Part shown: positions 1 to 64,000 of the stretch, piece by piece
Position numbering within the stretch: position 1 is the stretch's first letter
Layout: each line of letters begins with the position of its first letter
Assembly: GCA_002269645.1 (NCBI GenBank)
Contig: NIVC01001724.1
Location: 1 to 64,000 of the forward strand
Source of the DNA: Macrostomum lignano
Lineage: Eukaryota
Direction: 5' to 3'
Length of the DNA stretch: 64,000 bases
Notes under the pieces: generated by a model
What the model saw: the letters and a program-made list of their open reading frames with translations, nothing else
The model's database searches: none
What the model was told of the DNA's origin: nothing
Position numbers and translations under genes: made by a program

Positions 1-916
1 GATGTCGATGACTGCAGCTGCTGGCGAGGACCGGGAAGAGCGCGTCGGTGGCGGCGGCAGCTTGACAGACTTTGATAAGCAGTTCTTTGCTGAGTAAGGC
101 ACGCGGCATTGAGATTTGTGACATTGAAAAATAGCTGAAAATTTTATGAAAGCTTGAAGTTGGCAGAGCCTTAAGAAGGCATTGGAGCAATCGTGACCTT
201 GGAGCTTTCCTTAGAGCCTCTGTGACGATTTTATGAAATCTCTGCGGAGCTTGTGTGACCTTCAAAAATTTTCCATAGGAGCATTGCGACCATGGGGAAA
301 TTTCTGTAGATCTTTTCGAAACTTTCTTAAGCCATTTTTTGACGTCAAGAAATCTCCATAAACCATTTTGATTTCGAAAACCCCCATAGGGACGCATTGA
401 CCTTGAGAAACCTCCTTAGAGACACAGCGACTTTGAGAAACCACCTTAAAGACAGTGACCTTGAGAAACCACTTTTAGAAACACAGTGACCTTGGTAAAC
501 CACTAGAGACACAGTGACTGAGAAACCACCTTAGAGACACAGTGACCTTGGTAAACCGCCTTAGAGACCCAATGACCTTGAGGAACCCCATTAGAGACAC
601 AGTGGCCTTCAGAAACCTTATAGACACAGTGACCTGAGAAACCATCTTATTAAAGACACCGTGACCTTGAGGAACCCCATTGGAGATACAGTGGCCTTCA
701 GAAACCTCCTTATAAACATAGTGACCTTGAGAAACCATCTTAAAGACACCGTGACCTTGAAAACCCCATTATAGACACAGTGACCTTAAGAAACCACCTT
801 AGAGACACAGTGACCTGTGAAACCTCCTTAGAGACACAGTGACCTTGAGAAACCACCTTAGAGACACAGTGACCTTGAAATATTTGAATATGAATTTCAG
901 AAAACAGCGGACGTGA
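1..916 (+). CDS. Possible last two coding exons of an unidentified upstream gene (<1..93, 901..916)
   Basis: Frame from 2 is open (…GGGSLTDFDKQFFA) to a GA|GTAAGG donor at 93/94. A strong TTTCAG acceptor at 900 completes E-K-Q-R-T-stop in phase 2. The intervening intron holds a minisatellite and AATAAA-like signals follow near 1245. No homology recognised. Confidence 0.35.
395..880. repeat. ~30-bp minisatellite (GACACAGTGACCTTGAGAAACCACCTTAGA), degenerate
   Basis: Directly visible tandem units. Confidence 0.9.
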
Positions 917-1344
917 GGTTCCGCGCCACAGGCCGCCGCAAGGTCACTCGGGTGCTGAGCAGACTGGCAAGTCCTGGAAGCGGCACAATAACAGCAGCAA
1001 GCGAGAGAAACTGCGCAGGTGTACAGGCATCTGGATCAGTAGGGGCTGAGCAGATTGTTAAATTGATTTCTTGTCCAAGTATTTTTTGTCTTTGTATTAT
1101 TTTCTTAATCATAATCTGATCCTTGTTTTCTGGTCTCTGGTAAAATTAACATAAAGATATGAAAGCAATTGGATAGTGTAGTTTCCATTTGTCAACCATG
1201 CTAAGAATAAGAGACTCAAACATAAATTACATGAATGATGCTATAATAAAAGAGTGAGGTTTTTCGGCCTTGCAATTTTTGGAATTATTTGTTGAAATCA
1301 ATGATTTTAACTTTCAACTTTCAACAGCTTAACTAGAAATAAAG

Positions 1345-3635
1345 CGGACTCGGATTAGCGGAGAGCAGACTCGGATTAGCGGAGAGGCAGACTCAGATTA
1401 GTAAATGAAGAGGCAGACTCAAATTAGCGGAGAAAGCAGACTCAGATTAGCGGAGAGGCACACTCAGATTAGCGGATGGAGAGGCAAACTCAGATTAGCG
1501 GAGAGGCAGACTCAGATTAGTAAATGGAGAGGCAGACTCAAATTAGCGGAGAAGCAGACTCAGATTAGTGGAGAGGCACACTCAGATTAGCGGATGGAGA
1601 GGCAAACTCAAATTAGCGGCATGGAGAGGCAGACTCAGATTAGTGGAGGAGAGGCAGACTCAGATTAGCGGAGAGGCAGACTCAGATTAGCGGAGAGGCA
1701 GACTCAGATTAGCGGAGAGGCACACTCAGATTAGCGGATGGAGAGGCAGACTCAGATTAGCGGAGAGGCACACTCAGATTAGCGAATGGAGAGGCAGACT
1801 CATATTAGCGGAGAGGCAGACTCAGATTAGCGGATGGAGAAGCAGACTCGGATTAGCGGATGGAGAGGCAGACTCAGATTAGCGGATGGAGAGACAGACT
1901 CAGATTAGCGGAGAGGCAGACTCAGATTAGCGGATGGAGAGGCAGACTCAGATTAGCGGATGGAGAGACAGACTCAGATTAGCGGGTGGAGAGGCAGACT
2001 CAGATTAGCGGGTGGAGAGGCAGACTCAGATTAGCGGGTGGAGAGGCAGACTCAGATTAGCGGGTGGAGAGGCAGACTCAGATTAGCGGGTGGAGAGACA
2101 GACTCAGATTAGCGGAGAGACAGACTCAGATTAGCGGAGAGGCAGACTCAGATTAGCGGATGGAGGCAGACTCAGATTAGCGGATGGAGAGGCAGGCTCA
2201 GATTAGCGGATAGAGAGAGACAGACTCAGATTAGCGGGTGGAGAGACAGACTCAGATTAGCGGATGGAGAGGCAGACTCAGATTAGCGGATGGAGAGGCA
2301 GACTCAGATTAGCGGATAGAGAGACAGACTCAGATTAGCGATAGAGAGACAGACTCAGATTAGCGGGTGAGAGGCAGACTCAGATTAGCGGGTGGAGAGG
2401 CAGACTCAGATTAGCGGGTGGAGAGGCAGACTCAGATTAGCGGGTGGAGAGGCAGACTCAGATTAGCGGGTGGAGAGACAGACTCAGATTAGCGGAGAGG
2501 CAGACTCAGATTAGCGGGTGGAGAGACAGACTCAGATTAGCGGGTGGAGAGGCAGACTCAGATTAGCGGGTGGAGAGGCAGACTCAGATTAGGGGTGGAG
2601 AGACAGACTCAGATTAGCGGAGAGGCAGACTCAGATTAGCGGGTGGAGAGGCAGACTCAGATTAGCGGGTGGAGAGGCAGACTCAGATTAGCGGTGGAGA
2701 GACAGACTCAGATTAGCGGATAGAGAGACAGACTCAGATTAGCGGATAGAGAGACAGACTCAGATTAGCGGGTGGAGAGGCAGACTCAGATTAGCGAGTG
2801 GAGAGACAGACTCAGATTAGCGAAGAGGCAGACTCAGATTAGCGGGTGGAGAGGCAGACTCAGATTAGCGGGTGGAGAGACAGACTCAGATTAGCGGAGA
2901 GGCAGACTCAGATTAGCGGGTGGAGAGGCAGACTCAGATTAGCGGGTGGAGAGACAGACTCAGATTAGCGGAGAGGCAGACTCAGATTAGCGGGTGGAGA
3001 GGCAGACTCAGATTAGCGGGTGGAGAGGCAGACTCAGATTAGCGGGTGGAGAGACAGACTCAGATTAGCGGATAGAGAGACAGACTCAGATTAGCGGATA
3101 GAGAGACAGACTCAGATTAGCGGGTGGAGAGGCAGACTCAGATTAGCGAGTGGAGAGACAGACTCAGATTAGCGAAGAGGCAGACTCAGATTAGCGGGTG
3201 GAGAGGCAGACTCAGATTAGCGGGTGGAGAGACAGACTCAGATTAGCGGAGAGGCAGACTCAGATTAGCGGGTGGAGAGGCAGACTCAGATTAGCGGGTG
3301 GAGAGACAGACTCAGATTAGCGGAGAGGCAGACTCAGATTAGCGGAGAGGCAGACTCAGATTAGCGGAGAGACAGACTCAGATTAGCGGAGAGGCAGACT
3401 CAGATTAGCGGAGAGACAGACTCAGATTAGCGGAGAGGCAGACTCAGATTAGCGGAGAGACAGACTCAGATTAGCGGAGAGGCAGACTCAGATTAGCGGA
3501 GAGACAGACTCAGATTAGCGGAGAGACAGACTCAGATTAGCGGAGAGGCAGACTCAGATTAGCGGAGAGGCAGACTCAGATTAGCGGAGAGGCAGACTCA
3601 GATTAGCGGAGAGACAGACTCAGATTAGCGGAGGC
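1345..3635. repeat. 22/25-bp minisatellite (GACTCAGATTAGCGG[GTG/ATG]GAGAGGCA), ~2.3 kb
   Basis: Directly visible; ends ~40 bp upstream of the APMAP ATG. Confidence 0.95.
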
Positions 3636-3676
3636 AGAGCGGAGAGGCGGCGGATGCACAAAAACCGAATTGTTGC

Positions 3677-5948
3677 ATGGCGAGCAAATCCGAACTGCGC
3701 GATCGGCGAGCGAAGAAGCCAAGCTTCATCACGCCCGGCGGTTCGCGCCTGTCCGACCTTGACGACGACGACCTGGTTGAGACGCTGCGCTCCACGGCTG
3801 GGGCTCTGGCGTCGCGTGGCGGCCGAAACAAGAAGGCGAGCAGTCCGGACGACAGGCAGAAAAAGAAGGGCGGCAAGGAGGACAGCGGCCGGGTTGGGGT
3901 GCTGTTCAAGCTGACCGTGTGCCAGCACTTCATGCTGCTATTCGCTATGCTGGCATTCGGCTTTGTTGCTATGCTGCTGTTTATGCCCAACCCGATCGAC
4001 CCGGTGGCTTATCAACTGCCGCCGCAGCCGCCCGCCGTTGGCCCTCTGGCGGCTAACGACCGCCTTGCCGCGGCCCGCAAGCTGCTTGTCGGTGCCGTCC
4101 GCGGCCCGGAAAGTTTCGTCTTTGTTGGCGAGCACCTGTTTACCGGCACTCTGGATGGCCGCATTGTGCGGGTTCACTTGGCCTCCGAGCAGCCGGTGCG
4201 GTTTTTTTCTGCGGGGGTGGTGGGGGGCGAGGGACAGGTAGAACAGTAGGAGCAATTTGGGATCGGGCCAACAAGACAGACATCAAGACAAATACCCAGA
4301 CAGGCCCCGAGACAAACACCCAGGTGACACCCAGACAGACACCCAGACAGACACCCAGGCAGACACCGAGACAGACACCCAGGCAGACACCGAGACAGAC
4401 ACCGAGACAGACACCCAGGCAGACACCGAGACAGACACCCAGGCAGACACCGAGACAGACACCCTGACAGGCCCCGAGACAGACACCCAGACGGACACCC
4501 AGATAGAGAGACACAAATATATAGCTTTGCTAATTTGTACGTCAGTCGCATTATTTGATAAGGACAGCGTGAGCAGACAGGCAACCAGACAAGCAGACAA
4601 GAGCACTGACAGCTACCCATACGGACAGACTCACCAATCCCCTATCCCACACAGGAGCTGTGGGTTCGCTTCGGTCCGGCCAACTGTTCGTTGCAAAAGT
4701 CCTTCTCTCCGATCAGATGCGGCCGGCCCCTGGGCCTCAGACGGCATCCCAGCAACCGGTCCCGCCTACTCGTTGCCGACGCCTATTTGGGCCTGATAGA
4801 CGTTAATCTGGACAAGCGTCAATTCCAATCGATTATTGATCGATCTAATCCGATTGGCGTCACGTTCTTCGACGATCTGGACGTCACACCCGACGGTGAG
4901 CTGGTGTTTATCTCGGAAGCGTCCACCAGGTATCCGCTGCACCAACTGATGCACCAGGTGAGCTAATTAAAAAATACTGATCAAAATTGCGATTGCGATT
5001 TGGGGGCATGTGTAAGACCCATAGAAAGGGTCAAGGTCACTTAGAGGGTCACGTGACAGTTTCAGTTGACGGTCAATTAGAGAGGTCACGTGACAGTTAC
5101 AATTTACGGTCATCTACAGAAGTCACGTGACAGTTTCAATTGACGGTCAATTAGAGAGGTCACGTGACAGTTACAATTTACGGTCATCTAGAGAAGTCAC
5201 GTGACAGTTTCAATTGACGGTCAATTAGAGAGGTCACGTGATCACGATTCGCATCCATTGGAAGAGTCACGTGATAGCCAAAGGCTTGTTCTTTGGCTTA
5301 CCAGTGCGGATTGGCTATTCAATTTTTACAATGCCTAACAATGATGGGCCTGTAGAAGATAAATCTTTCACCCCGTATCCGCAGATGCTGGAGGGCAGCA
5401 GCAATGGCCGCTTGATAATGATGAACATGACTAGCGGACACGCAGCCACGGTGCTGGAGGGCCTCAGCTTCCCCAACGGGGTGCAGCTGCACCCGGACGG
5501 CCAGTCCGTACTGGTGGCCGAGACGTCCGGCTTTAAAATCATTCGCTACTATTTTGCCGGCCCAATGGCTGGCCAGACGCGGACATTTGCGGACAATCTG
5601 CCATTGGGGCCGGACAATATTCGATTGTCCTCGGACGGCAAGCACCTGTGGGTGTCCGGCAGCCTCGCCCGTCTGGCCGGACTTCGCAGCAGCGCGGATC
5701 TGATGGGCCAGCGCACCTGGCTGCGCCTGGCTGCGGCTAAGATTCTGCCCGGTCCGCTGCTGCACAACATGGCTGCCGGCCACTACGGCTTGGTACTGCG
5801 GCTGGCTATTAACGATGGCCGCATTATTGACAGCCTGCACGATACCCAGGGCAAACAGATTACTCATAGTAGCGAGGTTCAGGACTATAATGGTCGATTA
5901 TTTATTGGAACTTATTATGGCCCGTATCTGGCTACGCTGGATCTGTAA
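3677..5948 (+). CDS. APMAP: Adipocyte plasma membrane-associated protein / strictosidine-synthase-like; exons 3677-4195, 4655-4957, 5385-5948 (461 aa)
   Basis: N-terminal TM helix followed by GPES, CGRPLG, ADAYLG, FFDDLDV, MLEGSSNGRL, FPNGVQL, LPLGPDNIR and SEVQDYNGRLFIGT motifs, all matching APMAP/hemomucin. Both introns are GT-AG, phase 0 and in frame. Confidence 0.92.
4275..4510. repeat. CAGACAC-based low-complexity repeat in APMAP intron 1
   Basis: Visible ACAGACACCCAGGCAGACACCGAG-type units. Confidence 0.85.
5040..5275. repeat. 37-bp repeat carrying the GTCACGTGAC palindrome, APMAP intron 2
   Basis: GTCACGTGAC at 5048, 5085, 5122, 5159 and 5196; GTCACGTGAT at 5233 and 5266. Confidence 0.9.
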
Positions 5949-6169
5949 GCTTTAAATTTTTACAGCTGAGTTATGGGTAACAAAACCATGGCTCACAGAG
6001 CCATGGAGCTTGAACAATGACATTTGGAATGGAAGCTTAATTTGATCGGGTGGGACAAGCCAAGGTCTAAGTAGCTACAAAGCAACTAAAGAAAAATTTG
6101 ACCCTTGACAAGACGACAATAATGTACAGACAAGGTTTCGTATAGAAGCGTTCCCTTTTCGGCTATGGC

Positions 6170-6725
6170 AGTGTTGCATTGGCAGCGATAGTCTATGGCC
6201 AGCCCTGCTGACCGCGCCGGCAGGAGGAAAGGCTTTGAATAGCATTGGTAGCGATAGTCTATGGCCAGCCCTGCTGACCGCGCCTGCAGGAAAGGCTTTG
6301 CATAGCAGAGTGTTGCATTGGCAGCGATAGTCTATGCCCTGCTGACCGCGCCTGCAGGAAAGGCTTTGCCAATGCATTGGAGGAAGCTTAGCCGGACAGG
6401 AAAGGCTTTGCATAGCATTGGTAGCGATAGTCTATGGCCAGCCCTGCTGACCGCGCCTGCAGGAAAGGCTTTGCATAGCAGAGTTGCATTGGCAGCGATA
6501 GTCTATGGCCAGCCCTGCTGACCGCGCCGGCAGGAGGAAAGGCTTTGCATAGCAGAGTGTTGCATTGGCAGCGATAGTCTATGGCCAGCCCTGCTGACCG
6601 CGCCGCAGGAAAGGCTTTGCATAGATTTTTAGCGATAGTCTATGGCCAGCCCTGCTGACCGCGCCTGCAGGAAAGGCTTTGCATAGCAGAGTTGCATTGG
6701 CAGCGATAGTCTATGGCCAGCTCAG
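6170..6725. repeat. ~60-76-bp tandem repeat between APMAP and PIF1
   Basis: GCAGCGATAGTCTATGGCCAGCCCTGCTGACCGCGCC…GGAAAGGCTTTGCAT repeated about 8 times. Confidence 0.9.
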
Positions 6726-7524
6726 CCGGCGTTAAGGGAATATTTTCATATTTTTACGTTGGTGGGAGAACAGTAAAGCTCACAAATACTAGTTCGTATG
6801 TACACTAGATTGTATATAGTATGTTTGGTTAAATCTTAGCGAAAACTATACATTCAATTACGTTGAAGTAGTTTCAAATCCTCATGTTTCCAGTTGGTAA
6901 ATTATCATCGCGTTAAAAATTAATTTTTTGACCTTCATAATCTTAGATTGCGCAAAGCTTACTAATTGTAGTTTACATCTAATAGCGTGGATGCTCGTGG
7001 TATATTTGTATATTTTAAATGACATCATGTGCCACTGATTTTGACTCTTGTAAACGTTTTTATGTCTAATGCTTGTCATGTTTAAAAAATTAGTTTAAAT
7101 GAAAATTAATATTCTAATCAAATGGATTTGCCTTGCCTGTCTTCAACTTTATTATATCCGAATCATGAATTTTATATCAGTATAAATTTACTGGGAGCTA
7201 TTTTCAATTTCAACCCGTTGTTTGTTTGTTAAAGTCGAAATATAAATAAAAATAGCCAATTCATTTCCATTCATTTCCTTGACTTATTATCAATTTTCAC
7301 AAACAGTTATGAAATTTAATAAGACAAAAAAGTCACATTTCTACTGACAGTAGCTTAATACGTTGAATAGCCAATTTTGATTTTTTAAGTGTAGTTAAAA
7401 TTAAAATGAAAAAACTACTAATAGTAGATAAAATGCAAGCTAAAATCTTTTTTAATAGTGAAAATTTTCACTTTACTACTATCAGTAGGCGAAAAGGTTG
7501 CATTCCAATCTATTTATATAATTC

Positions 7525-10500
7525 ATGGACTCCGAAGAAGCCGTAGCAGCCGGCTGTTCCGTGGCCTGCACGGCCACTCTGGAGCGCCTGGATCCGCGCC
7601 TCGGCTCCGTACAGCACAGCCGACGAATCACCGGCTGCCAGCTGACTTTGCAGCGCGACAGTCACGGCGAGCTGCGCCTGCGCCTAGCGGCCAAGACGCA
7701 CTCAGCAAATTTAAGCGCTAAAGGCGTTGTCATCTTTAAGAAATTCTGGCGCGAAGGCAAATGCACGCTCCGTTTGCCCAGCGAATCCGCACAGCTGCTG
7801 CTGTCCAACTGTCCGGTTGATCGGCTGGCCGACTTTCTCAAACTGCTGTTTGTTAAGCAGCAGTGCGCGCTAGCAGGCAGCAGCGGGCCGCTCCGCTGCG
7901 CCAGCTGCAGCAGCACGACAGCCAGCGCTGCCGCAGGCTGAGACCGACATCAGCCCAGTGTCCGCTGCCGACTTGGCCGCCGTGCGGGCAAGGCAGGCTG
8001 CTGCTGCTGCTGCTGCTGCTGCCGCTGGCAGTGCGGCCTCGACCGCCACCACGCCTCAGCGGCTGCAGCGGAAGCGGCCCGCTGTTGCGCCTGCGGCATC
8101 TGCTGCCGCCACCGCCGCCATGCTGCAACTGCCGGGCTTTCGGCCGGCGGGGGGAACTCCGCCTAGCTTGAAGGTAAGGGCGCCAGCCTCCCAGATCCCC
8201 AGTTGCTAGGCCAGCCTCCCAGATCCCCAGTTGCTGGGCCAGCCTCCCAGATCCTCAGTTGCTAGGCCAGCCTCCCAGATCCCCAGTTGCTAGGCCAGCC
8301 TCCCAGATCCCCAGTTGCTGTTCCAGCCTCCCAGATTCCCAGTTGCTGTGCCAGCCTCCCAGATCCTCAGTTGCTGGGCCAGCCTCCCAGATCATCAGTT
8401 GCTGGCCAGCCTCCCAGATCCCCAGTTGCTGGGCCAGCCTCTCACAGTGTCAGTTGCTGGGCCAGCCTCCCAGATCCTCAGTTGCTGGGCCAGCCTCTCA
8501 GATCCTCAGTTGCTGGGCCAGCCTCCCAGATCCCCAGTTGCTGGGCCTGAGTGGGCCAGCCTCTCAGAGAGTCAGTTGCTGGGCCAGCCTCCCAGATCCC
8601 CAGTTGCTGGGCCTGAGTGGGCCAGCCTCTCAGAGAGTCAGTTGCTGGGCCAGCCTCTCAGATCCTCAGTTGCTGGGCCAGCCTCCCAGATCCTCAGTTG
8701 CTGGGCCAGCCTCTCAGATCCTCAGTTGCTGGGCCAGCCTCCAAGAACCCCAGTTGCTGGGCCAGCCTCCCAGATCCTCAGTTGCTGGGCCAGCCTCCCA
8801 GATCCTCAGTTGCTGGGCCAGCCTCTCAGATCCTCAGTTGCTGGGCCAGCCTCTAAGAACCCCAGTTGCTGGGCCAGCCTCCCAGATCCTCAGTTGCTGG
8901 GCCAGTTACCCAGATCCCTAGTTGCTGGGCCAGCCTCCAAGATCCCCAGTTGCTGGGCCAGCCTCCCAGATCCTCAGTTGCTGGGCCAGCCTCCCAGATC
9001 CTCAGTGGCTGGGCCAGCCTCCCAGATCCTCAGCAAACAATCAGCCATAACCAATCCGATCCGTTCCCAGGGCCCCCGTCTCGACCTGCTGTCGTCGCCG
9101 CTGTCCGCCCCGGGCCAGCACGCGCTGACTGAGGAGCAGGCCGCGGTGCTGGACGCAGTCCGCAGCGGAGTGTCGGTGTTCTACACCGGCTCGGCGGGCA
9201 CTGGCAAGTCGGTGCTGCTTCAGCGCATCGTCGGCATGCTGCCACCTGACCGCACAGTGGTCTCCGCCAGCACCGGAGTGGCCGCCTGTCAGATCGGCGG
9301 CCAGACGCTGCACAGCTTCGCCGGCGTCGGCGACGGCTCCGGCGGTATCGAGCGCTGCGTATCCCGCGCCGCCAGCCGGCCGGCCGTGGCCGAGGCCTGG
9401 CGCCGGTGTCGCCACCTGGTCATCGATGAGATCTCCATGGTTGACGCAGAATTCTTCGATTGTCTGGACGTCGTGGCCAGGACGCTGCGTCGCAGTCGCG
9501 AACCGTTCGGCGGCATCCAGCTGGTGCTGTGCGGCGACTTCCTGCAGCTGCCACCGGTGAAGCCTTCTGACGCCAAAGGGCGGCGCTTCGCGTTCGAGAG
9601 TAGCGCCTGGCAACGGGCGGTGAAGGTGAATTCGCTTATTCACTATAGAAATCGATTTAATGCATCAAGTAATGCCGCAATTATGCACTTGAAGTAATCC
9701 ACCTCGAAATTCGCCCCTAATCCACTCCAAAATGGCCCCTAATCCACCCAAGAATCGCCCCTAATCCACCCAAAAATCGCCCCTGGTCCTAATCCACCCC
9801 AAGAATCGCCCCTAATCCATCCAAGAATCGCCCCTAATCCACCCAAGAATTGCCCCTAATCCACCCAAGAATCGCCCCTAATACACACCAAAAATCGCCC
9901 CTAATCCACCCCAAGAATTGCCCCTAATCCACCCAAGAATCGCCCCTAATCCACCCCAAGAATTGCCCCTAATCCACCCCAAGAATCGCCCCTAATCCAC
10001 CCCAAGAATTGCCCCTATTCCACCCCAAGAATCGCCCCTATTCCATCCTAAGAATCGCCCCTAATCCACCCAAGAATCGCCCCTAATCCACCCAAGAATC
10101 GCCCTAATCCCTATAGCCCTAAATCACTCCGTCTCCACAGGCGACGCTGCAGCTCCGCCAGGTGCACCGGCAGGCGGACCGCAAGTTCGTCGACCTGCTG
10201 ACTCACATTCGCTACGGTCGCTGCGAGCCCCGACACTCGGAGATGCTTCGCTCAACTCGCCGCAATCTGGACGAATCCTCGGCCAACTCGGACAAGGACA
10301 TTGTTGCTACCCAGCTGTGCACGCACAAACGACAGGTGGAAGCCATTAATCAGCACCAGCTGCGCCTCTTGCCAACTGAGTCTGTGAATTTTGTTGCCAA
10401 GGACTCGATGCCCGCTGGTCTCAACTCGCTGCTGCCTAGCGTGCCTGAGAAAATTGAGCTCAAAATTGGAGCTCAGGTGAGATTCGTTTAGAGTCCTCTT

Positions 10501-11278
10501 ACACTCTCAGAATTATATTCCTTCAGGATCTCCTGACATTCCTTCAGGATCCCCTGACATTCCTTCAGGATCTCCTGACATTCCTTCAGGATCTCCTGAC
10601 ATTCCTTCAGGATCTCCTGACATTCCTTCAGGATCTCCTGACATTCCTTCAGGATCTCCTGACATTCCTTCAGGATCTCCTGACATTCCTTCAGGATCTC
10701 CTGACATTCCTTCAGGATCTCCTGACATTCCTTCAGGAACATGAATGCCCTCAGAAGAGTCCTTCAGAATTCCCTCACAAAAGCCATTCAGAATGCCCTC
10801 AGAATCCGTCATATTCCCCACCCAAACGCCTCCCACCACATGCCAGGTGATGCTCACCCGCAACCTGGACTTGGCCCGCGGTCTGGTGAACGGAGCCCGC
10901 GGAGTGGTGACGGGCTTCAGCTCGGAGCGGGGCAGCGGGCCCGGCTGGCCAGTTGTCCGCTTTGTCGGCGGTCACGAGCGAATCGTTGACCAGCACGAAT
11001 TCGCCGCGCGAGTGGCCGGCGCCGAAATGCCGGTGATTCGGCGCCAGGTGCCGCTGCAGCTGGCCTGGGCCATCTCGGTGCACAAGTCGCAGGGCATGAC
11101 TCTGGACGCCTGCCGGTTGTACGTCAGCGAGGCCTTCGAAGCCGGCCAGGTGTACGTGGCCCTGTCCCGCTGCCGCAGTCTGGAGTCGCTCAGCGTGGCC
11201 AATTGGGACGCCTCCTGCGTGAGAGCTGACGAGAGGGTGCTCAACTTTTATAGGCAGCTAAGGGAGTGCTCAGGCTGA
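7525..11278 (+). CDS. PIF1: ATP-dependent 5'-3' DNA helicase PIF1; exons 7525-8173 (apparent 1-nt frameshift ~7875-7930), 9071-9625, 10141-10476, 10847-11278
   Basis: PINT N-terminal domain (LLLSNCPVDRLADFL), GSAGTGKS, ASTGVAACQIGGQTLHSFAG, IDEISMV, CGDFLQLPPV, LKIGAQVML, GLVNGARG, QVPLQLAWAISVHKSQGMTL and GQVYVALSR. All introns are phase-0 GT-AG. Total exon length 1972 nt is 3n+1. Confidence 0.93.
8180..9035. repeat. 28-bp minisatellite (GGGCCAGCCTCCCAGATCCTCAGTTGCT), PIF1 intron 1
   Basis: Directly visible. Confidence 0.95.
9700..10125. repeat. 22-23-bp minisatellite (GCCCCTAATCCACCCAAGAATC), PIF1 intron 2
   Basis: Directly visible. Confidence 0.95.
10520..10740. repeat. 21-bp minisatellite (TCCTGACATTCCTTCAGGATC), PIF1 intron 3
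   Basis: About 10 near-perfect units. Confidence 0.95.
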
Positions 11279-11329
11279 GGTCTCTTCAGTCTGCTTTGAG
11301 ACTTGTTATAAGACATGTTGTCTCCTGTC

Positions 11330-11965
11330 TCATGGTGTGTTTTGAAGGCCTCATGGTGTGCTTTGAAGGCCTCTCGTTGTGTGTGTTTTGAAGGCCTTTC
11401 ATGTTGTGTTTTGAAGGCCTTTCATGTTGTGTTTTGAAGGCCTTTCATGTTGTGTTTTGAAGGCCTTTCATGTTGTGTTTTGAAGGCCTTTCATGTTGTG
11501 TTTTGAAGGCCTTTCATGTTGTGTTTTGAAGGCCTTTCATGTTGTGTTTTGAAGGCCTTTCATGTTGTGTTTTGAAGGCCTCGTGATGTGTTTTGAAGGC
11601 CTTTCATGTTGTGTTTTGAAGGCCTCGTGATGTGTTTTGAAGGCCTCGTGATGTGTTTTGAAGGCCTTTCATGTTGTGTTTTGAAGGCCTCGTGATGTGT
11701 TTTGAAGGCCTCGTGATGTGTTTTGAAGGCCTTTCATGTGTTTTGAAGGCCTCGTGATGTGTTTTGAAGGCCTTTCATGTGTTTTGAAGGCCTTTCATGT
11801 TGTGTTTTGAAGGCCTCGTGATGTGTTTTGAAGGCCTCGTGATGTGTTTTGAAGGCCTCGTGATGTGTTTTGAAGGCCTCGTGATGTGTTTTGAAGGCCT
11901 CGTGATGTGTTTTGAAGGCCTCGTGATGTGTTTTGAAGGCCTCTCATGGTGTGTTTTGAAGGTGT
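11330..11965. repeat. 21/23-bp minisatellite (GAAGGCCT…TGTGTTTT) downstream of PIF1
   Basis: Directly visible, with two interleaved unit types. Confidence 0.95.
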
Positions 11966-12461
11966 CTCGTTCATTCATTCATGCTATGCGCTATACATAC
12001 TACTCATGCTTAAGCTTGAACAAGTACAGGGTATGCTTTTACAGCAGCAGTTGTTCTGCAACATTTTTCAAAATTTTTTTACAAAATAACTTATTTTTTA
12101 CTCTATTGCGCATTAAACTATTGTTTTTTCATCTACATGTATATATTTATATGCTGTTTGCTTGTTTGCTCATTTTTATTAGTTGGCTTTTAAACTTTTT
12201 GACCGAATTAACGCATTTCGCTAATAATTTGTTTATTATGCTGTATTTATGCGAGTATTCCGCTGTAACCACACTTATACTTTAATCTACTAATGTGTTT
12301 ATTGCTCAATCAATCATAACCGAAATAATACAAAATATTGTATCTGGCTACCTAAAGTTGTTATGTAAACTTTAGGTGGTTGCTTTTTACACTAAATCCT
12401 GCCTAATTTCATATGGAGACTCCGTGATTACAAAACTTATTGCTTTGAGAGGCGGACTGAT

Positions 12462-13202
<741 letters not shown>

Positions 13203-13689
13203 ATACGAGCGTAATCTGACTAGCCTCACAATAGTGTATTGTCAACAGTCATGCCGTGGGAAAAGCTTCCAGGAGAAGCAACAGCAGCAGCAGCTCATAT
13301 TTCAATCTGTCCCAGCTGATTTGATTCCGTGATGAGTGCAACAGCCAAAAAATATCACGACAAGCTCACAGAAATTTTGATTGACGGCAGACACAAAACT
13401 TGCTTGCAGCTCCAGTTTTGGAGGAGCGGGAGATGCAGTTTGCAGTGTGATTGCCAACCCAAGCATCTGCCTGCCTTGTGGTTCTCACAATCCGAGAGCT
13501 CAGCTTCCCTTCTTTAAGGCAGGGCCGCTATAGCCTCTGTCGGTCTAGAGTTGTTCATTAATTATTTAACAGCTGGATTGCTTTTCAGGTAATTTGAGCA
13601 CATCCGCGTTGGCTTTTTGTTTGCCAATTGTTGTGCCGTCATTACATGCTCTGTCTGCTACCACATCTCTTCTAATTCTCTATTCACCT

Positions 13690-14090
13690 CTCCCCTACTC
13701 TACTCCTCTCTCCCCTACCCTCTACTCTCTCCCCTACCCTCTACTCCCCTCTCCCCTACCCTCTACTCCCCTCTCCCCTACCCTCTACTCCCCTCTCCCC
13801 TACCCTCTACTCCCTCTCCCCTACCCTCTTTCCCCTCTCCCCTACCCTCTACTCCCCTCTCCCCTACCCTCTACTCCCCTCTCCCCTACCCTCTACTCCC
13901 CTCTCCCCTACCCTCTTTTCCCTCTCCCCTACCCTCTACTCCCCTCTCCCCTACCCTCTACTCCCTTCTCCCCTACCCTCTACTCCCCTCTCCCCTACCC
14001 TCTACTCCCCTCTCCCCTACCCTCTACTCCCCTCTCCCCTACCCTCTACTCTCCTCTACCCTACCCTCTTCTCCCCCTCTTTCTTACCCT
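13690..14090. repeat. 22-bp polypyrimidine minisatellite (CTCTCCCCTACCCTCTACTCCC)
   Basis: Directly visible; the minus strand has G-runs meeting the G4 pattern. Confidence 0.95.
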
Positions 14091-14895
14091 CCCTCTCCTC
14101 CCCCTCTTCTTCCCATCACTTTCCATATCTCCTCTTACTTCTCTCTACTTTCCCTACACCCCATCTCTCTCTCCTATCCTACCCTCTCCCCTAATATCCC
14201 TCTTTTGTCTTCACTCAACACTCCAGCTTCCCCTATCTTGTACCCCATCAGGCTGAACTTTGTTACTGCTCCACTCCTCCCCTTCTGTGACAAAGAAAGT
14301 CAACAATATGTTCTTATTCTATGCATTTGAGGGAACGACCTGACTTAAAAACAAAAAGTAGGAGAACGCGATAGCGTCTTTGCTTCCCAGTGCAGGCAAA
14401 GAGAAATAGTCGCAGAAACTTCTTTTTAGAATCGGAGTTTTTGTGTTTAAAAAGCATGGATAGCATAGGGCTGCTGTACTCAGCCCAGAATGCCAGCCGC
14501 CCCCCCCCCAAAGCCTCCAGCATTGTCAAATTTTATCTGTCAGCCTCTCGCCGGTTGGCAAGGCGATATTCTCTCGCCATCGGGTTTTTTTGACAAATTG
14601 AATGACGGTAGCCACCCCCCCCCCCTAGGACTCACCTGCTGGCCTCTGAGAGACGCTTTAAACTGGGAGAGAAAAGACAGACCGGGGGGGGGGGCAGAAG
14701 ACAGAATAGAAAACGAGACGAAAGCAGAGCTTTGAGCCGCAATCTCGGCAGGCAAATAAGATTTACAAATACGAGATAGAAGGAGAATAATTACGCACTT
14801 CGTAGTCAGGCAAAAGTTTACGAGCTATAGAGTAGTTTTAGCCTTAACAGTGTTTTCCTCATAACCTACGGAGTTAGTTAACGGAACAAGAGACC

Positions 14896-14916
14896 ATGGC
14901 TGATAACCAGCAACAA

Positions 14917-14948
<32 letters not shown>

Positions 14949-15901
14949 ACAGGAGCAGCAGCAGCAGCAGCAACAGGAGCAGAAAAAAGATACTAAAAAA
15001 GAGGAGAAGAGAAGCAAAACCGACAAGCAGGAAGACGAGCAGTCAACCAAGACGAACAAGCAGGCCGCCGCGAAGCCGTCCAGGCGCAACAAGCTGTACC
15101 GGACGCCGCCAACACCCGACTCGGACGCGCTGTTCGAACGGGAGCGAAGCTTCGTGCTGGACTCCCGCGTGATGGCCTCCATCTCTGAGGACTACTCGCG
15201 GGCCAACCCGAAGGTTGGCTCCGTGATTCCGCCATACAATGCGCAGAAGGACAACTACGTGAAGACCTACTTTGATTTCATCGGGGTGAAGAAAACTCTG
15301 AATAAGAATAAACAGGTGAGATTCTAAGTATGCTGTCTGTGTGTGGCGGTACTGTCAGTGGTTTCTGTAAAGTACTGTCAGTTACTCTGTAAGTTCTGTA
15401 AGCTGTCTGCATGTACGCGTACTATACTATATGCATGTAAGTACAGAGCCGATAATTCTGTGTAGTTAGTACCTGTAAAGTACATCAAGAACTTCTGCTT
15501 TCGCCTCAGAACCCGCCGGGCACCTGCGTCGAAGGCCCAGCAATGGAGCGCTTCTTCACGTCTGGCCACGGCAAGCAGTACCTGACTCCGAGGAACGAGA
15601 GGCAGGGAAACGGTAAATCGAGAATCCAACTAATTAGATTTTGCTTTATGCTACTAATAGTAGAGCAAAATCGATTTTTAAGAATTCCACCATCTACAAA
15701 ATATTTTCAGGCTACTCCAACGAGGAGCGAATGGGCCACGGCAAGCTGTGGCGCCACCCGAACCCCGAGATAGCGCAGTACGAGCGCCAGCCGCCGGAAT
15801 TCCAGGGCTACAACGGTCGCTTCGGCTATCGGCGGACAACGCCGCGACTTCGACAGGAGCCGTCGCCGTTTGGCGTCAACACGGAGACGCCGATCTACTG
15901 A
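14896..15901 (+). CDS. SPMAP1: Sperm microtubule-associated protein 1 / C17orf98 (DUF4542)-like ciliary protein with polyQ N-terminus; exons 14896-15315, 15510-15612, 15711-15901 (237 aa)
   Basis: ERSFVLDS…YSRANPKVGSVIPPYNAQKD, GHGKQYL..RN and YNGRFGYRRTTPRLRQEPSPFG match recalled C17orf98 motifs (IPPYNAQQD; FNGRFGYRRNTP.LRQ). Splice phases 0 and 1 are consistent. Confidence 0.85.
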
Positions 15902-16459
15902 TGTACATGTACACAATATATTTGGAAATCACCGGACTGCTGTTGAATAGCTAGAGCGGAGAATTTTGTACTGACAATATGCGAATTATACCACTAAGAG
16001 TAGGCATAGAAGTAGACTAAAAGCGACACCTTTATAGTGGCATGTCTGCACTGACTGCACTGCGCCAATGCCAAAGTGAAAATTGATAATTATGATTCTA
16101 AATTAGAAATTCAAAATTGACAAATACCATTGGGATTTCAAATCAGATTGTTTATGGTAATATATATATACTACAGAACTATAGCTGCTTCTTGTGAATA
16201 TTACACCTAACACTGAGTAAAGTTTTACAAAAAAGTTTTGCTTGTTACTTTTTTCGTTAGAGTGAAACTTTATAATCTTAAGCTCGCTAGCAACGCCCCA
16301 CTTTTTACCATAGACTATTTCGTTATACAATTACTCAATACTGTAGCTTGTAAAATAACAATTGAAGGCACTAGTATGGAATTTGTTTCTTATTTAGGAA
16401 TGCGAGCATTCACTTCAAGACACAGCCAATCCTATTCATTCAACCGATGCTTCAACTTT

Positions 16460-16976
16460 CGTCTATGGTAAAAAACACCGTCTATGGTAAAAAACACCGC
16501 CTATGGTCAAAACACCGTCTATGGTAAAAACACCGTCTATGGTAAAAAAACACCGTCTATGGTAAAAAACCGTCTATGGTAAAAACACCGTCTATGGTAA
16601 AAACACCGCCTATGGTCAAAACACCGTCTATGGTAAAAACACCGTCTATGGTAAAAAAACACCGTCTATGGTAAAAACACCGTCTATGGTAAAAAACCGT
16701 CTATGGTAAAAACACCGTCTATGGTAAAAACACCGCCTATGGTCAAAACACCGTCTATGGTAAAAACACCGTCTATGGTAAAAAAACACCGTCTATGGTA
16801 AAAACACCGTCTATGGTAAAAAAACACCGTCTATGGTAAAAACACCGTCTATGGTAAAAACACCGTCTATGGTAAAAACACCGTCTATGGTAAAAACACC
16901 GTCTATGGTAAAAACACCGTCTATGCTAAAAAAACCGTCTATTGTCAAAAAACCGTCTATGGTCAAAACACCGTCT
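16460..16976. repeat. 18-20-bp minisatellite (CCGTCTATGGTAAAAACA)
   Basis: Directly visible. Confidence 0.95.
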
Positions 16977-17019
16977 CTAAGGTATATGGCACAGGCAGAG
17001 GACTGAATTCAAGACACAA

Positions 17020-17318
17020 GAGCAGTTGAATTCAGAGCTAGAACTCAATCTACAGGATTGGCGCTCCCATGGTACTGCAGAGAATCGCGAAGTCAGGCGT
17101 GAATGCCATCGCGGTTGCCAAGAATGCAGCCTGGTTTGCTCACACACTGCGCTTCCTGATCTACTGCTTGGCCCGTGAAAACATGACTGCAAGCAATGAC
17201 TTGTTCGCTATGTGCATCACAAAATGCTGATTCACTTTATCAATTGTTTGCTTTCTGTGTCACATAATTGACAATTTTTGTCTAAGGTTCCGAGCTTAAA
17301 GTCTGAATTCAACTGCTC
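17020..17318. mobile_element. Candidate MITE with 17-bp perfect inverted repeat GAGCAGTTGAATTCAGA
   Basis: IR at 17020-17036 and 17302-17318; no TSD identified. Confidence 0.35.
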
Positions 17319-17349
17319 GATGTAGTATACGTGTACCTTTCATAAGCGC

Positions 17350-17560
17350 CCGAGTGGCTGTCCATGGTAAGTGACTGGGGGCCGCATTGTCCCAGCGGCC
17401 CAGGCTCGATTCCAAATGCAGTCACATTAATTTGGGGCTAAATTGGAATCTCGGCTTGGCTCTGATCCTGCAATTAACGCCCTTGAGGGCCAACCCCCAA
17501 GGCGCAGTGAAGTGTACATGCCCAACGATAAATAAAGCTAGGGCTGCTGTACACTCCTGT
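17350..17560 (+). mobile_element. Candidate tRNA-derived SINE
   Basis: A-box-like TGGCTGTCCATGG (17355) and B-box-like GGCTCGATTCC (17403) at tRNA-like spacing. No cloverleaf could be folded and the extent is uncertain. Confidence 0.3.
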
Positions 17561-17979
17561 GTGAGTGTGTGCCTGTGCGTGTGACTGCGTACGTATCCGC
17601 GCGTTTGTGTGCCTGCTCAGGGGAGTCGGCTGAATGGGCAGCAATGCCTCTCGCCGGTTGTGTGACAATGTCGCCTAAAGTGCGCTAGCCCCCTGTTCTT
17701 GCCGTTTTACTGTGTGCTGAAATGGATTTCGCCTGCAGGCTTGCTTCAATGTGTCAATGAGAATGAGCAACAATGAAAATATTGAGACATATTCATAAAA
17801 TGCTATTTATCGATAATAGAAAACCTTTCTGAGTAGTGTAAAATTATCAATCAATCAATCAATATTTATTGTCTGTTCAAAAGCATAAACAACAATAGAC
17901 AGTAGTATGTACTGTATAAAATTATAAATTTATCGATTACAAAGCTGGGAAGTAAAATTATTTACCAAGAAGATAATGA

Positions 17980-18620
17980 TAACTCCAGAATCTCACTTTA
18001 TAACCCCGGAATCTCACTCTATGACTCCGGAATCTTACTCTAAGACCCTGGAATCTCACTCTATGACCCTGGAATCTCACTCTGTGACCCTGGAATCTCA
18101 CTTTATGACCCTGGAATCTCACTCTATGACCCTGGAATCTCACTTTATAACCCCGGAATCTCACTCTATGACCCGTAATCTTACTCTAAGACCCTGGAAT
18201 CTCACTCTATGACCCTGGAATCTCACTCTGTCACCCTGGAATCTCACTCTGTGACCCTGGAATCTCACTTTATGACCCTGGAATCTCACTCTATGACCCT
18301 GGAATCTCACTTTATAACCCCGGAATCTCACTCTATGACTCCGGAATCTCACTCTATGACCCTGGAATCTCACTTTATGACCCTGGAATCTCACTCTGTG
18401 ACCCTGGAATCTCACTGTGACCCTGGAATCTCACTCTGTGACCCTGGAATCTCACTCTATGACCCTGGAATCTCACTCTGTGACCCTGGAATCTCACTGT
18501 GACCCTGGAATCTCACTCTGACCCTGGAATCTCACTCTATGACCCTGGAATCTCACTGACCCTGACCACTGGAAATCTCACTGTGACCCTGGAATCTCAC
18601 TCTATGACCCTGGAATCTCA
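17980..18620. repeat. 21-bp minisatellite (GACCCTGGAATCTCACTCTAT)
   Basis: Directly visible. Confidence 0.95.
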
Positions 18621-19089
18621 TGCAAATCACTTCTATGACTCAGTCTTGTCACATTATAGAAATCTTTGCTAGAAAAAAGTTCTGATAAAATCATAATTCA
18701 GAAAGTTCTGTAATAGCATGACATAATAAGCCGAATAATTAATTAATTACTGAATAAGTAAATCTGAAAAATGAAAACTGAAGAGTTCAGCACAGAACAG
18801 CACATTTTATAGTTTATAAAACAATATTGTTCTAAAAAATATAGTCACAGACAAAATAAACAGTATATAAAATGAAACGAAAAAATGAATACAAATCGTT
18901 AAAACTTGGATAAATTCTTCATTAAAAAACTTAAGTAGCACCACTAGTAGTATATGTAGCACACTGTTAGTGAATTTCCTTTTGTAAATGACAAATAAAA
19001 AGTTTTTACTGGAATCAATAGTCAATAATCTGTAGTGAATATTAAGCTGGTGGAAGACAAACTAAAGGAAATGGGGTAGCCTTCTAAGA

Positions 19090-19310
19090 GGCACCATTTG
19101 ATTTTTAAAGGGCGCCATTTTATTTCTAAAGGGCGCCATTTCATTTTAAAGGGCGCCATTTCATTTTAAAGGGCCCCATTTCCGTTTAAAGGGCCCCATT
19201 TCAGTTTAAAGGGCCCCATTTCAGTTTAAAGGGCGCCATTTCATTTTAAAGGGCCCCATTTCATTTTTATGGGGCTCCATTTCATTCTTAAGGGACCCAT
19301 TGTATTTTTA
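19090..19310. repeat. ~20-bp repeat (AAAGGGCGCCATTTCATTTT)
   Basis: About 9 degenerate copies downstream of ABI. Confidence 0.85.
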
Positions 19311-19462
19311 AGCAGCTTCGTACTAACCGCGGCCAGCTCTGCTTAACCCACTCAGCTACGTAGGATGTGGGTATTCCATAGGTAAAAGGCGGGAGTAAAT
19401 CTGACTTTATTTTTCATAAACTAACGCCTCGTCATCTAATTAGCGATAGCTGCCGCAGCGCG

Positions 19463-20713
19463 TCACTCGACATAGTTTCCGGGAAACAGACCGGACACCC
19501 CCGGCTCCATGTAGCCCTCCCACCAGCCATCGTCGTTTTTGCGCACCACGTAGATAACGGCGCCTTCACTAAAGGTCAATTCGTCCGACACGTCGGATAT
19601 GTAATCGTAGATGGCCACCACCCGGCGCAGGTAGAACTCCGGCGCCCAGCCCGGATCGCTCGGCTGATGCGGCACCAGCTGCTCGTCTGCCTGCGGCACC
19701 AGGCTGCTGATGTCCACGTTGGCGTTGCTGCTGCTATCGAATTGCGGCTCAGGCAGCTCCGGTTCGGGCGGCGGCGGCGGTGGCAGCGGCGTTTGCGTCC
19801 TCGGCGGCATCGCGGATGTCGGCAGGGGCGGCGCTGGCGGCGGGGCCGGCGGAGGAGGCGGCGGCTCCGCCACAGCGGGCGTCGCCGTAATCATCTTAGA
19901 CGACGCCGTTGACACGGTGGACAGTCGGCGAGGTGAACCAGTGGACTCCGGATGACTGCCAGCAACAGAAGCCGTGACAGCGGAGCCCCGCCGACTGCCG
20001 CTGGCACCGCCGGCGATGGTGCTGTAGTTGCCGGATGCGCCCCGGTCAACGGCGCCGCGGCCTGTTGAAGCCGCCGACACCTGCCTGCCAGCCTGCCGGC
20101 CGACTGTCATTGAGCCGTCCGGATTAACGACTCCAGACTGCTGCTCAACTACGCCGTGTCCAATGCTGTCCAGCACAGAGTAGTCTATGGGCTGGCGGCT
20201 GTAGCGGGGCGGAGCCGGCGGCGGTGCATTGGCCCCGGCGTGATAGACAATACCGGGCATGCGGTGCTGCCCAGCAACTGGCAGCGGCTCTGCCGGCCTT
20301 GGCGTAGTCAGCTGGCCAATATGCCTGCGGGCCATGCGCTCTTTGTGCACAGAGACCCGAGCGCTTAGGGAGCCAATGTCGGTAGATAGACGGCTGAGCT
20401 CGCCTGTCTCCAGGTCTAGTAGGTCTTGAAAATCTTTAGCTAGCACATTGATCTGGTAAGCCACGCTAGCCAGGGACTGAGTGGCGTATTTTTCTGTCTG
20501 CCTAACAGCCGCCTCGCGTTCCTTCCGATCTTTGGCGTTCAGATAATTGGTGCGGCAGAATTGGGCAACAGATTCCAGGCTCAGCGAGCTGCGGTCCAGC
20601 TCTTTGATGCCGTTGGCTATGTCAACGTCCAGGTGCTTTGATAGCTCGTCTAGGCGACTGCCGCCGTCTTGGGCAACTGCTGCTGACGATGGAGCCTCTG
20701 GTGCCGCAGACAT
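19463..20713 (-). CDS. ABI: Abl interactor (ABI1/2-like, WAVE complex), single coding exon, 416 aa
   Basis: N-terminal Abi_HHR (YATQSLASVAYQIN…HKERMARRHIG.LT), RYSRQPIDYSVLDSIGHGV, polyproline region and a C-terminal SH3 (AIYDY…DELTF…GWWEG…GLFPGNYVE). Confidence 0.95.
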   Translation of the reverse strand: MSAAPEAPSSAAVAQDGGSRLDELSKHLDVDIANGIKELDRSSLSLESVAQFCRTNYLNAKDRKEREAAVRQTEKYATQSLASVAYQINVLAKDFQDLLDLETGELSRLSTDIGSLSARVSVHKERMARRHIGQLTTPRPAEPLPVAGQHRMPGIVYHAGANAPPPAPPRYSRQPIDYSVLDSIGHGVVEQQSGVVNPDGSMTVGRQAGRQVSAASTGRGAVDRGASGNYSTIAGGASGSRRGSAVTASVAGSHPESTGSPRRLSTVSTASSKMITATPAVAEPPPPPPAPPPAPPLPTSAMPPRTQTPLPPPPPPEPELPEPQFDSSSNANVDISSLVPQADEQLVPHQPSDPGWAPEFYLRRVVAIYDYISDVSDELTFSEGAVIYVVRKNDDGWWEGYMEPGVSGLFPGNYVE

Positions 20714-20799
20714 GGCCTTCTGGAAGAGGGATATTGCTGCACAGTGAGTGGAAGGAGTGTTGAGTCATTTGTGGCACGGGTAGATGGGGACAGCCTAGA

Positions 20800-21176
20800 G
20801 AAGGCAGGAAGGGGAAGCCTAGGGAAAACATAAAAGTGACAGCCTAGGGAAGGCATAGAAGTGACAGTCTAGGGAAGGCATTGAAGTGACAGCCTAGGGA
20901 AGGCATAGAAGTGACAGTCTAGGGAAGGCATAGAAGTGACAGCCTAGGGAAGGCATAGAAGTGACAGCCTAGGGAAGTCATAGAAGTGACAGCCTAGGGA
21001 AGGCATAGAAGTGACAGCCTAGGGAAGTCATAGAAGTGACAGCCTAGGGAAGGCATAGAAGTGACAGCCTAGGGAAGGCATAGAAGTGACAGTCTAGGGA
21101 AGGCATAGAAGTGACAGCCTAGGGAAGGCATAGAAGTGACAGCCTAGGGAAGGCATAGAAGTGACAGTCTAGGGAA
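20800..21176. repeat. 25-bp minisatellite (AGCCTAGGGAAGGCATAGAAGTGAC) between RPL7-like and ABI
   Basis: About 14 copies, directly visible. Confidence 0.95.
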
Positions 21177-21373
21177 GAGAGGACTGCTCTAACTTCTTAC
21201 TAGAAACTATGCTTCAAACAGATAAAAAATAAACAAAACACTTCATTACGCACAATTTACCAGCCAGTCAACCAACGGGGTTATAGACAATGTCTTACCC
21301 AACAAATTATGATGGTTTATTAAAATAGACAGACTTGGCGTCAATGCAATTTAGTACACAGAGCAATATCAAA

Positions 21374-23334
21374 TCAGATCATCTCCCTAAGCAGGCCGTT
21401 AATGTACTCGTCTCGACTGCAACTAAGCGGCTGCCGCTTCCTAATCAATTCCGGCTGACTCTCGTTGCCCCTAAATCTGGCCTCGGCCTTGGCCCAGCCG
21501 CCTAGCGGTGCTTTCAGCCGCATCGGAGCCAGATAGCTGGCCGCCTGTACAAATGCCGGGCCGCAGGTGGCCAGCTCGTGCACCAGATCCTCAATGCACA
21601 ATAGGCCGTATTTGCCCAGTGCGGCTTCGATAGCGGCATTATCCGTGATGGGAACTGGCCGCTGCTGATTGCCGGCCTCTGATTGGCTGCCGCTGGCCCG
21701 GCCGCGCTTGTACACAAGCTCGCGTACCGAGCGCATATCCGGAGCGCCCCAGGCTACAAACGGATCCAATAGGCGCAGCACAGATAGGCAGGCGGGCGTG
21801 GGCTTAGCAAACACGGCTGTGTTTAGCCGGGTCAGGCGGAACAGGCGCAGAGCTTTCACAATGCGCGGGTCCATGCCGGCCGAGCGGCCCCGACAGCGGA
21901 CAATCAGGATTGGCCGCTCAGCTGACGACTGCGGCGCCTCCTCGGCTGCTGTCGGCAGCAGGGTAACCACAGGAGCCATCGGCTCTGCCGCTGCTGGCCT
22001 GCGCGCCAGTCGGTTCAACCTGTTGGTGTCGCGGTCCTGGAATGAGTTGAACAAACTGACTCGTAGTTGATGGAGAAAGCTCATTACATGACTTCCTGAC
22101 ATTCCCTCCTGACACATCTGCGAGTAGCTTATCTGACATTCCCTCCTGACACATCTGCGAGTAGCTTATCTGACATTCCCTCTGACCATCTGCGAGTAGC
22201 TTATCTGACATTCCCTCTGACCATCTGCGAGTAGCTTATCTGACATTCCCTCTGATACATCTGCGAGTAGCTTATCTGACATTCCCTCTGATACATCTGC
22301 GAGTAGCTTATCTGACATTCCCTCTGATACATCTGCGAGTAGCTTATCTGACATTCCCTCTGACACATCTAAGAGTAGCTTATCTGACATTCCCTCTGAC
22401 ACATCTAAGAGTAGCTTATCTGACATTCCCTCTGACACATCTGCGAGTAGCTTATCTGACATTCCCTCTGACACATCTAAGAGTAGCTTATCTGACATCC
22501 CCTCTGACACATCTAAGAGTAGCTTATCTGACATTCCCTCTGACACATCTAAGAGTAGCTTATCTGACATTCCCTCTGACACATCTGCGAGTAGCTTATC
22601 TGACATTCCCTCTGATACATCTGCGAGTAGCTTATCTGACATCCCCTCTGACACATCTGCGAGTAGCTTATCTGACATTCCCTCTGATACATCTGCGAGT
22701 AGCTTATCTGACATTCCCTCTGACACATCTGCGAGTAGCTTATCTGACATTCCATCTGACACACCCAGCTCATCTGACATTCCCACCGACATACCCAGCT
22801 CATCTGACATCCCCTCTGACACATCTAAGAGTAGCTTATCTGACATTCCCTCTGACACATCTGCGAGTAGCTTATCTGACATTCCATCTGACACACCCAG
22901 CTCATCTGACATTCCCACCGACATACGCAGCTCATCTGACATTCCATCTGACACACCCAGCTCATCTGACATTCCCACCGACATACCCAGCTCATCTGAC
23001 ATTCCCACCGACATACGCAGCTCATCTGACATTCCATCTGACACACCCAGCTCATCTGACATTCCCACCGACATACCCAGCTCATCTGACATTCCCACCG
23101 ACATACCCAGCTCATCTGACATTCCTTTACCTTCAGCCTGCCCAGTTTCACCAGCCGTTCAACCCTAACAAAAGCTTCTTTGGTCTTCTTAACCCGCTGT
23201 CGCCTGGCCAGCCGCCTGTCCGCCGCCTGCTGCCGAGCCCGCGTCGACCGGGCCTCCATGGCGGCCTTGCGGCGTTTTAACATCGTCTCCTGAACTGTGG
23301 GCAGAGCGCCCGCGCGTCTCTTGGTGCCGGCCAT
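21374..23334 (-). CDS. RPL7L1: Ribosomal protein L7-like (uL30 family, RPL7L1/Rlp7 type); exons 23334-23131, 22036-21374 (288 aa)
   Basis: LPTVQETMLKRRK N-terminus, LRLFRLTRLNTAVF, PFVAWGAPDMRSVRELVYKRG, ITDNAAIEAALGKYGLLCIEDLVHEL and INGLLREM. Phase-0 AAG|GTAAAG…TTCCAG|GAC intron. Confidence 0.88.
22095..23123. repeat. 36-bp and 30-bp minisatellites filling the RPL7L1 intron (CTGACATTCC core)
   Basis: Directly visible; the two unit types switch at about 22750. Confidence 0.95.
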
Positions 23335-24039
23335 TGTCTGTTGTCCCTGGGTGACTATTGTTTGTATCAAGTCGAAATTTAGTCAGCTGATGACTGGCTG
23401 CAAACAAAAAACGAATAGCATTGATGCAGAAACAGGGGGGGGGGTTTGAGGTACTTATTAAATTTGTTAAAATACACTGAATACACTGAATTAAATTTCC
23501 CGGCCGGGTACCCTGGTACAACGAGGCAATTCTGCCTATTCAACTTATATATAATGTATATATCCCGATATATAATTTATCAGAAACTAATCACAGAAAT
23601 TAAATATAAAAAAAATATAAAATAAATATAAGCACTATTATTCTTAGAAATCAACCATTCAAAGTTGCGGCGGTACATAACAATTTCGTATTATTATTCA
23701 ATATTAACACGCATTTCATTTAGAAAAAAATAATAATGACCATAAGCAGAGTAGACTTCACTTTTATTCATACATCTATGCAGCTGGATAGGTAGGTAAG
23801 CGATTCAGCAATGCTCTTCTACTTAACAATGTTGCGTTCAAGAATTGATCATATTGATTTTTATAAGTCTATACAAAGGTATATTCCTTAAATATAATTG
23901 GAGAAAGCATTGGAAAATAAATTGGTATTACAGCCGACACCATCTACTTAGCTAGGGGAACAGGGGAGAAAGTGGGTAGACAGAGGATTTAGAAATATAC
24001 CTGTCTCAGTAGACATGGGGATCTGGAGACTTGGTAGAA

Positions 24040-24750
24040 ATTGGCATCTAGAGACTCGGTGTGTATCTAGAGACCCGGTAGGGATCTAGAGACTTGGTAG
24101 GAATCTAGAGACTCAGTGGGAATCTAGAGACTCAGTAGGGATCTAGAGACTCGGTAGCAGATCTAGAGACTGGATAGACAGAGGGATCTAGAGACTCGGT
24201 AGGGATCTAGAGACTCGGTATGGATCTAGAGACTCGGTAGGGATCTAGAGACTCGGTATGGATCTAGAGACTCGGTATGGATCTAGAGACTCGGTAGGGA
24301 TCTAGAGACTCGGAAGGGATCTAGAGACTCGGAAGGGATCTAGAGACTCGGTAGGGATCTAGAGACTCGGTAGGGATCTAGAGACTCGGTAGAGATCTAG
24401 AGACTCGGTAGGAATCTAGAGACTCAGTAGGGATCTAGAGACTGTAGACATAGGGATCTAGATGGTAGATATAGGGATCTAGAGACTCGATAGACAGAGG
24501 GATTTAGAGACTCAGTAGGGATCTAGAGACTGTAGACATAGGGATATAGATGGTAGATATAGGGATCTAGAGACTCGATAGACAGAGGGATTTAGAGACT
24601 CAGTAGGGATCTAGAGACTCGATAGGAGATCTAGAGACTCGATAGACAGAGGGATCTAGAGACTCGGTAGGGATCTAGAGACTATGTAGACATAGGGATC
24701 TAGATACTCAGTAACTATAGGGATCTAGAGACTCGGTAAGGGTTCTAGAG
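24040..24750. repeat. ~19-20-bp minisatellite (TAGGGATCTAGAGACTCGG) downstream of the YIPF6 stop
   Basis: Directly visible. Confidence 0.9.
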
Positions 24751-24878
24751 AACAAAAAGAAACGACACCCAAACCGTACAGAAGTATTAAAAGCCCATCC
24801 AAATAGATAGATCAGGTGAAAAGGCATCAGAATATAAATTCTTAAACAGTACAAGCCGCAAGAGCCGTAGCCCTGCAG

Positions 24879-27800
24879 TCAGCCAGAATGCGACAGAATC
24901 ATCCAGCTGATCACAAAATAGAACAGGCACACCGGGTACACGGCCAGAGCTTTCCTATTGGGCGGTTGGCTGGATGCCAGAAACGCTGTAGAGGCAAACA
25001 CGGACCAGGATAGGCCTAGCAGGACCAGACAGCAGCGGACAATGAACAGCACCAGACTGCGGCTTGCCAGCAGAATTATTCGGCAACCAATTAGCGATAG
25101 AAGCAGAGGCAGTACGCAGTAGCCAAGTACGCAGATAGCCTGCGGTTTAGAGATGCAGTTGCGTGTGAGACACTGACACTATTAGTGGTATCCTTCCCTG
25201 ACACTATTAGTGGTATCCTTCCCTGACACTATTAGTAGTATCCTTCCCTGACACTATTACTGGTATCCTTCCCTGACACTATTAGTGGTATCCTTCCCTG
25301 ACACTATTAGTGGTATCCTTCCCTGACACTATTAGTGGTATCCTTCCCTGACACTATTAGTGGTATCCTTCCCTGACACTATTAGTGGCATCTACCTGAC
25401 ACTGTTAATGGAATCTACCTGACACTATTAGTGGTATCCTTCCCTGACACTATTAGTGGTATCCTTCCCTGACACTATTAGTGGCATCTACCTGACACTG
25501 TTAATGGAATCTACCTGACACTATTAGTGGTATCCTTCCCTGACACTATTAGTGGCATCTACCTGACACTGTTAATGGAATCTACCTGACACTATTAGTG
25601 GTATCCTTCCCTGACACTATTAGTGGTATCCTTCCCTGACACTATTAGTGGTATCCTTCCCTGACACTATTAGTGGTATCCTTCCCTGACACTATTAGTG
25701 GTATCCTTCCCTGACACTATTAGTGGTATCCTTCCCTGACACTATTAGTGGTATCCTTCCCTGACACTATTAGTGGTATCCTTCCCTGACACTATTAGTG
25801 GTATCCTTCCCTGACACTATTAGTGGCATCTACCTGACACTGTTAATGGAATCTACCTGACACTATTAGTGGTATCCTTCCCTGACACTATTAGTGGCAT
25901 CTACCTGACACTGTTAATGGAATCTACCTGACACTATTAGTGGTATCCTTCCCTGACACTATTAGTGGTATCCTTCCCTGACACTATTAGTGGCATCTAC
26001 CTGACACTGTTAATGGAATCTACCTGACACTATTAGTGGTATCCTTCCCTGACACTATTAGTGGCATCTACCTGACACTGTTAATGGAATCTACCTGACA
26101 CTATTAGTGGTATCCTTCCCTGACACTATTAGTGGTATCCTTCCCTGACACTATTAGTGGTATCCTTCCCTGACACTATTAGTGGTATCCTTCCCTGACA
26201 CTATTAGTGGTTTCCTTCCCTGACACTATTAGTGGTTTCCTTCCCTGACACTATTAGTGGTTTCCTTCCCTGACACTATTAGTGGTTTCTTTCCCTGACA
26301 CTATTAGTGGCATCTACCTGACACTGTTAATGGAATCTACCTGACACTATTAATGACATCTACCTGACACTATTAATGGCATCTACCTGACACTATTAAT
26401 GGAATCTACCTGACACTATTAGTGGCATCTACCTGACACTATTAATGGAATCTAACTGACACTATTAGTGGCATCTACCTGACACTATTAATGGAATCTA
26501 ACTGACACTGTTAGTGGCATCTACCTGACACTATTAGTGGTATCCTTCCCTGACACTATTAGTGGTATCCTTCCCTGACACTATTAGTGGCATCTACCTG
26601 ACACTGTTAATGGAATCTACCTGACACTATTAGTGGTATCCTTCCCTGACACTATTAGTGGCATCTACCTGACACTGTTAATGGAATCTACCTGACACTA
26701 TTAGTGGTATCCTTCCCTGACACTATTAGTGGTATCCTTCCCTGACACTATTAGTGGTATCCTTCCCTGACACTATTAGTGGTATCCTTCCCTGACACTA
26801 TTAGTGGTATCCTTCCCTGACACTATTAGTGGTATCCTTCCCTGACACTATTAGTGGTATCCTTCCCTGACACTATTAGTGGTATCCTTCCCTGACACTA
26901 TTAGTGGTATCCTTCCCTGACACTATTAGTGGCATCTACCTGACACTGTTAATGGAATCTACCTGACACTATTAGTGGTATCCTTCCCTGACACTATTAG
27001 TGGCATCTACCTGACACTGTTAATGGAATCTACCTGACACTATTAGTGGTATCCTTCCCTGACACTATTAGTGGTATCCTTCCCTGACACTATTAGTGGC
27101 ATCTACCTGACACTGTTAATGGAATCTACCTGACACTATTAGTGGTATCCTTCCCTGACACTATTAGTGGCATCTACCTGACACTGTTAATGGAATCTAC
27201 CTGACACTATTAGTGGTATCCTTCCCTGACACTATTAGTGGTATCCTTCCCTGACACTATTAGTGGTATCCTTCCCTGACACTATTAGTGGTATCCTTCC
27301 CTGACACTATTAGTGGTTTCCTTCCCTGACACTATTAGTGGTTTCCTTCCCTGACACTATTAGTGGTTTCCTTCCCTGACACTATTAGTGGTTTCCTTCC
27401 CTGACACTATTAGTGGTTTCTTTCCCTGACACTATTAGTGGCATCTACCTGACACTGTTAATGGAATCTACCTGACACTATTAATGACATCTACCTGACA
27501 CTATTAATGGCATCTACCTGACACTATTAATGGAATCTACCTGACACTATTAGTGGCATCTACCTGACACTATTAATGGAATCTAACTGACACTATTAGT
27601 GGCATCTACCTGACACTATTAATGGAATCTAACTGACACTGTTAGTGGCATCTACCTGACACTATTAGTGGTTTCCTTCCCTGACACTATTAGTGGTTTC
27701 CTTCCCTGACACTATTAGTGGTTTCTTTCCCTGACACTATTAATGGCATCTACCTGACACTGTTAATGGAATCTACCTGACACTATTAATGACATCTACC

Positions 27801-30800
27801 TGACACTATTAATGGCATCTACCTGACACTATTAATGGAATCTACCTGACACTATTAGTGGCATCTACCTGACACTGTTAATGGAATCTACCTGACACTA
27901 TTAGTGGCATCTACCTGACACTATTAATGGAATCTAACTGACACTATTAGTGGCATCTACCTGACACTGTTAATGGAATCTACCTGACACTATTAGTGAC
28001 ATCTACCTGACACTATTAATGGAATCTACCTGACACTATTAATGGAATCTACCTGACACTGTTAATGGCATCTACCTGACACTATTACTGGCATCTACCT
28101 GACACTATTAATGGCATATAACTGACACTATTAATGGTATCTACCTGACACTATTAATGGCATCTACCTGACACTGTTAATGGAATCTATCTGACACTAT
28201 TAGTGGTATCCTTCCCTGACACTATTAGTGGCATCTACCTGACACTGTTAATGGAATCTACCTGACACTATTAGTGGTATCCTTCCCTGACACTATTAGT
28301 GGTATCCTTCCCTGACACTATTAGTGGTTTCCTTCCCTGACACTATTAGTGGTTTCCTTCCCTGACACTATTAGTGGTTTCTTTCCCTGACACTATTAGT
28401 GGCATCTACCTGACACTGTTAATGACATCTACCTGACACTATTAATGGCATCTACCTGACACTATTAATGGAATCTACCTGACACTATTAGTGGTATCCT
28501 TCCCTGACACTATTAGTGGTATCCTTCCCTGACACTATTAGTGGTATCCTTCCCTGACACTATTAGTGGTTTCCTTCCCTGACACTATTAGTGGTTTCCT
28601 TCCCTGACACTATTAGTGGTTTCCTTCCCTGACACTATTAGTGGTTTCCTTCCCTGACACTATTAGTGGTATCCTTCCCTGACACTATTAGTGGTTTCCT
28701 TCCCTGACACTATTAGTGGCATCTACCTGACACTATTAATGACATCTACCTGACACTATTAATGGCATCTACCTGACACTATTAATGGAATCTACCTGAC
28801 ACTATTAGTGGCATCTACCTGACACTATTAATGGAATCTAACTGACACTATTAGTGGCATCTACCTGACACTATTAATGGCATCTACCTGACACTATTAG
28901 TGGCATCTACCTGACACTATTAGTGGCATCTACCTGACACTATTAATGGAATCTACCTGACACTATTAGTGGCATCTACCTGACACTATTAGTGGCATCT
29001 ACCTGACACTATTAATGGCATCTACCTGACACTATTAGTGGCATCTACCTGACACTATTAGTGGCATCTACCTGACACTATTAATGGCATCTACCTGACA
29101 CTATTAGTGGCATCTACCTGACACTATTAGTGGCATCTACCTGACACTATTAATGACATCTACCTGACACTGTTAATGGAATCTACCTGACACTATTAAT
29201 GACATCTACCTGACACTATTAATGGCATCTACCTGACACTATTAATGGAATCTACCTGACACTATTAGTGGCATCTACCTGACACTATTAATGGAATCTA
29301 ACTGACACTGTTAATGGAATCTACCTGACACTATTAATGGCATCTACCTGACACTATTAATGGAATCTACCTGACACTGTTAATGGAATCTACCTGACAC
29401 TGTTAATGGAATCTACCTGACACTATTAGTGGCATCTACCTGACACTATTAATGGCATCTACCTGACACTATTAATGGAATCTAACTGACACTATTAGTG
29501 GCATCTACCTGACACTGTTAATGGAATCTACCTGACACTATTAATGACATCTACCTGACACTATTAATGGCATCTACCTGACACTATTAATGGAATCTAC
29601 CTGACACTATTAGTGGCATCTACCTGACACTATTAATGGAATCTACCTGACACTATTAATGACATCTACCTGACACTATTAATGGCATCTACCTGACACT
29701 ATTAATGGAATCTACCTGACACTATTAGTGGCATCTACCTGACACTATTAATGGAATCTACCTGACACTATTAATGACATCTACCTGACACTATTAATGG
29801 CATCTACCTGACACTATTAATGGAATCTACCTGACACTGTTAATGGAATCTACCTGACACTATTAGTGGCATCTACCTGACACTATTAATGGAATCTAAC
29901 TGACACTATTAGTGGCATCTACCTGACACTATTAATGGAATCTAACTGACACTATTAATGGCATCTACCTGACACTATTAATGGAATCTACCTGACACTA
30001 TTAATGGCATCTACCTGACACTATTAGTGGCATCTACCTGACACTATTAATGGTATCTACCTGACACTATTAATGACATCTACCTGACACTACCAACAAT
30101 ACCTACAAGCATATAAAAAGAGTACCAGAGCAAGCTCACCTGAAAGAAAGAAATATCACCGCCAAGAAGCTTGGCATTAAGCGTGACAGCGCAGGCTCCA
30201 ACCCAGAACACGATGAACACCTGAGCAAACTGCGGACCTCCGTCGTTTGATCCGGCACTGGAGTGGCCTTGCAACAGGCTGCAAGTGTGTTTGGCGAACC
30301 ACAGTTACTAAAGTACTATGATAGTGAAATTTTGTTTGCAGAGGAAAAAACAATAGGATTAAAACTTACGTTGCCAAAAAGGTGCAAAGGATCAACGGGC
30401 CCCAGAGGTCCCCTGGAAATAAAATGGAACATTGATTAATGCAAAATTTTGCATTTTCATTATCATAGATGCAAATTTCTCGTGTCTCACATCTCGCATT
30501 TCATCTCCCGGACGTTACATTAACCCTCAACTGTAGTCTCACATGTTTACCTGGCACCTCAACTAACACCTCCCGTATCTACCTGACACCTGAACTGACA
30601 TCTCCCGTATCTACCTGACACCTGAACTGACATCTCCCGTACCTACCTGACACCTCAACTAACACCTCCCGTATCTACCTGACACCTGAACTGACATCTC
30701 CCGTATCTACCTGACACCTCAACTAACACCTCCCGTATCTACCTGACACCTGAACTGACATCTCCCGTATCTACCTGACACCTCAACTGACATCTCCCGT

Positions 30801-33800
30801 ATCTACCTGGCACCTCAACTAACACCTCCCGTATCTACCTGACACCTGAACTTACATCTCCCGTATCTACCTGACACCTGAACTGACACCTCCCGTATCT
30901 ACCTGACACCTGAACTGACATCTCCCGTATCTACCTGGCACCTGAACTGACATCTCCGGTATCTACCTGACACCTGAACTGACATCTCCCGTATCTACTT
31001 GACACCTGAACTGACATCTCCCGTATCTACCTGACACCTGAACTGACATCTCCCGTGTCTACCTGACACCTGAACTGACATCTCCCGAGTCTACCTGATA
31101 CCTCAACTACAGTCTCACATGTTTACCTGACACCTCGGCTGACATCTACCGTGTCTACCAGACACATGAACTGACATCTCCCGTATCTACCTGACACATA
31201 AACTGACATCTCCCGAGTCTACCTGATACCTCAACTACAGTCTCACATGTTTACCTGACACCTGAACTGACATCTCCCGTATCTACCTGACACCTGAACT
31301 GACATCTCCCGTGTCTACCAGACACCTGAACTGACATCTCCCGAGTCTACCTGATACCTCAACTACAGTCTCACATGTTTACCTGACACCTCGGCTGACA
31401 TCTACCGTGTCTACCAGACACATGAACTGACATCTCCCGTATCTACCTGACACATAAACTGACATCTCCCGAGTCTACCTGATACCTCAACTACAGTCTC
31501 ACATGTTTACCTGACACCTGAACTGACATCTCCCGTATCTACCTGACACCTGAACTGACATCTCCCGTGTCTACCAGACACCTGAACTGACATCTCCCGA
31601 GTCTACCTGATACCTCAACTACAGTCTCACATGTTTACCTGACACCTCGGCTGACATCTACCGTGTCTACCAGACACATGAACTGACATCTCCCGTATCT
31701 ACCTGACACATAAACTGACATCTCCCGAGTCTACCTGATACCTCAACTACAGTCTCACATGTTTACCTGACACCTGAACTGACATCTCCCGTATCTACCT
31801 GACACCTCAACTGACATCTCCCGCGTCTGACACCTCAAATGCAGTCTCACATTTTTACCTGACACCTGAACTGACATCTCCCGTGTCTACCTCACTCCTC
31901 AACTAAGATCTCCCGAGTCTACCTGGCACCTGAACTGATATCTCCCGTGTCTACCAGACACATGAACTGACATCTCCCGAGTCTACCTGGCACCTGAACT
32001 GATATCTCCCGTGTCTACCAGACACATGAACTGACATCTCCCGTGTCTACCTGACACCTCAACTGACATCTCCTGTGTCTCTTAAGTACTTAGCGTTCTA
32101 CATGAGATATTTACACTAGCCTCTAATTAATATTGTCACTATAAACCACAGCCTACAGCAACAAAAAGAATAAGAATCGAAAAAAAGCTCACAATCTCTC
32201 AGCAGAGATTTGCTCGATCTTGGAATGAACACATGATAGAACTTAACACCAACTGCTTTCACATCTCTCAGTATAGTATCCTTAACAGGCTCGTCCAGGG
32301 TTGATGGATACAAGTTAGAGCCATTCAGTGGCACATTTGGCACATTGCTGGGCCCAGAGTTGGACATATCACCTTCTAATGGTGCCGCTGATGCCTGTGT
32401 GGTGGCGTGGAGGCAGTGCACAAAGATTTATCTAAAAATATGGCTTCAGATATTGAAAGATATTGATGCAGATACAGTTATGATTTCCCAAATCTAGTTT
32501 GAACTTTTAAAATTAGCATGGTCTATTCAAAAAGATGACCCTATAGAAATTTTATGACAGTATTTGTCTGCTGGATCGACTCACATTAAAATTTACAATC
32601 CTTTATTTACACACAGGTTTTTATGATTGCTGGTCTATAATCTAAGTATAAAATATAATTTCAGTAGTACATGGGAGAAACTATTAATCTTTATAGATAA
32701 TCTATCCACCTGACCAAAAATATTTGTCCTTTCAAAAACAATAAGTGTGCCAGTTGTGCCACAAGTATGCCCTTTGACAGAGTTATAACTATCTTTGTAT
32801 GTGATATTTGGCACACTTTGCACAATTGTACCAGTTGTGCCATAGCTATGCCATTTGGCACAGTTGTAAATGTCTTTGTCTGTCCTTTTTGGTATACTTG
32901 GCACAAATAATTTTATTATTGCTAATTACACAACGAAACCAACTGGCACACTTGGCATACTTGCTAAAATTGTACTAGTGGTGCCACAGCTATGCCGTTT
33001 GGCACAGTTATAAGTCTTTGTATATCTTTATTGTCAAAGTTAATAGCAGGGGATTCTCACATAGGAGTGAGATATTATACATGAAAAAATGAATCTATTA
33101 GAACATCATAACTCTTTAAAGTAATCGTAAGACTATATTACTAGTTCTTTTTTATTGACAAAATGTCTTTTGTAAAAGATTTCTCAGATCTAGGAAATGT
33201 ATTGTGAAAATGGTATGTCTTTTGTAAAAGATTTCTCAGATCCAGGAAATGTATTGTGAAGATAGTATGTCTTTTGTAAAAGATTTCTCAGATCCAGGAA
33301 ATGTGTTGTGAAAATTGTATGTCATATATTATGTTACAGGTAGGTGTTTGTCATATTGTATGTATATTTCTAAGAAGTATGGCCCCTTTTAAAATGTTTG
33401 TTTTGCATATAATATATGTAATATAAAATAGTATAAGGTTTAGGTTTAGTTGATGATAGCTGAATATCTGAATGTATGTATAGAGAGCTTGTTCCTGTGT
33501 AAATGCAATATATGTTCATATCTAATACAAAATAGGTTTATGCTTATCATCTCTATGTTCAGTTGATAAATTTTAATGACAAATGGATAAATATTATTTT
33601 ATTATAAATATACAATTGTATACAATAGTTTATTTTTGAAAATTTTAAGTCTTATTGAGTTGTTTATTAATTTGCATTTTGTTGAATAGCTAATTATGAT
33701 ATTATATTAGAATGTTAGCATATTCAGACATATTAGGCCTAAGACTCCTAAGTTACAAAGTATAAATGGCAGAATGCTAATCTTTCTAATATATCAATAT

Positions 33801-33944
33801 ATACTAATAGTATATGAGGGCATCTTCATATTATTAGGGCATCTTTTGTCCTCATTTTAAATTCATTATTAATAGAAAATGTACAAAACTTACACTTGGT
33901 GAGTCATGAAACTCCATGACAAATTGTTTATTGTCTGTAGCCAT
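24879..33944 (-). CDS. YIPF6: Protein YIPF6; exons 33944-33894, 32394-32193, 30412-30370, 30278-30140, 25139-24879 (231 aa)
   Basis: STLDEPVKDTILRDVKAVG.KF, LLRDWDLWGPLILC, DGGPQFAQVF, LNAKLLGGDISFFQ, CVLGYCVLPL and SQPPNRKALAVYPV.LFYFVISWMI. All junctions are GT-AG with consistent phases (0,1,2,0). Confidence 0.93.
25170..30090. repeat. ~4.9-kb 23/25-bp minisatellite with higher-order blocks, YIPF6 intron 4 (intron 25140-30139)
   Basis: Units CTGACACTATTAGTGGTATCCTTCC, CTGACACTATTAGTGGCATCTAC and CTGACACTRTTAATGGAATCTAC. Confidence 0.97.
30520..32080. repeat. 32-bp minisatellite (CTGACATCTCCCGTATCTACCTGACACCTGAA), YIPF6 intron 2
   Basis: Directly visible, with higher-order repetition at ~31080-31800. 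Confidence 0.95.
33165..33325. repeat. ~52-bp triplicated unit, YIPF6 intron 1
   Basis: TGTCTTTTGTAAAAGATTTCTCAGATCCAGGAAATG three times. Confidence 0.85.
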
Positions 33945-34829
33945 CTTTACCTTTTTGACAGACAAGATAGGCCTACCTTTAAATGTTAGACCTACTAGTA
34001 AATGTCAAATATGTGTGCACTACTACTATGTCTTCTTTTCTTATGCCTTAAGCTTAACACTTATCTTCAGGGCAATGCTATTATTTAGCGAGTAGGTACT
34101 AGACAAAATTTTAACTGTATATAATATGAATGCGACAATAATCAGCTGGCTGCTAGCTGTTACGATTTACAAACACCAAGTAAGGCCCTACCAACAATAT
34201 ATACTTGCCTAGTTCTTCACAATCTCAAATATCATCTACTATGTCTTCTGAATTAAAATATACCAGAAGTCCAGAATAGAATTCTACCTGACAATTATGA
34301 TGAGCAGCGGCGGCGGGGGCCGATTCAACGAACTCGTAATATAAAGTTTGAATTTGAACCAGATTTTTTAGAAAAATATAGTATTTTAAACAAATAGCTA
34401 CTAGCGAACTTTTTAAAATGAACAAATATGTTTTGTTGAATTTTTGATGTACAATTTTTCTCTTTACTTTGCATACTTTTTCTACGTGGTTTTAACATTT
34501 GGGTTTCAACGGCGCGACATTATATGATTCGATTATTCAATTATGCCAATGGCATAATAAATGGAATAATACTCCTTTAGAAAAAGTCAGAACTTGTTAA
34601 TGTCTAAAATACAACGCTCTATAAAAACAGCAGAGCAATGAGATAGTTAGAGCAATATGTGCAACCCTAAAAATATGCCCCTAAAAAGTGTCAGGAATTA
34701 GTGTCAGCGCATCACCGAGCAATTAGCAAGAGGACGAAGATCAATCCCAGTAGCAGTGCCCAGTGCCTCGGCGTCACAAAGCAGACCAGTCCAACGTGTC
34801 CGCTCCCCCCTTCCGTCTGAGCGGATCTA

Positions 34830-36105
34830 CCGTCTGAGGGTTGTCTGGCGAAATATAGGACTAATGTGCTCATAATTGCTCATTTCTATTCATGTATATC
34901 ATGACAATTCATACTGTACTAGAAAGTGCAACTAATTAGTCTATGACTAAAGCCTCTGCTTAAAAACTAAAGGTCATATTCTACCCCTAATGAAACTTCT
35001 TGATCTGAGAAAATGGTTCAACAGCGAGATGTCGCGTTATCGTCATCTTTATCTTAAAAACTAAGTCGTTATCGATTGCTACAAAGCTGGAAAGTCTGCG
35101 ATAGAGTGTCTTCGCCACCTGCAGGCAATCTACCAGGATGATGCCTTGTCTAGAAGCTAGGTCTATTACATCTATGACCAACTGCGCTCTGGCCACGACG
35201 GTTCGGTTCTGATGGACGTGGAAAGAACAAGGACCCGACTGTCAGGACCCCAGCAAAAATTGAGATTGTTGCTCGTCTGATTGAGGACAGGCGCCTCACT
35301 GTTAGGGAGCTCTCAGATAAATCTGGGATTCCCAAGACAACTATTCATGAGATTCTTGTCCATGACCTGCAGTCAAGCATGTGTCTGCCAGGTGGGTGCC
35401 TTACCTGCTCACGGAAGAAAACCGCAGGGAGTGCACACACTGTGCTCAGGACTTCTTTTGCATGAGCCGGGCTTTCAGCAGCAAATAATAACTGCTGATG
35501 AAACATGGCTTTACTACGTGACTCCGGAAACCAAGAACCAATCTAAGCAGTGGGTGCCAATGGTTGCCAATGCCCCGACAAAGGCCCGGGTGTCCCGCAG
35601 TGCCGTGACTCGCAGGGCCTTGCCTACACGTAGAGCAGGGCCAGACAGTCAACGCATACTTGACACTCTGAGGGACCACATTCGACGCAAGCGGCCAGAA
35701 TGGATGGCAAGAACCAGGTTCACTGTTCTGCATGACAATGCCCGTCCACACACGTGTCAGCCCACACCAGGGAGTTTCTTACCAGGAGAGGCATTCCGGT
35801 GGTGCCGCATCCAACCTACTCACCTGATTTGGCCCCTGGCTGCGGACTTCTGGCTATTTCCGCATGTCAAAAACTGCATTGCCGGTTGCCGGTTCGACAC
35901 CTTGCTGGAGCTTTTGACACCAACCCCATGGCTGCTTCCCAGTGCACTGAGGCCTTCAACAAGTGGCTGTTAGGGATGGCAGCGGTGCATTGAGAAGGAT
36001 GGAGATTATGTTGAAAAATGACAGTTATTGTTTCGTTTCAATTGTTTGTTTAAAATCGTATATGGCACCTGCTGTCCTATATTTCGCCGGACAACCCTCT
36101 CCTGG
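34830..36105 (+). mobile_element. Decayed mariner element (~1.28 kb) with TIRs and TA flanks
   Basis: TIR core GAGGGTTGTCYGGCGAAATATAGGAC at 34836-34861 and inverted at 36074-36099; TA at 34828 and 36106. Transposase motifs lie across frames: GKSAIE…DDALSR, RRLTVREL, ARWVP, ITADETW, LHDNARPHT, HPTYSPDLAP, WQRCIEKDGDYVEK. Contains stops, frameshifts and an internal deletion. Confidence 0.92.
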
Positions 36106-37007
36106 TATTACAACATGATCGAGAGTAAGCAGGAAGTCCTGTACGACTTTGGGCCAGGGGCAGAAGCGATCTCGGCCCGAATACGCGGTCCCCAATTCCA
36201 TCGCCGGCGCAGTCTCTCGATCGATCAGCCGATCCCGACGCTATCCCCGCAAATTTCTACATTAAAGATCTACAATTTCTACACGAACATGTGGAGCATG
36301 TACATCTGCAGCGGGCTGCAGCGCTGCAGCCAGGTATTCCGCGTCCGACCGTCTCGACCTGCCACAGCCGGGCAGCGGTAACGTACATGTACAACGTTAC
36401 ATGTACATACAACATACGCCGTACAGCTAGGCTGCATTGTACATGTACATAAATTAACATGTACATTTTGGGAATGTTTCTGAGGAGGACATGTATATGC
36501 CCCCCGCGCCACCCGAAAAATTACAATATTTTTATATTGTACTTGAAGTAAATGTAGTTTCTACATGCATATTTGACTAATATCGAATATTCGGTTCGAG
36601 TTTAGAATATGTGCAGTATTAACTACCCAATTTCGGTGAAATATACGCTCGCAGAATAGAAACTTAGGTATCGTGAACATATCTTCCTAACTTCTAATGC
36701 ATTACTAAAAGTAGCAAATTTAGCAAATAATTACAATCAGATGAAGTCGCAACTCGTACTTACGCACTTTTTTTAATACAAAAAGGCATTGGCTGACCAA
36801 TTGCTATTTGGCAAGCATAGTACGCAGATTGGGTATCAAAGTATGAAAATGTTGTATCTAAATAAAATTCAGACAAGAACTGTACGATTGTGCCGCAGTC
36901 TTCCGTAGTGTCCACACAGTTTTGCTGCTGGGCAAGTCTCTCTGCGAGTGCGTTTTGATCTTCGCTGTGCTATAGAAGAGTGAAGAAGGTCTGCTGCTGC
37001 ACCGAAT

Positions 37008-40000
37008 ATGCCGTTGGTATTACGTGTTGTTATGCCACTGTTGCTGTGTGCATTGTGCTCCGACTGCCTGCCGGCTAGCAACAGCATGTACAGCCATCAG
37101 TCTGCGGACTGTGCCAGTGCCGACTTGGTGAGATGCTCGACATATTTTATCTATATTTGCGCGTATAAAACTATTCATGAAATTGGAAAAAATGATCAGC
37201 TGGTTCTACCATAGATCCATAGATATCACTGGTTACATACATGTAGTGTTTGAGGTTAAAGAGGTTAAAGCAATATGTTGGAAGATACACTCCTCACTCC
37301 GTCACTCCCTCACTCCGTCACTGCCGCACTCCGTCACTGCCTCACTCCGTCACTGCCTCACTCCGTCACTGCCTCACTCCGTCACTGCCTCACTCCGTCC
37401 CTGCCTCACTCCGTCACTGCCTCACTCCGTCACTGCCTCACTCCGTCACTGCCTCACTCCGTCACTGCCTCACTCCGTCACTGCCTCACTCCGTCACTGC
37501 CTCACTCCGTCACTGCCTCACTCCCTCACTCCGTCACTGCCTCACTCCGTCACTCCCTCACTCCGTCACTGCCGCACTCCGTCACTGCCTCACTCCGTCA
37601 CTGCCTCATTCCCTCTCTCCGTCACTCCGTCCCTCAGTCATTCCGTCACTCCCCCAACCCGTCACTTCCTCACCCTGTCACTCAGTCACTCCTTCATTCC
37701 CGCAAACTGTCACTGCCGAATATTGCTATAGCAAGACACAATCCCGAATGCAACTGCCCTGAGGCCTCGCATTGGTACTAAAAAAATATCCCAGAGCCGA
37801 TTCTGGACTTCTCTGTTGGCGTACGAGGCTTAATTTTAATTGTCGTTACGCTAAAAACTTCGAAAATTACAGTTATTAATTTAGCCTATCTTGATCTTTT
37901 TCTTTCGCTATATAAATTAGTTCGCTTCAATATACGCTCGCAGCAGTACAGTAGTCCTAGATGGTAGAAGCTTCATGCAGCTGTCATTCAATCATCGTCA
38001 TTATAGTGCAGCAACATGTCATGGTCGCTAAAAAGTTTATCTACAGTAGTTGACTACAAAATTTCGTTAGCAGAAAACAGCTCGCGATTCAACTTAGTGG
38101 CTAAGCACTAAACACTGGGGGGAGGGGGGTTCGGTCTTGTGTTTCCCACGTTCGGGCGAGCTGTGCCTGACAAAGAAGGCATTATTTTATTCGGTGCAAC
38201 AAACAAATGCATGTAAATGAAGACAAGGAACTGAGGAGGATATTTGGCGTCAGCCTGTCCCGCCGCCTCTCATCCCAGCAAAGATCCCAAGCAGAGATAG
38301 ATTTCCCAATTGTCCCCACTCGCAACCAAGGGCTCCGGTTTTGTAGCTTCATGGACTGCTAATAAGGTACAATATGGATCGGAGGTCACTAGAGCAATTT
38401 TTGGGAACCATTCACAATGTATGAGTATTGAGTAAGTAAATAGGCAATGAATGGGATACTTTACAGCATTATAAATTATGTTTAGTAAGTAACTACTTTC
38501 ACAACCCATGGACAAATAGAAGCTTAAAAATGCAGAAATTTCTCAGATTAAATAGTAGATTGTGTCTGTGGTTTTGGAGGCAGACAATGGTAGATTGTGT
38601 CGATGGTTTTGGAGGCAGACAATGGTAGATTGTGTCTATGGTTTTGGAGACAGACAATGGTAGATTGTGTCTATGGTTTTGGAGACAGACAATGGTAGAT
38701 TGTGTCTATGGTTTTGGAGACAGACAATGGTAGATTGTGTCTATGGTTTTGGAGACAGACAATGGTAGATTGTGTCGATGGTTTTGGAGGCAGACAATGG
38801 TAGATTGTGTCTATGGTTTTGGAGACAGACAATGGTAGATTGTGTCTATGGTTTTGGAGACAGACAATGGTAGATTGTGTCTATGGTTTTGGAGACAGAC
38901 AATGGTAGATTGTGTCTATGGTTTTGAGGCAGACAATGGTAGATTGTGTCTATGGTTTTGAGGCAGGCAATGGTAGATTGTGTCTATGGTTTTTGAGGCA
39001 GACAATGGTAGATTGTGTCTATGGTTTTGGAGACAGATAATGGTAGATTGTGTCTATGGTTTTGGAGACAGACAATGGTAGATTGTGTCTATGGTTTTGG
39101 AGGCAGACAATGGTAGATTGTGTCTATGGTTTTGGAGACAGACAATGGTAGATTGTGTCTATGGTTTTGAGGCAGGCATTGGTAGATTGTGTCTATGGTT
39201 TTTGAGGCAGACAATGGTAGATTGTGTCTATGGTTTTGGAGACAGACAATGGTAGATTGTGTCTATGGTTTTGAGGCAGACAATGGTAGATTGTGTCTAT
39301 GGTTTTTGAGGCAGACAATGGTAGATTGTGTCTATGGTTTTTGAGGCAGACAATGGTAGATTGTGTCTATGGTTTTGGAGACAGATAATGGTAGATTGTG
39401 TCTATGGTTTTGAGGCAGACAATGGTAGATTGTGTCTATGGTTTTGGAGGCAGACAATGGTAGATTGTGTCTATGGTTTTGGAGACAGACAATGGTAGAT
39501 TGTGTCTATGGTTTTGAGGCAGACAATGGTATATTGTGTCTATGGTTTTGAGGCAGACAATGGTAGATTGTGTCTATGGTTTTGGAGGCAGACAATGGTA
39601 GATTGTGTCTATGGTTTTGGAGTCAGGCAATGGTAGATTGTGTCTATGGTTTTTGAGTCAGACAATGGTAGATTGTGTCTATGGTTTTGGAGTCAGACAA
39701 TGGTAGATTGTGTCTATGGTTTTGGAGTCAGACAATGGTAGATTGTGTCTATGGTTTTGGAGACAGACAATGGTAGATTGTGTCTATGGTTTTGGAGTCA
39801 GACAATGGTAGATTGTGTCTATGGTTTTGGAGACAGACAATGGTAGATTGTGTCTATGGTTTTGAGGCAGACAATGGTAGATTGTGTCTATGGTTTTGAG
39901 GCAGACAATGGTAGATTGTGTCTATGGTTTTTGAGGCAGACAATGGTAGATTGTGTCTATGGTTTTGGAGTCAGACAATGGTAGATTGTGTCTATGGTTT

Positions 40001-43000
40001 TGGAGACAGACAATGGTAGATTGTGTCTATGGTTTTGGAGTCAGGCAATGGTAGATTGTGTCTATGGTTTTTGAGGCAGACAATGGTAGATTGTGTCTAT
40101 GGTTTTGGAGACAGACAAGGATTGATATTTCACGAGTAGAGAGAAGCCACTAATCTTGTCTATGACAAAACCATATACACAAGCACATTGTCTCATGAAT
40201 GTTGCGTTGAATAATGAGCCTAGATCCTAAGACAATGATCCATGCATGACAACATAAAATAAGTAATGAGTTGCTTTTTCTCAAAATTAAATATTAAATT
40301 AAATTCTACTAATATCCACCTTATTGTACCTGGTACATTGTTGACTGTTGCCTCCAGTCCAGATGCTTTGCGCCAGGAGTCCATGCTTCCTTTCCCACCG
40401 GACCGGATCCGGATATGACACTAATACTGCAGCAAAGCACACCCCATGTTATATTTCATATATAGTAAGCGAAGCCCTCAAAGTCTGTCTGTAAGCAGAT
40501 TTTGAGACTAGTCTGAGAATTGATATTTAAAGAAGAATTAGTGCGACGATTACATTAGAAAGGGGCCGGTGTGTCTGACCCCCCCCCACCTTGACAAGCA
40601 TGACAAGACAAATTAACAACATGTAGTCATGCCAGTCCTAGAGCAGACAGGGTGGAAGCGAGAGCAGAATCTGAGAAATGCTTAATACTCGCACAGTTTA
40701 TATGGTGACGGTTGTTAAACAGTGAGGCAGTAAAATGAGTAATTTTGTACCGTAAAATCAATATCAAATTTTCATAAACTATAAAGGGGATGTCAACTTA
40801 AGCACCAGAATGGAGCCCGAAGTTTAGCTCCGGACCAAACCGACTGCAATCGATAACTTGTCGGCCCAGACGACTAGAATCGCCGAGACATCCCATCCGG
40901 CTCCCTTCCTTGGGGTCCCAGGGGATAAAGGGGATAAAATGGGGATCTCATGTCAACTTAAGGCTCTGGAATGGAGCCCGAAGTTCAGCTCCGGCCCAAA
41001 CCGACTGCAATCGATAACTTGTCGGCCCAGACGACTAGAATCGCCGAGACATCCCATCCGGCTCCCTTCCTTGGGGTCCCAGGGGATAAAGGGGATAAAA
41101 TGGGGATCTCATGTCAACTTAAGGCTCTGGAATGGAGCCCGAAGTTCAGCTCCGGCCCAAACCGACTGCAATCGATAACTTGTCGGCCCAGACGACTAGA
41201 ATCGCCGAGACATCCCATCCGGCTCCCTTCCTTGGGGTCCCAGGGGATAAAGGGGATAAAATGGGGATCTCATGTCAACTTAAGGCTCTGGAATGGAGCC
41301 CGAAGTTCAGCTCCGGCCCAAACCGACTGCAATCGATAACTTGTCGGCCCAGACGACTAGAATCGCCGAGACATCCCATCCGGCTCCCTTCCTTGGGGTC
41401 CCAGGGGATAAAGGGGATAAAATGGGGATCTCATGTCAACTTAAGGCTCTGGAATGGAGCCCGAAGTTCAGCTCCGGCCCAAACCGACTGCAATCGATAA
41501 CTTGTCGGCCCAGACGACTAGAATCGCCGAGACATCCCATCCGGCTCCCTTCCTTGGGGTCCCAGGGGATAAAGGGGATAAAATGGGGATCTCATGTCAA
41601 CTTAAGGCTCTGGAATGGAGCCCGAAGTTCAGCTCCGGCCCAAACCGACTGCAATCGATAACTTGTCGGCCCAGACGACTAGAATCGCCGAGACATCCCA
41701 TCCGGCTCCCTTCCTTGGGGTCCCAGGGGATAAAGGGGATAAAATGGGGATCTCATGTCAACTTAAGGCTCTGGAATGGAGCCCGAAGTTCAGCTCCGGC
41801 CCAAACCGACTGCAATCGATAACTTGTCGGCCCAGACGACTAGAATCGCCGAGACATCCCATCCGGCTCCCTTCCTTGGGGTCCCAGGGGATAAAGGGGA
41901 TAAAATGGGGATCTCATGTCAACTTAAGGCTCTGGAATGGAGCCCGAAGTTCAGCTCCGGCCCAAACCGACTGCAATCGATAACTTGTCGGCCCAGACGA
42001 CTAGAATCGCCGAGACATCCCATCCGGCTCCCTTCCTTGGGGTCCCAGGGGATAAAGGGGATAAAATGGGGATCTCATGTCAACTTAAGGCTCTGGAATG
42101 GAGCCCGAAGTTCAGCTCCGGCCCAAACCGACTGCAATCGATAACTTGTCGGCCCAGACGACTAGAATCGCCGAGACATCCCATCCGGCTCCCTTCCTTG
42201 GGGTCCCAGGGGATAAAGGGGATAAAATGGGGATCTCATGTCAACTTAAGGCTCTGGAATGGAGCCCGAAGTTCAGCTCCGGCCCAAACCGACTGCAATC
42301 GATAACTTGTCGGCCCAGACGACTAGAATCGCCGAGACATCCCATCCGGCTCCCTTCCTTGGGGTCCCAGGGGATAAAGGGGATAAAATGGGGATCTCAT
42401 GTCAACTTAAGGCTCTGGAATGGAGCCCGAGGTTCAGCTCCGGCCCAAACCGACTGCAATCGATAACTTGTCGGCCCAGACGACTAGAATCGCCGAGACA
42501 TCCCATCCGGCTCCCTTCCTTGGGGTCCCAGGGGATAAAGGGGATAAAATGGGGATCTCATGTCAACTTAAGGCTCTGGAATGGAGCCCGAAGTTCAGCT
42601 CCGGCCCAAACCGACTGCAATCGATAACTTGTCGGCCCAGACGACTAGAATCGCCGAGACATCCCATCCGGCTCCCTTCCTTGGGGTCCCAGGGGATAAA
42701 GGGGATAAAATGGGGATCTCATGTCAACTTAAGGCTCTGGAATGGAGCCCGAAGTTCAGCTCCGGCCCAAACCGACTGCAATCGATAACTTGTCGGCCCA
42801 GACGACTAGAATCGCCGAGACATCCCATCCGGCTCCCTTCCTTGGGGTCCCAGGGGATAAAGGGGATAAAATGGGGATCTCATGTCAACTTAAGGCTCTG
42901 GAATGGAGCCCGAGGTTCAGCTCCGGCCCAAACCGACTGCAATCGATAACTTGTCGGCCCAGACGACTAGAATCGCCGAGACATCCCATCCGGCTCCCTT

Positions 43001-46000
43001 CCTTGGGGTCCCAGGGGATAAAGGGGATAAAATGGGGATCTCATGTCAACTTAAGGCTCTGGAATGGAGCCCGAAGTTTAGCTCCGGCCCAAACCGACTG
43101 CAATCGATAACTTGTCAGCCCAGACGACTAGAATCGCCGAGACATCCCATCCGGCTCCCTTCCTTGGGGTCCCAGGGGATAAAGGGGATAAAATGGGGAT
43201 CTCATGTCAACTTAAGGCTCTGGAATGGAGCCCGAAGTTCAGCTCCGGCCCAAACCGACTGCAATCGATAACTTGTCGGCCCAGACGACTAGAATCGCCG
43301 AGACATCCCATCCGGCTCCCTTCCTTGGGGTCCCAGGGGATAAAGGGGATAAAATGGGGATCTCATGTCAACTTAAGGCTCTGGAATGGAGCCCGAAGTT
43401 CAGCTCCGGCCCAAACCGACTGCAATCGATAACTTGTCGGCCCAGACGACTAGAATCGCCGAGACATCCCATCCGGCTCCCTTCCTTGGGGTCCCAGGGG
43501 ATAAAGGGGATAAAATGGGGATCTCATGTCAACTTAAGGCTCTGGAATGGAGCCCGAAGTTTAGCTCCGGCCCAAACCGACTGCAATCGATAACTTGTCG
43601 GCCCAGACGACTAGAATCGCCGAGACATCCCATCCGGCTCCCTTCCTTGGGCTGACTGAAACTCCTCTCGCTGGCCCCTAAACTGTTGCTCAGTAGGCTT
43701 TCGCTGCTGTGGTAATGCGTTTTCTCTAGCATAAAGTCTGGCAACAAGGCTGCGTGGAAGAGCGAAATCAACAAAGCGAAGGCCGGCACCAGACCTTCGA
43801 TAGCTACATATGTATCTTGGTGGTAAGCGTAGCAGCCCAGGAGTTTGAGCACTGCCATTACGCTCGTACATGACAATCGCAGCCTGCAGTCCTACTTCCT
43901 GCTTTTGCTGACGAGTAGAAGCCAGGAAGAAGTTGCAATCCTGGATCTCTAAAACCAAAGCGATTGTCCGCTGCTGTCACACACTCTAAGAATCACGCGG
44001 TAGGATTTTGAATTATGGCGCGAGAAAACGACAGCTAGAAAAATCAAGACGGATGCCACCGACCGAATCGGTTGCTCCAGTTTTCTAGCGGCGTCGCTTG
44101 CCGAAACTTCCAACACTCCCGGCGGCTTGGATGTGTAACTCAAAGTCTCTCCAGGAGTCACCTTCGTAGCTATCGAGAACCTCCTTGACAGGAATGTTTT
44201 GAATGTAATAATCGGCTTGATTTAGTTGATACGGATCCACCGAAACCTCTGACAAATTCACTGTGTGAATTCGGGGAACCCCGAGCTTTTTGGATCCAGC
44301 GGGTTGACAGCAATCCATGCCCTTGTGTTAGCAGGGGGGCACGCTTCAGATCACAGTTGAAGTGCAGCTGCTCAATTTCGTTCAGTTCGTTGGACAAGAG
44401 CACTCGGCGCATGAAATTCTGACCGAATTCGAACAACGATAGCCCTGTCCATGACGGTGGAGCTGTTTAAATGATTCAAAACCTGGATGCGCCCGGTTGT
44501 ACTTTGCCATCGAGGTCTCGATAACAACGTCTAATCGGCTGGGCTCACTGAAGCCGGCTGACGGCAGCCACTGATACGGTTTGTGCCTCTCGTTAACACA
44601 TTTGTCCTGCTTAATGGCAGCAAAGCAGCACATAGCGGAACATAGTGGCACAGCGGATGTCTCTGCGATTCTAGTCGTCTGGGCCGACAAGTTATCGATT
44701 GCAGTCGGTTTGGGCCGGAGCTGAACTTCGGGCTCCATTCCAGAGCCTTAAGTTGACATGAGATCCCCATTTTATCCCCTTTATCCCCTGGGACCCCAAG
44801 GAAGGGAGCCGGATGGGATGTCTCGGCGATTCTAGTCGTCTGGGCCGACAAGTTATCGATTGCAGTCGGTTTGGGCCGGAGCTGAACTTCGGGCTCCATT
44901 CCAGAGCCTTAAGTTGACATGAGATCCCCATTTTATCCCCTTTATCCCCTGGGACCCCAAGGAAGGGAGCCGGATGGGATGTCTCGGCGATTCTAGTCGT
45001 CTGGGCCGACAAGTTATCGATTGCAGTCGGTTTGGGCCGGAGCTGAACTTCGGGCTCCATTCCAGAGCCTTAAGTTGACATGAGATCCCCATTTTATCCC
45101 CTTTATCCCCTGGGACCCCAAGGAAGGGAGCCGGATGGGATGTCTCGGCGATTCTAGTCGTCTGGGCCGACAAGTTATCGATTGCAGTCGGTTTGGGCCG
45201 GAGCTGAACTTCGGGCTCCATTCCAGAGCCTTAAGTTGACATGAGATCCCCATTTTATCCCCTTTATCCCCTGGGACCCCAAGGAAGGGAGCCGGATGGG
45301 ATGTCTCGGCGATTCTAGTCGTCTGGGCCGACAAGTTATCGATTGCAGTCGGTTTGGGCCGGAGCTGAACTTCGGGCTCCATTCCAGAGCCTTAAGTTGA
45401 CATGAGATCCCCATTTTATCCCCTTTATCCCCTGGGACCCCAAGGAAGGGAGCCGGATGGGATGTCTCGGCGATTCTAGTCGTCTGGGCCGACAAGTTAT
45501 CGATTGCAGTCGGTTTGGGCCGGAGCTGAACTTCGGGCTCCATTCCAGAGCCTTAAGTTGACATGAGATCCCCATTTTATCCCCTTTATCCCCTGGGACC
45601 CCAAGGAAGGGAGCCGGATGGGATGTCTCGGCGATTCTAGTCGTCTGGGCCGACAAGTTATCGATTGCAGTCGGTTTGGGCCGGAGCTGAACTTCGGGCT
45701 CCATTCCAGAGCCTTAAGTTGACATGAGATCCCCATTTTATCCCCTTTATCCCCTGGGACCCCAAGGAAGGGAGCCGGATGGGATGTCTCGGCGATTCTA
45801 GTCGTCTGGGCCGACAAGTTATCGATTGCAGTCGGTTTGGGCCGGAGCTGAACTTCGGGCTCCATTCCAGAGCCTTAAGTTGACATGAGATCCCCATTTT
45901 ATCCCCTTTATCCCCTGGGACCCCAAGGAAGGGAGCCGGATGGGATGTCTCGGCGATTCTAGTCGTCTGGGCCGACAAGTTATCGATTGCAGTCGGTTTG

Positions 46001-49000
46001 GGCCGGAGCTGAACTTCGGGCTCCATTCCAGAGCCTTAAGTTGACATGAGATCCCCATTTTATCCCCTTTATCCCCTGGGACCCCAAGGAAGGGAGCCGG
46101 ATGGGATGTCTCGGCGATTCTAGTCGTCTGGGCCGACAAGTTATCGATTGCAGTCGGTTTGGGCCGGAGCTGAACTTCGGGCTCCATTCCAGAGCCTTAA
46201 GTTGACATGAGATCCCCATTTTATCCCCTTTATCCCCTGGGACCCCAAGGAAGGGAGCCGGATGGGATGTCTCGGCGATTCTAGTCGTCTGGGCCGACAA
46301 GTTATCGATTGCAGTCGGTTTGGGCCGGAGCTGAACTTCGGGCTCCATTCCAGAGCCTTAAGTTGACATGAGATCCCCATTTTATCCCCTTTATCCCCTG
46401 GGACCCCAAGGAAGGGAGCCGGATGGGATGTCTCGGCGATTCTAGTCGTCTGGGCCGACAAGTTATCGATTGCAGTCGGTTTGGGCCGGAGCTGAACTTC
46501 GGGCTCCATTCCAGAGCCTTAAGTTGACATGAGATCCCCATTTTATCCCCTTTATCCCCTGGGACCCCAAGGAAGGGAGCCGGATGGGATGTCTCGGCGA
46601 TTCTAGTCGTCTGGGCCGACAAGTTATCGATTGCAGTCGGTTTGGGCCGGAGCTGAACTTCGGGCTCCATTCCAGAGCCTTAAGTTGACATGAGATCCCC
46701 ATTTTATCCCCTTTATCCCCTGGGACCCCAAGGAAGGGAGCCGGATGGGATGTCTCGGCGATTCTAGTCGTCTGGGCCGACAAGTTATCGATTGCAGTCG
46801 GTTTGGGCCGGAGCTGAACTTCGGGCTCCATTCCAGAGCCTTAAGTTGACATGAGATCCCCATTTTATCCCCTTTATCCCCTGGGACCCCAAGGAAGGGA
46901 GCCGGATGGGATGTCTCGGCGATTCTAGTCGTCTGGGCCGACAAGTTATCGATTGCAGTCGGTTTGGGCCGGAGCTGAACTTCGGGCTCCATTCCAGAGC
47001 CTTAAGTTGACATGAGATCCCCATTTTATCCCCTTTATCCCCTGGGACCCCAAGGAAGGGAGCCGGATGGGATGTCTCGGCGATTCTAGTCGTCTGGGCC
47101 GACAAGTTATCGATTGCAGTCGGTTTGGGCCGGAGCTGAACTTCGGGCTCCATTCCAGAGCCTTAAGTTGACATGAGATCCCCATTTTATCCCCTTTATC
47201 CCCTGGGACCCCAAGGAAGGGAGCCGGATGGGATGTCTCGGCGATTCTAGTCGTCTGGGCCGACAAGTTATCGATTGCAGTCGGTTTGGGCCGGAGCTGA
47301 ACTTCGGGCTCCATTCCAGAGCCTTAAGTTGACATGAGATCCCCATTTTATCCCCTTTATCCCCTGGGACCCCAAGGAAGGGAGCCGGATGGGATGTCTC
47401 GGCGATTCTAGTCGTCTGGGCCGACAAGTTATCGATTGCAGTCGGTTTGGGCCGGAGCTGAACTTCGGGCTCCATTCCAGAGCCTTAAGTTGACATGAGA
47501 TCCCCATTTTATCCCCTTTATCCCCTGGGACCCCAAGGAAGGGAGCCGGATGGGATGTCTCGGCGATTCTAGTCGTCTGGGCCGACAAGTTATCGATTGC
47601 AGTCGGTTTGGGCCGGAGCTGAAACTTCGGGCTCCATTCCAGAGCCTTAAGTTGACATGAGATCCCCATTTTATCCCCTTTATCCCCTGGGACCCCAAGG
47701 AAGGGAGCCGGATGGGATGTCTCGGCGATTCTAGTCGTCTGGGCCGACAAGTTATCGATTGCAGTCGGTTTGGGCCGGAGCTGAACTTCGGGCTCCATTC
47801 CAGAGCCTTAAGTTGAAATGAGATCCCCATTTTATCCCCTTTATCCCCTGGGACCCCAAGGAAGGGAGCCGGATGGGATGTCTCGGCGATTCTAGTCGTC
47901 TGGGCCGACAAGTTATCGATTGCAGTCGGTTTGGGCCGGAGCTAAACTTCGGGCTCCATTCCAGAGCCTTAAGTTGACATGAGATCCCCATTTTATCCCC
48001 TTTATCCCCTGGGACCCCAAGGAAGGGAGCCGGATGGGATGTCTCGGCGATTCTAGTCGTCTGGGCCGACAAGTTATCGATTGCAGTCGGTTTGGGCCGG
48101 AGCTGAACTTCGGGCTCCATTCCAGAGCCTTAAGTTGACATGAGATCCCCATTTTATCCCCTTTATCCCCTGGGACCCCAAGGAAGGGAGCCGGATGGGA
48201 TGTCTCGGCGATTCTAGTCGTCTGGGCCGACAAGTTATCGATTGCAGTCGGTTTGGGCCGGAGCTGAAACTTCGGGCTCCATTCCAGAGCCTTAAGTTGA
48301 CATGAGATCCCCATTTTATCCCCTTTATCCCCTGGGACCCCAAGGAAGGGAGCCGGATGGGATGTCTCGGCGATTCTAGTCGTCTGGGCCGACAAGTTAT
48401 CGATTGCAGTCGGTTTGGGCCGGAGCTGAACTTCGGGCTCCATTCCAGAGCCTTAAGTTGAATGAGATCCCCATTTTATCCCCTTTATCCCCTGGGACCC
48501 CAAGGAAGGGAGCCGGATGGGATGTCTCGGCGATTCTAGTCGTCTGGGCCGACAAGTTATCGATTGCAGTCGGTTTGGGCCGGAGCTGAACTTCGGGCTC
48601 CATTCCAGAGCCTTAAGTTGACATGAGATCCCCATTTTATCCCCTTTATCCCCTGGGACCCCAAGGAAGGGAGCCGGATGGGATGTCTCGGCGATTCTAG
48701 TCGTCTGGGCCGACAAGTTATCGATTGCAGTCGGTTTGGGCCGGAGCTGAACTTCGGGCTCCATTCCAGAGCCTTAAGTTGACATGAGATCCCCATTTTA
48801 TCCCCTTTATCCCCTGGGACCCCAAGGAAGGGAGCCGGATGGGATGTCTCGGCGATTCTAGTCGTCTGGGCCGACAAGTTATCGATTGCAGTCGGTTTGG
48901 TCCGGAGCTGAACCTCGGGCTCCATTCTGGTGCTTAAGTTGACATCCCCTTATCACAGACCTGAAATATCACAGACCTGAAATATCACAAACCTGAAATA

Positions 49001-52000
49001 TCACAAACCTGAAATATCACAAACCTGAAATATCACAGACCTGAAATATCACAAACCTGAAATATCACAAACCTGAAATATCACAAACCTGAAATATCAC
49101 AGACCTGAAATATCACAGACCTGAAATATCACAAACCTGAAATATCACAAACCTGAAATATCACAAACCCGAAATATCACAAACCTGAAATATCACAAAC
49201 CCGAAATATCACAAACCTGAAATATCACAAACCGGAAATATCACGGACCTGAAATATCACAGACCTGAAATATCACAGACCTGAAATATCACAAACCTGA
49301 AATATCACAGACCTGAAATATCACAAACCCGAAATATCACAAACCTGAAATATCACAAACCCGAAATATCACAGACCTGAAATATCACAGACCTGAAATA
49401 TCACAAACCTGAAATATCACAGACCTGAAATATCACAGACCTGAAATATCACAAACCTGAAATATCACAGACCTGAAATATCACAAACCCGAAATATCAC
49501 AGACCTGAAATATCACAAACCTGAAATATCACAGACCTGAATATCACAGACCTGAAATATCACAGACCTGAAATATCACAAACCTGAAATATCACAAACC
49601 CGAAATATCACAGACCTGAAATATCACAGACCTGAAATATCACAGACCTGAAATATCACAAACCCGAAATATCACAGACCTGAAATATCACAGACCTGAA
49701 ATATCACAGACCTGAAATATCACAAACCTGAAATATCACAAACCCGAAATATCACAAACCCGAAATATCACAAACCCGAAACATCTCAAACCCGAAATGC
49801 GAGCTATCATAACTCCGAAAAGCAAAATACCGTTGGGTGTTGCTGGAACTTTCGGAGTTATTTGAGCAAAAGACTGAAAAAAACAGAGCGAAAACACATA
49901 TCAGCCACGTGTTGCATCGCAAGTTTTCCATTCTGAAGCAACTACAATCTCTTTCTTGCACCCACATGCCACTGTCCCGGAAAAGATCGACAGTTATGGC
50001 GTGTTCTGCGCGTTATTTTGCATCACGTGCTCTAACTTAAAAGAAAGGTAAAAGTAAATTATGCTGCAGATTTTATGCTGCTGATTAAACAACAGATCAA
50101 ACTCCGGTGTAAACTGCAGTTGACTCTTTAAGCACAGCACAGATTTCATCGATTAGATCTGCTCCTACACAAACCTCAGCAGCGAACGGAAATGAATTCA
50201 CGACACATGCCCTAACCCCCAAACCTTGCTCTCCTTCAGACCCAGCACGGGCTTGGCACAGTGTCCAGGCACGCGGAAATGTGCAGCGAAATGCCTGGTA
50301 AGCCAGCGCGATTTCAATAACATGATTTTTTGTATTGAGGGTCAAATTTGTTAAAGGGAAAGTGGCTGGGGGTAGCCAGCAGCAGCACTTCAATGCGTTA
50401 ATCCAGGTTTTAAGCATCGGATTATGCCTGACTTTATCGATAAGCTCGATCTAAAAGTAATCTAGGCAAGGGTCAGCACTCTCCACAGCTTCACTGTATA
50501 ACTGCTCAGAGCCAGCTGCTCAAATGCACAGCTCGAATGCACAGCTCAAAGGCACAGCTCAAAAGCACTCTCTCACAGCCTCCCTGTACAACTGCTCAGA
50601 GCCTGCTGCTCAAATGCACTCTCCCACAGCCTCCCTGTACAACTGCTCAGAGCCAGCTGCTCAAATGCACTCTCCCACAGCCTCCCTGTACAACTGCTCA
50701 GAGCCAGCTGCTCAAATGCACTCTCCCACAGCCTCTCTGTACAACTGCTCAGAGCCAGCTGCTCAAATGCACTCTCCCACAGCCTCCCTGTACAACCGCT
50801 CAGAGCCAGCTGCTCAAATGCACTCTCCCACAGCCTCTCTGTACAGCTGCTCAGAGCCAGCTGCTCAAATGCACTCTCCCACAGCCTCCCTGTACAACTG
50901 CTCAGAGCCAGCTGCTCAAATGCACTCTCCCACAGCCTCTCTGTACAACTGCTCAGAGCCAGCTGCTCAAATGCACTCTCCCACAGCCTCCCTGTACAAC
51001 CGCTCAGAGCCAGCTGCTCAAATGCACTCTCCCACAGCCTCTCTGTACAGCTGCTCAGAGCCAGCTGCTCAAATGCACTCTCCCACAGCCTCCCTGTACA
51101 ACTGCTCAGAGCCAGCTGCTCAAATGCACTCTCCCACAGCCTCCCTGTACAACCGCTCAGAGCCAGCTGCTCAAATGCACTCTCCCACAGCCTCTCTGTA
51201 CAGCTGCTCAGAGCCAGCTGCTCAAATGCACTCTCCCACAGCCTCCCTGTACAACTGCTCAGAGCCAGCTGCTCAAATGCACTCTCCCACAGCCTCCCTG
51301 TACAACTACAGCGTGCAGACGGCTCAGTCAGCTGACAGCCTTCAGAGCACCGAGTTCTCAGACACTGCCAGCGGCCTTATTATCGGCTCCTTCGAGCTGG
51401 AGCACTGCCTGACTCCGTCAGACTCGCTGCTCATCGTTCTGGGCGAAGCCTCCGACTCGATGGGCGCCTCTGAGCACAGATGTCGGAGGCTGACCATCTG
51501 CAACCAGATGGCCGACGGGAAGCGGCGACGACTGCGGCTTCAACTGAGCCTCCATCCGACCAGATCCTACACGATGAAGGTCTTCAAGCTGGCCAGCGGG
51601 TCCAGGCTGTGCGAGCAGCCCCGAGTTCGATTCTTCTTCACCAGGTCGGCGGGCGACGACCGGCCGCTGGTGCAGCTGGCGGCGCGACGCTGCGGCGCCT
51701 GCGGTGACGATGGCAGCGACTTCCGCTGCAACATGACGGCCTACCTGCGGAGCGGCTGGGTTGGCGGGCTGCTGCTAAAGCTGACCGGAGTTTTAGGCGA
51801 TCAAAGTGACTGGATCAAATTTCCGGCCAATCAGAGTCAGCGGGTGTCGGTGAGCTCACGGAGACCGTTTTGGGCGAGCAAACGGCGGGAGTAATGATTT
51901 AGTACGACTCACGTAGAATACTATAGCATTAAAATACTGTATTTTTTGCTTAAGGCAGCCTTCAAAGATTCTAAGAAACGAAATATTCTAGCCTTCTAAG

Positions 52001-53448
52001 ATTTTCTAAGACACTATATGTTGCAGTCTTGAAAATTTTTATAAGAAAATAAATGTTGCAGTCTTGAAATATTTTCTAAGAAACGAAATGTTTTGACTCA
52101 AATGCAAATTTAAATTTAAACTAACTTCTTAAATTGCTGCAGAATTCAAACAGTTGGATTAAGGCAAACCTCTCCATGCAGATCCGAAGCTGGCAGCTCA
52201 CCTATCATGTGAGTAATGTTTTTAATAATTTGTAACACAGCTGAGCATATTTCGTAGAACTCAGAGCCTTCCAATTTAATTTCAATCCAGTTTCGCAAAA
52301 CTGCCGGATCGAGACGGACGATTTCCAGTGCAAGGCGAAGCATCTTTTCATTAGGATTCAATGGTAATCCACTCTGTGATTGACCTCATTGACACTGTGA
52401 TTGACATCACCGACACTTTGATTGACCTCACCGACACTGTGATTGACTTCACCGACACTCTGATTGACCTCACCGACACTCTGTGATTGACCTCACCGAC
52501 ACTCTGATTGACCTCACCGACACTCTGTGATTGACCTCACCGACACTCTGTGATTGACCTCACCGACCCTTTGATTGACCTTAACGACACTGTGATTGGC
52601 CTCACCGACACTCTGTGATTGACCTCACCGACACTCTGATTGACCTCACCGACACTCTGATTGACCTCACCGACACTCTGATTGACCTCACCGACACTCT
52701 GATTGACCTTAACGGTGATTGACCTCACCGACACTCTGTGATTGATCTCAATGACACTCCAAATTCCTCTGACTAATTATTTACAGACAAGTCGCTCCGC
52801 TCGCCGACCCTCTGTCAGCCCTCTGAGCCGCTGGCAGTCTGCCCGAGGCCGCTGTTGCCGCCGACAGTGGGCCAGTGGAGCGCGCCTTCGCCCTCCCAGT
52901 CGGCCAGAGGGTCTGTCAATCGATCAACAATCAGCGACACAGCGCCCGCAGTTTTAAGCTGGGCGCTTCCTCCGGCGCTAGTCCTGGCGCTCTTCCTGGC
53001 GCTCTACCGGGCGCTCTATGCTCAGCGCAATTGCGGCGCCTGCGGCGATAGCAACACGAGAAAACTTGTCCTGCTAGTGCTTCCAGAAGCCGGAAATCCA
53101 ACGACCCGTCAGCTTATTCGCCGGCTGCCAGCGGCCCCGGCCGGAGTCGAGATACGTCAGGTGGTCGGCCTGAGCAAGCTCAACCGACAGCTAATTGGCA
53201 GCTCGTGCCTCGTCATCTTCCTGAGCTGGGACTCAAAGTTCGACAGCTTCCAAGCTGGCAGCCTGTCGGATGCAGCCAGGCGGAGTCTGAGAACGGCGCT
53301 GCTGACTGAGAAGCACCGGATGCTGGGAGCCTTCATCAACTCGGGAGCCGGACCGCCTGCTGACTCGATCTGGTCCGGCCTCGATGCCAGGATGCTGAGA
53401 CTGGACGATGAAGCGGCTTGGAGAGATCTGCTGCTCCAGGCTGCTTGA
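37008..53448 (+). CDS. Tentative type-I membrane receptor (signal peptide, Cys-containing ectodomain, TM, SEFIR/TIR-like tail); candidate exons 37008-37127, 37732-37774, ~38301-38366, 40358-40464, ~49890-50047, 50157-50297, 51312-51849, 52819(or 52787)-53448
   Basis: MPLVLRVVMPLLLCALC signal-like start and good donors at 37128, 38367, 40465, 50048, 50298 and 51850. Junctions 3-4, 5-6, 6-7 and 7-8 are phase-consistent; junctions 2-3 and 4-5 do not resolve cleanly. TM segment WALPPALVLALFLALYRALY. The last two exons are long, GC-rich and clearly coding-like. Confidence 0.5.
37290..37640. repeat. 16-bp minisatellite (CTCACTCCGTCACTGC)
   Basis: Directly visible; lies in putative receptor intron 1. 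Confidence 0.95.
38555..40118. repeat. 34-35-bp minisatellite (GACAATGGTAGATTGTGTCTATGGTTTTGGAGACA)
   Basis: Directly visible, about 44 copies. Confidence 0.97.
40784..43651 (+). repeat. 161-bp satellite array, left arm
   Basis: 161-bp period seen in the sequence and in the ORF track (40971, 41132, 41293…). Confidence 0.98.
43652..44654 (-). pseudogene. Decayed transposase C-terminal half (DDE_Tnp_4-like end plus SWIM-type Zn finger)
   Basis: Minus-strand segments in changing frames: VVIE…; VPRIHTVNLSEVSVDPYQLNQADYYIQ; SRHNSKSYRVIL; GFYSSAKAGSRTAGCDCHV; MAVLKLLGCYAYH. These resemble recalled motifs of invertebrate DDE/SWIM transposases (FP.L…L…G.YQL.QA.SY; SRHS….Y.V; GWYC.CK.G.RTVGCC.HV.A…YLGY). 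Recognition is by memory only. Confidence 0.55.
44655..48950 (-). repeat. 161-bp satellite array, right arm (inverted)
   Basis: Reverse complement of the left-arm unit, same period. Confidence 0.98.
48951..49795. repeat. 16-bp minisatellite (TATCACARACCYGAAA) abutting the foldback right end
   Basis: Directly visible. Confidence 0.97.
50470..51310 (+). repeat. 51-bp minisatellite (encodes NCSEPAAQMHSPTASLY in frame with the downstream exon)
   Basis: About 15 copies; stop-free in the exon frame from 50461. Confidence 0.93.
52375..52750. repeat. 21-23-bp minisatellite (GATTGACCTCACCGACACTCT)
   Basis: Directly visible; lies in the last intron of the putative receptor. Confidence 0.93.
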
Positions 53449-53649
53449 GAACGGATGGTAGCTTTTGGTGGGTCTCAGGTTATTAGACGAGTGGGAATCG
53501 TTTTTAGAAATCATGGACCCGTGGGTTACGTTGCTCCCTAGCGTGTTTTAGCAACTTTAGATTTGTTTTTTATGGACTAAAAGTAAAATAGTAAATGTCT
53601 TAATTTGGAAAATTCACGAGGTCCGACAAGCCCAATACGTCATGCCATG

Positions 53650-54110
53650 TACACTGGGAATCGCCCATGTACATTAAGAATCACCCATGTATATTGGGAA
53701 TCGCCCCCCTTTGATGTACATTGGGAATCGCCCCCCTTTGATGTACATTGGGAATCGCCCCCCTTTGATGTACATTTGGAATCGCCCCCCTTTGATGTAC
53801 ATTGGGAATCGCCCCCCTTTGATGTACATTCGGAATCGCCCCCACCGACGTACACTGTGGGAATCGCCTCCCCCGATATACATTGAGAATCGCCCCCCTG
53901 CCCGATATACATTGAAAATCGCCCCCCTGCCCGATATACATTGAGAATCGCCCCCTGCCCCGATATACATTGGGAATCGCCCCCCCCTGCGCCGATATAC
54001 ATTGAGAATCGCCCCCCCCTGCCCCGATATACATTGAGAATCGCCCCTCTGCCCCGATATACATTTGGAATCGCCCCCCCCACCGATGTACATTGGGAAT
54101 TGCTCCCCCC
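53650..54110. repeat. 26-27-bp minisatellite (GATGTACATTGGGAATCGCCCCCCTTT)
   Basis: Directly visible; drifts to a CCCGATATACATTGAGAATCG variant. Confidence 0.92.
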
Positions 54111-54689
54111 ATTTATGCCTCTGCCTCCTGTCCAAACGGTGGCCTCAATTCGTCATTGATGTCAACCCCTCAAATTAAATTTCAGAACAAGCTTGAAAAG
54201 TTTGGCAAACTTTTGCCCGGTCAACTGATCCCGCGAGCACTCACTGATGTACAAAGTTGACACCTGCAGCTATCATTATAAAATTTCATACTAAGAATAC
54301 GCATCGAGTTAAGATTTAGGTCAGGAGTTCAGCAAAGAACATTCATTAGTCAATTTCTGTGTTCAATTCCTATTTTGAAAAGCCATTATTATTTCATAGT
54401 TTATTAGTCTGTCATTTTAAGCGTATTTTCGAATTGATTTCGCCAAATACTCTACTAGTAGTCACTGTACGTTCAGTGCCAAAATGTTATTGAGAAGAAA
54501 TTTGTAAATAAATTGAAATAAATTTTTTAATGCTTGATTTTTGTCCCTTGTTGGTTATTTAACCCAAGTTTGGGCAATGCAATAATAAAATACAATGATT
54601 ATTTATTTAAATTCTACGCTTGTAAATACTTGCTGTTAATCTGCAATAATGACCTCTAGGTACTTACAGTTTGACACCCAGTTACTTTA

Positions 54690-54950
54690 TGGCTCACTCT
54701 GACACCCGGTTAGTGTACTTTTATAGTTTACTCTGACACCCGGTTAGTGTACTTTTATAGTTCACTCAGACACCCGGTTAGTGTACTTTTATAGTTCACT
54801 CAGACACCCGGTTAGTGTACTTAATTATAGTTCACTCGGACACCCGGTTAGTGTACTTTTATAGTTCACTCCGGACACCGGTTAGTGTACTTTTATAGTT
54901 CACTCTGACATCCGGTTAGTGTACTTTTATAGTTCACTCCGGACACCGGT
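54690..54950. repeat. 34-bp repeat (GACACCCGGTTAGTGTACTTTTATAGTTCACTC)
   Basis: About 7 copies. Confidence 0.9.
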
Positions 54951-56255
54951 TAATGCAGTATTATTATGTGTGTCTCACTCCAAAACCAGTTATTATAACA
55001 ATAATTATAACATATGAGGCTATACTTCAAGTCATGGTAGTATTGACCTAATCAGCGAAGGTGCAAATTAGGACCCAAAATAGTTCTTTTTAATTGTTCT
55101 GCACTTTAATCAGGGACAACTGATGCAGGACGCTTCCGTACATGTATTTCTTCAGAGCATATAGTAAAGCCCATGTACGTGCATACTCGTACATGTATAG
55201 ACAAACCTAAGGTCAGTGTTTTAGAGTCGCAAAAATTGAGTTATTTCGCTGCTATGCTTCTGCTTTTCATACATGTGGATCTAATTTGTTTCAGATCTTT
55301 AGCGGTAATCGCATCCCAACACGTGTATTCTGTTGTGTATTAAAAGGATTGACTGGAAAGTAAAACGGCCCTTTTCAGGGCCACCTTAAGCCACAGATAC
55401 TAGAGTACACTAACTAGATGAGCCACTCAGGCAAAAAATAAGCCTTCTGTTTAATAAAGGCAGCTGAAATGACTTTGAGCTTAGAAGCCCAAGCTTGCAG
55501 GCGTAAACAGCTTGCTAATTGGTTCAGCCATGATCTACATTAACCAGTCCAACTGAAATGTTCATGGCAGCTTTAGGCTGGAATTCCGAGAAAGGCAATA
55601 AAAATTGGGACGGGCAGGGGTTAGTGATGAAAGGCGCGGTTGGAGGGTTTAAGCTACGCTGCTACGGGTAAGAGTCAATAAATGAGCTTTTGGCGTTAAA
55701 ATACATCAAAATGCTTCTGTTTAACTTACTACCTAACTGAAAGTAGCTTGCACGCAAATGTGCTGAGTGGCCCTAATCTATTTTATTCTAGTACATTATC
55801 TGTGCCCCAAACGAACATAGCGGTTGAGGCTAAAAAGAGTGGGGGCACAAAATATGCGAAATATGGAGAGCACGATGATGCGGTTCTGAATGCTACACTC
55901 GTAAAAAAACCGCGCGGAGGAAGAATACGCTCGTATCTATCTCTCTGTTCCTACAGTGCCCGTCTGGCACCAACCAGCGTAAACAGCCCTAGGCTTGTTC
56001 TTTCTTTTGAGTCGTTTTCTTCGTGCAACAGAACATACTCTTCCAGTTTAACCAGAAGTATAAAGCCGCAGACCAATAACAATAAGTAAGCACATTCAAC
56101 AACTTTCAATCAAGGACGACTTAAGTAGGACAGGAAACCTCGTTTCTTAGAAAATTTTAGAAGGCAGGCTTATCCGAAAAAATACACTACGGAGATAGGA
56201 AGTTTTCATTTTTTCAGCACAAAAAATTGTTATTGCCTTTGATAGGAGGCAGATC

Positions 56256-56660
56256 CAGTGTTCATCTTTTGATGTGTTGTGCCTTTCTTATTGCTCTATC
56301 GATACTCATAAAGCTTTTCGTTCAAAAAATAAGAATTCTGTGTAAAAAAATTTTCTATGTACATTTCCTTGTACCTTAAAATCATAAAAATGCATGGCAC
56401 AGCTCCAATTATTTGGTTTTATGAATTTATTTTATAATCTCTGTTGCACATATTTGTTACAGAGTCAGCTAAGAATGACAAAATAAAATCATAAAGTTAA
56501 AGAGCAGAGCTATGCCATCTCAATAGTTTTTAGGCACAAGACACGCGCAAATGTATGTAGAATAAAAAATTCACATAGAATCTTAATTTTCTGAACGAAA
56601 AGCTTTATGAATATCTATAGAGCAATAAGAAAGGCACAACATATCAAAAGATGAACACTG
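56256..56660. mobile_element. Candidate MITE/hairpin with ~150-bp imperfect inverted arms starting CAGTGTTCATC
   Basis: 56256-~56405 matches the reverse complement of ~56505-56660 (CAGTGTTCATCTTTTGAT.TGTTGTGCCTTTCTTATTGCTCTAT…). No clean TSD. Confidence 0.6.
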
Positions 56661-57106
56661 TGTCGATTTGGATTGACAGACTGGAGAATCCCTCCTCCGG
56701 CATGCACCAGCAGCTGCCTAAATGCTGAGCGAAACTTACGAGTATTGCCCAGTCTGAGTCCGTGGCCTTCCTGTACTTGCTGCAACATACACACATATTT
56801 ACATTCAACATTTCTTCTGTTCGGCCACACAAATGTTCCCAGGGACTGCCACTGCATGGTTTCGAATCAGCTTCAACATGTGCGACACATCCAAGAAGGC
56901 TGAAACCTGAATGCCAGGATCTCAGCGCTATCAGTCACTTTTTTCTCATTACTTTAATTGTCCGTTGGAAAAGTCTGGAAGGACTCCGGGATTCCGGATA
57001 CAGCGGGAGGCGTCGCGTCGCCGCTAAGTAAGGAGGGACACTCCCGCCACCACCAGCGGCATTGCTGCATTGTTTGAACAGCCAACAGCACAGCAAAAGC
57101 TGTCAT
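56661..57106 (-). mobile_element. THAP / P-element (THAP9-like) transposase relic, internally deleted
   Basis: Across frames: M…CCAVGCSN (THAP start), SFQTFPTD…MRKK*LIALR, FLDVSHMLKLIRN, LQQVQEGHGLRLGN and RKFRSAFRQLLVH, which are P-superfamily motifs in the correct order. Confidence 0.75.
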
Positions 57107-58024
57107 GACTTCCTCTTCTTTTCCCGGCAATTCAGAAGATTCAGATTGTTATTTCATTTCATTTTGAGTAATTATATTTCCAATAACTTTGCTTGTCACT
57201 TAAAAACTAGTATAGCATTGCTATTTTGGTCTCTAGTGCCACTTTAATGTAGATGTTAATTTAAATAAGGGCAGACAGCTAAAGAAGGGCCAGGGCCAGT
57301 CTTCCCCAGGCCACTGATATCGATCGTTTTGGGATGGAGTAGAGGGGACCATTTTTTGCTTGGTCATTTTTTACAAAAAAACAGCCCCAGGCAAAGCAAT
57401 GCTGGATGCGCAGTTTAGTTATACTTATTGTTCTGAGGCTGGCGCTGCCCTGCAACATCATTTCGAGAAGAATATTTCTTGGAAATAAACGCAACTACAC
57501 TAAAAAAAATTTATTCACTGCGCCATAGCAGCGTACACTGAACCACGGCCGGAGACAGTAAATGACTGTACATTTGCATGTACACACCGGACAGAAATGT
57601 ATACGTACATCGAACCATTCATTTCTATAGTTTACTAGTTTACTGGCCAATTAGAGTTAATAATTAATTATAGCCGACAATTGGTTGAGGTCAGCATAAA
57701 ATAACATACATATATTAGAAACCAAAACTTAATTATTACAAGCCTATCTACTGATAAGCAATCCTCGTTTCTCAGTAAGTTCCAGTTAACAAATTAAAAC
57801 GAAAAGATTTTGCTCTTCGAAATGAGGCGAGCGCGAAAGCAAGCCAAGAGAAAATCTGCCAATTCTTCTGGCAAGACTTCGTCTCAATCTCCATCATCGC
57901 TGCAGCTAGTGAGTTCCATTGTATATGATATCCACTTGTACGATTTCCTGAAATTTTCCTAAAAATTACATGTAATATGTAATATGGGTCACTTTTCCAC
58001 CCTTTGACACTCTTACCCATCATC

Positions 58025-61000
58025 TACCACCTCTTCCCACCCCCTCTCCCACTCTTTTCTCACCCCCTCTCCCACTCTTTTCCCACCCCCTCTCCCACTC
58101 TTTTCCCACCCTCTCTCCTACTATTTTCCCACCCTCTCTCCCACTCTTTTCTCACCCCCTCTCCCACTCTTTTCTCACCCCCTCTCCCACTCTTTTCCCA
58201 CCCCCTCTCCCACTCTTTTCCCACCCTCTCTCCTACTATTTTCCCACCCTCTCTCCCACTCTTTTCCCACCCTCTCTCCCACTCTTTTCTCACCCCCTCT
58301 CCCACTCTTTTCCCACCCTCTCTCCCACTCTTTTCCCACCCTCTCTCCCACTATTTTCCCACCCTCTCCCACTCTTTTCCCACCCTCTCCCACTCTTTTC
58401 CCATCCTCTCCCACTCTTTACTCACCCTCTCCCACTCTTTTCCCATCCTCTCCCACTCTTTACTCACCCTCTCCCACTCTTTTCCCACCCTCTCCCACTC
58501 TTTTCCCACCCTCTCCCACTCTTTTCCCACCCTCTCCCACTCTTTTCCCATCCTCTCCCACTCTTTACTCACCCTCTCCCACTCTTTTCCCATCCTCTCC
58601 CACTCTTTACTCACCCTCTCCCACTCTTTTCCCACCCTCTCCCACTCTTTTCCCACCCTCTCCCACTCTTTTCCCACCCTCTCCCACTCTTTTCCCATCC
58701 TCTCCCACTCTTTACTCACCCTCTCCCACTCTTTTCCCACCCTCTCCCACTCTTTTCCCACCCTCTCCCACTCTTTTCCCACCCTCTCCCACTCTTTTCC
58801 CACCCTCTCCCACTCTTTTCCCACCCTCTCTCCCACTATTTTCCCACCCTCTCCCACTCTTTTCCCACCCGCTCCCATTCTTTTCCCATCCTCTCTCCCA
58901 CTCTTTACTCACCCTCTCTCCCATTCTTTTCCCACCCTCTCCCACTCTTTTCTCACCCTCTCTCCCACTCTTTACTCACCCTCTCTCCCACTCTTTTCCC
59001 ACCCTCTCTCCCACTCTTTACTCACCCTCTCTCCCACTCTTTACTCACCCTCTCTCCCACTCTTTTCTCACCCTCTCTCCCACTCTTTACTCACCCTCTC
59101 TCCCACTCTTTTCCCACCCTCTCTCCCACTCTTTACTCACCCTCTCTCCCACTCTTTTCCCACCCTCTCTCCCACTCTTTACTCACCCTCTCTCCCATTC
59201 CTTTCCCACCTCTCTCCCATTCTTTTCTCACCCCCTCTCCCACTCTTTTCCCACCCTCTCTCCCACTCTTTTCCCACCCTCTCTCCCACTCTTTTCTCAC
59301 CCCCTCTCCCACTCTTTTCCCACCCTCTCTCCCACTCTTTTCCCACCCTCTCTCCCACTCTTTTCTCACCCCCTCTCCCACTCTTTTCCCACCCTCTCCC
59401 ACTCTTTTCCCACCCTCTCTCCCACTCTTTTCCCACCCTCTCTCCCACTCTTTTCCCACCCTCTCTCCCACTCTTTTCCCACCCTCTCCCACTCTTTCCC
59501 CACCCTCTCCCACTCTTTTCCCACCCTCTCTCCCACTCTTTTCCCACCCTCTCCCACTCTTTTCCCACCCTCTCCCACTCTTTTCCCACCCTCTCCCACT
59601 CTTTTCCCACCCTCTCCCACTCTTTTCCCACCCTCTCCCACTCTTTTCCCACCCTCTCCCACTCTTTTCCCACCCTCTCTCCCACTCTTTTCCCACCCTC
59701 TCTCCCACTCTTTTCCCACCCTCTCCCACTCTTTTCCCACCCTCTCTCCCACTCTTTTCCCACCCTCTCCCACTCTTTTCCCACCCTCTCCCACTCTTTT
59801 CCCACCCTCTCCCACTCTTTTCCCACCTCTCTCCCACTCTTTTCCCACCCTCTCCCACTCTTTTCCCACCCTCTCCCACTCTTTTCCCACCCTCTCTCCC
59901 ACTCTTTTCCCACCCTCTCCCACTCTTTTCCCACCCTCTCTCCCACTCTTTTCCCACCCTCTCTCCCACTCTTTTCCCACCCTCTCCCACTCTTTTCCCA
60001 CCCTCTCTCCCACTCTTTTCCCACCCTCTCCCACTCTTTTCCCACCCTCAACCACTCTTTTCCCACCCTCTCTCCCACTCTTTTCCCACCCTCTCTCCCA
60101 CTCTTTTCCCACCCTCTCTCCCACTCTTTTCCCACCCTCTCTCCCACTCTTTTCCCACCCTCTCCCACTCTTTTCCCACCCTCTCTCCCACTCTTTTCCC
60201 ACCCTCTCCCACTCTTTTCCCACCCTCTCTCCCACTCTTTTCCCACCCTCTCTCCCACTCTTTTCCCACCCTCTCCCACTCTTTTCCCACCCTCTCTCCC
60301 ACTCTTTTCCCACCCTCTCCCACTCTTTTCCCACCCTCTCCCACTCTTTTCCCACCCTCTCCCACTCTTTTCCCACCCTCTCCCACTCTTTTCCCACCCT
60401 CTCCCACTCTTTTCCCACCCTCTCTCCCACTCTTTTTTCCCACCCTCTCTCCCACTATTTTCCCACCCTCTCTCCCACTCTTTTCCCACCCTCTCCCACT
60501 CTTTTCCCACCCTCTCTCCCACTCTTTTCCCACCCTCTCCCACTCTTTTCCCACCCTCTCCCACTCTTTTCCCACCCTCTCTCCCACTCTTTTCCCACCC
60601 TCTCTCCCACTCTTTTCCCACCCTCTCCCACTCTTTACTCACCCTCTCCCACTCTTTTCCCACCCTCTCCCACTCTTTTCCCACCCTCTCTCCCACTATT
60701 TTCCCACCCTCTCCCACTCTTTTCCCACCCGCTCCCATTCTTTTCCCATCCTCTCTCCCACTCTTTACTCACCCTCTCTCCCATTCTTTTCCCACCCTCT
60801 CCCACTCTTTTCCCACCCGCTCCCATTCTTTTCCCATCCTCTCTCCCACTCTTTACTCACCCTCTCTCCCATTCTTTTCCCACCCTCTCCCACTCTTTTC
60901 TCACCCTCTCTCCCACTCTTTACTCACCCTCTCTCCGACTCTTTTCCCACCCTCTCTCCCACTCTTTACTCACCCTCTCTCCCACTCTTTACTCACCCTC

Positions 61001-62575
61001 TCTCCCACTCTTTTCTCACCCTCTCTCCCACTCTTTACTCACCCTCTCTCCCACTCTTTTCCCACCCTCTCTCCCACTCTTTACTCACCCTCTCTCCCAC
61101 TCTTTACTCACCCTCTCTCTCACTCTTTTCCCACCCTCTCTCCCACTCTTTACTCACCCTCTCTCCCATTCTTTTCCCACCTCTCTCCCATTCTTTTCCC
61201 ACCCACTCCCACTCTTTTCCCACCCTCTCTCCCACTCTTTACTCACCCTCTCTCCCACTCTTTACTCACCCTCTCTCCCACTCATTACTCACCCTCTATC
61301 CCACTCTTTACTCACCCTCTCTCCCTCTCTCCCACTCTTTACTCACCCTCTCTCCCACTCTTTTCCCATCCTCTCTCCCACTCTTTTCCCACCCTCTCTC
61401 CCACTCTTTTCTCACCTTCTAAAACTCTTTTCCCACCCTCTCTCCCACTCTTTTCCCACCCTCTCTCCCACTCTTTTCCCACCCTCTCTCCCACTCTTTT
61501 CCCACCCTCTCTCCCACTCTTTTCCCATCCTCTCCCACTCTTTTCCCACCCTCTCTCCCACTCTTTTCCCATCCTCTCCCACTCTTTTCCCACCCTCTCT
61601 CCCACTCTTTTCCCATCCTCTCCCACTCTTTTCCCACCCTCTCTCCCACTCTTTTCCCATCCTCTCCCACTCTTTTCCCACCCTCTCTCCCACTCTTTTC
61701 CCATCCTCTCCCACTCTTTTCCCACCCTCTCTCCCACTCTTTTCCCACCCTCGCTCCCACTTTTTTCCCACCCTTGCTCCCACTCTTTTTCCCACCTTCT
61801 AAAACTCTTTTCCCACCCTCTCCCACTCTTCCCACCCTCTCTCCCACTCTTTTCCCACCCTCTCTCCCACTCTTTTCTCACCTTCTAAAACTCTTTTCAC
61901 ACCCTCGCTTCCACTCTTTTCCCACCCTCTCTCCCACTCTTTTCCAACCCTCTCTCCCACTCTTTTCTCACCTTCTAAAACTCTTTTCCCACCCTCTCTC
62001 CCACTCTTTTCTCACCTTCTAAAACTCTTTTCCCACCCTCTCTCCCACTCTTTTCTCACCTTCTAAATCTCTTTTCCCACCCTCTCTCCCACTCTTTTCC
62101 CACCCTCTCTCCCACTCTTTTCCCACCCTCTCTCCCACTCTTTTCCCACCCTCTCTCCCACTCTTTTCCCACCCTCTCTCCAACTCTTTTCCCACCCTCG
62201 CTCCCACTCTTTTCCCACCCTTGCTCCCACTCTTTTTCCCACCTTCTAAAACTCTTTTCCCACCCTCTCCCACTCTTCCCACCCTCTCTTCCACTCTTTT
62301 CCTACCCTCGCTCCCACTCTTTTCCCACCCTCGCTCCCACTCTTTTTCCCACCTTCTAAAACTCTTTTCCCACCCTCTCCCACTCTTCCCACCCTCTCTC
62401 CCACTCTTTTCCCACCTTCTAAAACTCTTTTCCCACCCTCTCCCACTCTTCCCACCCTCTCTCCCACTCTTTTCCCACCCTCTCTCCCACTCTTTTCTCA
62501 CCTTCTAAAACTCTTGGCCCACCCTCTTCCACTCTTCCCACCCTCTCTCCCACTCTTTTTCCCACTCTTTCCGTT
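58025..62575. repeat. ~4.5-kb G-free polypyrimidine-rich satellite (CCACTCTTTTCCCACCCTCT[CT])
   Basis: Directly visible 20/22-bp units, with almost no G on the + strand. Confidence 0.98.
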
Positions 62576-62650
62576 CCTCTAAGTAATTCAAGACTTGCCA
62601 ATTTTTTTAAAGTTGAAGCATTTATTTCAGTGTTATTTCTTTTACTACAG

Positions 62651-63316
62651 GCGGAGACGACCGCTGCGCCACCTTCGAGCGACATGGCCAGCAATCAAAG
62701 CAATGACAAAAGTGTCGATAAAACTGAAACACCTCCTGCTAATCGCGAGGAGTTGGTTCACGTCTTTTCGGCTCAGCAGCGACCTCTGACGCCAACACAA
62801 CCGCGGTCGCCACCGACGCCGCCACGGCCGCAGTCGCCGCCTCCACCGCGGTCGCCACCGACGCCGCCACGGCCGCAGTCGCCGCCTCCACCGCGGTCGC
62901 CACCGACTCCGCCGCTGCCTCCAGCGAGTGCAATTGAAGTTCACCATCAGGCCATCGCACCACAGCTGCTGCAGCGGCACGTGTTTAGCGTACCACCACC
63001 CCAGATGGTTCCGGGATTCGGCAACTGGGTCCCGATCCCGACGCTTTTGGCTCGGCCACCGCCGCCGCAACCGCAGATGCTGCCCTGGCAGCAGCAGCCG
63101 CTCCTTCCAAGCTTCGGCCCTCAATATCCGCAACCCGGGTCGAGTTTTGCTCCGCCAGGCTGTTGCTATCCAACACCGCCACCTCCGCCTCCGCCGGAGT
63201 ATAAAAGGGAATCCAGCAGAAAGCGCAAACTGCAGCAGCCTCCAAAATGCGGCAATAAAAATGCAACCAAGCCAAAAGAGCGTTGCAAGTTCTACATGGA
63301 AGGCAGGTGCAACAAG
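62651..63316 (+). CDS. Exon of a proline-rich CCCH zinc-finger protein (ZC3H4/6/8-like finger begins at the exon end); first ATG 62684
   Basis: TTTTTACTACAG acceptor at 62650 and AAG|GTAAAT donor at 63316. Contains SP/TP-rich repeats, an NLS-like RKRK and ERCKFYMEGRCNK. Confidence 0.6.
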
Positions 63317-63358
63317 GTAAATTACAGTAGATCAAGTTTATCTTAATTTAGTATTGTA

Positions 63359-64000
63359 CAAGGTGGATCCATTGAAACGTCACACTTTCGTTTTTCGGTT
63401 TTGGGCATATAAAAGCCAAGCGCATAGGGTTTTGCTCTCATATCTATGTGTGACCTCTGTGCAAAGTTTTACAGTAATCCAACTATTACTATGTCTGCAT
63501 ATGAGGAGATCCGTCAAAGATCATTGAAAAACTTCAAGCGGGAGAGCCTCCTACATCAATTGCTCGACATCTTGGAATTTCGAGGAACCGAGTTTATCGA
63601 AGCAAGCGACTTTTTGCGGCAACTGGCAGTGTTAAGGCACGTCACGGAGGTGGGCGCAGCCGCACTGCTCGCACTAAGAATGTCATCAAAGCTGTCAAAA
63701 TGCGCATCCGTAGGAACCCGAGACGAAGTGCTCGACAGCTGGCTCGGGACTTCGGAATGGCACACAAGACAATGAACCAGCTGCTCAAGGATGATGTCGG
63801 AGTGAAGAACAGAGCAGTAGTTTGTCGGCATTTCTTGTCAGAAGCCCAGAAGTTTACTAGAAAGATGCGAGGTAAGCAACTGCTCAGCTGGCTGAAGTCG
63901 CATTCACATCTGGTGCACGTCTTCTCAGATGAAAATTTTTTTCTGTCAATGCAGCTGCCCATAGAAGAAATGACCGATACTTGGTACCTGGCTGTGTAAA
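63359..64000 (+). mobile_element. Tc1/mariner (maT/DD37D-like) element, frameshifted, truncated by the window end
   Basis: TA|CAAGGTGGATCC… start. Transposase PTSIARHLGISRNRVYR…GGGRSRTART…RIRRNPRRSARQLA…VFSDE.FFSVNAAAHRRNDRYL. Inserted ~40 bp into the intron after the CCCH exon. Confidence 0.85.

What the first reader, a model, noticed from the sequence alone, without database searches (positions are those of the whole stretch)
40784..48950. 8.2-kb foldback-type transposon whose TIRs are amplified into two inverted 161-bp satellite arrays
Seen: ~18 head-to-tail 161-bp units on the left, ~27 inverted units on the right and a unique 1-kb core. The outermost unit at each end carries the same private sequence (AGGGGATGTCAACTTAAGCACCAGAATGG…GGACC), unlike internal units (…CTCATGTCAACTTAAGGCTCTGGAATGG…GGCCC). 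The two termini are therefore true TIRs rather than a chance satellite inversion. A TA dinucleotide flanks both ends (40782-83, 48951-52) with a 1-nt asymmetry. Known: Drosophila FB and Galileo have long, internally repetitive TIRs. Inference: this is an uncharacterised foldback family and a transposon-to-satellite conversion caught in progress, with arms homogenising while the core decays.
Basis: partly seen in the sequence, partly recalled or inferred. Interest (0 to 1): 0.9.

Follow-up and report, generated by a model that had tools for sequence, protein, structure and literature searches.

The report
Foldback transposon with satellite-array arms
This is a real 8.2-kb defective DNA transposon in the flatworm Macrostomum lignano whose two inverted ends have each been multiplied into arrays of a 161-bp repeat; it is a clear new example of an already known route from transposon ends to satellite DNA, in an unusual and little-known transposase lineage.

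Summary
There are 18 units of 161 bp at 40786-43651, 27 inverted units at 44655-48949 and a 1,003-bp core. Only the outermost unit of each arm carries the same private variants.

The window is contig NIVC01001724.1 of the M. lignano Mlig_3_7 assembly. The core is not anonymous. Its minus strand is the frameshifted C-terminal third of a transposase, plus 3' non-coding sequence. The transposase belongs to the PIF/Harbinger-ISL2EU-Spy (PHIS) supergroup: zf-C2H2 + HTH_Tnp_4 + DDE_Tnp_4-like, with invariant D197/D291/E372.

The outer units keep a terminus, G-N-GGATGTCAAC..., that is conserved in two related elements from other contigs, and those relatives have no 161-bp arrays. Internal units carry a derived version with a 5-nt insertion. 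Two M. lignano gene models read through another copy with identical internal junctions at a different locus.

The proposed TA duplication is not supported. No symmetric boundary gives a duplication of 2 nt or more. Four termini from three elements are flanked by AAA...TT(T/A), which resembles Spy elements (AAA|TTT, no TSD). However, the DDE spacing and terminal motif do not meet the Spy definition.

Verdict: a foldback-like, non-autonomous, Spy-like PHIS element. Tetris, Galileo and FB are precedents, so interest is moderate.

The parts
40770..40785 (.). Left host flank. It is a degenerate copy (11/16, in phase) of the 16-bp minisatellite unit that abuts the right end. It ends in AAA (40783-40785), the putative left half of the target.
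   Evidence: this is the best match of any position or rotation within 190 bp. A score of 11/16 or better has a frequency of 2.3e-4 in unique DNA of the window.
40786..40952 (+). Left outer unit. This is the true terminal inverted repeat (GGGGATG + 160 nt) in its ancestral form (GCACCAGAATGG, GGACC).
   Evidence: The first ~35 nt align with the termini of L003 and L005.
40953..43651 (+). Left internal array: 16 full 161-bp units plus an innermost 123-nt partial unit (43529-43651). The units are of the derived type (CTCAT insertion, GGCTCTGG, GGCCC).
43652..44079 (-). 3' non-coding region of the element, downstream of the transposase stop when read on the minus strand. It is homologous to relatives L004 and P0140.
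   Evidence: L004 aligns across the core to within ~75 nt of the left array. P0140 matches down to 43918.
44080..44654 (-). Transposase remnant, equivalent to residues ~362-560 of the intact relative P0122. It starts at the R(3)E catalytic motif. It carries an 8-nt deletion at the E codon region, at least 2 frameshifts and in-frame stops.
   Evidence: One search gives 72% nt identity to L001 from window ~44652.
44655..48782 (-). Right internal array: an innermost ~101-nt partial unit fused to the transposase breakpoint, plus 25 full units of the same derived type as in the left arm.
48783..48949 (-). Right outer unit. This is the true terminal inverted repeat and has the same private variants as the left outer unit.
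48950..49798 (.). Right host flank: TTA (48950-52) followed directly by a 16-bp minisatellite (TATCACAAACCTGAAA x53, from 48951). This is host target context, not part of the element.

Best explanation
This is a non-autonomous, internally deleted copy of a cut-and-paste DNA transposon of Macrostomum lignano. Its transposase belongs to a rare, divergent branch of the PIF/Harbinger-ISL2EU-Spy (PHIS, DDE_Tnp_4-type) supergroup.

**Shown**
- The ancestral element had a single ORF with an N-terminal C2H2 finger, an HTH_Tnp_4 domain and a D(93)D(80)E catalytic domain.
- Its termini begin G-N-GGATGTCAAC.
- In the window copy the 5' two thirds of the gene are gone. The last ~190 codons (frameshifted) and the 3' non-coding region remain.
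- The terminal ~130-160 bp is present as 18 tandem copies on one arm and 27 on the other.
- Only the outermost copy on each arm keeps the ancestral terminus.
- All internal copies share one derived variant.

**Inferred**
1. One duplication of the terminal module produced a derived unit. That unit was then amplified by unequal exchange or replication slippage.
2. The derived unit came to occupy both arms in one of two ways. Either gene conversion between the inverted arms spread it, or (more parsimoniously) the progenitor of the deletion derivative already had multi-unit TIRs, since another copy also has internal-type units.
3. The element is mobilised in trans through its outer units by an autonomous relative. 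Internal units have a 5-nt insertion exactly at the terminus and are probably not cleavage substrates.
4. Integration is Spy-like: between AAA and TTT-like host triplets, without target-site duplication.

The left array/core boundary is the natural inner end of the terminal region. The right one is a deletion breakpoint inside the ORF.
For: **Source.** The window is NIVC01001724.1 of GCA_002269645.1, which is M. lignano Mlig_3_7 (PMC5730564).

**Core is a transposase remnant.**
- The core's conceptual translation hits P0001 at E = 1.8e-16.
- Nucleotide homology to L001 starts flush with the right array.
- tblastn of P0122, P0140 and P0001 maps residues ~362-560 plus the 3' region onto 44654-43918.

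**Superfamily.**
- L001's upstream ORF scores 33.5 bits on HTH_Tnp_4 (cutoff 27).
- P0126 and P0127 score 27.4 and 32.4 bits on DDE_Tnp_4 (cutoff 24.8).
- P0122 has sub-threshold zf-C2H2, HTH_Tnp_4 and DDE_Tnp_4 hits.
- D197, K226, D253, D291, G293, R368 and E372 are invariant across 12 members. This matches the PHIS skeleton D..K..D..D..P..R(3)E given in PMC4122938.

**Termini.**
- GGGGATGTCAAC at both window ends, GAGGATGTCAAC at L003:102 (upstream of the intact 560-aa ORF) and GTGGATGTCAAC at L005:1886 (downstream of a decayed ORF).
- Outer units match L005 better than internal units do: 31/40 versus 29/47 aligned columns.

**Left boundary is natural.** The distance from the E motif to the 3' end is ~1126 nt in L005. 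In the window it is ~1118 nt if only one terminal unit is counted.

**Flanks.** The four termini are flanked by AAA, TAA, AAA and AAA. AAA is not among the most common 5' flanks in ~120 chance matches to the motif. The left flank continues the right-flank 16-bp repeat in phase.

**Second copy.** P0123 (UniRef A0A1I8IYQ6) and P0134 contain the same unit/core junctions with private substitutions. Their outer flanks are absent from the window.
Against: - No autonomous copy was found in M. lignano itself. The intact ORF comes from a metagenome contig of unknown organism.
- Only one complete copy with both flanks could be inspected, and no true empty site is available. AAA could therefore be part of the TIR rather than host DNA.
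- An extra T (48950) is unexplained.
- The other copy is known only from spliced gene models. It could be a segmental or whole-genome duplicate rather than a transposition product, although its flanking exons are absent from this 64-kb window.
- Unit counts and single-nucleotide variants rest on a PacBio CLR Canu assembly.
- The DDE spacing and the terminal motif do not fit the published Spy definition.
Confidence: 0.75

Rival explanations
1. It is a canonical PIF/Harbinger element that made a 3-bp TWA target-site duplication, since blurred by mutation: TAA at 40782-84 and TTA at 48950-52, with boundaries AGGGG...CCCC.
For: The transposase family hits HTH_Tnp_4 and DDE_Tnp_4, the Pfam models typical of PIF/Harbinger. 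TAA and TTA are both TWA triplets. L003's flank can also be read as TAA|AGAGG.
Against: This reading needs asymmetric termini (AGGGG versus CCCC) and a TSD mismatch. With the TIR starting at AG.GGATG, only 2 of 4 termini have a TWA flank (TAA, ATA, TAA, CAA). With it starting at G.GGATG, only 1 of 4 does. By contrast 11 of 12 flank nucleotides fit AAA|TTT. L003 shows a single ORF and no Myb/SANT second ORF, though that contig is incomplete. The D(93)D(80)E spacing is also atypical.
Confidence: 0.12
2. It is an assembly artefact. The inverted arrangement, or much of the array length, would have been created by Canu from palindromic or chimeric PacBio CLR reads or from collapse or expansion of a satellite.
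For: The assembly is CLR-based, and REAPR found only 64% of its bases error-free (PMC5730564). Units of 160 or 162 nt differ by 1-nt length changes typical of CLR consensus error.
Against: The structure is not a simple palindrome. The arms are unequal (18 versus 27 units). The 1-kb core is unique, asymmetric and homologous to a real gene. The two inner junctions differ, and the outer flanks are unrelated unique sequences. Arm variants are not mirrored between the arms. Independent M. lignano gene models (P0123, P0134) traverse unit(sense)-core-unit(antisense) with the same junctions at another locus.
Confidence: 0.06
3. The satellite came first. A pre-existing 161-bp satellite block was inverted or duplicated around an unrelated transposon fragment, and the matching end units mark an old array edge rather than transposon termini.
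For: The region is extraordinarily rich in tandem arrays: 53% of the window. The element also abuts another minisatellite.
Against: The first ~35 nt of the unit are the conserved terminus of related elements that have no 161-bp arrays, and in both relatives the terminus sits at the expected distance and orientation from the transposase gene. The core's 3' region runs into the left arm at the natural distance. A second locus has the same junctions. No other array in the window has an inverted partner.
Confidence: 0.05

Closest known systems
Tetris (Drosophila virilis foldback element; PMC4079207)
   Same: Non-autonomous. It has long TIRs containing a variable number of ~220-bp tandem repeats, a middle domain without coding capacity and array-size variation between copies. 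It is the documented source of kb-size satellite-like arrays.
   Different: Tetris has a distinct, non-repeated flanking domain (TIR-FD, up to 866 bp) outside the repeats. Here the outermost unit is itself homologous to the repeat unit over its whole length, so the repeat includes a copy of the terminus. Tetris makes 8-10-bp TSDs; none is seen here. The Tetris transposase is unknown; here a PHIS-type remnant is retained. Tetris TIRs reach at most 1,735 bp; here the arms are 2.9 and 4.3 kb (18 and 27 units).
Spy elements (PHIS supergroup; PMC4122938)
   Same: Flanks fit AAA|TTT (11 of 12 nt over four termini) and there is no target-site duplication. Relatives have a single transposase ORF with an N-terminal HTH. 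TIR length is very variable (9-1,474 bp in Spy). Spy also shares the DDE_Tnp_4-like fold skeleton with R(3)E.
   Different: The spacing is D(93)D(80)E rather than D(79-80)D(44-62)E. The terminus is G-N-GGATGTCA rather than GGANNNNG. There is an N-terminal C2H2 finger. Spy long TIRs were reported to have no subrepeat structure. Flatworms are not among the 21 species listed; the words platyhelminth and Schmidtea do not occur in that paper.
Galileo (P superfamily) and FB (Drosophila melanogaster); from my own knowledge, not re-checked here
   Same: These are the classic foldback architectures. Very long TIRs make up most of the element. They have internal tandem repeats whose number varies between copies and arms, and many copies are defective.
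   Different: They belong to different transposase superfamilies (P/THAP9-like for Galileo; MULE-related for FB). They make TSDs of 7 bp (Galileo) and 9 bp (FB). FB repeats are short (10/20/31 bp) rather than a 161-bp copy of the whole terminal module.
Canonical PIF/Harbinger and ISL2EU (PMC4482050)
   Same: They share the transposase supergroup (HTH + DDE_Tnp_4). Their TIRs usually start with G or GG, and their TIR length is variable (5-1,042 bp in PIF/Harbinger).
   Different: PIF/Harbinger makes a TWA TSD and has a second Myb/SANT ORF. ISL2EU makes an AT TSD in A|AT|T and has THAP and YqaJ ORFs. None of these features is seen here.

Membership tests
Foldback-like elements (architectural class: FB, Galileo, Tetris) | Long terminal inverted repeats make up most of the element | tested here: met
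   The arms are 2,866 and 4,295 bp of an 8,164-bp element.
Foldback-like elements (architectural class: FB, Galileo, Tetris) | TIRs are built of tandem subrepeats whose number varies | tested here: met
   18 versus 27 units of 161 bp.
Foldback-like elements (architectural class: FB, Galileo, Tetris) | Target-site duplication of 7-10 bp | tested here: not met
   No direct duplication of 2 nt or more under any symmetric boundary. Tetris makes 8-10 bp.
Foldback-like elements (architectural class: FB, Galileo, Tetris) | Several dispersed copies with the same ends | tested here: inconclusive
   At least one further locus is inferred from gene models P0123 and P0134. The M. lignano genome could not be searched, so the ends of other copies were not seen.
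PHIS supergroup (PIF/Harbinger-ISL2EU-Spy) | DDE_Tnp_4-type catalytic domain with the D..K..D..D..P..R(3)E skeleton | tested here: met
   P0126 and P0127 score above the DDE_Tnp_4 cutoff. D197, K226, D253, D291, R368 and E372 are invariant. The D2-to-R spacing is ~30-45 aa longer than the published range. The window copy retains only the part from R(3)E onward.
PHIS supergroup (PIF/Harbinger-ISL2EU-Spy) | N-terminal helix-turn-helix (HTH_Tnp_4) | tested here: met
   L001 scores 33.5 bits against a cutoff of 27. P0122 scores 21.3 bits, sub-threshold. This region is deleted in the window copy.
Spy | Insertion between AAA and TTT with no TSD | tested here: met
   The flanks are AAA|..|TTA (window), AAA| (L003) and |TTT (L005). 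The left flank continues the right-flank repeat in phase. Caveat: n = 3 elements and no true empty site.
Spy | D(79-80)D(44-62)E spacing | tested here: not met
   D(93)D(80)E, based on invariant residues.
Spy | Terminal 5'-GGANNNNG-3' | tested here: not met
   The termini are GGGGATGT, GAGGATGT and GTGGATGT. GGA is present at positions 3-5, but the register and the final G do not fit.
Spy | Single long ORF in autonomous copies | tested here: inconclusive
   L003 has one called gene (560 aa) in 3,023 bp, but the contig lacks the 3' end of the element.
Spy | Clade membership and the 15 Spy-specific conserved residues | not testable with these tools
   No Spy reference proteins are held, and no supplements are available as text.
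PIF/Harbinger (canonical) | 3-bp TWA target-site duplication | tested here: not met
   TAA versus TAT, or AAA versus TTA, under symmetric boundaries. Only 1-2 of 4 termini have a TWA flank.
PIF/Harbinger (canonical) | Second ORF with a Myb/SANT domain | tested here: inconclusive
   None in L003 or in the core, but no complete autonomous copy was seen.
ISL2EU | AT TSD within A|AT|T; THAP in the transposase; YqaJ second ORF | tested here: not met
   The flanks are not AAT|GG. P0122 has a C2H2 finger, not THAP, and no YqaJ hit.

The most novel reading that the evidence does not exclude
The transposase defines an undescribed PHIS clade (C2H2 + HTH + D93D80E; only ~105 cluster representatives among 1.84 billion proteins). 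Like Spy, it integrates at AAA|TTT without duplicating the target. In this clade, tandem amplification of the whole terminal module, terminus included, is a recurrent family trait rather than an accident of one copy. A distant marine relative also has tandem 90-bp units containing AAAGTTGTCAAC upstream of its ORF. Arrays of pseudo-termini could then serve as alternative ends or as transposase sinks, and could seed dispersed satellites in a genome already unusually rich in tandem repeats.
Probability: 0.2. Interest if true: 0.65.

Novelty: new variant of a known kind. Interest (0 to 1): 0.42.

Why it matters
It gives a clean, datable snapshot of how a transposon end becomes a satellite. The ancestral, presumably functional terminus survives only in the outermost unit of each arm. 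A slightly altered copy of the whole terminal module has been multiplied about 43 times.

It extends the foldback/satellite phenomenon, documented mainly in Drosophila, to a flatworm and to the PHIS supergroup. It also suggests that integration without target-site duplication, so far a hallmark of Spy, occurs in a second, divergent branch.

Practically, it flags UniProt/UniParc gene models of M. lignano as chimeras that translate satellite units. It also marks a 2.9-kb near-perfect inverted repeat that is likely to be unstable and hard to assemble in a model organism used for transgenesis.

Tried and rejected
1. **Pfam on the core ORFs alone:** no hits. The family was recognised only through relatives.
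2. **Exact-sequence look-ups** of the 122-aa unit ORF and of both junction ORFs in public assemblies: nothing on record. Repeats are not gene-called, so there is no independent read-level support.
3. **Metagenome scan for GNGGATGTCAACTKARG:** 120 loci, all chance matches with no extension beyond the motif. It served only as a null for flank composition.
4. **L126** (distant 1,043-aa relative, 5.9-kb contig): no convincing TIR pair.
5. **L127-L130** (P0256 on four contigs): the apparent 3' boundary at L127:4940 lies in a region of tandem-repeat variation and two contigs share the same continuation, so it is not an element end.
6. **tblastn extension of transposase homology into unit-encoded residues** (RPKPTAIDNLSAQTTRIAETS): rejected. 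BLASTP gives E = 10, nucleotide local scores are at the shuffle mean, and the alignment is out of register by 18 nt.
7. **RNA origin of the unit:** no Rfam family and no tRNA in the window.
8. **TA (Tc1/mariner-type) TSD, TWA, AT, ANT, CWG and TNA TSDs:** none fits symmetric boundaries.
9. **Whole-arm mirror copying:** the variants in left units 10, 13 and 14 have no mirrored counterparts in the right arm.
10. **Literature search for Macrostomum satellites or DNA transposons:** nothing specific. The Spy supplements are not held.

Full report
**1. Observation**

TRF reports a 161-bp array at 40790-43651 (17.8 copies, 99% matches). Its reverse complement lies at 44655-48945 (26.7 copies, 99%). 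The repeat finder pairs the arms over as much as 2,829 nt and reports them as 100% complementary, which is a rounded figure.

I split both arms at the anchor TCAACTTAAG:
- Left arm: one outer unit (160 nt), 16 full internal units and an innermost partial unit of 123 nt.
- Right arm: one outer unit (160 nt), 25 full internal units and an innermost partial unit of about 101 nt.
- Thirty-six of the 41 full internal units are identical to the consensus.
- The exceptions are substitutions at recurrent positions (29 and 33) and 1-nt length changes. I would not trust these in a PacBio CLR consensus.

The two outermost units, and only these, begin AAGGGGATG|TCAACTTAAGCACCAGAATGG and contain GGACC. Internal units read GGGGATCTCATG|TCAACTTAAGGCTCTGGAATGG and GGCCC. 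The outer units are 165/167 identical to each other and differ from internal units at 11 aligned columns. The terminal 17-mer occurs exactly twice in the window, once at each end in opposite orientation.

The core (43652-44654, 1,003 bp) is unique. With the element masked, the 64-kb window contains no other significant inverted repeat.

**2. Where the window comes from**

A single-exon Abi/SH3 ORF at 19463-20713 is recorded on NCBI contig NIVC01001724.1 of assembly GCA_002269645.1, at the same coordinates as in the window. NIVC01 is the Mlig_3_7 assembly of Macrostomum lignano, assembled with Canu from PacBio CLR plus Illumina/454 data. In that genome simple and tandem repeats make up 15% (PMC5730564). 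In this window they make up 53%, or 48% without the element.

**3. The core is a transposase remnant**

The core ORFs hit no Pfam family on their own. The minus strand nevertheless reads as coding sequence interrupted by frameshifts.

A conceptual concatenation hit one protein, P0001, at E = 1.8e-16. P0001 lies on a 1.4-kb Logan contig (L001). Nucleotide homology between L001 and the core is 72% over 395 nt. It begins at window position ~44652, flush with the inner end of the right array, and shows an 8-nt deletion exactly at the catalytic glutamate codon region.

Evidence for the superfamily:
- The ORF upstream in L001 scores 33.5 bits on HTH_Tnp_4 (cutoff 27).
- A query built from L001 found an intact 560-aa relative, P0122, on JGI metagenome contig L003. 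P0122 has sub-threshold zf-C2H2, HTH_Tnp_4 and DDE_Tnp_4 matches.
- An exhaustive search with P0122 found only 105 cluster representatives among 1.84 billion proteins, the nearest at ~30% identity.
- Two of those, P0126 and P0127, pass the DDE_Tnp_4 cutoff.
- In an alignment of 12 members, D197, Y200, K226, G235, D253, D291, G293, R368 and E372 are invariant.

The invariant residues reproduce the D..K..D..D..P..R(3)E skeleton that the Spy paper gives for IS5, PIF/Harbinger, ISL2EU and Spy (PMC4122938). There is an extra ~30-45 residues between the second D and the R, giving D(93)D(80)E.

tblastn maps residues ~362-560 of P0122 onto 44654-44080. P0140 matches the region after the stop codon down to 43918. 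L004 aligns at the DNA level to within ~75 nt of the left array.

The window copy therefore retains only the segment from R(3)E to the C-terminus plus the 3' non-coding region. It cannot encode an active enzyme.

**4. The ends are true transposon termini**

The terminal motif recurs in the relatives, where the gene predicts it should be:
- L003 has GAGGATGTCAACTTAGGCC at position 102, about 800 bp upstream of the intact ORF.
- L005, a decayed copy from the same metagenome, has GTGGATGTCAACTGAAGGCC in reverse orientation at 1886, about 1.1 kb downstream of its E motif.

The alignment shows roughly 35 conserved nucleotides. Neither relative has a 161-bp array.

The outer window units are closer to L005 than the internal units are (31/40 versus 29/47 aligned columns). 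The internal units carry a 5-nt insertion inside the terminus (GGGGAT-CTCAT-GTCAAC) and an altered GGCTCTGG. I infer that the outer unit preserves the ancestral, presumably transposase-recognised end. I also infer that the amplified unit is a derived copy that has probably lost cleavage competence.

**5. Nature of the two inner junctions**

In L005 the distance from the E codon to the 3' terminus is ~1,126 nt. In the window, the E region to the left-arm boundary is ~980 nt. Adding the 8 deleted nt and one 130-nt terminal segment gives ~1,118 nt.

The left boundary (43651/43652) therefore looks like the natural continuity of the 3' region into a single terminal module. It does not look like a rearrangement. 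On that reading the repeat unit consists of two parts:
- about 123 nt of natural terminal sequence;
- a 38-nt linker, GTCCCA-GGGGATAAA-GGGGATAAAAT-GGGGATCTCATG, of unknown origin.

The right boundary (44654/44655) is a deletion breakpoint inside the ORF. tblastn extended homology into unit-encoded residues, but I rejected this. BLASTP gives E = 10, nucleotide scores equal the shuffle mean, and the register is off by 18 nt.

**6. Target site**

With symmetric boundaries there is no direct duplication of 2 nt or more:
- GGGG/CCCC gives AAA versus TTA.
- AGGGG/CCCCT gives TAA versus TAT.
- AAGGGG/CCCCTT gives ATA versus ATC.

Across four termini from three elements, the three nucleotides outside G-N-GGATG are AAA, TAA, AAA and AAA. 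On the plus strand these read AAA|...|TTA, AAA| and |TTT. AAA is not among the most common flanks in ~120 chance matches to the motif.

The right flank is a 16-bp minisatellite (TATCACAAACCTGAAA x53) that starts at 48951. The last 16 nt of the left flank match this unit at 11/16 in exactly the phase that ends with AAA. The background frequency of such a match is 2.3e-4. The array thus acts like a set of paralogous empty sites (..GAAA|TATCAC..). It indicates that AAA is host DNA and that nothing but a single unexplained T (48950) was added.

This is the signature described for Spy: AAA|TTT with no TSD (PMC4122938). It is not the signature of PIF/Harbinger (TWA), ISL2EU (AT), Pangu (ANT) or Nuwa (CWG, TNA) (PMC4482050).

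Two published Spy features fail, however: D(79-80)D(44-62)E and the terminal GGANNNNG. I therefore call the element Spy-like within PHIS, not a member of Spy.

**7. Other copies**

Two M. lignano gene models translate straight through another copy. These are P0123 (UniRef A0A1I8IYQ6, 'DUF3480 domain-containing protein') and P0134 (UniParc, 2,393 aa).
- Both contain the unit ORF MEPEVQLR(T)KP...IAETS fused to AVPLCSAMCCFAAIKQ..., the same right junction.
- P0123 also contains the left core/unit junction in antisense.
- P0134 covers more than 1.7 internal-type units.
- Both carry private substitutions (P>T, N>D and others). P0134 keeps a reading frame where the window copy is frameshifted.
- Their outer parts have no match in the window.

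At least one further locus therefore carries the same deletion derivative with multi-unit arms. Whether it arose by transposition or by the known large-scale duplication of this genome cannot be decided from proteins alone.

Amino-acid divergence between the copies is 1/99 in unit-encoded segments and about 8/143 in core segments. This is suggestive of arm homogenisation but is not significant.

**8. Mechanism (shown versus inferred)**

Shown:
- TE origin of the core;
- true termini in the outer units;
- one derived unit type amplified in both arms;
- no TSD.

Inferred:
- An initial duplication of the terminal module was followed by unequal exchange or slippage.
- The derived unit is shared between arms either through inter-arm gene conversion or, more parsimoniously given P0134, through inheritance from a progenitor that already had multi-unit TIRs.
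- The element is mobilised in trans via its outer units.
- The 2.9-kb near-perfect inverted repeat with a 1-kb spacer would be prone to hairpin formation and, if transcribed, to dsRNA formation.

**9. Comparison and novelty**

The architecture and the end-to-satellite route are known from several elements:
- Tetris has TIRs with ~220-bp tandem repeats that seeded satellite arrays, 8-10-bp TSDs and an outer non-repeated domain (PMC4079207).
- Galileo and FB are further precedents (my own knowledge, not re-checked here).

What is different here:
- the host phylum;
- the PHIS/Spy-like lineage, in a rare divergent clade;
- the absence of a TSD;
- a repeat unit that is a copy of the entire terminal module, terminus included.

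The Spy paper noted that long Spy TIRs have no subrepeat structure.

A distant marine relative (P0256, contigs L127-L130) has at least 2.5 tandem 90-bp units containing AAAGTTGTCAAC upstream of its ORF, and all four contigs break there. This hints that terminal tandem repeats may recur in the clade. It is only a hint.

**10. Verdict**

The feature is real and correctly delimited, and the foldback-transposon reading is largely right. The TSD claim is wrong, and the family assignment can be made much more precise. It is a new variant of a known kind and of moderate interest.

Noticed in passing
window 1-64000: Tandem repeats cover 53% of the window (40 TRF intervals, 29 arrays of 200 bp or more, each with a different unit). 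The published genome-wide figure is 15%. Genes sit between the arrays, and none of the other arrays has an inverted partner.
   Followed up: partly
window 58008-62570: A 4.5-kb minisatellite of 23-bp units (TCTCCCACTCTTTTCCCACCCTC) is almost pure pyrimidine on the + strand (GC skew -0.99, AT skew -0.54). It is a candidate for triplex or H-DNA.
   Followed up: no
window 48951-49798 and 40770-40785: A 16-bp minisatellite (x53) starts 2 nt after the last C (48949) of the element's right end. One degenerate in-phase unit lies on the other side of the element. The element apparently inserted into a proto-array that later expanded on one side only.
   Followed up: yes
P0123 (UniRef A0A1I8IYQ6) and P0134 (UPI0007A1D47C), M. 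lignano: These public gene models are chimeras. They translate the 161-bp satellite unit (MEPEVQLR...), the transposase remnant and unrelated flanking exons. The name 'DUF3480 domain-containing protein' is misleading for that segment.
   Followed up: partly
window 40786-48949, every unit: Each 161-bp unit carries an ATG-initiated ORF that runs through 2.3 units (122 aa). This produces dozens of identical spurious ORFs on the outward-to-inward strand of both arms.
   Followed up: yes
unit tail, e.g. window 40915-40952: The unit ends with three GGGGAT motifs (GGGGATAAA GGGGATAAAAT GGGGATCTCATG). AAAGGGGAT inside every unit mimics the flank-plus-terminus junction. These could be subterminal transposase-binding repeats or captured end junctions.
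   Followed up: no
L129:1-260 (also L127, L128, L130 starts): In a distant family member from Tara marine metagenomes, the region upstream of the 1,016-aa ORF has at least 2.5 tandem 90-bp units containing AAAGTTGTCAAC. Four independent contigs all break inside it.
   Followed up: partly
A2 alignment (P0124, P0125, P0128 etc.): Longer family members (~1,040 aa) share a C-terminal cysteine/histidine-rich block (C..C..G.R..GCC.HV) that is absent from the 560-aa P0122 and from the M. lignano remnant.
   Followed up: no
window 19463-20713 (-), 21374-22117 (-), 7525-7941 (+), 5238-5948 (+): Host genes lie close together. There is a single-exon Abi/SH3 gene whose closest named relative is a M. lignano paralogue at only 48% identity. 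There are also ORFs with a sub-threshold Ribosomal_L30 (L7-like) match, an LRR1 PH domain and a strictosidine-synthase-like domain. A PIF1-helicase gene model ends near 11278.
   Followed up: partly
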